Shown: positions 1 through 64,000 of the stretch, piece by piece
How positions within the stretch are numbered: the stretch's first letter is position 1
How the letters are laid out: the number at the start of each line of letters is the position of its first letter
Source: Amphiscolops sp. MND2022
Taxonomy: Eukaryota
Direction of reading: 5' to 3'
NCBI GenBank assembly: GCA_964187785.1
Contig: OZ076421.1
Coordinates: forward strand, 4,588,001-4,652,000
Length of the DNA stretch: 64,000 bases
The notes under the pieces: generated by a model
Database searches by the model: none
What the model was told of the DNA's origin: nothing
Seen by the model: the letters and a program-made list of their open reading frames with translations, nothing else
Made by a program: the position numbers and the translations under genes

Positions 1-780
1 ATTAAAAAGCAACCGGCCATGACAGAGCAAATGAAAATTAACCATTTTCATTCTTCGCTCAGAAAAGGGGCTTTGCAGACATTTGGAACATATACTGAAT
101 CAACCGTCAAACACTCGAGGACGTTCTGGTCACATTCCGGAGAAAATACGTCAAACCGGAATCCCAAGCTACGGCAAAACATAAATGGCATCGGCTCACT
201 TTCGACCCAAATACGATGCAAGTGCCGGATTTCTTGGAGGAATTGAACGAGGGGACAGAAAAAAAGCTTCTGGTGAGAACGCAAAAAGCATGATTGACAG
301 CTTGTTGTATGCAAAACTGCCTCCAAAATTGAAACGATCTATCAAAATGGCCCGCCTGGAGAACGGGACATACGAAGAGATCATCGCTCATCTTCAAAGA
401 GAGCTTGAATTTAATGCATTAGAAGAGTCAGATGACTTACCAATGGCCACAATGGCCTCTGCGTCCACCAGTAACAGCAATTTGCTGTGTAATGGTATAA
501 ACACCAACAAGGACGCACAATGCTTTTATTGTAAGGCTACCGGCCACTACTATATGAGCTGCCCTAAACTAAAAAAGAAAAAGGATCTGGAGAACAAAAC
601 CAGCAGAAAACCCTAACGTCTAACATACACAGAATGCCCCACATGCGGGAAAAAAATCACCCCGCTGAGCGGTGCTGGAAAGGAGCTGGGGCACATCTAC
701 GTCCCAAGAAGACACACCCAGAAGACACGGCCGATGAAACCTCAGGTGACGCAAAAACATCTAAGAAGTCATCTAACACT
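1..780 (+). pseudogene. gag: Gag remnant with zinc knuckles
   Basis: ORF 185-616 contains CFYCKATGHYYMSC (CX2CX4HX4C); a second knuckle-like CPTCGKK..H...RCW follows past the stop at 614-616 and a frameshift. Confidence 0.82.
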
Positions 781-1436
781 GAAGCTACGTCTTCAGGCTA
801 ATCATCTTCACGCAAAACTGATCCAAGAAACTAATTTCGCCGCGACTCCAAATATGCAACCAGTGGTCAGTACGACAGTACGTCATATCTGACCCTCACA
901 ACATCATTTACAAACAAACTCAAGATGACACCACAGGGATACCATCGATTGTCTTGCAGCAGCAGATGGACAACGCCCGCATTGAATCCCAACATGTTAT
1001 CCACAGTGATCACACATACCAATATTGATGCAATAGCCATGAGAATGACTTCGAAACTCAATTTAGACCTCTACAAACTATCGAACTTTATAACCCTCAA
1101 TTTTATGATCCCGAGTATGGCAAAGACCCGTACTGGGACGATGAGTTGTACGACAAACGTAACCTACAATTTCGCAATGACAATTATCCTCCAACGGATG
1201 ATGAAGACGATCCAGACATAGTGGACAATACCCTGTCCAGGGCCCACATCGAGCTTTGGCAGCCAAACTTTGAAGCAACTTCGCCAGAAATAAAGACAAC
1301 ACATAGACATGAAGACCACAAGGGCCCTACCAGCCTCTTATATGAAACGGCCTTCTTGCACCTCTTAGTAGCCAAGGAAGGAGAACCATCCTACATTCCC
1401 CTTTCAACAAACGTTGGACTTAAATTTGAATGACAA

Positions 1437-4400
1437 ATGTTCTATTTCCCAATAGATTTTGGAGAATTAATCGTAGACGGCCTAATCGACACTGGGGCCC
1501 GGTCCGGTGCAATACCGGAAGCAGACCTCAAGAAAATACGCTTATTGGCACCTCAATCCATAATAAAAGAGGGCCCTGCTCTATCTTTTCACATAGTGGT
1601 CGCAAACGGAGATTTAGAAACCCCAAAGAGTACCGTCGAACTAAAATTTGAAGTGGGAGACATCGAATTCCATGAAATGTTTTTGTGATGGAAAAATTGT
1701 CCAGCCCCATAATTGGACTGATGTTCCTCCAAAGGAACCACACAGTCCTGGACATGCGCCAAGGATACTTAACTTTCATTAATTCTCGATGCAACTAAAG
1801 ACGGCTGACAACAAGTATTCAAACGTAATGGAACCCATCCTCAATCCAGAGGATGTTACAAATCCTCCAAGTGACCTCACAGTCTACTCGATAAGTCCCA
1901 AATTTATGCAGAAAACGCCGTAACGGGAATACTACAACCGAGTGATCTTTTACACGAAGAGGGCGGCGTAACATTTTGCTTCGCAATAGTCACATTTAAT
2001 GAAGGGACTATGTGGATACATAACAATAATTTTACTGATCAACCCTACAAACTCAAGAAAGGGTTGCAGATTGTAAATTTTGCACTGATGATTCCTGAGC
2101 AGATGAAACATGTCAGGCCAATTGACCCAGTGTCGACCAGGCACTTATTGAACCAAAATGAAGAAGATGTTATTTACTACATTAGTAGCCTTCTCAAAGC
2201 TAATGGAAATAACAACCAATACGAACAGTGTTGGTTCCCAATTCCTGAGAACCCAGGAAATGAAGTGTCACATTTTCCAATACAACAAAGAATTCTCAGG
2301 GAATTGCGAAACCTCTAAGAAGTGGAGAAACTCAACCTACAAGATTATGCAGAATCTGGACGAAAATTCCTCAGTAATTTTGACTGGAAAGACTCGATGC
2401 TACAACAGCATGAGATCAAACAATTAGAGGCTCTCTTGGTGCAATTCCACAATATCTTCGCCCGCCATAGATTTGATATTGGCGTAAACGAAGAAATCAC
2501 GGCCAAATTGACCCCGAAGGACGAATCACCTGCATATAGTCAGAGCCTACCTACTCCAGTCAATCTCAAAGAGGACATATTGGTCGAACTGGCGTTACTT
2601 CATAAATATGGTTTTATAACGACATTACCATTCCCCAAGTATGCCAGTCCCATATTCGCGCAGAAAAAGCCCAATGGTAAACTGAGACTGCTGGTTGATC
2701 TAAGAAATGAAATATTCTGATTTCAGATGATTACATCAATACAACCACCCAGTCAGTACCCTGACGGACGCCGCGCAACATATGGCCGGGAAAAACTCTT
2801 CTGCAAACTTGACAGTTTGCAGGCCTACCATTGTCTCCAAATGGCGTACCAGAGGTCCATCGAAATGCAGCCTTCAACTTTGCTAGCAAGACTTTTGCCT
2901 ATCGGAAATTGGCACAAGGACTCAGCCGAGCATTGTCGGCTTTCTCCAGCTTCATGAGAGACTATTTGGATTGTGTTATCAAAGCCGATCAAAGCGCTCA
3001 TTACGTGGACGATATCGGCATTGCGGCCAATGACGCCGACCACTTGATCGCAAATCTGAGGGTTACCTTTGAGTGTATCAGAGAAGGCGGAATAAAACTG
3101 ACCATGCACAAGTGCCAATTTGGCGCTACCGACTTTCTTGGGAGAACAATTGCTCCTGATGGAGTAAAACCCCGAAAAGAAAAAATTACCAATTTCTTGG
3201 AAAAGACGAAATTCCCGAAGTCCAAGAAGGCTCTACAGCGCTCTCTTGGTTTCCTCAATTACTACAGGAACTATATACCAAGATTAGCCGAAAAACTAGT
3301 TTCATTCTTCCAACTCCTCAAAAAGGAAGAGAAGGTCCCAGTGACAACGGAACTAGTCAAACAATTCAACTAGATTAACAGAGACTTAAACAGGTGTAGC
3401 CAATTACTGCTGAAACAAACATTGCCAAACAAACAACTAGTTCTCATGACTGATGCAAGCTTCACAGCAGCCGGCTACGCCATATTGACTGAAGATGACC
3501 CCAATCAGAAATATATTTCTGTCACAAAGTCCTATGAGCCAATTGCATACGTATCAAAAACTTTTACTCCTTCTCAGCTCAAAATGTCAATATATGCAAA
3601 GGAATTCCTAGCCATATTTTACGCGTTTAAAGAGTTTGGACATACTTTCTGTGGATCACCTCAACCTGTAATTATCCTCACAGATAATAAATTGGTCACG
3701 AGGTTCTTCCAGACCAAGATCATACCACCGCCACTCTGGAATGCTTGTGATTTTGTCAATCGATTCAATTTCATCATAGCCCACATTCCAGGCAAGAATA
3801 CCACAGCGGAGGACTATCTATCCCGTATGGCAATGGACCCTACTGAAAAGTTAGTCCTGAAAATACGCGAAGACGTAGAAACCAGACCAATCGAGGTCAA
3901 TGTCCAATCAGCCGGAGTGTCTGAGGAAGAGCAAGTCTTTTTACTGAAGAAGACAATGATACAGAAGAACAGATTTGGGAACGAAAGATACAAGCTAAAA
4001 AGTTACTCAAGGTCCCTGAGTCATAAATTCAAATTGATGCAATATCAAAAAATACCGTGTACGAAATCAGAAATTTCGAAGAGCGAATCAGATACTGCTT
4101 GAACAGTCTAAAGATCCAATTTTGCCCCAATTGAAGGCAAAAGTTCAGAAAGAAGAATATTCTGAGGAAATCATTCAACAGGACACTTGGTACAAAAATT
4201 ATTTGAACAATATAGACCGAATACTCCTCAAGGACGAAATAGTGACACGACAGTATTATACAGTATTATGATGAAATTGGACAAATCAAATACCATCAAA
4301 TTCTATTATCAAAGCATTTAGTCAACGAATTACTACAAGCAATACATGGCACGGCACATCGGCACCCGGGCATTTCTAAAATGCTACAGGAAATTCGCCA

Positions 4401-5483
4401 AAAAACATTAACTACCCAGGAATTGCAAAATACTTCAAAAAATGTGTAGAAGGCTGTGAAATATGTGCCAAGGACAAACGGGTCCCTAATACTGTAATTA
4501 CGCCCGAGTTACTAAACTAGCCCGAATGGGACCTCGACCCAGAAGATGCAAATTGACCTACTACCGAATTTACCGACCAGTGGCGGATACCAAACAGTGA
4601 CGACAGCAATAGATGTATTCTCAAGATATATATTTGCCTACCCGCTAATTGAGGCGACAGCCACAAATGTGGCCAAGGTGATATTTGATATAATGACGAA
4701 ACACTCTTGCAGACAACCCTCTTCACGGACAAGGGGTCCGTATATACTTCAACAATCCTAAAGGAAATTACCGCGATTTTGGGAATAACACTTGAATGTG
4801 CTACGACGAAACATCCGCAAACGATTGGCAAGTTTGAAAGGACACACGCCTCCCTAAAGACCATCTTGGAAATGGCTTCAGGGGAATATAGACGCCAATG
4901 GCACAAATACCTGCCACTAGCCGTGCTCAATTATATCACAACTTACCATTCTAGTATTGGATGTGAGCCTAGTAAGGTCTTTCATGGCCAAATCCCCTTT
5001 CTTGTAAGGTCTTTCAATGTCCTTGATCATAAAATAGGAAAAAATCCAATTAAAAACTTCCTACCAACGACAGAATTTGCTGAAGAAATACAACAGAGGA
5101 CGCAAATCCTCATTGACTAAACGAAAAAGAATATTATGCAGTCGTATTTAAAATACAAAGAATATTACGATCGCAAGGCCAAAGCAGCTCCGCAACAGGA
5201 AAAGGACTATTGTTTTGTTCGTCAACCGAAAGCGGAAAGTCAAGGCTCTAAAATACCTTTTAGGGACTACAGGTGGATTAGTCCCTTTATTGTAGAAAAT
5301 ATTTTGCCAAACAACAATTATATAGTGCGCCGTTTAAATACAAACAAAACGCAGATTCTACACCGTATCAGGCTCAAAAAAATAGTCCCAAATGCTCCAT
5401 TAGAGGACAAATATAAAGAAGAAAAATTACAGCCCGACGAAGGAATAGCAATACCGCAAGATGATTTGTATACCATTTCATAG
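1437..5483 (+). pseudogene. pol: Pol remnant: aspartic protease, RT, RNase H, integrase
   Basis: LIDTGA (1437-1688); KKPNGKLRLLVDLR and HYVDD (~3000); LMTDAS, IYAKEFLA, ILTDNK (3422-4102); QIDLLPNLP, IDVFSRY, FTDKGS, IGKFERTH (4546-5120); WISPFIVE..LPNNNYIVR (5136-5483). Fragmented by stops and frameshifts. Confidence 0.93.
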
Positions 5484-6227
5484 GAAGCGTCCTTTGAGTA
5501 CGAACTGTATGAGCCGAGAAGACGTAATTGGCCAGACGCGGCCACGCGTCTGCCGCAGGACGCCTAGAGCAGCGACGTGGACTATTACGTCAACGAAGAT
5601 GAATGCTGCAGCACGAATGAAGATGAACGCAACAGCGAAAAAAGGAATGGAAATGACGTCACCGAGAATGAAATAAGGCCAAGGCCGGCCAACAGCCGAG
5701 AAGCGACGTCCCCGCCGCATGAATCGTCACGTTGGACAGAAAATGAGAATGACGTCACTAATGATTTATAATGCACGGAAATTGCTTCAAATGGAGGCGC
5801 AGATATTACCGTGCCCGGAATACCGGAAAAGAAAAAAAATTGAAAAAATTTTAGACCGAGAGGAGGGAAATATAATCTTCGACCCCACCCCCAACTTCAC
5901 TGATGAAACCAAGTATTAGTCAGATATGTAAATTATTGTCCCGATAGTCACGTGGACTAACTGATGATTTTTACTTCTATTTTGGGACTTCTCTGACTTT
6001 ACTATACATACAAAAGAAAACAAAAGGAGGACTCAATGTCCCCAAATACAAAGTGAGCCACTAAAAAATAACAAGCTAACAACATTAAACCGACTGCAAG
6101 AATATAGACAAATACAATAGATACAAATAACAAGACTATCAAACAAATGTACGCTATGTACAGTTAATCTTTAGAGCAGCTCTGTTGGAGTCCGTCAGCT
6201 GAATTAGGATTTTTGCTGGTACTACTT

Positions 6228-7163
6228 TTAACCAAAAACGACCTTTTTATTACGCTTGCTAGGAGATCGTAAGCCCTGTCTTTCATCAGAACTGGAACTG
6301 GATAAAACTGGACAACTAGCAGATGCAGAAGCCTTTCCCGAGGAATTGTACACAGAGCAAAATACTTTGTGGAATCCAACTCGCCCAGAATGCTCCACGT
6401 GTGACCATGGGTCCCCGGCTACATTGCCACTGTTGAACCTGGTTTCTAGCTCAATATATTGGGATAGAGCTACTTCATTGGTACATCTAGTCACTGAACC
6501 TGGAACTTGAGCGAGATATGATTGAGCAGGCAAAATCGCCTCAGAAAGACGCAAACGAGGATCTCCACTGTCCACTCCTGGGAATTTGACTGCAGGTGGC
6601 GTCACATCCCCCTCCGTCAAGCACAGACAACTGAGACGAAATAAATGCAGTAGAAGTTTACCTTCCTTGAATTCGGGAATATTGAATAAAAGAATGACCA
6701 TGTCGTTGAAGACCTCGAGGTTGTCCTTAAAACTGGAGTATTTACATCGGAAGCACTCTAAGAATCCTACGTACTCATCTCGCAGATCGTCTTCCGGGCA
6801 ATTGGCCATCCATCCGCGCAGTTTGAAACTCTTATACAAAGACTTCAGATAAGACAAAGCCTCATCAAGAGGAAGGACCAGGAGTACAATGGGATCGAAG
6901 CAGGCCATTCCACGTACAATGTCTGCATTCAGCCGGATATCTTCAAGTAGAATTTCGATAAGTGAGACAATGATCTGCCGTGCCTGTGTAGAAAAATCTT
7001 CTCTGGCAGCTTCTATCATGTCCTCTACGCTCCCAGGTTTCTTGTCGCTGGAGTCTCGGCGGGCCTTCACTCGGCAGGCTGCGTCCAAATCCGACTTCAA
7101 CTTCAGGCGGAAAATAAAATCACGTCCAGAGAGCTGCTTGAGTTCCTGTCCTGATAATTCCAA
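6228..7163 (-). CDS. Uncharacterised 311-aa ORF antisense to the Gypsy element; no ATG start, possibly a spliced exon or transposase remnant
   Basis: Long stop-free frame with globular-looking composition; frame stays open upstream to about 7240 without ATG; pyrimidine tract plus AG lies just upstream on the minus strand. No family recognised. Confidence 0.45.
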   Translation of the reverse strand: MELSGQELKQLSGRDFIFRLKLKSDLDAACRVKARRDSSDKKPGSVEDMIEAAREDFSTQARQIIVSLIEILLEDIRLNADIVRGMACFDPIVLLVLPLDEALSYLKSLYKSFKLRGWMANCPEDDLRDEYVGFLECFRCKYSSFKDNLEVFNDMVILLFNIPEFKEGKLLLHLFRLSCLCLTEGDVTPPAVKFPGVDSGDPRLRLSEAILPAQSYLAQVPGSVTRCTNEVALSQYIELETRFNSGNVAGDPWSHVEHSGRVGFHKVFCSVYNSSGKASASASCPVLSSSSSDERQGLRSPSKRNKKVVFG

Positions 7164-9378
7164 TACGGCAGCCCATTCTGTGATTCCAGGAACATAAGAG
7201 AGGAGTAACGATCGATAACAGAGTTTCCCTCAGAACAGAGTGCTCAAAACTCTTGGTGTCTAAACAGCAGATTAGAAGTTACAATTACGTTGGCAACAAA
7301 TGTCCGGCCCCAATTTTACAACACAAGACAAAATGACAATCAGGATAGAATGGTTAAAGCAGACAAGCAGTGACAATCTGTGGAGACAAACTGATACTTA
7401 CAGTCTTTAATAATTCTTCCGAAAATTTCCAACTTTATCGGGAAAAATTCATCAGTGAGGAAAACCCACTCGAGACTTTGGGGCTGTAATGAAAATTCAA
7501 ACACAAATTAAGACTAGAAAGTCAACCAAGGGTAGTTGCGGCCGTGTGTCCATATTGAAGTGTATAACTACCTTATGTCGGACTCCTTGATTCACTTGTG
7601 AGGGAGCAGTTCTAGTGAGATAATCCAGTACATGTTTCCACTGTGCCAAGAGCTCTGAACAGGCACTGTGCCAAGAGCTTTGAGGCTGGGAAAAAACTCA
7701 ACTCTAGCTTGCAGGAGGAGACAGCCTGAAAGCAGCCCAAACAGATGGACATATAGCGCAAATTCCTCCCTTACACCTATGTTCAGGAGAGTACTTACCG
7801 AGGATAGTTCAGGGGATTTGATGGCCCATATTTGGTCCTGACATCCATTGAGGAAGAAGACTATCAATACTTCAATTGCGAGAAAAAATCAATGGTCCCG
7901 ACCACAGCTCCATTGGCCTGTCACAACACTGCAGGAAATGATTCGGTATTGAATCTGAACGGGCATTGGATCCCTTTTTGAAGTATGTAGATCGGTCAAG
8001 GTAGATCGGAGCGACAGCTTGAGACACTGACCAGTCTGGGGTTGGAGGAGAAAGCTGGAAGCAGCCTAGACATCAGGTGGATGAACCCAGCTTGAGGATC
8101 AGAAGCGAGCCTGAATTGAGCCACATAGACTCGGACCAAGTTCTCGTCTTTCCAGAAGCGGACATAACAGTGGCTGTGTGACCCTCGAGTCTCCAACTCC
8201 AGCGCATTCATAGTTTCGGAGACTATGTGGTGTGAGATATCTGCGATGGCGCACTGTCACTGACACGTCTTGAAACAGGCCTCTTCCGGGGGTCGCATGC
8301 AGCTCGCGGGTGGAAGATCCACTTCCCTTCTGGAGTTGACATCAACATGCGCGTCTCTTGGCCACTGTCGCCACCCTCAAGCTTTTTTTCCCCTGTCATA
8401 GACTTCCCTCGCCGTCGTGTGCTCATCTCTCATATTTACGCTCTTCGATGAGTTCCATGTGTTAAGTTGACTTCCTCTCGCCTGGTCACCCAGTGGTTCA
8501 TAACTTGTTTCTCGGTGCTTACTCGCCGATGTCATCTCAGTCTTGTTCCATGGGTGCGTCAGACAAATCCTCTAGGGTTTTATGAACATCATCTGCCTCC
8601 CATTCACTTTCGAGTGGCTATTCCCCATGTCAACGATGAGAACACCCGTGTTCGCGTTTGAACTATCAATGTCCGAGAGCATCAGCACAACTACAGGATT
8701 TCCTTTTCGTCGAATCCAACTTCGACAACTCTGTTCGAAGATGTGGAGCGCCGTGCATTCTCTCCATTTCGTGACTTTGCAGCGGCTTCGGGAGGAGAGG
8801 CGATGCCTCTGCTGCACCCAGTCTTCCTCACATAAACGTGACACAGCTGGTTCCCAATTAACAGCCGGGAACCAAAGCGCCTGATACCATCCGCTGAAGT
8901 TCTGGGCAAAGCGTTTAAAGGCTAAGACGTTCCAGGGTCAGACATTAAGTTTACTTGCATCCACAAGGCAGTCATGAGCCACAGAAATGAACCTCAAACT
9001 TGTCTCTTGAGTCTAGCACCGCTTGCTTTTGTCAGTTTTGTATCAACATTGTGGTCTGGCACACACTGTGACGCTCTCCTCGCAACTCGAGCACTGTGTC
9101 CCGGGCCACACTGCGGTTCATCTTCAACAACCATGGTCTGAATTCCAAGCGACGGCTTTTCTGTACTTGTTGGGAAAATACGGAAAAGAAATACAAACAT
9201 TAGATGGTGTGTATTATTTGTCTGAATTAGATTAATCAACAAGACAAACCGTGTTGAATAGTTTGAAGAAAGACCAGTACAAAGGTATTGTTGACCTTCA
9301 ACATAGAATGAAACTAACCGATACTGAGATTAATTTCATACTTTTTCCAAACTAATTTGTAAAATTTAAACTATATAA

Positions 9379-9860
9379 ATGAGTGAAAAATTGTATCCCG
9401 GTTTACAACAGCATCTTGATAGTCTTGATATACGATTGAAAGAAATAAATAGTTTTAATATTTCAATTCAAAATATAAAAGATAAAAATTTTTTATAATC
9501 ATGAAGCTAAAAAATATAAAAGAAAAATAAACAAAACAAGCTTAAAAATTGTTTAATTCAATCCATTGATGGAGTTTCAGTACTAGCTGTATCATCAACA
9601 TGTGTCACATTAGTGGTAAAGGTGCAGCTTTATGTATAATCAGTAAGCTTCTTGGTGAGTATCTGAGAAGAAAAGAACAACACAATAATAAAAAATATAC
9701 TCTTGCTGGTAGAACACTACATGATTTCTGTAAACTACATTCAAAATGTTTAGAAGATAATAAAAGCGATTTGAATGAATACAACAAACTAAAACAAACA
9801 TACAATGTATATAAAACAAATAAAACTAAACTAAATTCTGAGTTTACTTTTTCAGGATAA
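9379..9860 (+). pseudogene. Small Polinton ORF with a central hydrophobic segment, frameshifted
   Basis: ATG 9379 MSEKLYPGLQQH...; hydrophobic SIDGVSVLAVSSTCV/GAALCIISKLLGEYL joins ORF 9600-9860 across frameshifts. Confidence 0.45.
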
Positions 9861-9972
9861 ATTTCGCGCCTTCGGTGTTTAATAAAATTATTATAAATAT
9901 AAATTTTATATCATCATCATGAATATTTTTTCTGTATAAATGGAATTATTTTAATTGAAAAATAAATATGCT

Positions 9973-11169
9973 ATGGATAAACCCATTCATTAAATTGATT
10001 TTATTAAATACTCACCTAGTAGTTTAGCAACAATCAACAACAATAATTCAAGTATTTCCATCATCTTACTAAGAGAAGGTGCATATATTTGTTTGCAGAA
10101 TTCTTTTATTAGTCTAGAATTTGAAGTTATTAAAAATGACGATACAAGATATGCAGATGGTGACCAAATAAGTTTAGTCAACTTTGGGCCTGTTGCTTTA
10201 TTCATTGAAGCGAAACTTGTAACTAGTTCATGTAAACATCTACAGAAAGTTGATATCCTACACCCGATATGTTTAATGTACAAACTTTTAACAAGTACCC
10301 AACAAACAAGTCAGTTAATGTATGGGTTTGAAGAATCAATCGCTATCAGAAGACAAGAACTAACAACAGACAAAACGGCAAAAGCAACCTTTTTTGTTAG
10401 AATAAAATTACCTTATATATTTGGATTTGCAGATCAAGAATAAATACCTTATGGATTGGGTTATTCTCTGACATTGAAACGTAATAATAATAAGGATCCT
10501 ATCTTCAGGGACAACGGTGTAGATGCTGCAAAAATAAATATAAAAGATATTGCTTGGTATATTCCACACTATGTTCCTAGCTTAGAAAACCAACAACTTG
10601 TTCTTAATCAAATATTAAAAAAAGATCCAACCGAATTATTTTACACTGAAAGAGTTGTTTATAGAAAAGATGTTAACACCAATAACAAATGGACATTTGA
10701 ATTAGGCAACAGTGGAGAATCGATACCAAGTTTTATAATTGCTGGATTTCAAGCTAGAAATAAAATTGATTCACAAACACATACTAATGCAATATTTGAT
10801 AAACTTCCCATTTCAAATGCTGTTTGTAAAATAGGATCAGAAAAATATCCCGATGATGGAATAGAATGTGACTACAACCGCGACAAATATGATCAAGCAT
10901 ACAGTGAACTTGAAAACTTCTATTTGTTAAAAAGTGAAACGAATCTACTCAATCCGTTTATTGATTTGCATAAATTCAGGACAAATTATAATTTGTATGT
11001 ATTCGTTTTATCCAAACAAAAAGATAATATTGCCAGTCAACCTATTAGGTTGGAATTTAAATTTAGTGCTGCTATTGATGTAGCTGATTTTATAGCTGAT
11101 GCCCTAGTCCTAACACCCAAACTGATAAGTATCAGCAGTGATGGACAAAGGCATTTTGATTTAATATAA
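9973..11169 (+). pseudogene. Polinton-type major capsid protein (double jelly-roll), two in-frame stops
   Basis: ATG 9973, ORF 10093-10443 and ORF 10456-11169 share one frame (398 codons; TAA at 9991 and 10441). C-terminal IGSEKYPDDGIECDY...AYSELENF...FRTNYNLYVFVLSKQ...IRLEFKF resembles Polinton MCP motifs as I recall them. Confidence 0.72.
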
Positions 11170-11521
11170 TAAATCAATTTATGAGAAATAAATTTATAAT
11201 TAATAAGGAATCAATGATATAATAATTTATATATATTTATATAAAATGATAAAGAAACTCTGATATTGAAATAAATGATGAAAACAATAAAGTAAAATTT
11301 ATTAAATAAAAGTGATAAATATATATGCGAAGATGTATAGATTATAAAAGATTTGCCCGATCACTTATCAGTTTCAAAAGCTGCTGATGGGTTAGATTTT
11401 CTTCTAAATACCAAACATTCCAATATATTTCTTCATCCCGGAGGGTCTTCGCTTCTGTTTCACTTTCAGTTAGTTCAATTTAATACAATCTAATAAATTT
11501 TATACAAAGTGTACAATGACA

Positions 11522-14500
11522 TTAGCCACTTTGTATGTGTTCATTCCATGGGAGACTTTGGGTTAGGTTCCAATACATCCTTTCATCATCAAATGGATTC
11601 AAAGCTATCTTATCTTGCTTTTGAACAGTTATATTATGAGCATTTGAACGGGTAGAATAATTATTTGCAAATGTTGTTTGAGAATTAAATAATGAATTAA
11701 AATAACTTTCCTTCTTGGGAGATTTTTGTATACCTTTTTTTCGAAATTTCTTTATTTGCATAAGAATAAGCATATGACTTTGATCTCAAAGCTATGAAAT
11801 TGTCTAGTTCAATAATTGGTGATGTTTCTATTTTCTTTTCACCTATACCTTTCTTAATTTTTAAAACGTATAATGGAGGGTTTTTATCCATTTCACTGAA
11901 ATCAAAATCATCATTGAAACATTCCAAGTCTTTTATAAGGTCTTTAGTTTTTATTGATAAGATAATCTGTATCCTTATAATCTTAATTATAAGAATCTGT
12001 ATCCATATAATGCAGTTTAATTTTTGAATCATAATATGGTTGTACTTTGTGATAATAAAACTCATACATTAACAACTTGGACAACTCCAAGACACTAAAT
12101 CCTAAATATATAGGTTTATCAAAAGTTATTTTTTCTTTGTCATATTTGTATAAGCTGAAATCATTATAATGTTGTGATGTTCCTTTGAAGCCTTACTTCG
12201 ATTGTATTTTTATTATTTGATCAATTTCAGTATGAGGGATAATCTCTATATTTCTTCTTTTTCTTACATTTTCCATAGGCTTACCAAAGAAAGCATTGTT
12301 CATAAATTTATAAAGATCCTTTCCAAAGTTTGTTTTGGCTTTTGTGCGTTTTTGGGTGTTATGATCAATGTCTTTTGCTAACCATGGACTTTGCTTGAAG
12401 CGGTAAATGGTGTGAATTTTTGTTACTTTCATCCCCAAATTAATATAAAACTTGAACATCCTGTAGTGTATCATATAATTTTGTTTGTTTGTTAGGTCAC
12501 ACATCAATTTAAGTGTGGGTTTATAATTCAGTTGTTTTACACTATTCATATAATCTGAGAAAAGAATAGGACCTGCTTTTGTTTGATAAGGACAAAGTGG
12601 AAAGTTTTCGGTTTTTTCTTTAATTTCAGCCGGATATTCTAAATCACATTCTATGAAGTAGCCATATTCATTATCATCTGGTGTACTCAAAATGTCTTCT
12701 TTAATTTCTTCACACAGTTCCAAATCATCTATCCTAAAAACGGTATCGTTTTAGAGTCTCCAGTAGGAAGGTATTGACTCATTGCCCATTCATAAAGATT
12801 ATTTGCATCTATGTATAAAAGTTTAGTGTTTTCATCTGATTGAATACCGGAGGTGTTTTGTATACAGCTTCGCTGGCGTTGCATATCAGAGGTGCTTTGC
12901 ACATATCGATCACTCATTACACTTGAAATTCCTCCACGTATATTGTTTTCCAACAATAACAACAAGTGTTTATCTTTTATTAAATCTAATTTAATTTTGA
13001 TCATCTTCAAACCAGCTTTCCATGTATAACTTGGTGCTGAGTAACTGTACAACGGATTAATACCATACATAAGAGTAGACTTCTCAACAAAGTTCTCAAA
13101 TACATCAGCTAATTGTAAAACATCCAATTTGAGGTACAACATAGTTAATTCTTGTCCGTTCTTTACATCATATTTTGAATAATATCTTGTGTACGTTTAA
13201 TTTCTTCATCTGATGGATATGCTTGTTTTAGTGTTGACCAGAAATCTTCTTTTTTCAGATTTAATGGTTCTTGGAAATTACCTAGATTAAGATATTCATA
13301 AGGATAAGCCAGTTTCTTATTGAATAATTCTTCCATAAACCCATTTTCATCCATTACTGGTAAGTTGTTCAAACTTTTAACTAATTTATCTAAACTACTA
13401 CTTAGAAAACGATATAAACCTAAGAATCTTAAACAACCTACTTGAATTGATACATAATTTTCCATTGACTTTGGAATTATTTTTGGTTGATACCCCATTT
13501 TGTAAGCTTGTGTTAAGAGTTGTTCAAATATAAGGTGACTATCATACCCAGAAAAGTTATGGAAAAAGACAGGAATAAAACTTGATGACTTTTGTTTACA
13601 ATTTAGATTACATTTAGAGTGGGCTGCTCCTCTGTATTTTCCTTTAGGATGATCATGATCTCTTACTTTACCTTCAGTAAAAGGTTGTTCGCTATCAGCA
13701 AAGCTGGCTTCACAAAGCCAACACTCTTCTGCAAGTTTAAATGATTCTTCTTCTTGAGGAGTTATTTCTAATTCTAAATTTGTTTTAAAATAGTCACTAG
13801 CAATTTTTTCTAAAGTTAACATTTCATTTACAAACCACTTGATACAATCTGTTCCAAAGTATGAATGGTAATAGTTTCCAAATGGTGAAATTACATAAAA
13901 TCCTACTGCAATTGGATATTGTTTAAATAATACTTTGGAGTCATTTGTGGATTGATTAATACATTCGAAATCAGCATATACTCTTATTGGTACAGGAACT
14001 TTTATATGATAATCTTCGAACTTTAACTGATCCTTCGAACTGATTGTGATATTAGTTGGTTGCTGTTTTTGACAACGATCAATATGATCAATTAGAATCG
14101 ATTGCGATCTAAATGCTGTTAGATATCATCTACATACATGTTTCATATGTGAATCTTTATTATTTATTAATCAATGTAACTTTGTTATTAGACAATAGTG
14201 ATTTTCATACAATAACAAATATATTTGTGGTTGTAAGTAATTTTTGTTAATGTGAATTGGTGTTAGAACTGTTCCAGTGAGTTCAAATACATTTATCTTT
14301 ATAGTATTTAGATTTTCAAACTTGGGTGTATCTTTAACGTTCATAGGGAATTGTTCACCTTTCAGGTTGGAATTTATTAAAATGCTTTGAATAACTCGAT
14401 GTTATAATTTTATTATTATCAACTGGATACAAATGAGCTAAAATACACCATAAAAAAACAAAATTGATCATTATTTTTTGTATTTATAATTGATTTGTTA

Positions 14501-15194
14501 TTCTTATATTTTGATGGTAATTCGATGTATGATGAAGCTTGAATATCGTTGACTTTAAATATTTCTAATATACCTTCTTCTATTTCTTGAAATTGAAAAC
14601 CTGATCCTTCTGATTGTTCATCTTCTAATTTCTGTATTAATGTGTTGTGAAGATTCTCAATAGTATAATTGTAAATGAGATCTGATCTTATCCATCTTTT
14701 AAATATTTCTTGTTCTCCATTAACTATTTTTGAAAACTAAATAACTCAATTGATATTTATATCGAGGCAAGAAATTAGTTCTTAGCAAAATTTTAATCTG
14801 TTCTTCGAGATTTTCAGTTGGATTTAGTATAGGTTTAATGTATGTTCTTTCATTCATAATTATATTTACTCCTTTACCGAAATCTGTAATACAGCTTCGC
14901 TGGCTTCGCATACGACTTTGTTGACGGTTTTGTTAATTTCTTAGATGAATTTCACTTTGGAAATGTCTTGTTTTATCGGATATATTTTTACCACAATCTT
15001 CACACCGTATTTTGATATTTTTGTTTTTATGCTCATCTGAATTTAGATGAGAATCTTTTTCTGATAAGGGCATACATAATCTACATTTTTTTACAATAAT
15101 ATTGATTTAATTTTTCAAGATGTTTTACTGATTTATAATGATCGGATTTGAAGGATTTTTTATAAATAAAATTACAAATACTGCAATACTCCAT
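11522..15194 (-). pseudogene. polB: Protein-primed family B DNA polymerase with N-terminal zinc fingers and an endonuclease VII-like domain
   Basis: KVRDHDH..GKYRGAAHSKCNL (EndoVII-like), FFHNFSGYDSH (exonuclease), LYIDANNLYEWAMSQYLP (motif A), KFMNNAFFGKPMENVRKR (motif B), LHYMDTDS (~12000, motif C), IALRSKSYAY, ALNPFDDERM. Multiple stops and frameshifts. Confidence 0.93.
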
Positions 15195-15647
15195 TTCTAT
15201 TTATCAAAGAAAAAATAGTTATATTTAAGTTTTTTCAATATTTTTTTTTCAAAAATGGTGAAAAATACAGCTTCGCTGGCTTCGCAGGCTTCGCATAATT
15301 CATTTAAGAAACAAATTTTGTTGAAATTTTTTTTCTAAGCTTTGCTTATTATAGTTATTTTCCATCGATTTCAAGATTTTATTACGCGAAGCGCCTTCGG
15401 TTTTGTTAAAATGGGGAAAAACTGATTTTTACATTAGTGGTAATTAGTGGGTTGATTTTAGAGAAAAAACGCAGTTAAAAAATGTGTGTAACTTTTGAAT
15501 ACCTACAACTTTTGTATCTGAGGACTTCCTCTGAAATTATTTCCCGTTGAGATATTGTTGAAAGTATCTTTTCCCATGTATTAACATTTATTGCTTAAAC
15601 ATGTGGAGATAGGTTATAGCAACATGTTTTAATTAAAAATTAACAAG

Positions 15648-15861
15648 CATCACCAGTAACTTTTTGATCACTAAGTAATGTTTGTGTTTTTACATCACCA
15701 GTACCCTTTCGATCACTGAGTAATGTTAATATTTAAGTTTCACCACCAGTACACTTTCGATCACTAAGTAATGTTGTTTTTTGTACATCACCAGTAACCT
15801 TTCGATCACTAAGTAATGACTTTTTTTAAATCACCAGTAACTTTTTGATCACTGAGCCATG
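15648..15861 (-). repeat. Array of five 33-nt hairpin-forming repeats with 10-15-nt T-rich spacers
   Basis: Units start at 15648, 15693, 15741, 15786, 15829; consensus CATCACCAGTAACCTTTCGATCACTAAGTAATG. Confidence 0.9.
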
Positions 15862-16409
15862 TTAATGTTTAGGCAACCAATCGACAAGTAAATAATTTTC
15901 AATGAAATTGTAAGCTATTACAAAGACTGCGGGACATTGGTTAGAAGTGAACCTCAAACACTTCGACCGAAGCCTTAACTGGGAGTCATTGATATAACCA
16001 CTAAGCCACGGGAGACGAATCAATGTTAGTTTTAGTTATATATAACTAGCTATCTTAGAAATAACACCTAAGGCGCTTTGCGTGGTAAAACATGCGAAGC
16101 CAGCTTGGCTGTATTTTCGAGTCCAACACTATTTCTGAGAAATTATATTTCTGAGAAATAGCGTTATTATTTTCGAGTCCTTGTGTTTTCTACTTGAACG
16201 CATTTGGTAGATATCATTTTTCATTTTGCATTACACATTACACCATAGAGGTTAGTGAATTATTCCTTCTTGACAAAAAATGTTTATCACAAAATTTTGT
16301 CATCGATTTTTTTGTTAATTTTTTAGTTGCGAAAAAGGCCAATTTTATTTATTTTGCCTTGAAAAAATGCCTCATTTGATAACTGGTTTTATCAGGAACG
16401 GGATTTCTT

Positions 16410-17520
16410 ATACTACTTTGTTCAATATTAGGAATTTCAAGAAGCGTTTCTTTTTAAAGGAGTGCTTGAATAGCAGAGGGGTAAAAACATGTTGAGGTGT
16501 AACGATTTTGGCGCGAACTATATTTCCTATTGAGTAACTTATTTTCATCCATGTTGCTTTCATCACTTTCTGTGTTCCGAGGTCTCCTGGACTTCTCAGT
16601 ATCATCTCAATAACTCCCTGCATTTGGGGCATGGTTCTCTCAGATATTGCCGATTTTATTGCATTCTTTCTTTGGGAAATCCTGTCATTCAACAAACTAT
16701 TTATTGCTTGAGAGATACTTAGATTTATTTCACCTGACAACATGTCTAAATCCCTTGTTAGGTTAGTTTCATTCCTGTTTTCAGGCAGTTTTCTAAACCC
16801 AATATCCTGAAAAGAATTACCTCTCATCGAGTGACTCTTTTCAATTTCTATCCTGTTTAAAATGTTTGATTTTACTCACCACTACTCAGCATGACATCCA
16901 AATTCCGTAGGTCTGACATTATGTCTGCGTCTCTTGATCGCTTTTGCTTTCTTGCTTCTTGTTGAAGGAGGCATTCTTGACATTCTTGAGGAAAATTTAG
17001 TAATTTGGCATATTTAATTTCCTGAATTATTAATTCCAAGTGTTCCACTATCACAATGACTGTAGTTTCGCAGGTTTCAGTTATTGTAGCTTCAGTCGCA
17101 AACTTCACAATTTTGTTTGTGTCCCCTCTCTCTGGCGCTCAAGTATATATATACTCTGAGTTACATGACTTTCATTTTTAGGTTAATCATAGACTAAAAC
17201 TAGCATAATTACATGACGTGTTATGAGGTATTTCAATTTATATTGGCATCAAAGTAAGGTAGGCCGGTCTAGCCAATGACGTTTATGCCGCCTACAAAGG
17301 ATGTATTTTGATGCCTTCTATAAATAGAACCGTGATGTTTTGAATCGCTCCAGCACAGCACCTGTAGCACTCTAACCTTCTTAATATGTCATCCATATTA
17401 GTTTCGTGTTCACTTGTGAAATTATATAAACTGCATGATTTGATTGTGATTGTGTCCACTAACGTCCTAAGGAAATTCTAAATGGCATTATTTACAAATT
17501 GATCCACTATATACATTGCA
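16410..17520 (-). mobile_element. LTR-like plus gag-start fragment (family X), near-duplicate of 51490-52650
   Basis: 17041-17480 is nearly identical to about 52156-52610; downstream MPPSTRSKKAK...DIMSDLRNLDVML is shared; both copies run into a KHVF-type gag segment of the giant family. Confidence 0.7.
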
Positions 17521-18866
17521 TGCTTTCGATAAATGCCCTTCTTCTTGCTTCTTCGACATAATGGACTCCCAGGGTACTCTGTCAGGTAAATGAAGTCAAT
17601 TACTATTTCATCGGCTATCGGCTCAAACGGCTTGCCACAAATCATGCAGTCTGTGACGCACCCTTGAGTGGGGCTATTAGTTGTTTGCAGCTGTTGTCCT
17701 GTGGGAAAGTGCGCGAAATTCCTCATCGCTAGTGGAGTTGGGGGAGTAACTGCTGGAACCATGGATGGTCCGTTTCCCTGCATGGTTTTTTTTGCACCGC
17801 CACTGCTACCTTTTCGAGTTGGTTGCATGACTTTGACAGGTCATTAGGAGAAGTGACCATAAATCCGCTTTCGTGAGCGAGAGGAGACAAAGGGGGGTCC
17901 ACGAAAGGTATCAAGTACAGAACGCAGCCAAATGATGATGAACCCATTGAGCGTCTCACCTCGCAGTTTGCTGCCTGTGTTCGCCCGCTCTAAGAGGTTG
18001 ATAACCAGAGTAAGGGCCCCGCAGTGTAAGGGCGTAAAGACAGAGGGACACTCATCGTGATTTCCTACTGCCATCTGTCTGCTTCTCACTGTCACTGGCG
18101 TGGATAGTTGGGCGTCAACGTTCATTGACATTAGTTGGGATTCCACATCCATCATGTTTGCTTCGATTTCCGATGAAATTATCGAAACCCCCTCACTGAA
18201 CATTTCCTCTTTATTACTTTACTTTCTGAGTACTATCTTCTTAGCAATTTTGATTTTGAAGGCACCTAGATTTTATCTTCTTCAGTTTGAAAATGAGTGT
18301 TTCCAAAGATGCTTCCTCGACGCTGAGTTTTCCGTTTCTCACATTCCCGGTTTGAGTTCTCGCGCATGCTCAGTCCAAGAGATTGTCGAAGCGGCAAGGT
18401 TGCTCCTTCAAGTTGCTTGCCAGTGGAATTTCAATTGCTTTTCCCACCCTAACTCAACAGATTCACAACAACACCTCGACCCCCTTCAACTACCTTTCAA
18501 GTTGTTTACTACCCCCCTTCACTCCATCTATTGAATCGCAAATGGATAATTAAAACTCGCTACTACATTACGGGGCCAAAAGGGAAAAACGTGAACTACA
18601 ACGATTTCGCTGTAGTAGTTTTTGAATTCTTGAACTAATGGTAATACATACAAATTTCAAGAATCGAGAAAAGCAACGCGAAAGCAAGTGGAATTTTTCT
18701 CGATTCTTGAATTAAATTTAATGCATAGCATGCAAGAATCGAAAATCGACAAATAATGCCATACTATCACCATATAAAGAGCAGTCCATTTTTGCTTTTT
18801 CTTTTATCATTTTGTATTCCATTTTGTTATTAGCGTTCCTCCGGACTTCATCTCACATCTTATTAG

Positions 18867-19179
18867 TGATATACCAGATATCTATATGTTGCTTAATCTT
18901 ATATCATTCCCCCAACCCCCTGTATGTCTAGACTTTATAACAAATACACTTCATTAATGTAACTGATTAATATTCTAGATGTAAACTTGATGTACCTACT
19001 TTATATTCTGTACGATGCATTTTGATTTAGAACACAACTTGAATTCACTCTACACCATCCAGTTGTCTTCGCTTAAGGCCTAATATCTGCAGCTCTATTA
19101 GTGTCTCCTAAAGTACTAACATCAAATGAACATTCCATCTCTATCCCAAAAATCTCTAGTAAAACACAAGTACTTTAAC
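18867..19179 (+). repeat. 5' LTR of copy A
   Basis: Begins TGATATACC and ends AAGTACTTTAAC like the LTRs of B and C; internal motifs TGTCTAGACT and CTGCAGCTCTATTAG are shared. Confidence 0.85.
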
Positions 19180-19190
19180 TGGTGCGACCA
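19180..19190 (+). promoter_or_regulatory. Primer-binding site
   Basis: TGGTGCGACCA directly after the LTR, identical in A, B and C; complementary to a tRNA 3' end GGUCGCACCA (tRNA identity not established; Gly is a guess). Confidence 0.85.
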
Positions 19191-19257
19191 TCTCGTTTCT
19201 TTCCTTTTCTACAATCAATTTTGTAATACAAATTTTCGTCTCTTTCACAAAATCTTC

Positions 19258-19461
19258 TGTACTAATCACCCAAAGTGATTCGACCTCGTAGTCGGTACAA
19301 ACGCAATTCTTCTTCTGTACTAATCACACATTGTGGTTCGACCTAGTAGTCGGTACATCAAAACTTTCTGTACTAATCACCTTTTGTGATTCAGCTCCTT
19401 GCTGGTACACTATCTTCTCTTGTACTAATCACCTTTTGTGATTCAGCTCCGTGCTGGTACA
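19258..19461 (+). repeat. Leader array of four Y-shaped hairpin units (copy A)
   Basis: Units 19258-19299, 19316-19357, 19369-19409, 19421-19461: TGTAC-T-AATCAC-loop-GTGATT-CGAC/CAGC-loop-GTCG/GCTG-GTACA. Confidence 0.93.
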
Positions 19462-19598
19462 CCCGTTTCTTCTCTTATAATCATTTTTCATACTTTAACT
19501 CCCTAATATAATTTCCTTTTCATTTTTGTCTATCTCATTTTTCTAAACCACATTTCTTCACCATAACTTCCTTTTTTCACAATTCTCCATATTTTTTC

Positions 19599-19868
19599 AT
19601 GCCTTCTTTGAATGACTCCGTTTGTATTTGTTTAATTCTCTTCTACATTTTTGGTCTTTGCGCAATTGTTCTGCTCCTTGTTGACAAATTCATCCTTCCT
19701 TTTATTCCACACGCTTTTGATCAATACCGAACATCATCACTCTAATAATTATTTATGTTCCTCACCGAAAATCTTGCCACTATTATTCTTTTCGTTTCCT
19801 ATATCTTTGCCATGATGATTTCTTTAATGCTTCTCATTGAAAAGATTGTTGAATCTCTTTTCAACTAA
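19599..19868 (+). pseudogene. Upstream hydrophobic micro-ORF a (89 codons) with two internal stops in this copy
   Basis: MPSLNDSVCICLILFYIFGLCAIVLLLVDKF...FLTENLATIILFVSYIFAM...; same length as the intact copy in B, with many synonymous differences. Confidence 0.72.
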
Positions 19869-19984
19869 CTTCCTTTTCTTTTCCACTTTCCCCTTTTTCT
19901 TTCCCTATCCCCTCCTTGATTTTTCCGCTTATTTTATTAACACCTTTCCTACCTTTAACCCCATTCTCCTTTTCCTCAATTTGT

Positions 19985-20221
19985 ATGAACCTCCTCTTCC
20001 TTCACCCCACTCCCATCCTTGCTCTTTTCCAACTTCTTTTTCTCTCCCTTTTCCTCATAACTACATCCATATATTTCTATCCCTCTCTCTTCTCCTTTTA
20101 CACTTATCTTCGCCTCAAAATCCATCGCTATTTTCACCCTCCTCCTACTGAACCATCTATTCACCCTGACGTTATTATGGATTGGATTTGGCTACATTTC
20201 AATCCTCATAAACACTCCTAA
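19985..20221 (+). CDS. Upstream micro-ORF b (78 aa), stop overlaps the gag start (TAATG)
   Basis: MNLLFLHP...hydrophobic...PPTEPSIHPDVIMDWIWLHFNPHKHS; C-terminus conserved in B and C. Confidence 0.65.
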   Translation: MNLLFLHPTPILALFQLLFLSLFLITTSIYFYPSLFSFYTYLRLKIHRYFHPPPTEPSIHPDVIMDWIWLHFNPHKHS

Positions 20222-23200
20222 TGTCTGATTCCCATCTCGTTAATCCCCTTCCTTTCGCCTCAAACTCCTCTCAACGTATTACCCATGATATTTCACACAC
20301 TCTTCTTCAATTTCTCAACAATCTTATCTATAATTCAACCACTCCTATTTCTTTTGAAACCTACCCGGAAGATATTTACACTACCCCTCTAATTCGTGAA
20401 CATCATGATTCTTATTTATACTATATTTAAACCCATTCGCTTCTTCCAAATTCTGACGAACCTCCATTTTCTATTCCTTTCACTTCTCCCACAACTCACA
20501 CTGATACTTTTCAAAACAATATCCTTCCCAATAATATTCAAATTCCAATCGCCCATGTGTTTACAACTTTTCTAAACAATCTCCAAGAAAAAAATAACCT
20601 TCTACCTAAACATGTTTTTAACCCTTCCTCCATTCAAGAACTTCTTCAAAAGGAATCTCTTTTTGACCTTCCTAATATTGAACAATTTCGCACAGTTGAA
20701 AATAATCCTCACCATTGGCTTATCACAGATATACTTCAAATTCATCACTTTCAATATCAATTTTTCCAAAATATTACCCTCAATAAAAATACCAAAGAAC
20801 AAATTCAAATATACTCTTTTTCTTCGCAAATTCTTCCGACATAATTACCAACTAGTTTGGCATTCAAAATTTCAAAATGCTTGCAAAAATTGTCCTCAAC
20901 AATTTACTAACGATGAACTTCTACCTTTTCTCGATACTCTTGATAACCAACATCTTTTATAATCTTCTTGATTTTCCTTCTTCTAATTTTGTTTATCTTA
21001 CCTATGACTCTAATAGTATTAACAAAAGCCTCACTCTTCCTCCTCCTGTTCGTCCTTATTTCCATCAATACAATACCCCTCCTTCGATTGAGACAATTTC
21101 TACAGTTTCTATTCAAACTCTCCCTTCCTCGTCGAATCCTGTGACAAATCCTACTTCATCTTTAACTCAACATATTTCTCCTCCTACTTCTCAAAACACA
21201 ACTCTAAACCACAACAACCCTCCTTCGACTTCTCAAATCACAACCTTTAATAACAATCCCCCTCTTTCTCATTCACCAAATCAAAATACTACCCCTTCTA
21301 ACACTCCACCTGCTGTTATTAGTAATATTATTCAACATTCAACTTTCCAAATTCCTACATTAAACCCAATTCCACTTTCTTTAAATACTACTATTCCCAC
21401 TCAATTTCTTTCTCAAAACCCTCCATCTTCTTCTACCCAAAACCATTCTAATTTTCAAACAATTTCTTCCACTACTCAATCTACCACATATAACCCTTAT
21501 ATTTCTCTTTACCCTACTTTTCAAAACTTCCCTACTACTTCTTTTCAACCCCCTCCAAAATCCTCATAATTCGCTTCCTCCCACTTCCACATTATCTTTC
21601 AACCCTTCTTCCTTTTATCCTTCATTTCCTTTTCCAACCACTCCTTCTGTCCCTTTTGCTGCCCTCTCCGACCCTATAAAACTTTTTGATGGCTTAGATC
21701 ATACTTATCCTCCGGAAAAATTCTTAGCCCTCCTCAGTGCACGTGTAACATTTCAACTTGGACCTCAACCTGTAGATATTTAGTCATATTTAACTTGGCA
21801 TTCTCGTCGAATGTCTCTCCTTTATTGTTCCCTCACAGGAACTGCTTCCAATTGGTATGACCGTCTCCCACAAGTTTATAAAGATGATTGGTCATCCTTT
21901 CTTCAAATTTTTAAGAAACAATTTTATTCCCAAAAACACGCATATCATGCTCAAATTGAAGCCCTTTCCCATCTTAAAAAGGATAATGAAAATGTCCGTC
22001 ACTTCGCTCTTAAAGTCGAAACCCTTGTAAAACAAGGTTGGTACAATGAATACCCCTCAACGATTAATCTTAAATGTAATGAAATTTTTACCCGTGGTCT
22101 CCCCAAAAAATTAAAAGATTTCGCTAACAAACGTCAAGTTAAACATATTTCAAGTTCATTAGAACCATCAATCCCATTTCATTCTCTCGTTAATATGGTT
22201 GATTCCGAAGATATTACGCTTGAAAAAATAAAAACTCAAGAACTTTCCCTTGAAATTAACAATTTGTCTAATACCTTCCAACAGAATACAACAATTCTAG
22301 ATTCTCCTCCAGAACCTCCACAAGTTCAAGTAATGGATCCTAAAAATAAATCAAAACCCCAATTCAAAAAATATTGTTCATTCTGCCATAAAAATAACCA
22401 CTCTGTTTCAACTTGTTTCCGCCGTCTCAATATGCTTAAAGAATCAAAACCACAATCTAGATCCCCGACTCCCACATTTTATCAACATTTTAAAAATCCT
22501 TCCAATAAACCTCATTATTTTCGCCACCGTAGTCGAAGTTATAGTAACCCTCCTCGCAAATCTTCTCGCGACACTCGATATCAATCTCGTTCCTATTCAC
22601 GTTCACATTCACGTCCCCGTTACAATACTAAAACCTACTCCCGAACATATTCGCCTTATCACAATCGTGATAGATCTCGATATGATAAACATTATAATCA
22701 TACTCCATATAAACCATATTCTTCTACACGCTCATAATATAGTTCTAATTCCTCCCGTAGTCCATCTAAATATTACCCTCGTTCTCGTGAACGTTCCTCA
22801 AATTTTAACACCCCTACTTTTAACAGATACAATTCTCCTTATCGTCCTCCTTCTAAACCACGTAATGATCGCTATCGTAGTAGATCTCATTCACACTCAC
22901 ACAACCATTCTCAAACCCAATATAAACCATCTATAAATCTTACACATCCATCTACACCGCCTCCTCAAACAAACTCTCAAACAGAATCTATTTTTGAAAT
23001 CAATATGTATCACCCTAATATTTCCTCACCTCAATCTTCTTCCACTTCCACTGAACATGCTAACGCTATTACACCTTCCACTTGGTTCGTTAATTTATAT
23101 ATTTTCAAACCTAGTGAAGATACCTCTATCCCCTCTAAATTAGAACTCTTATTCCTCCTCGATAGTGGTGCATCCATTTGTGTTTTAAATTTACCCACTT

Positions 23201-26200
23201 TCACCATTTTAGCTGAACACTTCTTAAAATGTTCAACACATTCTCCACATCAAAATGAATACAAAACGTTAACTGTTGCCAATAAATCCGAAGTACCTAT
23301 TCTTCATAATCTAATACTTACACTCCATACCTCTCTTAATGGAAATACTCGTACCCTTGTTATTCCTTTTGCAGTCGCAAACATTAAATACAACATACTT
23401 GGAACTCCCTTCTTTGAAAAATATGTTAAAACTCTTAATATTGAAAACATGTCCCTCACATTTAATACACCACACGAATCTCGTATTAACACCCTCCCTT
23501 TTACAGCTCATAAAGAAAAAGATTATCCATATTTTTCATATATATACACAATTAATGTTAAAAATAAAATTTATTTTAAACCCAACGCCACTCAAATTAT
23601 TCATTTTCCTATTCAACCAACACTCCCTCTCACATTTAAAACTTCCGATAGTGAAGTTATATTTCCTTCTACACCCCATCCATTTTTTAATACACGCTTC
23701 AATTCCACCTTTAATTTTCTTCAAGTATATCAAAATGTTAACACTGAACCTTCAATCTGTTCTGTTATCATTCCAAATATTACACATCACTCTGCTACCC
23801 TTACTCCTGGATATATTGGATGTATTGAAGTTCCTGTCAATATTCAACCCCTTCACTATAAAGTCAATGATGTAAATTCTTTAATACATACCGTATTTCA
23901 TTCTTATTATCCTGATCTTTCTGAACCAAAACCTCCTCGTAGACGTTCTTCTCTCCGCAATCCTCACGTTGAAATAAACAATTTGCAACCTTTCCAAATT
24001 TTAACCCGACCTCTTCCACCATTACCATATTCACCTGATACCCAACAATTTCTTAACAAATTTAAATTTCAATATTCAGATGTTTCTGATGAAGAATATT
24101 TACAACTTTGTTCCATCCTTGTCAAATATCGAACATGCTATGCAACACATAAAAATGATGTTGGCCAAATAGCTACCCCTTTTAGAATTCGCCTTAAACC
24201 CAATACTAAACTTCAAACCCAACGTCCCACCAAAGTTCCTATTCATTACAGAGAAAAATTGAAAAAAACTCCTTGATGAATTAGAAAAACACAATATTAT
24301 TCGCCAAATTGGTTCCACCCCCTCTGACAAATCCATCTATGGTACCATGTTTTTGAATCCTCTCATTATTATCCCCAAAGGAGATACTATTAAAGTTGTT
24401 TTAGACGCACGTCATCTTAACTCTAATACCGATCAATCTTTTGAATCTTGGCCTTTTGAACCTTTAGCTCCCCAACTTGCACGCGCTAACAAAAAATTCA
24501 AATCCGCTATTGATCTTATGTATGCTTATGCTCACGCTCCCTTAGATGAAGAAACCATTACTTTAACCAGCTTCTCCTCCGGTGACAAACTTTACGCTTT
24601 TATTCGTGGATTTTATGGTCTTAAAGGTCTACCTAATTTTTTTACCAAACAAATGTATTCATTTTTTTTCAAAAACTTATTGACCAAGGCTTTGCATTAG
24701 TTTATATCGATGACAATCTTCTTCTCGCCCATACCAAACCTCTTATGTTAAATTTAATAGAACAACTTCACCAAATTTGTCAAACAAATAATCTTAAAAT
24801 TGCTCCTGAAAAATCCTTCTATATTCTTCTCATTGTCAAATTTCTTGGACATGAAATTGGCAATAACACCATTAAACCTATTTCTTCCAAAATTGATGCT
24901 ATTCACCAATTAAAAACACCTACTTCTAAAACTGAATTAATGCGCTTCATCGAATCAATGAACTTTTACTCTAAATTTATCAATAAACTCCATATTTCTT
25001 TGAAACCTTTCTACACTCTTCTCCATGATAATATTTCATTTGAATGGACTCCTGATTTAGACAAACTCTTCAATCAAATTAAACTTTCTCCTTCCAAAGA
25101 TGCAGAACTTGCTATTCCCAACACTACCCATCCATTCTCCATCTCAGTAGACGCCTCTTTAATAGGTTTAGGCGCAGTTTTATTTCAACCAAACTTCAAA
25201 AACAAAATGCAAATAATTTCATATAATTTTCGTATTTTAACAACCCAAGAACAAAAAATCTCTACTTATGATTGAGAACTTTGTGCTATTGCCTTTGCTC
25301 TTTCCAAATACGAATTTATTATTATTGGCTCCAAATTTCCTATAACTGTTTTTACAGATCATAACCCTATTCTTTTCCTTTTCCCACGCAAAGGCAACCT
25401 AACTTCTAGACAGTATAAAACTCAAATGTTATTAACCAAATTTTCAAACTTGCAAATCATTCATACCGCTGGTACAAACCTTACTGTAGCTGATATGCTC
25501 ATTAGAGATTTTTCAACTATTAATGCTAAAACTTGCCAACTTCACCATAAAACTCTTCCTCCTTATATTGATTTCTTACAACTCAAACAAAATAATATTT
25601 TGAAACCTATTCATTATCTCGTAAAACATGAAGATGTACTCCCTACACAAAAAAATGATTCACACTTAATCTTAGCCGATTATGGTGATGATCAATTTAC
25701 ACTCCGTATCCAATATGAAGGCAATATTGTTAATTATACTCCTCTTGACTCCTTTTCTTTTCAATCTGTTTCCTCATTTTTAAATAAATACAAAAAACCT
25801 GTCAAAAACAAAGTTAAAACTCTCCTTCAAGAAAACCCTCTTTTAAACGAAACTGATTTATATGACACAGACGATCCTGTTCTTAAACGAATTCCTCAAC
25901 AATATTCACAAACATCTTATGAACTTCACACCCTTTTTACGGAAGTACAACATTATTTTAACGACATTAATCTGTCACAAGATATCTTAACCAACTTTAT
26001 AAACTCCCCTCCTATTATTAATCATACTCTTCACAGTAATGCTATAACACCAACTTCCCCAAAAACCATAAATACTCAATCTTTGCCATTTTTTGACCCT
26101 TCCTTCTTGGCCCACCGTAAGGCATTTGACAATTTTTTTTCTTCCTTCTGACACCTTCTTAACATTACCCATCCTACTTCAACCTCAAAAGGATGATCCT

Positions 26201-28127
26201 GTTCTTTCTACAGTATATGTATGGTTAAATTAAAAACAGAGACCTCACTCTTTGACTCCAATTATTAAAGCAAATTCCTTTTTATATACATATTACAAAC
26301 AATTCCAACATTTATATATAGACCCAAACTCTCACCTCATCCAATATTATACCCCCAATTCCCGAATTTCTGAAGAAATTTTTATTAAAACTCAACCCTC
26401 TATTAACCAGACACGTATATGTTTACCATTTAAACTTTTTTATGCCGCATTTAGTAAAACACATTCTCATGGCCACTCCGGTGAAAAACTCTCCATTAAA
26501 ACTTTTAACCAATTTTATTTTATTCCTCACCTTCCTTTATGGTTCTCAATCTTCATTCATGACTGTATTGACTGCCAGACAAACAAGCATTTTCCAATTA
26601 AACCCCAAAACATTTCTCCTCCTCTTCCGTTTAATGAAAACGCTACTCACTTTAATTACCGAATTTCAATGGACACTAAAGGTCCTATTTCCCCATCTTC
26701 TCAAAATAACTCCTATATTTTTGTTATTATTGACGCATTTAGTCATTTTGTCGTTACTAACCCAGCTCCTAACATTACTTCTAAATATGCAATTCAAACT
26801 CTTCTCCATCATTGGATCACAAAGTTTGGTCCCCCTCAGTATCTTGTTACAGATCGAGGTACTGAATATATTAATCAAGATATGGCTCATCTCTGTTCTC
26901 TCTTTCATATTAACCATTCACCTCGAACTCCTTATTCACCATGGACCAACGGTTTGGTCGAAGTCCAAAACCGAAAGCTTGGAACTCATCTCCGGATATT
27001 TTTACAAAACCCTCCTACTAATTGGTCATTTCAAACTCAAATGTACGCATATGCTCATAACACAACACCTCTCTCTCAACTTAAACTTTCTCCATACCAG
27101 ATTGTTTTCCATACCCATCCTCGCATTCCTCTTACCTTTTCCCCTAATCTACCTCGAGATGCTCAAAAAAATTGTATTGCAACTTATTGCGAATCTCTTT
27201 CTCCTCATTCACATTATAGTACTCAAGATCTTAACCCCTTCTTCCATTCTCTTCTTGACAAACCCATCTCCTCATGGCTTTTAGCAGCTGCAACTGCAAT
27301 GTTAGAAAAATATTCGACTGTTCACCGCCATTTAAACCATAAACTCAATTCCCAAAGTTCTACATTTGAAACAACTCACTTGAAACAACTACCTCTTAAT
27401 ACCTTCGTTATTCATACAAATTTTAAACCTGTTAATTTTTCAAAAAAGCTCAAACCTCTCCGAATTGGCCCATATAAAATACTTAAACATCTTTCTGAAG
27501 TAACATATGAACTCCTTTCTCAAGGTGGCTCTACATTTCAAACTGATCGAAATCATATTCTACCATATTACCCTAAAGAACCTATTATTTTCCCATACAT
27601 TAAACATTACCATTCTACCCCTTCTCTTATCAACAACCCTGATACTGACCCTTACCAAGATACCTTTTCTCAATTCTCCTCCTTAGATTTACAACAACAT
27701 TCTAATTCTTCTCAACCTCCTCCTTCCTCAAAATATAAACAATTTAACAGCTCCCCCTTCCATTCCTAACTACCAAAACCTTTCACATTATTCTTCCTTA
27801 CAAGATCATTTAAACCATACTCCTTCCTCTACTAACAAGCCTTTACAATCTTCTTCCTTTCAAGATAATCTTGATACTACAATAGACTCTCACGATTCGG
27901 ATTTTGAAATGCTTCCAAATCCTATTTATTATTCAAACTCCTCAACTAATTCTTTCCCTCAGTTCTTCCCTCGTGTTGCTGATTCTCCTGATATTTCTTC
28001 CTCTCCTTCACTTGAATCCCCAAGTGAATCAACTTACCAACGAGCTCCTCATTCCCCATACAATCTACGTTCACTCCCCCTTCGACATTATAATTCATCC
28101 AAACCAAACATTAGCTTCCCTCCTTGA
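20221..28127 (+). pseudogene. gag-pol: Gag-Pol polyprotein (gag, CCHC, RS-rich, PR, RT, RH, IN), disrupted
   Basis: LTGTASNWYDRL (capsid-like), CSFCHKNNHSVSTC, LLDSGAS, VVLDARHLN, VDASLIGLGAVL, HSHGHSG...CIDCQ, SMDTKGP, VTDRGTEY, GLVEVQNRK, IGPYKIL. Gag ORF 21811 and pol ORF 23005 are in the same frame. Confidence 0.93.
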
Positions 28128-28450
28128 TTAATATTCATTTTTTAAATTGGATTTTCTGCCTCCTATTGTCCTCAGTCTAGACTTTTCTTAAGTCTGACAT
28201 ATGACAATCCAATTAACCACTTTCTTCTAGTTCTATCTCTCCATTCTATCTCAACAAACACAAGCTGAACAGTTGCTTTCATTGAGACTTGCTGTCATAC
28301 GAAAACATAAAGAATCTAATCTTCAACTCTTTTTCTCTATTTCATTCATCATTGTATCTACTTCCAATAATAATCTCTTTTCATCCCTTCCCATTTAATA
28401 GTCATCTTTGAAAATCGTCCTTTGTTTCCATCCTGGATCTCACTGTCTTT

Positions 28451-29773
28451 TTGTCCGACTCCTCCTCTCAAACCTCTTCTACCGTTTCAACTGATACTAT
28501 ACCTTCTTCACAAACTTCTGTATCAACTCAACAACCTCCTTTAAATCCTATCCCCATCACCCCTTCTTTAGATACCACCCCTGTTAATACTCCAACCCAC
28601 ACTCCTCTCCAAACTTCTGTACCTCAACAAACTCAGACTTCTTTAACTCTTCCACTTTCTGATACAGAATTTCCTTTTGACATAACCCCTACTCATTCTC
28701 CACCTCCCTCTTCTTTTCATATTCCTGATCCAAGTGACATCAACCCCACTCTTCTTCGAAATATTAATAAACCCACTCTTCCTCGATTAAAACTTATTCC
28801 TACTTCTATAAAATCTTTTCGCCGTCGCTCCCAATTAGATGCTTCTCTTTCTATTCCTCCACCTTGTTCTCATACTTCTACTCAGTCTTCATTACCTCCT
28901 CCTAAATCTCTTAAAATTCCCGCACTTGAATCTCTTGACTCACTCCAGAAAAAATCAGATTTAAGTGAAATCGATTCAACTACTTCCTCTCTTCTTTACC
29001 CACGCCTTCCACCTTCAAATTCTGCTTCTAAATATACAACTTCTTCCTTAGATAATCTTCTTGACACTTCCTCTGAATCTACTATTCGCCATCCACTTCG
29101 CCACAGATATAATCTTCGTAATAATCGTCGTCCTTCTCCTCCTCTTGCAAGTACTAACTCTTCTCTTTTACGCCACCACGCTCAATCTCTTTCTTCAGAC
29201 TCCCTTTCAAACGCAGAAAACGCTCCTACCTCTGGAATCGACACTGCCTTTTCTCAACGTTCCTCTATTCCTTCTTATAATCATACTGGTCATCTTTTCT
29301 CTCGCCCAACTTCTCAAAATTTCAGTCTTCTTTCATCTGACAATCACTTACTTAACATTGATCTTACCACTGATCAATATTCTACTCCTCCTACACCTAA
29401 TCGTGTCGATTATCCTCTAATTGTAAACCACACACTTGTTAATAGCCCCCGCCAAGATCCTCGCTTTCTTTATCTTGCCACTCACAAACTTAATACAAAT
29501 CCTCATATTTCCGACACCCGTCGTCGTAAAGAATTTCTCCGCCTCGAAGAAACAAGTTTAGAACTTAAATTTGAAATTAACGTCAAATTCCATAACTTAA
29601 ATCCTCATCCCATTCCTTCACATACAACAGTAAATTTTAAATCTCTTCCCCATCCTTTTATTGCCACCAATCTTAGTCTTTTTGTTAGCGATCATCCCCC
29701 ATTTCGTCTTTTACACGGTTCAATTACTTTTCTTAATACCCTCACCTTTTTGAAATACACTGCCCAATTTTAA
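28451..29773 (+). CDS. Accessory ORF X, 440 aa, Ser/Pro/Thr-rich, no in-frame Met
   Basis: Stop-free in both A and B, clearly homologous, C-terminal ~60 aa nearly identical; start is uncertain (TTG in the ORF track). Confidence 0.75.
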   Translation: MSDSSSQTSSTVSTDTIPSSQTSVSTQQPPLNPIPITPSLDTTPVNTPTHTPLQTSVPQQTQTSLTLPLSDTEFPFDITPTHSPPPSSFHIPDPSDINPTLLRNINKPTLPRLKLIPTSIKSFRRRSQLDASLSIPPPCSHTSTQSSLPPPKSLKIPALESLDSLQKKSDLSEIDSTTSSLLYPRLPPSNSASKYTTSSLDNLLDTSSESTIRHPLRHRYNLRNNRRPSPPLASTNSSLLRHHAQSLSSDSLSNAENAPTSGIDTAFSQRSSIPSYNHTGHLFSRPTSQNFSLLSSDNHLLNIDLTTDQYSTPPTPNRVDYPLIVNHTLVNSPRQDPRFLYLATHKLNTNPHISDTRRRKEFLRLEETSLELKFEINVKFHNLNPHPIPSHTTVNFKSLPHPFIATNLSLFVSDHPPFRLLHGSITFLNTLTFLKYTAQF

Positions 29774-29776
29774 AAA

Positions 29777-30928
29777 ATGTTCTTCCTTTTCTTTCACTCA
29801 CTCTATTATTTTCTTTCTCCCCTTCTCTTGGTAGTTTCTCAAACTACTTCATCGTCTGATCATGTAGATCCCAATGATCCTCATATTTCAGACCTTTTAG
29901 TCTCTCACTATGATTGCTCTAAACAACACAATTTAAGACAGTTTAGTCTTACTCGAGTCCAACCATGCGTTCAAGCCCCCTCTGCTTTTGAAACAACACG
30001 CGCTATTGTAAATGTTTTTGTTCGTGCTAAAGCTAAACGCCTTCGAGCTTGGACCTGTGAAACCTACGTAAAACGCGAAAAATTTGTTTGTGCCCAATCT
30101 GATTACAAATATCGTCGTCATGATCGTACGGACTATCACCAAAGTACCATGGAACGTCCTCGTACTCTTCACCCAACAGAATGTAAACACGCTATTCGTC
30201 ATTTAAACGGAACTCATAATCCTCAACTCGATGCTTTTAATTATTCTAATTCTTTTACCTTTTTCAATGATATCCAAAAACAACGCCTTTTAGAAACAAA
30301 ACAACCTCCTTTTCGTATTACTAAACTCAATACTTATCACTACGGTGCTTTTGCTTGGATCACCAATTCACAATTAGTATTAAACTCAACTCTGAAAGAA
30401 AAAGCTGTATGTTGGGACCGCTATGAATATATTATTGAAAAAGATAGTTGGTCTCTCATCGTAAAAGAAATTGAAATTACTTATGATGACAAAGAAAATA
30501 AACTAATATATCATGGAAATACTTTACCTTGTCTCCACGACGATGGTTTCTGTAAACCAACAATATTAACACCTTTCACCATTGTTTGGTTTCCTGAAGA
30601 CCTTTGTTTAATTTTTTCCATTCATTCCTTTATTGGTCGAATGTCTAAACTCAATAACCGTTATTGGCTTGAAACTGAGCATTTTTTTAATAATCATTCC
30701 TCTACTGTGTCAACCAATACTCCTTATCATGATACCAAATCTCAGACACGTCTTTCTCGCTTTGAAATCTTTCCTGAAAACAAAATGTTTTGTAATAAAC
30801 CTACTCCTCTACATCTTACACAATATCCTGACCTGTTTATAACGTACACCGAAGTTTTTAATATGCAAACTGGTAAACCTAATCCTCTTCAACTTCCACA
30901 AGACGAACAATACAACCAACTTTTTTAG
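29777..30928 (+). pseudogene. env: Envelope glycoprotein, N-terminal 383 aa (truncated)
   Basis: Signal peptide, then HYDCSKQ..LRQFSLTRVQPC; collinear with B env until broken at about 30925. Confidence 0.8.
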
Positions 30929-31720
30929 GCGTTATTATCTTGATTGCTGATTGTCTAATGGGTTGAGTTGTTCTAAATCTTGTAAAGTACAAAGTTCAGA
31001 GAGAATTCCTTTTTGCAGCGGAGTTTGAGATGCTTCATCCCCCGGATTCTCTGGCGTTGGGAACCAGTATTGTTCCTTGTCTTCACTTTTGCGATGAGTT
31101 TTGATAAGGCGGCTGGCGTAATGTATTGCATTATAGCCATTCTCTTGGAGTAAGTGCCATGTTGAGACAGGATCCACCGGTTGAATATTCTTCAGTTGTT
31201 CTGGAGTAAGAACCGAGAAATTACCTATATGAGGTCTTTTCTTTATACAGAATGGTTGATCATTCTGTTCAGAATAATTTGGGATTGGGTTTGGATGGTC
31301 ACCCTACAATTAGGTGGGATTGTAATGTCACATGGGTCAAGAATTGGTTCCATGACATTAGAGTATTTGCGGTCAGCTGTTTTTAATTGCATGGGAAAGT
31401 ACGGGAAACTTAATACTCCTTGTCTCAGGTCCAACACTATATGGTTTGGGCTCGTTAGATTTTCCGTCAGTATATCGCCAACTATTCAACACCGCCAACT
31501 TCGAATTTAAGTTCGACTGTAGCTTTCCAATTGTCCATTGGCCACCAATATTTGGAAGTTCGGTGGAGGACCTTCTTTAATGATCGGTTGGGATGTTAAC
31601 AGCTTGATCTTTTGGGGGTAAGACTCTGGTATTGCGCTTGTGAATTGTGAGTTCTCCAAAGTCCGTGGGAAATTATATTTGAGACCTAAATTTGAGGGAC
31701 TTAAGCTGGTTGTCCTTCTG
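30929..31720 (-). mobile_element. Inverted fragment of a family-1-like Gypsy pol (PR to RT linker)
   Basis: EQYWFPTPENPGDEASQTPLQKGILSEL and QLKTADRKYSNVMEPIL match the translation of 1790-2350. Confidence 0.85.
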
Positions 31721-31735
31721 GTGTTATGCGAACAT

Positions 31736-32091
31736 TAATATACCAGATGATATACCAAACATCTCATAACTTATAATTATCCCCCACCCTCTATATGTCT
31801 AGACTTTAGAACAGTGCACCTCATTTCCTTATTTATGAATGTACTCGATTAATATTCTAGATGTACAATGAATTGTCTGACTGTCTGATGTAACTACTTT
31901 ATATTCAATACCATACATTCTGATCTGTACAACACAACTTGAATTGACTCTTCATAAAATAGTTGTCTTCACTCAAAGACCTAATAACTGCAGCTCTATT
32001 AGTGTCTATTAAAGTACTATTTGTAAAGTAAACTAAAAGACCTAATCCTATCTTACCACCTAATAACAAGTAGAACTACAAGTACTTTAAC
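31736..32091 (+). repeat. 5' LTR of copy B
   Basis: Direct repeat of 49657-50013 with about 12 substitutions by manual count; first dinucleotide is TA instead of TG. Confidence 0.93.
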
Positions 32092-32102
32092 TGGTGCGAC
32101 CA
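32092..32102 (+). promoter_or_regulatory. Primer-binding site
   Basis: TGGTGCGACCA immediately after the LTR. Confidence 0.87.
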
Positions 32103-32166
32103 TCTCTCTTTCCGTTTTATAAACTTCTTTGCATCCATACTTTCTTTCAATACTAAGCAAATTTTC

Positions 32167-32371
32167 TGTACTAATCACACAAAGTGATTCGACACGATGT
32201 CGGTACACAACTTCAATCTTCTTCTGTACTAATCACAAATAGTGGTTCGACTCAGTAGTCGGTACACCTTATCTCTTCTGTACTAATCACCTTTTGTGAT
32301 TCAGCTACGCGCTGGTACAACATTCTTTTCTGTTCTAATCACCTTTTGTGATTCAGCTCCGCGCTGGTACA
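32167..32371 (+). repeat. Leader array of four Y-shaped hairpin units (copy B)
   Basis: Units 32167-32207, 32225-32266, 32279-32319, 32331-32371; stems as in A, loops differ. Confidence 0.93.
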
Positions 32372-32511
32372 CTTTCGTTTCCCGTCCCAATCCCTTTCAC
32401 GTCTTTTCCCTCTTACAGCTTTCTTTCATTTTCTTTTTTACTTTCTTTTTTCCTTTCATAATATTTTCTATTTCAAATTCTTTATCATTTCTACCTCCTC
32501 CCAAATTTTTC

Positions 32512-32781
32512 ATGCCTTCCCTTAATGACTCCGTTTGTATTTGTCTAATCCTCCTCTACCTTTTTGGTCTCTGTGCCATTGTTCTTCTTCTTGTTGATAA
32601 ATTTATTATCTATTTCATCCCCCATGCTCTTGAACAATATACAACATTATCTCTTCTTCTTTCATTTATGTTTCTTACCGAAAATCTTGCAACTATTATT
32701 CTTTTTGTCTCCTACATTTTTGCAATGCTAGTTTTCTTAATGCTCCTCATTGAAAAAACTGTAGAATCTCTTTTCCACTAA
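32512..32781 (+). CDS. Upstream hydrophobic micro-ORF a, 89 aa, two predicted TM segments
   Basis: Intact ATG-TAA: MPSLNDSVCICLILLYLFGLCAIVLLLVDKF...FLTENLATIILFVSYIFAMLVFLMLLIEKTVESLFH; conserved in A and C. Confidence 0.78.
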   Translation: MPSLNDSVCICLILLYLFGLCAIVLLLVDKFIIYFIPHALEQYTTLSLLLSFMFLTENLATIILFVSYIFAMLVFLMLLIEKTVESLFH

Positions 32782-32813
32782 CTACTCTCCTTTCTTTTTC
32801 TCGTTCCTTTTGT

Positions 32814-33052
32814 ATGAACCTTCTCTTCCTACACCCCAATCCTTGCTTTGCCCTTTTTCACCTCATCCTCTTTTCCGTCCTTCTTATCAGTGTTCCTATA
32901 TATTTTCACACGTCTCTTTTCTTTCTCATTCTATATCTACATTCGCCAAAAAATTCATCGCTATTTTTCCCCTCCCTACTGAACCATCCGTCCATCCTGA
33001 AGTTATTATGGATTGGATTTGGCTATATTTCAATCCCCATAGACACTCATAA
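32814..33052 (+). pseudogene. Upstream micro-ORF b, frameshifted; TAATG overlap with gag
   Basis: N-half in the 32814 frame (MNLLFLHP), C-half in the 32810 frame (PTEPSVHPEVIMDWIWLYFNPHRHS). Confidence 0.6.
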
Positions 33053-36000
33053 TGACTGATCCCATACAACCCCTTATTCCCCTTCCCTTTGTTTTCAATA
33101 CCTCTCGACGTGTCACTCGTGATATTTCACAAACTCTTACTCAATTTCTTAACAATCTTATTTATAACTCCACCACTCCTCTTTCTTTTGAAACCTACCC
33201 GGAAGATATTTATACAATCCCTCTCATTCGTGAACATCATGATTCTTATTTATACTATTTTGACACCCATTCTCTTGTTGCAAATTCTGAAGAACCCCCA
33301 TTTTCTATTCCCTTTACTTCTTCCACAAATCGCTCTGATACTTTTCGAAAAAAAACATCTATCCTAATATTATTTATATCTCAATTGCTAATGTCTTTAC
33401 AACCTCCCTCGAACATCTACAAGAAAAAATTAACCTTTTACCTAAACATGTTTTTAACCCTTCTTCCATACAAGACCTTCTCCAAAAGGAATCTCTTTTT
33501 GACCTTCCTAATATTGAACAATTTCGTACTATTGAAAATAATCCCCACCATTGGCTTACTACCGATATTCTTCAAATTCACCATTTTCAATATCAATTCT
33601 TTCAGAATCTTACGCTCACTACCAAAACAAAAGAACAAATTAAGATATACTCTCTTTTCCTTCGAAAATTTTTCCGACATAATTACCAACTCATTTGGCA
33701 CTCAAAATTCCAAGATGCTTGCATAAATTTTCCTCAACAGTTTACTCAAAATGAGCTTTTACCTTTTCTCGATACTCTTGATAATCAACACCCTCAGTTT
33801 TATAATCTTCTCGATTTCCCTTCTCCTCATTTTAAAAACCTTGCCTATGACTCCAACAGTCTTGATAAAAGTCCTAATCTCCCTCCTCCTATTCGTCCTT
33901 ATATGCAACAACACTTTATACCACCTTCAACTGATACAACTTCCAATGTTTCTATTCACACTCTCTCCTCTTCTTCAAATGCTATATTAAATCCTACCCC
34001 ATCTTTAAATCAACACACTTCCACTTCTACTTCTCAAATCACCACAACTACTGAACTCCTTCCTACTTCTAACTCTCCGAACCATTATACTACACCTTCT
34101 AATACTCCACCTGCTGTTCCTTATAATATTGTTCAACCGTCCGCTCTTCAAATACCCATATTACCCCCTATTCCTCTTTCTTTAAATAATACTCTCCCCT
34201 CACAGTCCCTCCCTCAAAATCCCCCACCTTCTTCCGCCCATGATCCTTCTTTACTTAATCAAAACCCATTTTCTTCTTCTATACCACCAATTCCTACTAT
34301 CTCTCAAACTATTTCTTCTACCACCCAATCCACCTCGTACAACCCTTATCTTTCTCTCTATCCTACTTTTCAAAACTTCCCCACTAATTCTCTCCAGCCC
34401 CCTCCAAACCCCCCTAATTCTATTCCTCCTACTTCAACATTACCTTTCAACCCTTCTTCTACATATTCATCTCTCCCTTTTCCAGTCAATCCTTCTGTCC
34501 CTTTTGCTGCTTTGTCAGATCCTATTAAACTCTTTGATGTCCTCGACCATACCTATCCTCCTGAAAAATTCTTAGCACATCTAAGTGCACGAGTAACATT
34601 TCAACATGGACCTCAACCTGTAGATATTCACTCATATTTAACTTGGCATTCTCGTCGAATGTCTCTCCTTTATTGTTCCCTCACAGGAACTGCTTCCAAT
34701 TGGTATGATCGTCTCCCACAAGTTTATAAAGATGATTGGTCATCTTTTCTCTAAATCTTTAAGAAACAATTTTATTCTCAAAAACACGCATATCATGCTC
34801 AAATTGAAGCTCTTTCCCTTGTTAAAAAGGATAATGAAAATGTCCGTCACTTCGCGCTCAAGGTAGAAACACTTGTTAAACAAGGTTGGTTTAATGAATA
34901 CCCTTCTACTATTAACCTCAAATGTAATGAAATTTTTACCCGTGGTCTTCCTGAAAAAATAAAAGACTTTGCCAATAAACGCCAAGTCAAACATATTTCC
35001 AGTTCCTTAGAACCATCAATTCCTTTTCACTCTCTAGTCAATATGGTCGATTCAGAAGATATTACTATTGAAAAAATTAAAACTCAAGAACTTTCCCTTG
35101 AAATTAACACTCTCTCCAATAATTTTCAACAAAATGCAACTATTCAAGATCCTCCTTCCGAATCTCCACAAGTTCAAGCAATGGACCCTAACAATAAATC
35201 GAAACCCCAATTCAAAAAATATTGTTCCTTTTGCCATAAAAATAACCACTCTGTTTCAACTTGCTTCCGCCGACTTAATATGCTCAAAGAATCAAAACCA
35301 CAATCTAGATCTCCGACTCCTACCTTTTATCAACATTTTAAAAGCCCTTCCAATAAATCTCATTATCCTCGTTACCGTAGTCGAAGCCACAGTAACCCTT
35401 CCCGCAGATCTTCTCGCGAAACTCGATATCAATCTCGTTCTTATTCACGTTCACATTCACGTCCTAGAGATAATATTAAAACTCCCTCCCGCACATATTC
35501 ATCTTTCCACCATCGTGATAGATCTCGATATGATGGACACTACAATCAAAATCCTTACAAATCATACACTTCTTCACGAACATGTTATAACTCTAATTCT
35601 TCTCGTAGTCCATCCAAATATTACCCTCGTTCCCGTGAACGTTCCTCAAATCTTTCTTCTTTTAATAGATACAATTCTCCGTATCGTCCCCCTTCTGAAC
35701 CACGCAATGATCGTTACCGTAGTAGATCTCATTCAAACTCAAACAATTATCCTCGATCCCAATACAAACCATCTATAAATCTTACACATTCATCTACACC
35801 GCCTCTTCAGAGCAACTCCAATACAGAAACTAATTTTGAAATAAATATGTATTACCCTAACTCTCCATTATCCCAGCCTTCTTCAACTTATACTGAACAT
35901 GCCAACGCTATTACCCCTTCCACTTGGTTTGTTAATGTATACATTTTCAAACCTTGTGAAGATACCTCTATCCCTTCTAAATTAGAATTCTTGTTCCTAC

Positions 36001-39000
36001 TTGATAGTGGAGCATCCATTTGTGTTTTAAATTTACCCACCTTTACCATTTTAGCCGATCACTTTTTAAAATGCTCAAAACATTCCCCACATCAAAATGA
36101 ATATAAAACTTTAACCGTTGCGAATAAATCCGAAGTACCTATTCTTCATAATCGACCACTTACGCTTCATACTTCCCTTCAAGGAAATACTCGTACCCTT
36201 ATTATTCCTTTTGCTGTAGCCAATATTAAATACAATATTCTTGGAACTCCCTTTTTTGAAAAATATGTTAAAACTCTTAATATTGAATGTATGTCACTGA
36301 CATTCAATACTCCACATGATTCTCGCATTAACACCCTCCCTTTTACAGCTCATAAGGAAAAAGATTATCCATATTTTTCTTACATATACACCATCAATGT
36401 TAAAAATAAGCTCTATTTTAAACCCAACGCTTCTCAGATTATCCATTTCCCAATTCAACCAACACTTCCTTTAACTTTTAAAACTTCTGATAATGAACTC
36501 ATATTCCCTTCCACACCTCATCCATTTTTTAATACACGCTTCAACTCAACTTTTAATTTTCTCCAAGTCTACCAAAATGTTAATACCGAAACCTCTAGTT
36601 GTTCTGTTATTATTCAAAATATTACCCACCATTCTGCCATTCTTGCTCCTGGATATATTGGATACATTGAGGTTCCAGTCACTAATAATCTACCAACTCA
36701 ATATAAAGTTAATGATGTAAACTTCTTAATACACACTGTATTTCATTCTTATTATCCTGATCTTTCAGAACCAAAACCTCCCCGTCGTCGTTCTTCTCTT
36801 CGCAACCCTCAAATTGAAATAAACAATTTAAAACCATCTCAAATGTTACCCCGACCTCTTCCACAATTACCATATTCACCAGATACTCAACAATTCCTCA
36901 ATAAATTTAAATTTCAGTATTCCGATGTCACTGACGATGAATACTTACAACTCTGCTCCATTCTTGTTAAATATCGTACCTGTTTTGCAACACACAAAAA
37001 CGATGTTGGCCAAATAGCTACTCCTTTTAGAATTCGTCTTAAACCTAATGCCAAACTTCAAACCCAACTACCTACAAAAGTTCCTATTCACTACAGAGAA
37101 AAATTAAAAACACTTCTTGATGAATTAGAAAAAAACAATATTATCCGCCAAATTGGTTCCACTCATTCTGACAAATCCATATATCGCACTACATTTTTAA
37201 ACCCTCTCATTATTATCCCTAAAGGAGATACTATTAAAGTCGTTTTGGACGCACGACAGCTTAACTCGAATACCGATCAATCTTTCGAATCATGGCCTAT
37301 TGAACCTTTAGCTCCCCAACTTGCCCGTGCTAACAAAAATTCCAAATCTGCCATTGATCTCATGTATGCTTACGCTCATGCCCCATTAGATGAAGAAACT
37401 ATAACTTTAACTAGTTTCTCTTCTGGTGACAAACTTTACGCTTTTATTCGTGGACTTTATGGTCCTAAAGGCCTACCCAATTTTTTTACCAAACAAATGT
37501 ATTCATTTTTTCAAAAACTTATTGACCAAGGTTTTGCATTAGTTTATATAGATGACATTCTCCTTCTTGCACATACAAAACCTCACATGTTAAATTTAAT
37601 TGAACAACTTCACCAAATCTGTCAAACAAATAACCTTAAAATTGCTCCTGAAAAATCTTTCTATATCCTCCTCACTGTCAAATTTCTTGGACATGAAATT
37701 GGTAATAATACAATCAAACCCATCTCTTTTAAAGTTGATGCCATCCACCAATTGAAGACACCCACTTCTAAAACTGAATTAATGCGCTTTATAGGATCAA
37801 TGAACTTTTATTCCAAATTCATCAACAAACTACACATTTTCTTGAAACCATTTTACACTCTTCTCCATGATGATATTTTGTTTGAATGGACTCCTGATCT
37901 CGATAAACGTTTCAATCAAGTCAAACTTTCTCTTATTAAAGATGCAGAACTTGCCAATCCAAATACTACCATTTTACATAATCTTACATTACATTACATT
38001 ACATTACATTACATTTTACATAAATTTTACATTTACTATCCATCCATTTTACATAACTGTCGATGCCTCTTTAAATGGCCTAGGTGCAGTTTTATTTCAA
38101 CCTAACTCCAAAAACAAAATGCAAATAATTTCTTACAATTCTCGTATTTTAACAACTCAAGAACAAAAACTTTTCACCTATGATAGAGAAATTTGTGCTA
38201 TTACTTTTGCCCTTTCTCAATACGAATTCTTTATAATTGGTTCCAAATTCCCGATAACTATTTTTACGGATCACAATCCTATTCTTTTTCTTTTCACTCG
38301 TAAAAGTAACCTAACTCCCCGACAATATAAAGCTCAAATGCTATTACCAAAATTTTCAAACCAACAAATAATTCACACAGCTGGTACGAACCTTACTGTT
38401 GCTGATATGCTCAGTAGAGATTTTTCAACTATTAATAATAAAACATGCCAACTCCAACACAAAACTCATTCTCCACATATTGATTTTCTTCAACTCAAAA
38501 ACGATAATATTTTAAAACCCATTCGCTATCTAATAAAACATAAAGACGTACTCCCTACATAAAAAAATGATTCACATTTAATTTTAGCTGATTATGGTGA
38601 GGATCAATTCACACTCCGTATCCAAGATAAAGGCAATGTTGTTAAATATACTCCTCTTGATTCCTTCTCCTTCCAATCAGTTTCCTCATTCCCAAATAAA
38701 TACAAAAAACCTGTCAAAAACAAAGTTAAAACTTTACTCTAAGAAAATCCTCTTTTAAATGAAACTGATTTATACGATACAGACGACCCCGTTCTTAAAC
38801 GAATCCCCCAAGAGTATTCGCAACCACCTCATTAATTTCACACTCTTTTTACTGAAATCCAACACCATTACTTTAACGATATCAACTTGTCTCAAGATAA
38901 CAGTCCTAACCAACCTTACCAATTCCCCTTCTATTAGTAATAATACTATTGACAGTAATGCTGTAACCCCAACTTCTCCAAAGCCTATACAAACCCAATC

Positions 39001-41047
39001 TTTACCATTCTTTGACCCTTCCTTCTTTGCTCACTGTAAAGCATTTGATAACTTCTTTCTCTCTTCTGATACCTTTTTAACAGTACCCATTCTACTTCAA
39101 GCTCAAAAGGATGATCCTGTCCTTTCTACAGTATATAAATGGTTAAAACAAAAACAAAGACCTTATTCCTTGACCCCAATTATTAAAGCAAACTCCTTTT
39201 TATATACATATTATAAACAATTTCAACATTTTTTTATAGATCCAAACTCTCATCTTATTCAATATTATACACCTAACACTCGGATCTTTGAAAAAAATTT
39301 CAATAAAACTCAACCTTCTATTAACCAAACACGTATATGTTTACCATTTAAACTCTTTCATGCTGCATTTAGTAAGACACATTCTCATGGTCATTCAGGT
39401 GAAAAACTCTCTATTAAGACATTTAATCAATTTTATTTTATCCCTCATTTACCTTTATGGTTCTCTATTTTCATCCATGACTGCATTGAATGTCAAACTA
39501 ATAAACATTTTCCTAATAAACCCCAAAATATTTCTCCCCCTCTTCCCTTTTACGAAAGTGCTACTCATTTCAATTACCGGATCTCTATGGACATTAAAGG
39601 CCCTATTTCTCTATCATCACAAAACAATTCATATATTTTTGTAATCATTGACGCCTTTAGTCACTTTGTTGTTACTGCTCCTAATATCACTTCAAAATAT
39701 GCAATTCAAACCCTCCTCTATCACTGGATCACCAAGTTTGGTCCCCCTCAATACCTAGTTACAGACAGAGGTACTGAATATATCAATCAAGATATGGCTC
39801 ATCTATGTTCTCTTTTCCACATTATTCACTCACCTCGAACTCCTTACTCCCCATGGACAAACGGTTTAGTGGAAGTTTAAAACCGAAATCTTGGAACTCA
39901 TCTCCGAATATTTTTACAAAATCCACCTACTAACTGGTCATTTCAAACTCAAATGTACGCATATGCCCATAATACAACACCTCTTTCTCAACTCAAACTT
40001 TCCCCTTATCAAATCGTTTTCCATACCCATCCTCGTATACCTCTTACCTTTTCTCTTAATCTACCTCGTGATACTTCAAAAAATTGTATAGCAATATATT
40101 GTGAGTCTCTTCCCCCTCATTCACATTATAGCACTCAAGACCTTAATCCCTTCTTCCATTCACTTCTTGATAAACCTATCTCCCCATGGCTTTTGGCAGC
40201 TGAAACTGCAATGTTAGAAATATACTCAACTGTCCACCGCCATTTAAATCATAAACTAAATTCTCAAAGTTCTACATTTGAAACAACTCATTTAAAACAA
40301 TTACCTCTTAATACTTTTGTGATTCATACGAATTTTAAACCTGTTAATTTTTCAAAAAAGCTCAAACCTCTCCGAATTGGCCGATTTAAAATACTTAACC
40401 ATCTATCTGAAGTAACGTATGAACTCTTTTCGCAAGATGGCTTTACATTCCAAACCCATCGAAATCATATTCTACCATATTATCCTAGAGAACCCATAAT
40501 ATTTCCATATATTAAACACTATCATTCTACCCCTTCCCTTATTAATAACCCTGATACTGAACCTTACCAAGATACATTTTCTCAATTTTCCTCATTAGAT
40601 TTACCGCACAATCCAAATCATTCTCAAACCCCTACATCCTCAAAAATTAGACAATCCAATACTTCTCCTACTCCTGTTCCTAGATATCAAAATTTTCCAC
40701 ATTATTCTTCCTTACAAGACAAATTAGATAATATTCCAACAACTACTCCTGTTCACCGCAACCCTTCACATTCTTCTTCTCAAGATAACCTCGATAACAC
40801 TATTGATTCTCACGACTCTGACTTTGAAATGCTTCCGAACCCCATTTATTATTCAACCTCTTCAAATGATTTCTTTCCTCAGTTCTTCCCTCGTATTGCT
40901 GACTCTCCTGATATTTCCTCCTCCCCTTCACTTACCCTTCAAAATGACTCCACTTATAAACGAGCTCCTCATTCCCCTTATAATTTACGTTCACTCCTCC
41001 CCAGACATTATAATTCATCCAAACCAAACATCGATTTCCCCCCTTGA
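33052..41047 (+). pseudogene. gag-pol: Gag-Pol polyprotein, disrupted
   Basis: ORF 35043-38105 runs gag CCHC, RS region, LLDSGAS, RT (YIDD) in one frame and is in frame with 33903-34754; RH VDASLNGLGAVL/YDREIC/TDHNP; IN HSHGH..CIECQ, SMDIKGP, TDRGTEY; ends SPYNLRS. Confidence 0.95.
37971..38040 (+). repeat. (TTACA)n expansion inserted in pol
   Basis: Six perfect TTACA at 37984-38013 plus degenerate flanks; absent from copy A at the homologous RT/RH junction; shifts the frame. Confidence 0.9.
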
Positions 41048-41379
41048 TTAAATATTCATTTTTTAAATTGGTTTTCCTCCCTGTGCATATTGTCCTTAGT
41101 CTAGACTCTTATTAAAGTCTGACACACGACAATCTAATTAGTACCCGTATCTTATACACACTTCTTCACTTTACCTTAGTGAACGCTAACTGAACGGTTG
41201 CTATCGTCAAAACTTCATTTCATCGAAACAACAATCGTATTCTTTTCAAATCACTATTCACTACTTTCCATCTACAAATTTTACTCCTTTCTAATATCAA
41301 TCTTTATTTATCTTTTCATACTTTAAAGAAAAATGTAATACATCTCCCTTTTGTTTCCATCCTGGATCTTACTGTATTT

Positions 41380-42705
41380 TTGTCCGATTCCTCTTCTCAA
41401 CCCTCTTCTTCTGTTTCAACTGATACTATACCTTCATCACAAAGTTTTTTACCAGTCCCTCACCAACCTCCCTTAAACCCTTTACCAATCACCCCCTCTT
41501 TAGATACCACCCCTGTTAATACCCCAACTCACACCCCTCTTAAAACTTCTATTCCTCAACAAACTCAAACTTCTTTAACTCTCCCACTTTCCGATACTGA
41601 ATCCCCTTTTAATATAACCCCTACCCATTCCCCACCTCCTTCTTCTTTTCATATCCCTGATCCCAGTGATATAAACCCTACTCTCCTTAGAAATATTAAT
41701 ATTCCAACCCTCCCTACACCAAAACTTATACCTACCTCCATAAAAACTTTTCGCAGACGCTCTCAATTAGATAATTCTTTTTCAATACCTCCACCTTGTT
41801 CTCATATCTCCTCTCAACCTTCACTTCCCCCACCTAAACCTCTCAAAATCCCTGCCCTTGAATCTATTGATTCTCTCCAAAAGAAGTCTGACTTAAGTGA
41901 AGTCGATTCAACAACTTGCTCTCTTCTCTTTTATCCTCGTCTTCCTCCTTCAAATTCCGCCTCTAAATATACAACTTCTTCTTTAGACAACCTTCTTGAC
42001 ACTACTTCTGAATCTACTCTTAACCCTCCACTTCGTCATCGATATAATCTACGCAATAATCGTCGCCCTTCTCCTTCTCTCGCCAGTACTAATTCTTCTC
42101 TTCTACGCCATCACGCTCAATCTCTTTCTTCAGACTCTCTCTCTAACGCAGAAAATTCTCCCACTTCGGGAATTGACACTACCTTTTCTCAACGTTCTTC
42201 TATTTCTTCTTATAATCACTCTGGACACCTTTTCTCTCGTCCTACCTCTCATAATTCCACTATCCTTTCTGATAGTCACTTACTTAACATTGATCTCACT
42301 ACTGATCAATACTCTACTCCTCCAACACCTAATCGTGTTGATTACCCTTTAACCGTAAATAACACTTTTGTCAGTAGCCCCCGCCAAGATCCTCGCTTTC
42401 TTTACCTTGCCACCCATAAAGTTAATTCAAATCCCCACATTTCAAATGTACGTCGCCGTAAAGAATTTCTTCGCCTAGAAGACGCAAATTTAGAGCTTAA
42501 ATTTAAAATTACCGTAAAATTTCATAACTTAAGTCCTCATCCCATTCCTTCACATACAACAGTTAATTTTAAATCTCTTCCTCATCCTTTTATTGCTACA
42601 AATCTTAGTCTCTTTGTAAGCGACCATCCTCCGTTTCGTCTTTTACACGGCTCCATTACATTTCTTAATACCCTTACCTTTCTGAAATATACTGCACAAT
42701 TTTAA
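41380..42705 (+). CDS. Accessory ORF X, 441 aa, no in-frame Met
   Basis: Homolog of 28451-29773; stop TAA is followed by one base and the env ATG. Confidence 0.75.
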   Translation: MSDSSSQPSSSVSTDTIPSSQSFLPVPHQPPLNPLPITPSLDTTPVNTPTHTPLKTSIPQQTQTSLTLPLSDTESPFNITPTHSPPPSSFHIPDPSDINPTLLRNINIPTLPTPKLIPTSIKTFRRRSQLDNSFSIPPPCSHISSQPSLPPPKPLKIPALESIDSLQKKSDLSEVDSTTCSLLFYPRLPPSNSASKYTTSSLDNLLDTTSESTLNPPLRHRYNLRNNRRPSPSLASTNSSLLRHHAQSLSSDSLSNAENSPTSGIDTTFSQRSSISSYNHSGHLFSRPTSHNSTILSDSHLLNIDLTTDQYSTPPTPNRVDYPLTVNNTFVSSPRQDPRFLYLATHKVNSNPHISNVRRRKEFLRLEDANLELKFKITVKFHNLSPHPIPSHTTVNFKSLPHPFIATNLSLFVSDHPPFRLLHGSITFLNTLTFLKYTAQF

Positions 42706-42706
42706 A

Positions 42707-45478
42707 ATGCATTTCCTCTTTTTTCACTCGCTTTTCTATTTTCTTTCTTCCCCGTTCTTAGTCCTTTCGCAACTTACTCCCTCCTCTGATCATGTAGATC
42801 CCAATGATCCTCATGTTTCAGACCTCTTAGTCTCTCACTATGATTGTTCTAAACAATATAATTTAAGACAGTTCAGTCTTACTCGAGTCCAACCATGCGC
42901 TCAAGCTCCATCTGCTTTTGAAAGTACCCGCGCTATTGTCAATGTTTTCGTCTGCGCTGAAGCTAAACGTCTTAAAGCTTGGACCTGTGAAGCTTACGTA
43001 TAGAGTGAAAAATTTGTCTGTGCTCAATCGGATTACAAATATCGTCGTCATGATCGTACTGATTACAATCAAAACACTATGGAACGTCCCCGTACTCTTG
43101 ACCCTACAGAATGCAAACATGCTATCCGCCATTTGAACGGAACTAATAACCCTCAACTCGACACTTTTAATTACTCTAATTCTTTTACATTCTTCGATGA
43201 TATTCAAAAACAACGCCTTTTTGAAACAAAACAACCCCCTTTTCGTATTACTAAACTGAATACCTTTCATTATGGTGCTTTCGCTTGGATCACCAATTCA
43301 CAATTAGTATTAAACTCAAATCTAAAAGAAAAAGCTGTATGTTGGGATCGTTATGAATACATCATCGAAAAAGATAGCTGGTCTCTTATCGTAAAAGAAA
43401 TTGAAAGTACTTATGATGATAAAGACAATAAACTCATTTACCATGGACATACTTTACCTTGTCTCCACGATGATGGTTTTTGTAAACCAACTATATTAAC
43501 ACCATTCACAATCGTTTGGTTCACTGAAGAACTTTGTTTAATCTTTTCCATTACTTCCTTTATTGGTAGAATGTCTAAGCTCAATAACCGTTATTGGCTT
43601 GAAACTGAACATTTCTTTAATAACCATTCCTCTACTATTCCAACAGATACTCCTTATCATGATAGCAAATCTCAAACCCGCCTCTCTCGCTTTGAAATTT
43701 TTCCTGAAAATAAAATGTTTTGTAACAAACCCACTCCTTTACACCTTACTCAATACCCTGATCTTTTCATAATATATAAAGAAGGTTTTAATATGCATAC
43801 TGGTAAACATAACCCTCTTCAACTTCCACAAAACGAACAGTACAATCAACTTACTACCCAGTTAATCTCTGGAAAATTAATTCATACTCAAAACAAATTT
43901 CTTTTCCCTGCTCTAAACTCTTCAAATAATTTCGCCACTATTGATTATGAAGCTCATATTAACACTAAAATTGACTATTCTATAAACCATGTCTTTAAAA
44001 GCATGTCTGTTGCTGAAATTAATACTCTTCATACTATATGTGAAGTAGAACGAACCCAACTTTTAACAATTCTCGCCATGTCTGTTAAAATTCCACAACT
44101 CGCTGGTTTCCTCTTAACCCAAAACTGTAGTAACTTCTTATATGTTGAAGGCTCTACCGCCTGGTTATATGATTGTCCTCATCACCTTTCACCTTTATAC
44201 ATTGCTGATCAATGCTATGACAAAATTCCTGTCAATTATCTTGACACTGTTATGTATGTTGACCCTATTACACGTGAAACTTTCGAATATGCCAATCAAC
44301 TTCCTTGTGAAAATAATCCTCAAAATGTTATTTCTCTTGACCCAGACACCGACCAATATTATGTTTTAATGCCTCAACCTATTAAAAAAGACCCCCCTCT
44401 TCTTTTTGAACCAACCCAAATCCAAACTGCTATTAGTCCTAATACCTTCACTGCTCAAGATGCTGGTATTTATTCTCAAAAAGAACTAAAACACTTCTGG
44501 AATAGAGTTTTATTTACTAAATATTCCGACAATACTCTTCAACTCCTTGGAAAAGCTATTAGCTATGAATTTATGAATCAACAATCTACTAGTTCTTTTC
44601 CAGATAATCCTTATCAATCACTACGAATTGGTCTTCACGACTACATGTTAAACTTAACCCCATTTTTCTCTCCTGATTGGTTTACCGATGCTTTCATAAA
44701 ACTCTTTGGTTATCCATGCTATATTTTAAGCCAATGTGGAATCTATTTCTCTACCGCTCTTTTTTTACAATTCGCTTTTAACACACTCTTCAGTATTTAT
44801 CGTTCTTTTACCGTTCGGAATTTGCTTTAAAAACAAATTTCTGTTGTAACTGCTTTGGGATTTGGTTTTTTCGGAACTATTACCCAAATCATGATGACTG
44901 CTATGCTTAAATCATCCAATTCCCACTCCAAATCTGACGATTCAGATTCACCCCATTCCCCATTAGCAAAAACCCACATTCCTTCTTCTAGTCCTAAACC
45001 TCGTCCGCCTACCTATCATACTAATATGAAAACAAAAATCCTTAATTTCAAAAAGAAAACCCCAATGCCACGATCTTCTCCTAATTCTTCCCCAACTAAA
45101 CCCCTTTCTTCTTCTGTTCTTCCTTCTGCTCCTACTGATCAAACACAATCCTTTAACACCGAAGATTCTTCGCCCCCTCCCCCAAATTATAATTCTCACC
45201 TTCTCTCTCATAATAATCTTTCTCATCGACCAGCTCAAATATCTTCATTATCTTCTCGTCTATATTTACATAATTCTCCTCCTCCTGATGACACTAATTG
45301 TGATAATTCTTCTACCGATTCCCCCATACATAACCTCTGGCAATCTACTAAAATTTATCCCCCTACTCCACCGCCAATTAAAACTAACGACATCACTTTA
45401 ACTTCTGTCAATAATCTTTTTGACCCACCTGACAGTCCTGTCAAAGTTTATTCTTCTTGCCGTTTTCCTCCTGAATAA
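42707..45478 (+). pseudogene. env: Envelope glycoprotein, chuvirus-G/gB-like class III candidate (923 codons, two in-frame stops)
   Basis: ORFs 42707, 43079 and 44855 share one frame (stops at 43001 and 44828). Signal peptide; YDC..SL..V.PC; CEVER.QL; CYDKIPV...YVDPITR...LPC; TM near 44700-44800, second hydrophobic segment, S/P-rich tail. Confidence 0.78.
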
Positions 45479-45809
45479 TTTACCAACTTTTGATTACGTC
45501 AATTTCTCCTCTGCATATTAATACCCTAACTTAATTCCCAGCGAATTACTATTGAATGTTAATATTCTACCTCCTTTCCATAATAATTATTGTTAACTTA
45601 ACTTATTTCCCATTTCATTTGTCATCATTTCCACTTCTCCTTTGGTCACTTCTCCTTCATTCCTCAACAATCATTTGATTTAAACGGAACTCTTGCATAA
45701 GAGTCATAATCACGCACACTTATATCATCTTCATTTGCTATATCTCACACTTGTATCATCTTTATTTTCGTGTATTCAACTTTTTTCACCCTTCCTTTTG
45801 AATTCAAAA

Positions 45810-47294
45810 ATGGCATCTATAAATCCAGAAGAAGAACTTCTGTCAAGCATCGCTTCTTTGTCGCCCCCTCTTTCTCTTAAATCTGGTACTCTTGATATTC
45901 CCCTTGTCAATGATTCACTTCCTCTTGACACTAACAATACTCCAGAACCTACTCTAAATACAAATCCTAGTACTTCTCAGTCTCTTACTAAACCATCCTC
46001 TACAAATCTCAAAACTCGTCACTCTCCTACTCCGCCTCCAAATAATCTTCATATTACTATTGATAATCATCCAATTCCGCTTAAAAAGAAATATAATATT
46101 CTTGAAGATCCTGTCTTCATTGATTCCGGTATCTTACCTCCTACTCTTCACCCATTAAAAACTCCTTCTCAATCCAATACCATGACAGACGAATTCCTCC
46201 GTACCCACCCAATTTTTAAAGCTAACCTCTTTTCTTTATATATGACCCCTACTACCTATATATTTTGTTTTCCTCAAGATCGTAATTTTGACCACTATGT
46301 TGCGTATGCTTCAAAAAATTTACCACAACTCGCCTTTTGGCAGAATAATCGTATTCGTTTCTTCCAATTTCAATTTAATCTTCTTGAACCAACCCACCAT
46401 GATCTCAATACTAATCCCAACGACCTAACCACAACTCCTTCTGTTAAAAAACTTCACCATCAAACTTACCAACTCTTTCTTGAACAAAAACACCCCCAAA
46501 ATTTCATTTTCCAAAATCACAAATTTACTTCTCCGTTTTCATATCATTCTCACTATTCATTAAACCATCTCTTCACAATCGGAACAATTCGTAACTATGA
46601 TCCTGTCAAACAATACTTCATCTTTTCGTCATACCATGACCCTACTCGTCCGTTGTTTGTTCCTCAAGAAGCTCTTAATGTTAATGATGATTTTCTTCTT
46701 CCTACCCATATCCCTAATGCTGTTCCCAATTTCTTCCCAAAAATGAACAAATTAGTAGAAACACCTCTCGATGATCATTCCCGCTCTCTATATACAGCTC
46801 TAATTCACAAACATTATTCCCTCGCCCAACTCAATTTCATTATTGCCAAACTTTCTTCATTCATTTTGAAAAAACAATATAAATACTTCTCTTTGAATGT
46901 CTCGGATGAAATTCTTCAGTCTCTTCCTAAACATTCCCCTCCTAATAATGTATCTGAATCTTCTCAGGCTCCATCTTTAGCAATCCCTTCTAACCCTAAA
47001 TCTTATGTTCTTCAAACTGCAAATCCTAATGTTTGTATCAACTCCTTCTCCTGTCCTACTGACAAATTCGTGTCAGAAATTCTTACTCTACTCCGTCCTC
47101 ATGTTGAAATTGCTCCTAATACCGATCCTTTTGTTATTTTAAACCATATTTTTGATACATTCCGTAATCTCCAATCATTACTTCAACTTCAATCAACAGA
47201 TATTCAAAATTTAACACTATCTACAATTCATGTTAACGACTTTCTTAAAAAACTTGTTTTACTTGAAACTCCTCCTCAACTCACCTCATTTTAA
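45810..47294 (+). CDS. Orphan accessory ORF Y, 494 aa
   Basis: Intact from ATG 45810 (MASINPEEELL...), lies inside the LTR pair on the sense strand; no motif recognised. Confidence 0.68.
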   Translation: MASINPEEELLSSIASLSPPLSLKSGTLDIPLVNDSLPLDTNNTPEPTLNTNPSTSQSLTKPSSTNLKTRHSPTPPPNNLHITIDNHPIPLKKKYNILEDPVFIDSGILPPTLHPLKTPSQSNTMTDEFLRTHPIFKANLFSLYMTPTTYIFCFPQDRNFDHYVAYASKNLPQLAFWQNNRIRFFQFQFNLLEPTHHDLNTNPNDLTTTPSVKKLHHQTYQLFLEQKHPQNFIFQNHKFTSPFSYHSHYSLNHLFTIGTIRNYDPVKQYFIFSSYHDPTRPLFVPQEALNVNDDFLLPTHIPNAVPNFFPKMNKLVETPLDDHSRSLYTALIHKHYSLAQLNFIIAKLSSFILKKQYKYFSLNVSDEILQSLPKHSPPNNVSESSQAPSLAIPSNPKSYVLQTANPNVCINSFSCPTDKFVSEILTLLRPHVEIAPNTDPFVILNHIFDTFRNLQSLLQLQSTDIQNLTLSTIHVNDFLKKLVLLETPPQLTSF

Positions 47295-47978
47295 ATCTTT
47301 TTCTTATATGGGTAAATTTTCTTTACATCAAATTCCTACTCTATAAATTTCTCTTTTTTAATCCATGCTACAATAATACTAATTTTTCATGTTACTTTCT
47401 CCAAATATAATTACCTCTACTTTCAAAACTTTTTCTCAAAATCTTTTCCTCTCTCATGTGTCTTTCTTTTTTCACATCTATTATTCGTCATATCTGATAT
47501 CCTTTTAATCTCTTTAGAAAACAACTTTCCATTTCCTATTTCTTATCTTCATTGACTTCTCACACAATTTTTCTTCTCTTTCACTTACTTCTTCTATAAT
47601 TATATTCTTCGCTCCTAATTAACATATATCATTTCTTTTTCTTTTTCTTCTGACACTTTTCCTATTAGTTTCTTTTGTTCTTAGATTTATTCCCTTGACA
47701 TTTTTACTTGTTCCCCTTTTATGAGTTTTGACAACTTACTCTTAATTTTCATAACTATATTATTTCAACAAGCATTTTCCATCTTTAATTCCTCTTTTTA
47801 CTTGCTCATTTAACATCTCTATAGTTCACTACTTCGACGGATATCATTTTTCCAAATTTTCACCACATAATTTTTCTGCTCTGCCATCAATAAATTTGAT
47901 CACAACATTCTTCATCTATATTCAATTGATCCAACTTCTTTAAATAAAAAATAACTGAATAATCATTTTGTTTCAGTA

Positions 47979-48578
47979 ATGTCATCTTATCCTCCTTCGA
48001 CTCTGGCATATCCTCTTCTTAATCAACTCCTCGACTCCTTTCTGCCATTCCCCGCTTCTTCTACTTCTTCGACATTCACTCTTCCATCCATTGATGCTTC
48101 TTCAACTTCGTCTTCAATTTCGTCACAAACTACTACTGTGACATCACTGGTTTCTTCAACCTCTACTGTTCACCTGCCACCCATTTCTTCTCTTTTGACA
48201 ACAACTGCTTCAACTACTCTCCCAGTGATTTCTTCTTCTCTCCAATCTTCAATAGAGATGACAGACCTCACTTCTTCTCTTCACCCCAAAGATGCAGTCG
48301 CCACTTCTCCCAATCTTCAACAATATTCTGCCGTTCGTCAACTGACCAATGATCTTCAACGCAAGAAACCACGGCACCCCAGACGTCCACAGCCACCTCT
48401 TGATGGAATTGGTCCACCTGTCCGTCGACTGGTCCACACAGCTGTCTATAAACAGAAAATTGCACAATATATTGATGCATTAAAACTTTATGAAACACAT
48501 CTTGATGAACTTATTCAACAAACTACTCTTGAATTAGATAAGATTAATAATACACCCCCCCCCTTCAAAATTGCGTAA
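47979..48578 (+). CDS. Orphan accessory ORF Z, 199 aa
   Basis: ATG start; S/T-rich N-half, basic RKKPRHPRRP cluster, helical coiled-coil-like C-terminus. Confidence 0.55.
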   Translation: MSSYPPSTLAYPLLNQLLDSFLPFPASSTSSTFTLPSIDASSTSSSISSQTTTVTSLVSSTSTVHLPPISSLLTTTASTTLPVISSSLQSSIEMTDLTSSLHPKDAVATSPNLQQYSAVRQLTNDLQRKKPRHPRRPQPPLDGIGPPVRRLVHTAVYKQKIAQYIDALKLYETHLDELIQQTTLELDKINNTPPPFKIA

Positions 48579-49656
48579 TTTTAAATCGCCTCAGTCGAAA
48601 CCTCGCCATTTATCACCTTTAAGTAACCAAATCCCCTCCCATAATTGCTCTAATTACCATAATTATTTTCAATGCAATACCCCCCATTGTTCACATGTAC
48701 CAATAAAATACACAATCCATTCTCCTTTACCCCCTCTCTCTCTTTCCCCCGCATTAATTCCCATTCGTATTGAACCCATAACACCATTGTTTTGATCACA
48801 TCGTCTTCTTGCTTTGAAGTTCCGCCATTCCTTTTTAGTTGATCAAAAGACGAAAAAGATGAATGCTTAGTTACCAGACAACTAAGAATCTTGGTCTTTC
48901 ACACTGAACTTCTCTGTCAATCAGACTACCCTTTCTTGCCAATCTTTCAATTCTTAATTACAGTGCATAGGCAAGCTATTTTGCTGCTTGTCGTGGAATC
49001 CGGGACACGAAAATTCCGCTGCTTGTCCGTGGAATGCTTGTTTGTGGAATCCGGGACTTATGACGTAGTTTGCCAATTTTGCACGGTTAAAGGTATGGTC
49101 GTGGAATCCGAGATATTGAAAGCACAAAGTTGCGCTTTGAGCAATAAGGCTTGCCTGTGCACTCTAATGTTATGAATTTCTACCTGTCAATTAAATCTTT
49201 TCCTGCCTCGGAAGAAACTGAAAATAACTATTATACGAAAGTTCATAGACCCTGAAAACATGAAAAATCTAAAATTACCACTAAAATAAAGATAACAATA
49301 CACCTTAAAATTTCTAAAATTTTCTTCTTGTAATCTCAAAATACATCCCCTAGCCTCTTAATTAAATGAATCTATTTAACTACTTTATAAAACAATCTCA
49401 TTAAGAGTAATACCTGACACTGCCCGTAACTCACGAACGGAAAGAAACGAAGACAACTTTATTTTTTCAAAAAAATTTTCTTTTGGATTTTATACCAGAA
49501 ATTGCTAAACTTTCTTTTGTTATTCCTTCTCTTCACACGTATTAAACCAACTTCCGACAATTTGAATAAAACCTCCAATTCCATAAATTCCACTCATAGA
49601 TCTTTAAAACCAACACCAAGTTTAACAATTTCCATTCTTTTCAAAACCCGGTCGGA

Positions 49657-50013
49657 TGATATACCAGATGATATACCAAACATCTCATAACATATTATTA
49701 TCCCCCACCCTCTATATGTCTAGACTTTAGAACAGTGCACCTCATTTCCTTATTAATGAATGTACTCAATTAATATTCTCGATGTAAAATGAATTGTCTG
49801 ACTGTCTGATGTAACTACTTTATATTCAATACCATACATTCTGATCTGTACAACACAACTTGAATTGACTCTTCATAAAATAGTTGTCTTCACTCAAAGA
49901 CCTAATAACTGCAGCTCTATTAGTGTCTATTAATGGACTATTTGTAAACTAAACTAAAAGACCTAATCCTATCTTACCACCTAATAACTAGCAGAACTAC
50001 AAGTACTTTAACA
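49657..50013 (+). repeat. 3' LTR of copy B
   Basis: TGATATACC...GTACTTTAACA, matching 31736-32091. Confidence 0.93.
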
Positions 50014-51574
50014 TTGGTAAACATGGTCTCATCTAGTAGAGATGTCTCATCGTATTGATTTAAGGTAGTTTGCACATGTGGTTGTGGGTTTTCAATTTGT
50101 GTTGATCCGTTGGGTTCTCATAGGTGTATTAAAGCGCTAGCCAGCGGGTTGTGTTCCTCGATAGGTTTATCTGTCTCAGGATTGTTGTCTAGACGTGTCT
50201 TGAGAAATTGAAAGTGTTCCTGGTCATTAAGTTCATCATCCCAGTAAGGGTGACGGTAATATTCAGTATCTATGTAATATGAGTCATATTCTTCGATCGT
50301 GGAAAGTGGTATGATTTTTGGTAGGAAGTCAGCAGTAAAGTCTTAATCCAATTGCGGAAGAGAGTTTTTAGTATTATTTACTATGTTCTTTGTTTGAATG
50401 CGAGCACTAAGGTGAGTGAAAAGCTTTTCTAAAGAATACGTGTGATCCAAGCTATCAAAAAGTTTATTAGAATCGGAGAAAGCAGCAAAAGGAACAGAAG
50501 AAGTCATTTGTAAAACTGATGGAGTAGGTTGGGAAGGAGGCAGATTAAAAGAGTGAGTATGTGTGTGAGATGGTGATAAAATGTTAGGGGATGTTGAAAA
50601 GAGGATGCAGGGATAATTTGAAAACCAGGATGGAGTGATGCATAAGGATCAAACGTGGTAGAGACAGGAGGTAATGAAGAAGGTGGAAGCGTTAGAGAAG
50701 GATTTCGAGAAGTAGAAGATGATGGAGGATTATGAGTAGAAGAAACAATTGAAGGCAAATATGTTTGAGAGGAATGATTTTGAGGTTAGGTAGTAATGGT
50801 AGAATGGATGGAAAGAGAATATTGAGTAAAGATTTGATGAATTCGAGTAGTAGAGAGTTGAATAGTCAACGGTTGTAGGATTTAGCGGTGGAGGAGTGTT
50901 AGATGGAGTGATATGTTGGTGTGGAGAATACGAAGAAGAAGGTTTAGTAGTGAAATGATTAATTGAAGAATGTGGAGTTGGATCAAGATTAGAGGACGAT
51001 TACCAATGCAATGAATGCTTTCTAAAACAATTTAGGTAGAAGGGGTAGTTTGTAAAGATATATCAGAAGTAGTGCCTGATGACAACATTTGAGGATTATA
51101 GGCTTCGTATGATATAACACCTGAGGTGAGATTAGAACTTTTGTTAATACTTAATCGATCTTGAATGAGGTAGTCAAAATGAGTGACAGGAAAATCACGG
51201 ACGTTATCGATAACAAGATATTGTGTTTCAGTGGTAGCAATAAAAAGGAAAGAGTTCAGCTTTAGAAAATTGTGAGGTAGAAATTAACACATGCATCTTG
51301 GAATTCAGTATTCCAAATAAGTTTATAATTGAGTCTGTAATTTGTTTCGAAGAAATAGAGAATAGAACGAATTTGTTTTTTGGTTTGAGAGTTTAAAGTG
51401 AGATTTTGGAAGAAATGATATTGGAAATGATGAAATTGAAGCATATCGGTAGTGAGGTAATGATGGGGAGTATTTTCAATAGTGCGAAGTTGTTCAATAT
51501 TAGGAATTTAAAAAAGGGTTCCTTTTTGAAGGAGTGCTTGGATAACAGAGGGGGTAAACATGTTTGGTGTAAGG

Positions 51575-52835
51575 ACTCCCCTCCTTGGGTTCTATTAGAA
51601 TTGTAGAGAACGAGAATTTCTTTTGAGTCATTTATTTTCGTCCTCGTTGCGCGTTCGATACTTTCTGTATTCCGAGGCCTTCTAGACATTGAAGAGACAC
51701 TCTCTAGCTGTCTGTTCAGTATCGTCTCAACAACTCACTGCATTTGGAGGATTTATTCTATCAACATTGCCGAACTTGTTGCATTCTCAATTTGGAAGTT
51801 CGTCCCTTTCAACAAACTATTTATCGCTTGAGAGATACTTAGGTTTATTTCATCTGACAATATGTCTAAATCCCTTGTTAGGTTCGTATTATTCCTGTTC
51901 TCAGGCATGTATCTCATTATCCTGAAAAAAATTACCTCTCATCGAGTGACTCTTTTCAATTTCTTTCCTATTTAACATGTTAGAAAATCCCGTATCTTTC
52001 TATTTGATTGTACTAACCACTACCCAGCATAACATCCATATTCTCTATGTCTGACAGTATGTCTGCTTCTCTTGACCCCCTTGCTTCTGCTTTTTTGCTT
52101 CTCGTTGAAGTCGTCATTCTTGAGGAAAAGTTAGTAACTTGGCATATTTAATTTCCTGAATTAATAATTCCAAGTGTTCCACTATCACAATGACTGTAGT
52201 TTCGCAGGTTTCAGTTATTGTAGCTTCAGTCGCAAACTTCACAATTTTGTTGTGTCCCCTCTCTCTGGCGCTCAAGTACATATATACTCTGAGTTACATG
52301 ACTTTCATTTTCAGGTTAATCATAGACTAAAACTAGCATAATTACATGACGTGTTATAATGTATTTCTATTTATAGTGGCAACAAAGTAAGGTCGGCCGG
52401 TCTAGCCAATGACGTTTATGCCGCCTACAAAGGGTGTATTTTGATGCCTTCTATAAATAGAACCGTGATGTTTTGAATCGCTCCAGCATAGCACCTCTAG
52501 CACTCTAACCTTCTTAATATGCCATCCATTTTAGTTTCATGTTCATGTGAAATTATATAAACTGCAAGATTGGGTGTAGTGGTTGTGTCCACTAATGTCC
52601 TAAGGACATTCTAAACGACATTATATACAAATTGACCCAATCAACAATACATGCAATTTACATTTTAAATGAGACAATGTATGACATTACGAAACACTAC
52701 TTGACTTATTAGCAATGTAATGTTTCCACACCTCATTAGGGTCTTCTCTTTGTTCAGAGGAGTGGTAGATTTGAGGGTGCAGAGTTTGCCACGAATGCGC
52801 CTTGCGGGATCGCATATACATTGCCATCACAGGCG
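51575..52835 (-). mobile_element. Family-X LTR plus gag-start insert within copy C gag
   Basis: C gag breaks at the LPKH codons near 52835 and resumes at ..PNMFTP near 51570; the insert matches 16500-17520. Confidence 0.68.
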
Positions 52836-53890
52836 GCAGCCTGGGACATGAGGTAAGAGTTTATTCTTTCCCGAGAGATTTTGTTGAGAAATGTGGTAAA
52901 AACACGAGCGATAGGTATATAGATGTTGGCGGGGTAGACATTTTTACGAAGGGTGTCGTTAGGATTAGGATATGAGGTGAAAGGAGTAGAAAAATGAGGT
53001 TCATCAGGAAATTTTTGTTAAAGAATGTGTGTCAATGCAATAAAAATAGGAGTCGTGATGTTCACAGATGAGAGGGATGGTATAAATAACTTCAGGGTAT
53101 GTTTCAAAAAGAAGAGGAACAGTGGAGTTTGAGATAAGATTTTTAAAGAGTTGCACTAGGATTTGTGTGTTTTCGCGGGGAAGGCGAGAACGAGTATCAA
53201 TAGGAGAAAATGGGAGTGGAAGGAGAGGAGAATGTGGGTCAGTCCTCATGAGTGACGATGGGGGCTAAAAATTCGTAAAATGCGATCAAGAAGTACTTCA
53301 GGATCTACACGAGGCTCAGATGGTGGAGGATTAAAATACAGGTATATATTTTGACGTAGGTGGCAAAAATATGGGGGAATGTGGTAATATAAATAGATGG
53401 AGGAGAGAAAGGGAATAGATGCGATGAGGAGGAGTTGTAAAGGGTTGAAGTCTTAGAGAAAGAGAAATATAAATATATGGGGAGAGTTCGAAATTCGATA
53501 GGGGTATGGTACAACAATTTAGGAGTTATTGATAAAAGAGGTGAGTTGCGGAAAGGAAGGCGGTATACGGTGTGGGGATTATTGAATAGTATCAGGAGAA
53601 AGTGGAGTTAATTGAAAAGAGTGGTGAATATTTTCCAACAGGAAGCATTAGAGAAACAATCATGGCAAAAATTTGAGGAAAAAAAAACGAATTATTGTTG
53701 CAAGATTTTCGGTTAAAAACACTGTTTCAGAATTGGAAAAATTTTCACGGGGGATGAGATCAAACATAAATTTGTCGACAACGAGAAGAACAATTGCTAG
53801 AAGACCAAAAAGATACAACAAAATCATTAAAATACAAACAGAATCATTTAAAGGAGGCAATAAAATTGTAGAAAATGTTATGAAATGGGT

Positions 53891-54236
53891 CGTACCAACC
53901 AAATTTTGAACCAAAAGAAGGCTTTTGGTTAGTACAGAAAAGGGTGTACCGACAAATATGTCCAATCAAGAAGGTTATCACTAGTAGTATCGACAGAAAT
54001 CGAACCTGCTTGATTATTACAGAAGGATCGGCCGTACCAGCACGTTGCTGAATCACTCGTATTGATTAGTACAGAAGGTTTAGTTGTACCTGCTCGTTGA
54101 ATTACTATAGCGATTAGTACAGGAGACTTAAATGTACCGACTACGAGGTCGAACCACTTCGAAGAAAGGTTGGTACCGAAGAATTACTGCTAGGTACAGA
54201 CGATTTGTCGAATCACTTGTATTTGTGATTAGTACA
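53891..54236 (-). repeat. Leader array of about seven Y-shaped hairpin units (copy C)
   Basis: Reverse complement shows TGTAC-T-AAYC..-loop-..GRTT-CRRC-loop-GYYG-GTAC units, several degenerate. Confidence 0.82.
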
Positions 54237-54837
54237 GAAGTATTGATTGTATCAGTTTGTAGATTTATGAAACAAAGAAACGGTCAGTACTAAAGGTTGT
54301 AGAAAAAGGAAGAAAAGAAGAGAAGTGCACTGGTCGCACCAGTTAAAGTACTTGTTGGTGTTCAAAGATGTTTACTTTTAGAAGCGAAGTACTTTGAGAA
54401 GACTCTAACAGAGCTGCAGTTATTAGGCCTTGAAATCAGTTGACAACTTGATAGTGAAGAATTTATTAGCGTTGTGAAAGGATATAAATCAAATGTACAT
54501 AATTCTAGTCTAGACAATCATTCAATGGGTGCGGGCGGTTGATGATCAAATACTGAATCATAGGTATATCATTATCTTCACAGAAAGTTATCCTGACTTA
54601 GGAGGATTCAATGGTCTCCCAACTAGTCAAACATACCACTGATTGAGAGTAATTTCGCTACTGCTCCAACTCTTTTTGACAAAAAATTCAAATATGTTGA
54701 GAGTTACTTGGGACTTACGTTGCCCTAGCACTCAACTTGATTACAGATCTTCAACAGTTTTTTGTCTAACGAATTGTTTTACAGTCGTCGTTTGTATTCA
54801 TTTTGAAATTAGAACTCAAGTGGAGGCATAAATTTTC

Positions 54838-55305
54838 TGATATGACTCTCGTCTTACTTTTCGATTAACTCCTCTTGATGTAGTCTGGACTTGTATGATT
54901 ATATATAATGTCTATCATAACTTAAGGCTATGGCGGATGTAAGTACACAAATTCTTCTGGATTCTAAAAGACCTACTTGACATCTTCAGCTCTATTAGCG
55001 CCTTTCAAAGTAACCGCTTCTTCTCTCATCATAATCCAACAAACATACTTCGATCTTTGTGCTTAGCCGGTGCCACCATGCTCGTCTCTTACACACATTT
55101 TTCCAGAATTCGTCTCCGTCACCAAATTCCCAAAGAATATGTTTACCCAACTAACCCTTTCTTTTCATTTAAGGTAAATCATTCTTTCTCTAATTACCTG
55201 CAAGCAGGCTCGACTCTGCATGAAGTTATATCAATTTTTCCGTCGGTATATCAATCTTCTGTACTAACCGAAATTGGTATTTGGTTCGACCCTGTGGTCG
55301 GAATA
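54838..55305 (+). mobile_element. Highly decayed copy D: LTR, PBS remnant and one hairpin unit
   Basis: TGATATGAC start, CTTCAGCTCTATTAG motif, CCGGTGCCACCAT (PBS-like, about 55067-55079), unit TGTACTAACC...GGTTCGAC-CCTGTG-GTCG at 55260-55305. Confidence 0.65.
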
Positions 55306-55530
55306 TATCAAACACCTTCGCTGAACAAACGCCTTTTTTGGTTGGACATTCTCCTTTCGTTGCACAACGGATGAATTTTCTTGCAGGTTTTTCACTTTAA
55401 AGGCCTTCCAACAGCATCCTAGTTTGTATTTTAATTGCTCCCAATGCTATGGTGCTAAATAAAATTGTCATGGATTTTGTCATCGCTGATGGAGTTGCGC
55501 GGCGGCGGCACCTGCGGATAAACATTTCAA

Positions 55531-55590
55531 CCTCCTCCTCCTCCTCCTCCTCCTCCTCCTCCTCCTCCTCCTCCTCCTCCTCCTCCTCCT
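55531..55590 (+). repeat. (CCT)20 microsatellite
   Basis: Twenty perfect CCT units read directly. Confidence 0.97.
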
Positions 55591-56749
55591 CTTCCATTTC
55601 AATGAGTCATCTGAATGACTGAAACTCCAGTCACGAAATTCCGCTCTAGTCACTTCATTTTGCTTGAAAGTCTTAATGATTCTTTTAATTGAAAAAATTT
55701 GAGTTGCTTCTCTCGCTGCCTGGAACACAATAACGGTTGCCTTCATTTCCCCACATTCATCCCCCATCACACTACATATCTCCAAAGATCTCTCTCTCTC
55801 TCTCATCGTATGCGAAGAACAATTTGTCGTTAAAAACACACGACACTTTCAATGAAACCTTTTTTCTCGAAATCCATCTTCCCATTTTACCTCTACCTCA
55901 AAACTCCCCAATCCTTTCCACAAATTCTTTTGAACGAATTAATCATTCACAAACCCCCCCCCCCCCATTCACATGTACATTCACATTTTTGGTAATTCCA
56001 ACTAAATGTAAGGAACTCTTCCTAAAACACCTTCCTCTCTTTCCAATCAGCATACTTCATTAAAAACTCTTCATTCACAGACTCAACAATCAGTCGAACT
56101 CAACTGCATCTGAAGCTTTTTAACCATATCACAAAATCTTTTCTTCAACATTTTTTTGAACTAAAGCATCTCATGAAAACAACCATTTCCTTATGTTTAA
56201 TATTCAAGTACTTTCCGCAAAACTTCAAACTACTCCTTGACTCTTCTCAACCGAACTCTTTTCAGAAAGGACACGTGCGATAACTGTGCGTTCTATGGAA
56301 ATCATTTCCAAAAACAACTTTTTATCAACACCAACGCTGACAACGACATTTCTTTTCAGAATCTACCTCAAGCATAGCATCTCTACACACGCATTTGGTA
56401 TTCCTGACCAAAAATTGTTGGGTCAGATCAACCCCCCCCCCGTTCCCAGATGAGCACTTCTTTACATCCAGCTCTCGGAACCTGAACCGCCCGCCGGCGC
56501 AAAAGACAATAATTAGGAGTTCCCGGCCTAATTGTGGAATCCCAAAAAAGCTTTGTTTTACCAACTTTCAGCTTCATTTCTTTTAAACTTCGAATACTAT
56601 TCAACTATCGAACTAAATCGTTCCATCTTTCAAGAAAATCAACCAATTTGGAATTCAGTTAAATTGAACGGACTTCTGGAAATGTCGAAAAAATTCAACT
56701 GATTTCGAAAATCATTCTTCAATATTTCACACCAGCGAGAATATAAAAA

Positions 56750-57360
56750 TTTCAAATTCCTGAAAACTGTCCATGCGATTACTATAAAATTTATACCAGT
56801 CAGTTTACACCCAAACGTGCTCTTGCGTGAGCAGTAGCATCAAAAGTAGCCAAAATTAGCCCAAAAGACCAAAAACTCAGATTTCGAACTTTTTCCGACT
56901 TTCTCAAAAACTGCCCATACGAATCAAACGAATATTTTTGCACTCATTCTACCATGTAACAGGGTTCTATGTGTGCAATTAGATCAACATGCGAGCTGAG
57001 AAACAACCAAAATTAGTTAAAAAATGACCAAAAAACAGTCATTTTTGGATTTTTTGATTTTCTCAAAAACTGTCCACACGATTCAAACGAATTTTTTACA
57101 GTCGTTCTGTACCATATTAGGGTCCTATGTGTGTCAGTTCATCCAAATCGAATGACTGGGATTTGATCAACATAGCCCAAAATTGAGCAAAAACGGCCAT
57201 TTTAGGACTTTTCCATTTTCGCGAAACTGTAAGCACCATTCGAACGAAAATTTCTACAGCCGTTCTACGCCACATTTAGGTCTTATTTGTGCAATGACAT
57301 CAAAATCGTGTGACTGGAATCTGAGAAACAGCTAAAATATTTCCAAAAAAGATCAAATGA
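56750..57360 (+). repeat. Degenerate tandem repeat, ~155-bp unit, about 4 copies
   Basis: TTCTCAAAAACTG.CCA.ACGA.TCAAACGAA...GGT.CTATGTGTG recurs near 56755, 56900, 57060, 57215. Confidence 0.8.
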
Positions 57361-58265
57361 AAAAAGTAATTTGATTTTAAATCAGTTTACAACTCGTTCA
57401 CATGCACGGTACTGGTTTGAAAGAATTTTGCCGGAATAACGTTCACAAGAAAACGTATGGACGAACCTTCTGCAGTAGGATATGAGCGTGTTCCGAAATA
57501 TCGTACACCACAGACGCAGAACAAATGCACTATATCTGAACTTTTATGTTATTAGAACTAAAAACACCTGCAAAAGTGTAGCCTGCTTTCAAACTAAAAC
57601 CCGATTGGAGCTTTTGTTTGGTCCAATTTTTTTTCTTTTTGAATTTAGTTTACGAAAATAACGTTTTGAAAAACAAAGGAGCTATATCCAAACTTTTGAT
57701 GTTAAATCTGAGCATAAACATTCTACACAAGGAAGAAAGAGAGTCGGTTTTCAAATCTTTCCAGTTTCCATTGTTCTTTCTTCCGATATTGACTTTTACT
57801 GAAAGTGATTTGAGAATAGCGTACATCAGAGAAAGTGAGCAGGATTTCAAACTAAAACATTTCACACCAGCAAGAATGTCTTGCTTTCATGTTATCAATT
57901 TCGATTTTTAGTTTTGTTCCATTTTGAACTTTACTGATTGCGTTTTCCTAATTTACCAGAATATTGTGGACTGAAACAATCAGGGCTAGTTGATTCAACG
58001 AGATGTGATATAAACAAACTGAAACTATCTTGACAACTCAAACTTACTTCCAATTCAAGTTGAACTTCGAAGTTTCTTATGATCAGAGTAGCCAATATCG
58101 TCACAGATTTATTTGAATAATTCTACGTTGTTTGTTGAATGTGAAACAAACGGATCTCGAACTTCATAAAATCAAACCTGACTCTAACAGATATAGTTTC
58201 TATTATCGTACCTTTCGACAATAGGCGCAGATCGACAATAAACGGAGCTCTGGAACAATCTCACA

Positions 58266-58932
58266 ATGAACAAACCCCGATCGATTGAACCAGTTATTAG
58301 GATTGTTTCTAGCGGGAAAACGACTGAGCTTCTCAGTCGGAATAAACAAAACGATCATCTCCAAAAATCTTGCATCGCCGTAAATTACGCAAGTGATTTG
58401 AGATACAACTGGACGCAGGTTGTTTCTAACGACGGGCAATCAGTTGAAACAATTTGGACTTTGACACTTGATCCAATTTATGAGAAACTGGCATAATATG
58501 ATGTTGTAGGTGAAATGTGCTACCTTCCTTTCTCTTTCCTATTATCCAAACGATTGCTCAGAAATCGTTTCAGGCATTGACGAAGGAAAACGTTTCGATG
58601 ACATTGTTGCCTTATGTGACCAATTGGCTATGGCAGGAAAAATAGTCTTTGTCGCTGCACGCATTGGAAATCACCGCGGAGAGGGCTTAAAAAAATTCTC
58701 AATCTCATTTCCAAATTTGATTCAATTAATTTGTTGACCGCTCTTTGTGGCATGTGTTCGAAAGAGAAAAGTTCTTGCACAAGGCATCGAACATTCGTGG
58801 AACCAGAAGAAATAATAATTGGTTCTGAAGTGAAATAATCGCAGTGCCGCAGGTGCTGGAAACTCGGAGAACAAAACAAATGAAAAAGTTGAGCAGTTCA
58901 ACCTCGATCACCAAAACATAATGATCAAGTAA
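58266..58932 (+). pseudogene. TK1: Thymidine kinase (TK1-like) pseudogene with a 64-nt intron (58510-58573)
   Basis: SSGKTTELL P-loop, CIAVNYASDLRY; splicing GT..AG gives YDVV-G-IDEG; GKIVFVAA; ILNLI..LTALCGMC. In-frame TAA before YDVV and frameshifts. Confidence 0.87.
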
Positions 58933-61900
58933 ATAACTTTCATAAGTCCCCGTAAAAGGTAAACATTCATGTTGAACTTCCAACGTTCCCAGTTCGGAAA
59001 GGCTAATGCAGAAAATAGTCCAGTGAACAATTTCAAGGTCTAGAATTTAAAATTTAAGCTAACTTTTGAATGTTGATGTTTAATTGGTGAGTTGCGACTA
59101 ATTCGTTTTTTTTGTGCTATAGAGTTTTCTTACCAATTGTAATTCAAGATATAGAATGTTTGAAAATATTTGAATCAACTTCAACTCAGTGAAGAATTCT
59201 CTTTGCGGTCTTTGTGCTGCACAAGCAAGCGCTGAGTTTTCAGTAACTTGCAATAAGTGATTTTCTGCTTCGAATAAATTTACGGGAATAACGTTTACAA
59301 CAGAATCAATTCGCTATATTCAAACTTTGATGTTATATCGGAACTGAACATATCACATGAAGAAGAATGTGTCTCACTTTCCGTCCGTTTCAAGTTTCGA
59401 CCTTTTGTTTCGTTTCAACTTTAATAGATACTTTTCATGAATTAACAACAATCGCGGGCACTGAAAAAACCTGGGCAAGTTGATTCAACGAGATCAGATA
59501 TACACAAACAGAAACTATCTTGACAACACATCTGTTTTCCAAAAAAGTTGAACGTCCAAGTTTCTAATCATCATAATATTCAATATAATCTGATCAATAT
59601 AATGATCAATTAAATGAATGTTTCAGCGTTGCCTGTTGCAAGTGAACCAAACGGCTCTTGGAAGTGATCAAATCAAACTATACTCAACTAGAAAGGGTTT
59701 TGTGGTTTGCGAACGTTTTGAGCTCCCAACCGAAATATTTCTGATAGATTTTCGTGCACGTTTTATGCTCCTCCCAAGTCGAAAACTTTTGAAGTTGTAA
59801 AAGTCAACGGTCAAACCTATTCTTCAGTCAAAAAGCTTTGTTTACATTACGGGCACTTACGCCAGATTTCTTCAGATCAAAATCGACGTTTCAGACTTGG
59901 AATAATATCAATTTAGAAGCCATGAATGTGAAATGAGAATCTTGTAAAATCTCAGTCGAAGCGCTGTGAACATGCACAAACTTTATGCAGTAGCTCAAGA
60001 GTGTTTTCCGAAAAAACGTGCATCGCAAAGCGCAAGGCTAATGCGCTACATCTGAACTTTTGATGTTATAGTAGAACTAAAAACTTCAAACGAGCGAAAA
60101 TGTGGACTGCCTTCAAATCTAAACATTCAGCATTTCAACCTCGATCATCAACACTTGGTTAGTAACAAAACTACTCTGATTTTTGTATGTAACCCGTGAA
60201 AGTAATGGATTGAAGTTTACTTTCAAAGTTAATCTTATTACAAAATACATGAATTCAAAATATTCCAGCGAACAATCACAGGCGCTTATGCGCACTAGTT
60301 GACTATTGGTTGTGGGCGTTAACTGGTGAGGTTCAACGAAACTTTTTTGTGCTAGAGAGTTTTTTTTCAACACCTTTCCAAGATTTAAAAAGTTTCAAAA
60401 TATTTTGGTCTTTTGTGCTGCACAAGCAAGCACTTTTGGTTGGTGTCAGATAATTAACAATTGATGGATTGGATCAGTGATTCCACTAAGCCAAGAAAAA
60501 TAGCCAACTTACTGAAACCAAACGATCAATTTTAGCAATACCAAAACTAACACGTGGTAGATCATGCGCCGATAAGCGCGGACTAGTTGTCGGATGAGCG
60601 CAGAGCTCTTCAGTTTTGAGCAAAGAACAACGGAAGATCGAAAGATGTAGCGTCTCCGCTCATTGAAAGGAAATTGAGTTTTAGGAAGCTTACAAGGAAA
60701 ACTTGACAGCAAATAAGATCAGTGGTTTGAGTGGTCCTGCAGCTATATACGACATTCATCTGACCTGTATACATCATTGCACTGTACCATTACAGTGGGT
60801 AAGCTGGACACTAGGAGTGCTGGTCTGTTCTGTTGTGAAGTTGAGTTGCTGCAGCAGTTGTTGGCACAATAGATAGAAGACAAGGATAAGAAAACTGACT
60901 AGCAATACTTTGTCTCACAACTTTCCTGAATACTGGCGTGGACGTCCACTGAAGTAAGGAGTAGATGAATAGTTCAACAGAGTGGCCGAGCAGATGTCTC
61001 CCTTGTTAGCACCTTCGTTTGTCTCCGCGAGATGAATTTTGTGAATCCTGATGCTAAATTCGTTTCCCATATATTTGCAAACGATATATTTTAAGTTAGC
61101 AACAACTTTCAAACTTACTTCAAACATCTTGGATTTCTACCAAAAATTTACACCACAAAATAGTAGACATTTATTGTTAAAACCGTGTATTGATTGTGTA
61201 GAAATTAGTCCGGTAACGTTGGGACGAAATCTTGGCAGCAGGTAGGCAGTGTGGCCTGCCTGATTAGTCCTGTAGCTAGATACCATACTCAACTGACATG
61301 TCTCAAGCGACCGAAACACTGGGGTCACGCTACTTTTCTTCGATAGGACAATCTTCAAAGACAAATTATATAAAGTCTTCACGTGAACGCTTCGGGCTTG
61401 ATTCAATTCTCCTCGTCGGCTCGTCATTGAAAGCGACTTCTTCGTTGAAATCTGGTTTTCTAGGCAACTGGATAGAATTCAACCGATTCGGAAAAAAATT
61501 GCGACCTTCACCATGATTTTTGGGTGAGGTGAGGAGTTGAGTTTTTTTTCGAGACTTCACAATTATTGTACAGCTGCTCAAAGTTCAAATACTTGTGCCA
61601 ACCGTACCGTACGAACTCAACTCACTTTTTCGTGGCTTAGGGGAATCACTGATGCAATCCATCATTTGTTAATTATCTGACAACAACCAAAAACGCCTGC
61701 TTGGGCAGCACAAAAGATCACAAAGGAAGTCTTCACGCAGTTGAAAATATTTTAAAACTTTTTATACTTGAAGAGATGTTAACAGAAAAATCTCCAGCAC
61801 AAAACAGGTTTTGTTAAACCTCACCAGTTTACAGTCCACAACCATTATTCAGCTAGTGCTCATAAGCCCCTGAAATTGTTCGCTAGAATATTTCAAATTA

Positions 61901-63345
61901 TGTGTTTTGTCTTAAGAAAGACTTTAAAAGTCAACTTCAATCTTTTACTTTCACGAGTTACATACGAAAATCGGGAGTACTTCTGTTAATAATTAAGTGT
62001 TGATGATCGAGGAAGAAATTCTAAATGTTTAGATTTGAAAGCAGTCTACAGTTTCGCTCGTTTGAAATTTTTTAGTTCTACTATAACATCAAAAGTTCAG
62101 ATGTAGCGCATTAGCTTTGCGGTGCACGTTATTTCGGTGAACACTGTCATGCTACTGCATAAGGTTTTGCATGTTCACAACTCTTCGGCTGAGATTTTTA
62201 TAAGATTCTCATTGCACTTTTATAGCTCCTAAATTGATATTATTTCCAGTCAGAAACGTCAATTTTGATATGAAGAAATCTAGCGTAAGTGCTCATAATG
62301 TAATCAAAACTTTTTTGTCTCAAGAATCTCTTTGACCGTTGAGCTTTAAGACTTTGAAGGTTTTCGACTTAGGAGCCTCAAACGTGCACCACAGAAATGT
62401 ATCAGAAACTTTTCGGTTGGGAGCCAAAAACGTTTCCGAAACCATGAAACCGTTTCTAGTTGAGTGAGGTTTGGTTTTTTAAAATTCCAAGAGCCGTTTG
62501 TTTCACTTGCAACAGGCAACGCTGGAATGTTCAGTTACTTGAACATTTTATCGATCAGATTAAATTGACTCTTATGATGATTAGAAACTTCGAAGTTCAT
62601 TTTTTTGGAAAACAGTTGTGTTGTCAAGATAGTTACTGTTTGTGTATATCTGATCTTGTTGAATCAACTTGCCCAGGTTTCCCCAGTGCACGATATTGTT
62701 GTTAATTCATGAAAAGTATCTATTAAAGTTGAAACGAAACAAAAGGTCGAAACTTGAAAAGGACGGAATGTGAGACACATTCTTCTCCATGTGATATGTT
62801 CAGTTCCGATATAACATCAAAGTTTGAATGTAGCGAATTGATTCTGTTGTAAACGTTATTCCCGTAAATTTATTCAAAGCAGAACATCGGGTTTAAATAT
62901 TGAAAATGAACTTCAATTCATATCTTGATCTGTTTTGCTGAAAGTGATGACAAATGTGTGCGTCGGAAGACTTCTGAAACTTGATGACAGTTCAATGAGA
63001 TGAACATGACTGAATTTCTGTCGCACATTATCGCAATTTATTGAAAACTCAGCGCTTGCTTGTGCAGCACAAAGAACGCAAAGAGATATCTTCACTGAGT
63101 TGGAGTTGATTCAAATATTTTCCAACATTCTATATTTTGAATTGAAATTGAAAAGAAAACTCTATAGCACAAAAAAAACTAATTAGTCGCACCTCACCAG
63201 TTAAAAATCCACCATTAATATTTAGCCAAAACTCTTAAACCTTGAAATCGTTCACAGAACTTTTTTTGCATTGTGCATTTCCTAACTAGAAACTTTTGAA
63301 TTTCAACATGAATTTTCAAGTTTTACGGGTACTTATGAAACTTTT

Positions 63346-63982
63346 TTATTTGATGATTAGGTATTGGTGATCGGGGTTGAAATGCTCAACATTTCCATTG
63401 GTTTTGTTCTCCGAGTTTCCAGCACCCATCTGCGGCACTGCGATGATTCCGTTTTCAGCACCAATTGTTTTTTCTTCTGTTTCTACTAGTGTGCGATGCC
63501 TTGTGAAGGAACTTTTCTCTTCCGAGCACATATCACAAACAGCGGTCAACATCCGAATTCATTCAACTTTGGGTAGAAGATTGAGAATTTTTAGGAGCCC
63601 TCTCTGCATTGAGTTCCAATCAGTGCAGCGATGATGACTATGTTCCTGCTACAGCCAATTGGTCACAAGGCAACAATGTCATCGGAAAATTGTCTTTTGT
63701 CAATGTCCTTCGTCAATGCTTCGTCTGAGCAATCGTTTGGATAATAGAAATGAAAAAAACAAGGTAGCACGTTTCACCTACAACGTCATATTATGCCAGT
63801 TTCTCATAAATTGGATCGTGAGAAACAACATGCGTGGAGCTGTATCTCAAGTCACTTGCGTAATTTACGGCGATGCAAGGTTTTTAGAGATGACTGTATT
63901 GTTTAATCCGACTGAGAAGATCTTTCGTTTTCCCGCTAGACATAGGCCCAATAACTGGTTCAATCGATCGGGATTTGTTCAT
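63346..63982 (-). pseudogene. TK1: Second TK1-like pseudogene, inverted
   Basis: VIGPMSSGKT, CIAVNYASDLRY, same LA*YDVV stop and intron donor, LTAVCDMC; internal deletion and extra stops. Confidence 0.87.
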
Positions 63983-64000
63983 TGTGCGTTTGTTCCAGAG

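What the first reader, a model, noticed from the sequence alone, without database searches (positions are those of the whole stretch)
19258..19461. Tandem array of covarying Y-shaped (three-way junction) hairpins in the retroelement 5' leader
Between the PBS and the first ORF, each ~41-nt unit folds into an outer stem TGTAC/GTACA, stem 2 AATCAC/GTGATT and stem 3 CGAC/GTCG, with only one unpaired base at the junction. Stem 3 switches to CAGC/GCTG (compensatory double change) and stem 2 tolerates G-U (GTGGTT) or switches to AACC/GGTT in C and D. Loops (4-13 nt) and the 11-17-nt pyrimidine-rich linkers vary freely. The array is kept in all copies: 4 units in A, 4 in B (32167-32371), about 7 in C (53891-54236), at least 1 in D. 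Stem conservation with loop divergence and G-U pairs points to selection on RNA structure. I know no described Gypsy leader with this design. Possible roles (inference): multivalent Gag-binding packaging signal, IRES/ribosome-shunt module for translation past two upstream ORFs, or a precursor processed into small RNAs.
Basis: partly seen in the sequence, partly recalled or inferred. Interest (0 to 1): 0.85.

Follow-up and report, generated by a model that had tools for sequence, protein, structure and literature searches.

The report
Tandem structured RNA modules in retroelement leader
Between the primer-binding site and the first gene, a large family of virus-like Gypsy retroelements carries a row of 2-9 small repeats whose short complementary segments are kept by compensating mutations, which points to a functional RNA signal of a design not catalogued so far; its role, possibly genome packaging, is untested.

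Summary
Window copies A and B have 4 units each, C has about 6-7 decayed units on the minus strand, and D has 1. The genome holds more than 1000 strict matches, against 0 for the reversed pattern.

Hairpins 2 and 3 are supported by compensatory change:
- Hairpin 3 occurs as CGAC/GTCG, CAGC/GCTG, CAAC/GTTG and CGAT/ATCG.
- Hairpin 2 runs from U-A through U.G to C-G.
- Loops and linkers vary about 5 times more per base than stems.

Three deeply diverged sister families (pol 42-51% identical, same tRNA-Met primer site) carry analogous arrays with different stem sequences. In an alignment of 13 leaders of two of them, 16 of 69 pairs show double changes and 93% of cells pair, against 15-38% in slid controls.

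The Y-shape itself is not established. The outer TGTAC/GTACA arms never vary and are palindromic. In the array context, folding favours pairing of each 3' arm with the next 5' arm.

There is no Rfam match, and no RNA data exist. My best reading is a multivalent, family-specific protein-binding platform on the genomic RNA, like a packaging signal. Structure under selection: about 0.8. Packaging role: about 0.4.

Other first-stage readers noted the same arrays elsewhere in this genome.

The parts
19180..19190 (+). Primer-binding site of copy A (TGGTGCGACCA). It is complementary to the 3' end of elongator tRNA-Met(CAT).
   Evidence: Sequence. The tRNA gene was found in the genome and typed by ARAGORN.
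19258..19299 (+). Unit A1: TGTAC-T-AATCAC-loop-GTGATT-CGAC-loop-GTCG-GTACA.
   Evidence: Covariance-model score 60.6 bits. Folds as a Y when isolated, -9.8 kcal/mol.
19316..19357 (+). Unit A2. Its stem 2 has the conserved U.G wobble (AATCAC/GTGGTT).
   Evidence: The same wobble occurs in 38 of 57 loci.
19369..19409 (+). Unit A3, with stem 3 of the CAGC/GCTG type.
19421..19461 (+). Unit A4, with stem 3 of the CAGC/GCTG type.
19300..19420 (+). Span from the end of unit A1 to the start of unit A4. It holds the three linkers (19300-19315, 19358-19368, 19410-19420), which are pyrimidine-rich, G-poor and end in YTTC.
   Evidence: Genome-wide, linkers are 80% pyrimidine and 3% G, and end in CTTC or TTTC in 180 of 202 cases.
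19599..19745 (+). First ORF after the array, a 48-aa hydrophobic micro-protein. Given as context: it marks the 3' boundary of the AUG-poor leader.
   Evidence: Homologous small ORFs follow the arrays of sister families.
32092..32102 (+). Primer-binding site of copy B.
32167..32371 (+). Array of copy B, 4 units: 32167-32207, 32225-32266, 32279-32319, 32331-32371. The fourth has a TGTTC arm.
   Evidence: Covariance-model scores 53-63 bits.
53891..54236 (-). Array of copy C, an older lineage with about 6-7 partly decayed units. Stem 2 includes AACC.../...GGTT and longer variants.
   Evidence: Covariance-model hits at 54193-54236, 54133-54177, 54085-54121, 54033-54073 and 53891-53936.
54331..54341 (-). 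Primer-binding site of copy C. Complementarity to the tRNA extends to 14 nt.
55260..55305 (+). Copy D, a single decayed unit: AACC/GGTT stem 2, CGACC/GGTCG stem 3, degenerate 3' arm.

Best explanation
The array is a cis-acting signal on the sense genomic RNA of a clade of env-bearing Ty3/Gypsy endogenous-retrovirus-like elements. It lies between the tRNA-Met primer-binding site and the first ORF.

Each repeat of about 52 nt holds two short hairpins (6 bp and 4 bp) and a pair of invariant complementary arms. The repeats are separated by G-poor pyrimidine linkers that cannot pair with each other, so each module folds locally.

Selection keeps the base pairing while loops, linkers and copy number (2-9) drift.

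I infer that the row of modules is a multivalent binding platform for an element-encoded protein. The most likely partner is the Gag nucleocapsid, which has one CCHC knuckle and a long Arg/Ser-rich tail. On that reading the array is a packaging or dimerisation (Psi-like) signal, and its family-specific motifs let co-resident families recognise their own RNA.

Shown: the array, its abundance, and compensatory evolution within and between families.

Inferred: that it acts as RNA on the plus strand, the protein partner and the packaging role.

The topology of the outer arms is unresolved. They could close a three-way junction, form a hairpin across the linker, or pair between molecules.
For: Abundance and integrity:
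- There are 1036 strict units in the genome against 0 for the reversed control.
- I found 272 units in 57 independent loci using only the arms and the upstream pyrimidines. Of the 266 that could be parsed, 87% scored at least 16 of 20 on the pairing score for the 10 pairs of stems 2 and 3, against 0% for shuffled interiors.

Covariation in family 1:
- Fully paired stem 3 types are CAGC/GCTG (52 loci), CGAC/GTCG (50), CAAC/GTTG (4) and CAGT/ACTG (1), plus CGAT/ATCG seen by eye in older lineages.
- Stem 2 occurs as AATCAC/GTGATT, AATCAC/GTGGTT (U.G, 38 loci), AACCA/TGGTT and AACCAAAA/TTTTGGTT.
- On 37 distinct units, 98.9% of cells pair against 16-46% in slid controls.
- RNAalifold recovers the same unit fold de novo.
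- Entropy per base is 0.10-0.36 bits in stems and 0.83-0.86 in loops.

Sister families in the same genome:
- Their pol proteins are 51%, 45% and 42% identical to the window's, and they use the same PBS.
- They give no hit to the family 1 covariance model, yet carry analogous arrays.
- In 13 leaders of families 2 and 3, 69 pairs are 93.2% paired against 15-38% slid. 16 pairs have double changes against 2-8 slid, and 0 of 500 shuffles reach this.
- Module-specific arms (CTGAC/GTCAG, CTAAC/GTTAG, CCACC/GGTGG) show that the arms close within a module in those families.

Non-coding and position:
- Only 21 of 202 repeat periods are multiples of 3.
- The position between PBS and first ORF is the usual Psi position (established knowledge).
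- Gag carries the knuckle CSFCHKNNHSVSTC and an RS-rich tail.

Plus-strand hints:
- Fixed internal G.U pairs are seen in both families, with no fixed internal A.C in families 2 and 3.
- Unpaired parts are G-poor on the sense strand.
Against: - No RNA runs are on record, so transcription, ends and splice sites are unknown.
- Nothing tests protein binding or packaging.
- All families come from one genome, so there is no cross-species covariation.
- The outer arms never covary in family 1.
- Folding of the whole array does not favour the Y-shape.
- The family 2 array is not unusually stable: z = -1.1.
- Variants shared by several loci are not cleaner than private ones. Excluding the one old U.G, G.U and A.C mismatches are equal: 47 against 54 in family 1 and 24 against 25 in families 2 and 3. 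Strand and ongoing selection are therefore only weakly shown.
- Family 1 loops vary freely and loop 2 has 1% G. That fits poorly with the classic recognition of unpaired G by zinc knuckles.
Confidence: 0.45

Rival explanations
1. Translation-control module. The hairpin array with UCUU-rich pyrimidine linkers recruits ribosomes or host factors such as PTB (IRES or shunt), or serves as the Gag-binding switch between translation and packaging described for the Idefix 5' UTR.
For: The array lies 100-400 nt upstream of the first ORF in all families. Linkers are 80% pyrimidine and end in CTTC or TTTC. Errantivirus leaders with IRES activity and a 5' UTR/Gag switch are cited in PMC3383448.
Against: The leader is depleted of AUG: 0.73 observed against 4.33 expected per leader, and 21 of 45 leaders have none. 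That is the signature of a leader that is scanned, not bypassed. Each unit is only about -10 kcal/mol, too weak to block scanning. No functional data exist.
Confidence: 0.2
2. Nuclear-export or stability element of the CTE or RRE kind. Repeated helices present conserved unpaired motifs that recruit an export adaptor or an element-encoded Rev-like protein to the unspliced multi-ORF RNA.
For: The elements are 13-18 kb with many ORFs and an env gene, so unspliced and spliced RNAs probably coexist. In the sister families, conserved unpaired motifs (AUUCGU/AUUCCU in families 2 and 3; GUUUAUC with UGACA in family 4) are flanked by covarying helices and repeated 6-8 times. Unexplained ORFs lie between the leader and gag.
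Against: Known CTE and RRE elements lie near the 3' end or within env, not in the 5' leader (my own knowledge). Splice sites are unmapped, and no adaptor protein has been identified.
Confidence: 0.15
3. DNA-level regulatory array. The units are tandem binding sites for a host or element transcription factor (enhancer or insulator), like the 12 Su(Hw) sites in the Drosophila gypsy 5' UTR.
For: The position and tandem, copy-number-variable layout match the gypsy insulator and the gtwin 5' UTR repeats (PMC3383448). The invariant parts are sequence motifs (CTTC-TGTAC-TAA and GGTACA).
Against: What is kept is complementarity, not sequence. There are at least four stem 3 types and several stem 2 types in family 1, and all stems are replaced in the sister families. 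A fixed U.G would be a C.A mismatch on the other strand. The unit does not resemble the Su(Hw) motif.
Confidence: 0.1
4. No function. This is a palindrome-rich minisatellite that arose by slippage and rides along with the element.
For: Copy number varies from 2 to 9, with runs of identical units. Private mutations hit stems and break pairs freely.
Against: Arrays persist in four families whose pol proteins are only 42-51% identical, and the family 1 model finds nothing in the two sister loci searched. Compensatory double changes far exceed the slid and shuffled controls.
Confidence: 0.05

Closest known systems
Retroviral and LTR-retrotransposon packaging/dimerisation signals (Psi: HIV-1 SL1-4, MLV SL-A to D, MMTV, Ty1 TIPIRT)
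   Same: A structured region of several stem-loops between the PBS and gag on the genomic RNA. In the known cases it is recognised by Gag/NC. A CCHC nucleocapsid is present here. Related papers turned up (PMC8096270, PMC6844567, PMC5454406).
   Different: Known Psi regions are single-copy sets of non-repeated stem-loops. Here the signal is a head-to-tail array of near-identical modules of about 52 nt with variable copy number. Binding and packaging are untested.
Alphavirus packaging signal (a series of stem-loops each with a GGG motif)
   Same: A multivalent signal of repeated small stem-loops. The number of stem-loops and their shared motif set packaging specificity, and different virus clades use different signals (PMC5869531).
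   Different: That signal lies in coding sequence of a plus-strand RNA virus and its stem-loops are not tandem duplicates. There is no homology. This is an analogy of design only.
Tandem repeats in errantivirus 5' UTRs (gypsy Su(Hw) insulator, gtwin, ZAM, Idefix)
   Same: The same position, downstream of the PBS and upstream of gag, in env-bearing Ty3/Gypsy elements, with a tandem layout (PMC3383448).
   Different: Those act as double-stranded DNA binding sites for zinc-finger or chromatin proteins and are defined by sequence. Here complementarity is conserved and the sequence is replaced.
Env-carrying Ty3/gypsy 'ancient errantiviruses' of invertebrates (Chary and Hayashi, eLife 2026, PMC13524379)
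   Same: The host element type: gag-pol-env Ty3/Gypsy with a viral fusion glycoprotein and a tRNA PBS.
   Different: That paper classes env genes as F-like or gB-like. It does not mention leader repeats or structures: 0 hits for 'tandem repeat', 'leader' and 'stem-loop'.
Hammerhead and other small three-way-junction ribozymes
   Same: A small three-helix junction of about 40 nt, found in repeats of retroelement-like sequences (retrozymes).
   Different: There is no conserved catalytic core, only one unpaired junction base, and no Rfam hit.

Membership tests
Any Rfam 15 family | Covariance-model match at or near the gathering score | tested here: not met
   cmscan of window 18500-21000 at E<=10 gave only three chance-level hits outside the array, at 14-21 bits against gathering scores of 32-100.
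Hammerhead ribozyme | Conserved core (CUGANGA ... GAAA) and cleavage site in the unpaired junction of three helices | tested here: not met
   The junction has a single unpaired U and the core motifs are absent. No Rfam hit.
Retroviral-type packaging signal (Psi) | Lies on the genomic RNA between the PBS and gag | tested here: met
   The array starts 68-75 nt after the PBS and ends 138 nt before the first ORF in copy A. The order is the same in the 45 leaders measured from PBS to first ORF and in the sister families.
Retroviral-type packaging signal (Psi) | Conserved secondary structure | tested here: met
   Compensatory changes in stems 2 and 3 and in the sister-family modules.
Retroviral-type packaging signal (Psi) | Specific high-affinity binding by Gag/NC, and a requirement for encapsidation | not testable with these tools
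   Only the presence of a CCHC knuckle plus a basic tail in Gag is shown.
Retroviral-type packaging signal (Psi) | Present on unspliced RNA only (downstream of the major splice donor) | not testable with these tools
   No RNA runs are on record. The four runs that hold the stretch give short, fragmented contigs, with no piece spanning it.
gypsy-type Su(Hw) insulator / DNA-level leader repeats | A repeated double-stranded binding motif conserved in sequence | tested here: not met
   Stems are replaced by complementary alternatives within and between families. I did not scan for the Su(Hw) motif.
   There is no variation in the 5 outer pairs. Isolated units fold as a Y. In the array, intra-unit closure has p=0.00-0.16 and inter-unit pairing p=0.78-0.93. 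The analogous modules of families 2 and 3 do close within the module.

The most novel reading that the evidence does not exclude
The arrays form a modular 'barcode' system for genome recognition. Each of several retrovirus-like families sharing one host genome carries its own small RNA module (a two-hairpin unit, a bulged hairpin with AUUCGU, or an internal-loop hairpin with GUUUAUC/UGACA). The module is multiplied in tandem to tune avidity and co-evolves with that family's Gag or accessory protein, so that each family packages or exports only its own RNA. This would be the first defined packaging-signal architecture for metazoan Metaviridae, and an example of specificity evolving by module replacement within a fixed scaffold.
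Probability: 0.3. Interest if true: 0.8.

Novelty: new variant of a known kind. Interest (0 to 1): 0.6.

Why it matters
How LTR retrotransposons and invertebrate endogenous retroviruses pick their own genomic RNA is largely unknown outside yeast Ty1 and Ty3.

This array gives a compact, repeated element with strong covariation, in more than 1000 copies and at least four diverged versions in one genome. The system lends itself to binding and probing experiments with family-swapped modules.

It also adds an uncatalogued RNA motif family that genome annotators would otherwise record as a plain minisatellite in a TE leader.

If the arrays turn out to act only as DNA or to have no function, the finding is a curiosity of one TE clade.

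Tried and rejected
- **Rfam scan:** nothing.
- **Family 1 covariance model on sister families:** no hits. The analogy was found by eye and by alignment instead.
- **Shared versus private variants (McDonald-Kreitman-like test):** no enrichment of pair-preserving changes among variants seen in 2 or more loci. Most variation is post-insertion decay, and CpG sites recur.
- **Aggregate G.U versus A.C asymmetry:** no signal once the single old U.G is set aside.
- **Units as mimics of LTR ends or integrase sites:** rejected. LTRs start TGATATACC and end TTTAAC.
- **GTAC as the integration target, which would explain an LTR fused to an array in L048:** rejected. In 47 sequences around LTR-start-like motifs, the flanks of the clear LTR starts are heterogeneous.
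- **Units pairing with, or derived from, the primer tRNA-Met T arm:** GTGATTCGACC resembles GTGAGTTCGAGCC, but only about 5 bp of possible pairing exist. Kept as a lead, not supported.
- **Coding repeat:** rejected by the periods.
- **Splice signals:** the UACUAAY and GGUAC motifs have no matching 3' splice site, and there are no RNA data.
- **Metagenome scan for the unit:** 0 hits.
- **RNA runs:** none on record. The four runs that hold the stretch gave short, fragmented contigs, uninformative on expression.
- **Host organism:** not identified.
- **ENA contigs:** the ENA contigs came from one assembly; the one leader I checked against the window's genome is 100% identical to it. They are therefore not independent species.

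Full report
**What is in the window.** Copy C has a decayed array on the minus strand at 53891-54236. Copy D has one decayed unit at 55260-55305. A generic arm pattern finds 8 window matches where 0.56 are expected.

Each unit reads TGTAC-T-AATCAC-loop-GTGATT-CGAC-loop-GTCG-GTACA, or CAGC-loop-GCTG for the second hairpin. The arrays start about 70 nt after the primer-binding site TGGTGCGACCA. This site matches the 3' end of an elongator tRNA-Met(CAT) gene of the same genome.

**The host element.** It is a 13-18 kb Ty3/Gypsy-type element. It has a capsid, one CCHC knuckle followed by a long Arg/Ser-rich tail, reverse transcriptase, integrase and an env gene that matches PF24664 (Monjiviricetes fusion glycoprotein). 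Env-bearing Ty3/Gypsy elements of invertebrates are a known kind (PMC13524379). That paper says nothing about leader repeats.

**Abundance.** The genome is a 1.07-Gb eukaryote whose identity is not known to me. The strict unit pattern occurs 1036 times, against 0 for the reversed control. I found 272 units in 57 independent loci using only the arms and the upstream pyrimidines, with 2-9 units per array. Of the 266 units that could be parsed, 87% scored at least 16 of 20 on the pairing score for the 10 pairs of stems 2 and 3, against none of the shuffled interiors. The repeat periods are 52, 53, 55, 58 and 50 nt, and only 21 of 202 are multiples of three, so the array is not coding. There is no Rfam family.

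**Covariation in the window's family.**
- Stem 3 exists in several fully paired forms: CAGC/GCTG (52 loci), CGAC/GTCG (50), CAAC/GTTG (4) and CAGT/ACTG (1), plus CGAT/ATCG seen in older lineages.
- Stem 2 runs from AATCAC/GTGATT through AATCAC/GTGGTT to AACCA/TGGTT and longer AACCAAAA/TTTTGGTT forms in older lineages. The GTGGTT form is a U.G wobble fixed in the second unit of 38 loci.
- On 37 distinct units, 98.9% of cells pair against 16-46% in slid controls.
- RNAalifold predicts the same fold for isolated units without guidance.
- Stems carry 0.10-0.36 bits of entropy per base and loops 0.83-0.86.
- Linkers are 80% pyrimidine with 3% G and end in CTTC or TTTC in 180 of 202 cases.

**Limits of the family 1 evidence.** The compensatory types amount to a handful of events that were then copied many times. 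Variants shared by two or more loci are not cleaner than private ones. Apart from the old U.G, G.U and A.C mismatches are about equal, 47 against 54. Most visible variation is therefore neutral decay of dead copies.

**Sister families.** Homologues of the pol protein at 51%, 45% and 42% identity came from an ENA assembly. One of these leaders is 100% identical to a locus of the window's own genome, so this is not another species. These families share the PBS. The two searched with the family 1 covariance model gave no hit.

Even so, 150-500 nt after the PBS they carry arrays of 6-8 modules:
- Families 2 and 3: GUUC-CCAAC-[4-7 bp hairpin]-AUUCGU/AUUCCU/AUACGU-GUUGG.
- Family 4: ACCG/ACUG-GUUUAUC-[hairpin]-UGACA-CGGU/CAGU.

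In an alignment of 13 leaders of families 2 and 3 I annotated 69 pairs. They are 93.2% paired against 15-38% in slid controls. 16 pairs show changes on both sides against 2-8 slid, and none of 500 shuffles reaches this.

Examples of the changes:
- Outer arms: CCAAC/GUUGG, CUAAC/GUUAG and CCACC/GGUGG.
- Inner stems: CGCU/AGCG and CACU/AGUG.
- Inner stems: UACAUU/AAUGUA and UGCGUU/AACGUA.

Because neighbouring modules have different arms, closure within a module is proven there, and RNAalifold recovers four of the modules unaided. Older family 1 units ending in GGUUCAAC-AUUCCU-GUUGG share this frame with family 2, so I infer that the modules are homologous. Thermodynamics alone does not single out the family 2 array: z = -1.1.

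**The Y-shape.** The outer arms of family 1 never vary, and TGTACA is a palindrome. Isolated units fold as a Y at about -10 kcal/mol. In the whole copy A array, however, intra-unit closure has probability 0.00-0.16. Pairing of each 3' arm with the next 5' arm has probability 0.78-0.93, and the first and last arms pair at 0.89. The three-way junction is therefore one of at least two topologies and remains unproven.

**Strand and mechanism.** The plus strand is favoured by fixed internal G.U pairs. There is one deep wobble and two minor ones in family 1. Families 2 and 3 have three fixed G.U pairs, two of them inside hairpins, and no fixed internal A.C. It is also favoured by the G-poor unpaired parts of the sense strand.

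The leader has 0.73 AUG where 4.33 are expected. This suggests that ribosomes scan through it and counts mildly against an IRES.

Three features fit a multivalent protein-binding platform such as a packaging signal. These are the position, the modular multivalency and family-specific unpaired motifs on a conserved scaffold. The alphavirus signal, a series of stem-loops each with GGG, is the nearest analogue in design (PMC5869531). The gypsy Su(Hw) insulator is the nearest in position but works as DNA (PMC3383448).

No RNA data exist for this organism, and the four runs laid gave only short, fragmented contigs, uninformative on expression. The function therefore remains inference.

**Verdict.**
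- Selection on RNA structure: about 0.8.
- Packaging role: about 0.4.
- The finding is a new variant of a known kind.

Other first-stage readers flagged the same arrays on other pieces of this genome.

Noticed in passing
window 10456-11169 (+) and 13163-13822 (-): One ORF has a double-jelly-roll-like domain (PF21738, E 1.7e-14). Another has a weak Endonuclease VII match, below the Pfam cut-off (PF02945, E 3.7e-4). Together they may mark a Polinton/Maverick-like or other DNA-virus-like insertion upstream of the retroelements.
   Followed up: no
window 19599-19745; also L060:7689-7809 and L101 about 5190-5310: The first ORF after the array encodes a hydrophobic micro-protein of about 40-48 aa (MPSLNDSVC..., MPSLKNVV..., MPPSVDTT...). 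It is conserved in position in families 1-3, which supports the separate finding on this ORF.
   Followed up: partly
window 35223-35264 (CCHC) and about 35300-35750; copy A 22375-22416: The Gag nucleocapsid has a single CCHC knuckle followed by about 150 residues rich in Arg-Ser repeats. This resembles SR domains or the hepadnavirus core tail.
   Followed up: no
L048 (G000:C2:91748556-91751596); G000:C8:46943170-46950939: In L048 the last unit of an array is joined directly to the start of an LTR, followed by a second PBS and array (603-bp period). On contig 8, units recur five times at a spacing of about 1.9 kb. These look like tandem LTR-leader arrays or nested self-insertions.
   Followed up: partly
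every family 1 unit, e.g. window 19260-19266: The invariant 5' part UGUACUAAY contains UACUAAY. From my own knowledge, that is the branch-point, SF1 and STAR-protein (ACUAAY) motif. The U/C change in stem 2 keeps this motif too. Family 2 leaders have ACUAAC-U-UAAC just before the first module.
   Followed up: no
window 19278-19288 versus the tRNA-Met gene on the minus strand of L076:1501-1573: The unit segment GTGATTCGACC resembles the T arm of the primer tRNA-Met (GTGAGTTCGAGCC) in the sense orientation. Unit 2 carries GGTTCGACC, which looks like a B box to me. This may be chance.
   Followed up: partly
family 2 leaders, e.g. L060:6975-7005: A GGTAC ... N16 pyrimidine-rich ... TGTACA pair is conserved 35-65 nt after the PBS in most family 2 leaders. 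It resembles the 3' arm-linker-5' arm of family 1.
   Followed up: no
window 15648-15853; 55531-55595; 57031-57324; 58248-64000: Other repeats in the window: a 45-nt tandem repeat (4.6 copies), a (CCT)22 microsatellite, a 158-nt tandem repeat, and a large inverted-repeat structure with arms 80-95% complementary.
   Followed up: no
window 31700-31760: Copy A runs straight into the 5' LTR of copy B, although the two are only about 84% identical. Either B inserted into the 3' end of A or the two recombined. No clear target-site duplication is visible.
   Followed up: partly

What the first reader, a model, noticed from the sequence alone, without database searches (positions are those of the whole stretch)
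31736..50013. Giant 18.3-kb Gypsy element with virus-like multi-ORF organisation
Between two ~96-97% identical LTRs lie seven sense-strand ORFs: micro-ORF a, micro-ORF b, single-frame gag-pol (~8 kb), ORF X, env, ORF Y, ORF Z. Typical Metaviridae are about 5-8 kb with 1-3 ORFs. Copy A independently preserves the order through env, so it is an ancestral design rather than a chance nesting. It looks like an endogenous enveloped virus lineage with accessory genes.
Basis: partly seen in the sequence, partly recalled or inferred. Interest (0 to 1): 0.78.

Follow-up and report, generated by a model that had tools for sequence, protein, structure and literature searches.

The report
Eight-gene enveloped giant Gypsy retrotransposon
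A jumping gene of about 19,000 bases, present in hundreds of copies in an invertebrate genome and recently copied, carries a predicted virus-type membrane-fusion gene plus six extra conserved genes, so it likely behaves like a complex enveloped retrovirus that moves between cells.

Summary
Real, and richer than reported. The window holds a decayed 18,275-bp copy (31736-50010, LTRs 96.6% identical, 4-bp duplication) of a Ty3/Gypsy family with at least 248 copies. The family has eight sense ORFs, not seven: 'micro-ORF a' is two ORFs, fused only in this copy. Order: three transmembrane micro-ORFs, single-frame gag-pol (about 2,637 aa), X, class III env (923 aa), Y, Z. 15 of 20 copies chosen without regard to Y or Z carry all eight in order. 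All are under purifying selection, and a young subfamily has identical LTRs. Sequence signals point to virus-like expression: a UAAUG stop-start before gag, an LTR motif repeated before X (likely an internal promoter), and an AUG-free X that likely starts at CUG and lets ribosomes scan on to env. X and Pol carry YNLR, a known nucleosome-binding motif. No RNA or particle evidence was available. Env-bearing Gypsies, internal env promoters and larger Gypsies (Burro) are known; this combination was not found in nine paper searches. The scan noted other cargo-bearing Gypsy families in this genome, not this one. New variant of a known kind; interest 0.62.

The parts
31732..31735 (.). Left target-site duplication ACAT (right copy 50011-50014)
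   Evidence: 4-bp duplications in 8 of 8 young copies whose LTR pair was printed
31736..32089 (+). 5' LTR (family termini TG...TA); carries the palindrome GTCTAGAC at 31797
32092..32102 (+). Primer-binding site, 11 nt complementary to the 3' end of a likely tRNA-Met(CAT)
   Evidence: ARAGORN called 1 of 4 tested loci; variant Val and Leu genes also match
32160..32372 (+). Leader with ~52-nt hairpin repeats, AUG-poor; candidate packaging signal (inferred)
   Evidence: ATG obs/exp 0.19; z = -4.1
32512..32649 (+). Micro-ORF a1, 45-48 aa, one hydrophobic helix; reads through into a2 in this copy only
   Evidence: (dN/dS 0.09)
32668..32781 (+). Micro-ORF a2, 37 aa, one hydrophobic helix
   Evidence: 6 of 87 non-synonymous vs 18 of 24 synonymous sites differ
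32814..33052 (+). Micro-ORF b, 78 aa, hydrophobic N-half; family stop overlaps the gag ATG (TAATG); frameshifted in this copy (ends 33059)
   Evidence: TAATG in 17 of 19 copies, TGATG in 1; dN/dS 0.12
33052..41047 (+). gag-pol: N-terminal 290-aa domain, S/P-rich linker, CA-like gag, one C-x2-C-x4-H-x4-C knuckle, PR, RT, RNase H, IN with GPY motif, YNLRS near the C-terminus (40979); broken in this copy
41048..41361 (+). pol-X spacer; candidate internal promoter (GTCTAGAC at 41099, CTGAACGGTTG at 41190)
   Evidence: the palindrome occurs only in the LTRs and this spacer
41362..42705 (+). ORF X, 447 codons from a conserved CTG; no ATG; 40% S/T/P; YNLR motif at 42043; conserved C-terminal ~110 aa
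   Evidence: (dN/dS 0.12)
42707..45478 (+). env, 923 aa: signal peptide, class III fusogen-like ectodomain, membrane anchor, long S/P-rich tail with PPxY motifs; two premature stops in this copy
   Evidence: (PF24664, E 8e-20 and 1e-26)
45810..47294 (+). ORF Y, 494 aa, no known family; weak Tudor/SH3-like barrel at about aa 244-293; open in this copy
   Evidence: (dN/dS 0.09)
47979..48790 (+). ORF Z, about 298 aa in the family, S/T/P-rich with a helical middle; preceded by an acceptor-like TTTTGTTTYAG; frameshifted (stop at 48578) and cut by a deletion in this copy
   Evidence: (dN/dS 0.32)
49643..49656 (+). Conserved AAAACCCGGTCGGA where a polypurine tract is expected
49657..50010 (+). 3' LTR
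18867..30922 (+). Copy A: second, truncated copy of another subfamily (5' LTR to mid-env), 83-84% identical to copy B

Best explanation
This is a decayed copy of a recently mobile 18.8-kb Ty3/Gypsy family with eight conserved sense genes, which likely works as a complex enveloped retroelement: it likely buds with a predicted class III fusion protein and likely expresses its extra genes from subgenomic, partly polycistronic RNAs. Step 1 (shown): replication parts are those of Ty3/Gypsy, in one gag-pol frame, with 4-bp target duplications. Step 2 (inferred): on the genomic RNA ribosomes pass three short membrane-peptide ORFs and restart at gag through a UAAUG stop-start, which would throttle Gag-Pol. 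Step 3 (inferred): a second promoter in the pol-X spacer gives a bicistronic X-env RNA; a minority of ribosomes start X at a CUG and the rest scan 1.35 kb without an AUG to env. Step 4 (inferred, weaker): Y has its own AUG-free leader and Z a splice acceptor. Step 5 (inferred): X and the integrase tail bind the nucleosome acidic patch through YNLR, tethering the integration complex; Y may be a chromatin or methyl-mark reader; the micro-peptides are membrane accessories of assembly or release. Step 6 (inferred): Env lets particles made in one cell enter another, most simply soma to germ line.
For: Architecture: 15 of 20 unbiased copies, 19 of 20 Y-selected copies align through Z. Recent activity: LTR pairs 100% identical in 8 of 8 printed, gag-pol open for 2635-2637 aa in 8 of 10, env 923 aa in 9 of 10, Y 495 and Z 297-301 aa in 10 of 10. 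Selection: dN/dS a 0.09, b 0.21, X 0.12, env 0.05, Y 0.09, Z 0.32 (micro-ORFs again). Env: PF24664 above cut-off; atlas score 0.94, the ten best hits with a family share one family or clan. X: zero ATG in any frame over 1,349 nt in 9 of 9 young copies (7.5 expected); where a synonymous choice would create an out-of-frame ATG it is avoided, 0 of 5 against 54 of 77 elsewhere, p = 0.004, and no such avoidance in gag-pol, env, Y or Z; CTG with purine at -3 and G at +4 in 20 of 20 copies. GTCTAGAC only in LTRs and the pol-X spacer in 9 of 9 young copies, and in the spacer of 16 of 20 unbiased copies; 0.1 expected per element. YNLR in X and Pol matches lamin A YNLRS (PMC12527912) and foamy Gag YNLRPR (PMC12125541).
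Against: No transcript, protein or particle was observed. Copies are related, so counts and dN/dS pairs are not independent; the ATG-avoidance test rests on 5-6 sites per copy. The gag ATG has a weak context and a2 holds strong internal ATGs, so plain leaky scanning cannot explain gag. Env has no hit among solved structures by sequence and was not folded. The Y model is poor (pTM 0.27; best Z 4.7, no Foldseek E <= 0.001). YNLR is four residues and is absent from three 2,600-2,740-aa relatives. Y is missing in 1 of 20 unbiased copies and in two more seen, Z was not detected in two old copies. No reference Gypsy clades were available for a phylogeny.
Confidence: 0.6

Rival explanations
1. Same family and genes, but it retrotransposes inside the cell; Env and the accessory proteins act on the host cell (fusion, signalling, defence evasion) and no infectious particle leaves the cell.
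For: No particle data; plant env-like ORFs remain unproven as envelopes (PMC5408684 passage); large S/P-rich tail on env is unusual.
Against: Ectodomain is as constrained as Pol (dN/dS 0.05), keeps signal peptide, cysteines, anchor and PPxY motifs; homologous env sits in several sister families.
Confidence: 0.2
2. X, Y and Z are exons or spliced messages from the LTR promoter, as for CERV of Cer1 or env of Tor3a; X lacks AUG because it is an internal or terminal exon.
For: Z has an acceptor-like TTTTGTTTYAG, AG kept in 18 of 21 copies; X is preceded by a similar pyrimidine run; spliced accessory messages are known (PMC10309623, PMC4402516).
Against: No AG is conserved at the start of X; an exon has no reason to avoid out-of-frame ATGs by synonymous choice; the LTR palindrome recurs just upstream.
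Confidence: 0.17
3. The extra ORFs are chance: nested insertions, captured host fragments or stop-poor frames of a G-poor (8% G) strand.
For: The strand is 8% G and yields long spurious frames; X and Z are low in complexity.
Against: Frame-specific purifying selection, fixed starts and stops across subfamilies, Y homologues at 27-48% identity.
Confidence: 0.02

Closest known systems
HSV/gB-type 'ancient errantiviruses' (env-carrying Ty3/Gypsy of invertebrates; PMC13524379)
   Same: Ty3/Gypsy Pol followed by a class III fusogen-like env, multicopy and recent.
   Different: Those have gag, pol, env and span about 7.4-12.6 kb in the 45 table rows I saw; the search kept regions up to 10 kb with at most 1 kb between pol and env, so it would tend to miss this layout (1.66 kb with ORF X between them). 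This PBS string is in 0 rows of their element table.
Burro/GYPSM1 of planarians (PMC6431247)
   Same: Giant Gypsy with env homology and accessory functions; many copies.
   Different: Burro exceeds 30 kb and packs domains and env in one 4,900-5,100-aa polyprotein; here the extras are separate ORFs on both sides of gag-pol and env is a separate gene. MATH, BIR, BCL2 were not found in this family (sister families here do carry MATH).
Tor elements of Oikopleura (PMC4402516)
   Same: Env as separate gene; in Tor3b/4b it is driven by an internal promoter.
   Different: Three ORFs; listed as F-type env in PMC13524379; no AUG-less ORF ahead of env described in the passages read.
Vesta/Juno/TelKA of bdelloid rotifers (PMC5408684)
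   Same: Gypsy-like elements with extra ORFs, some small and transmembrane.
   Different: One variable ORF3 per family (F-type env, GDSL, DEDDy), not six fixed accessory genes.
Rice tungro bacilliform virus and badnaviruses; SART1 (PMC5902531) - functional analogues only
   Same: Non-AUG start followed by about 900 nt free of AUG for leaky scanning (RTBV); UAAUG stop-start coupling (SART1).
   Different: Plant pararetroviruses and a non-LTR element; no integrase/LTR/env layout like this one.
Foamy-like fish ERVs up to 17 kb and lokiretroviruses (PMC6431247, PMC9040795)
   Same: Size through accessory ORFs; foamy Gag carries YNLRPR; loki env comes from negative-strand RNA viruses.
   Different: Retroviridae of vertebrates with dual RNase H; this Pol is closest to Ty3 among solved structures.

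Membership tests
Ty3/Gypsy (Metaviridae) | LTRs, PBS and short target-site duplication | tested here: met
Ty3/Gypsy (Metaviridae) | Pol order PR-RT-RH-IN | tested here: met
Ty3/Gypsy (Metaviridae) | RT closer to Ty3 than to retroviruses or caulimoviruses | tested here: met
   Ty3 E 1e-47, caulimovirus-type 3e-24, foamy 2e-20
Ty3/Gypsy (Metaviridae) | Placement in a named clade by RT phylogeny against GyDB/ICTV references | not testable with these tools
   no reference set held; tree holds only unnamed relatives
Ty3/Gypsy (Metaviridae) | Polypurine tract before the 3' LTR | tested here: inconclusive
   conserved AAAACCCGGTCGGA, not a plain purine run
gB-type errantiviruses (PMC13524379) | Intact gag, pol and env in multicopy elements | tested here: met
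gB-type errantiviruses (PMC13524379) | Class III ectodomain between signal peptide and membrane anchor | tested here: met
   profile level only:
gB-type errantiviruses (PMC13524379) | Five-domain trimeric fold with fusion loops and defined cysteine bridges | not tested
gB-type errantiviruses (PMC13524379) | Three-ORF layout with pol and env adjacent | tested here: not met
   ORF X lies between them; five more ORFs flank
Burro | Env and accessory domains inside one giant polyprotein | tested here: not met
Chromoviruses | Chromodomain at the integrase C-terminus | tested here: inconclusive
   no Pfam chromodomain hit in gag-pol; tail is S/P-rich with YNLRS
Retroviridae / Odin / lokiretroviruses | Dual RNase H (tether plus new RH) | tested here: inconclusive
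   RH matches the Ty3 type; a 300-aa insert between RH and IN has no Pfam hit and was not folded
Infectious endogenous virus | Enveloped particles that enter other cells | not testable with these tools
   no expression or particle data

The most novel reading that the evidence does not exclude
An undescribed lineage of complex, enveloped, still-active invertebrate retroviruses built on Ty3/Gypsy Pol: eight genes, three viroporin-like micro-peptides, a CUG-initiated nucleosome-tethering protein co-translated with a negative-strand-virus-type fusogen from an internal promoter, and a reader-like protein Y; a convergent counterpart of complex vertebrate retroviruses with relatives in other animal genomes.
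Probability: 0.35. Interest if true: 0.82.

Novelty: new variant of a known kind. Interest (0 to 1): 0.62.

Why it matters
Whether invertebrates have true complex retroviruses, with accessory genes and regulated expression, is open; known env-bearing Gypsies mostly have three genes. This family is young, abundant and has six conserved accessory genes with testable expression signals, so the question can be asked directly by RNA, ribosome and particle observation in the host. It also shows a blind spot: surveys capped near 10 kb or needing adjacent pol and env, and ATG-based annotation, would miss the element or ORF X.

Tried and rejected
No RNA holder was listed for 40500-49600, so no reads were laid. 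Env against phage records and solved structures gave nothing. Y: no Pfam family, no usable atlas hit, first fold unusable (pTM 0.19), profile against PDB one hit at E 2.9; Y profile finds nothing in eight sister-family loci. No related loci in metagenome or viral contigs. No Rfam family in the element. Pfam at E <= 10 gave no family for the gag N-terminus, the PR-RT insert, the RH-IN insert or the X C-terminus; the TscT row for Z is below cut-off and was treated as chance. First PBS pattern hit only variant Val and Leu genes. A Y-less subfamily was considered: the junction is private to one copy among 40 scored of 444 candidates. The 'gag(f3)' row gave 1.03 because my start was out of register; its +2 column (0.22) is the coding frame. 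The 3' UTR control for the g1-g2 pair had 2 codons and was ignored. The Y and Z comparisons did not run. Host: mitochondrial COX1 fits code 5 (conserved motifs recalled); an acoel host is my guess from memory and is untested; four look-ups on that guess gave no described family. No complex prediction was run.
Full report
1. Observation. Self-comparison shows a direct repeat at 31738-32091 / 49659-50012. Exact ends are 31736-32089 and 49657-50010, 12 differences in 354 nt, flanked by ACAT on both sides: one insertion of 18,275 bp. The strand is C-rich and 8% G. Pfam finds RT, RNase H, integrase and a Monjiviricetes fusion domain (E 8e-20). This copy is decayed: gag-pol has three net frameshifts and five premature stops, env two stops. 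Copy A (18867-30922) follows the same order to mid-env at 83-84% identity.

2. The family. The host genome is 1.07 Gb; its mitochondrial COX1 fits code 5, so an invertebrate, not identified further. The exact LTR/PBS junction occurs 248 times, the reversed control 0 times. Twenty copies picked by Y are colinear, 19 of 20 through Z; in the 17 where both sides aligned the window copy lacks about 690 nt at 48787. To avoid that bias I took every fifth of the first 100 listed junctions: 15 of 20 carry all eight ORFs in order; one lacks Y, one stops in pol, three are old or internally deleted and keep Y, two of them without a Z match. The Y-less junction is private; two further copies also lack most of Y. 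Ten copies from the top of a protein search form a young subfamily: LTR pair printed for 8, all 100% identical, 320 bp, TG...TA, 4-bp duplications, spans 18,158-18,913 bp; gag-pol is one frame of 2,635-2,637 aa in 8 of 10; X has no ATG in 10 of 10; env is 923 aa in 9 of 10; Y 495 and Z 297-301 aa in 10 of 10. A second subfamily keeps the same micro-ORFs.

3. Eight ORFs. a1, a2 and b each have one strongly hydrophobic 19-mer (3.2, 2.9, 2.3); X, Y and Z have none. Between subfamilies dN/dS is a 0.09, b 0.21, Pol 0.07-0.10, X 0.12, env ectodomain 0.05, env tail 0.21, Y 0.09, Z 0.32, against 0.65-0.79 in four non-coding controls, and only in the called frame (related copies, so pairs are not independent). 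A second pair gives a1 0.09, b 0.12 and a2 6 of 87 against 18 of 24 sites.

4. Proteins. Gag-Pol has gag, one zinc knuckle, PR, RT, RH, IN and a GPY motif; the best solved relative is Ty3 (E 1e-47). The PBS matches 11 nt of a likely tRNA-Met. Env passes the PF24664 cut-off and its atlas neighbours are class III fusogens of negative-strand viruses, rhabdoviruses and herpesviruses (score 0.94). Unnamed relatives exist elsewhere: gag-pol of up to 2,742 aa at 41-42% RT identity in clusters of 721 and 1,493 members, env of about 900 aa at 48-52%, Y at 27-48% with 570 matches at E <= 0.001; whether they share the gene order could not be read. Y has no family; a low-confidence model (pTM 0.27) gives a small Tudor/SH3-like barrel at about aa 244-293 (best Z 4.7, rmsd 2.0, 44 aligned), a lead only. 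YNLR occurs in X (42043) and near the end of Pol (40979), also in an old subfamily. Lamin A YNLRS and foamy Gag YNLRPR bind the nucleosome acidic patch (PMC12527912, PMC12125541; passages). The motif is absent from three distant gag-pol relatives.

5. Expression, all inferred. The b stop overlaps the gag ATG as TAATG in 17 of 19 copies, the arrangement used by SART1 (PMC5902531, passage). X has no ATG in any frame over 1,349 nt in 9 of 9 young copies, 7.5 being expected; synonymous choices that would create one are avoided (0 of 5 against 54 of 77, p = 0.004; window copies p = 0.04 and 0.02), unlike in the other ORFs. Coding conservation begins at a CTG with purine at -3 and G at +4 in 20 of 20 copies, and env starts 1-4 nt after the X stop in all 20 rows shown, one having lost its ATG, further off in young copies. 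This mirrors RTBV, where a non-AUG ORF and 900 AUG-free nt lead to downstream genes (PMC5902531). The palindrome GTCTAGAC occurs only in the LTRs and the pol-X spacer, which suggests an internal promoter as in Tor3b/4b (PMC4402516, passages). The env-Y spacer is also AUG-poor (0.08), and Z follows an acceptor-like sequence with AG in 18 of 21 copies. Against a simple picture: the gag ATG context is weak and a2 has strong internal ATGs, so reinitiation, shunting or splicing must serve gag.

6. Comparison. PMC13524379 (abstract; sections 5 and 6 part 1, 8, 13, 14; part 1 of 34 of its element table and term searches in its supplements) describes 1,512 env-carrying Gypsies with F- or gB-type env. 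Its filters were 10 kb and 1 kb between pol and env, with manual extension by 3-5 kb for some groups; figures and its sequence archive could not be seen, so a relative among its elements is not excluded. Burro is larger and has env and MATH inside a polyprotein; fish foamy-like ERVs reach 17 kb (PMC6431247, passages). Rotifer elements carry one variable ORF3 (PMC5408684, passages). Cer1 has a spliced accessory protein (PMC10309623, passages). Odin and loki elements have dual RNase H (PMC9040795, passages). Nine searches (listings only for most hits) found no Gypsy with this eight-gene plan; Repbase, GyDB and subscription journals were not searchable.

7. Earlier notes of this scan. None by sequence or words; eight of 17 notes shown for this genome concern other Gypsy families with other cargo, unchecked here.

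8. Verdict. Architecture real and ancestral (about 0.95); env a class III fusogen-like protein (about 0.9); internal promoter with CUG start and leaky scanning (about 0.6); infectious particles (about 0.5). New variant of a known kind; interest 0.62.

Noticed in passing
L065:2957-3706, L067:2875-3864, L069:3084-3722, L071:3119-4120: Sister env-carrying Gypsy families of this genome (env 27-30% identical to this one) carry, after env, a separate ORF with a TRAF/MATH domain (4 of 5 such ORFs scanned; E 1e-22 to 4e-10), in the longer ones behind a coiled coil: a possible decoy of TRAF immune signalling. MATH is known from Burro.
   Followed up: partly
L062-L063: A 12.2-kb family with separate gag and pol, class III env, a 519-aa coiled-coil ORF after env, LTRs 99.4% identical and the same PBS.
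   Followed up: partly
L064-L077: The MATH-bearing families have 4-5 kb between pol and env with no long ATG ORF; not examined for introns or antisense genes.
   Followed up: no
window 50397-54476 (-): A third, more divergent relative (a1 60%, b 37%, gag 35-67% identical) in opposite orientation, split by a 1.17-kb insertion (51490-52654) that is also at 16418-17523.
   Followed up: partly
window 49643-49656: The site before the 3' LTR is a conserved AAAACCCGGTCGGA rather than a purine run; LTR termini are TG...TA rather than TG...CA.
   Followed up: no
gag-pol, aa ~1100-1270 and ~1760-2070 (window ~36300-36800 and ~38400-39200): Two inserts without Pfam match, between PR and RT (dUTPase-like by eye, recalled) and between RH and IN.
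   Followed up: partly
window 1-6000 (+): An unrelated decayed Gypsy element (zinc knuckle, RT, RNase H, integrase tail with YNLRP at 5871).
   Followed up: no
window 11700-13822 (-): Fragments with weak endonuclease VII and viral-type DNA polymerase B matches, possibly a Polinton/Maverick remnant.
   Followed up: no
window 58248-64000: A long inverted repeat (arms 80-95% complementary, centre near 61060), probably a foldback or DNA transposon.
   Followed up: no
L079 (G000:C11): A tandem array of tRNA-Leu(TAA) genes with a 270-bp period.
   Followed up: no
L104-L105, L124-L125: Two old copies carry Y twice in tandem.
   Followed up: no
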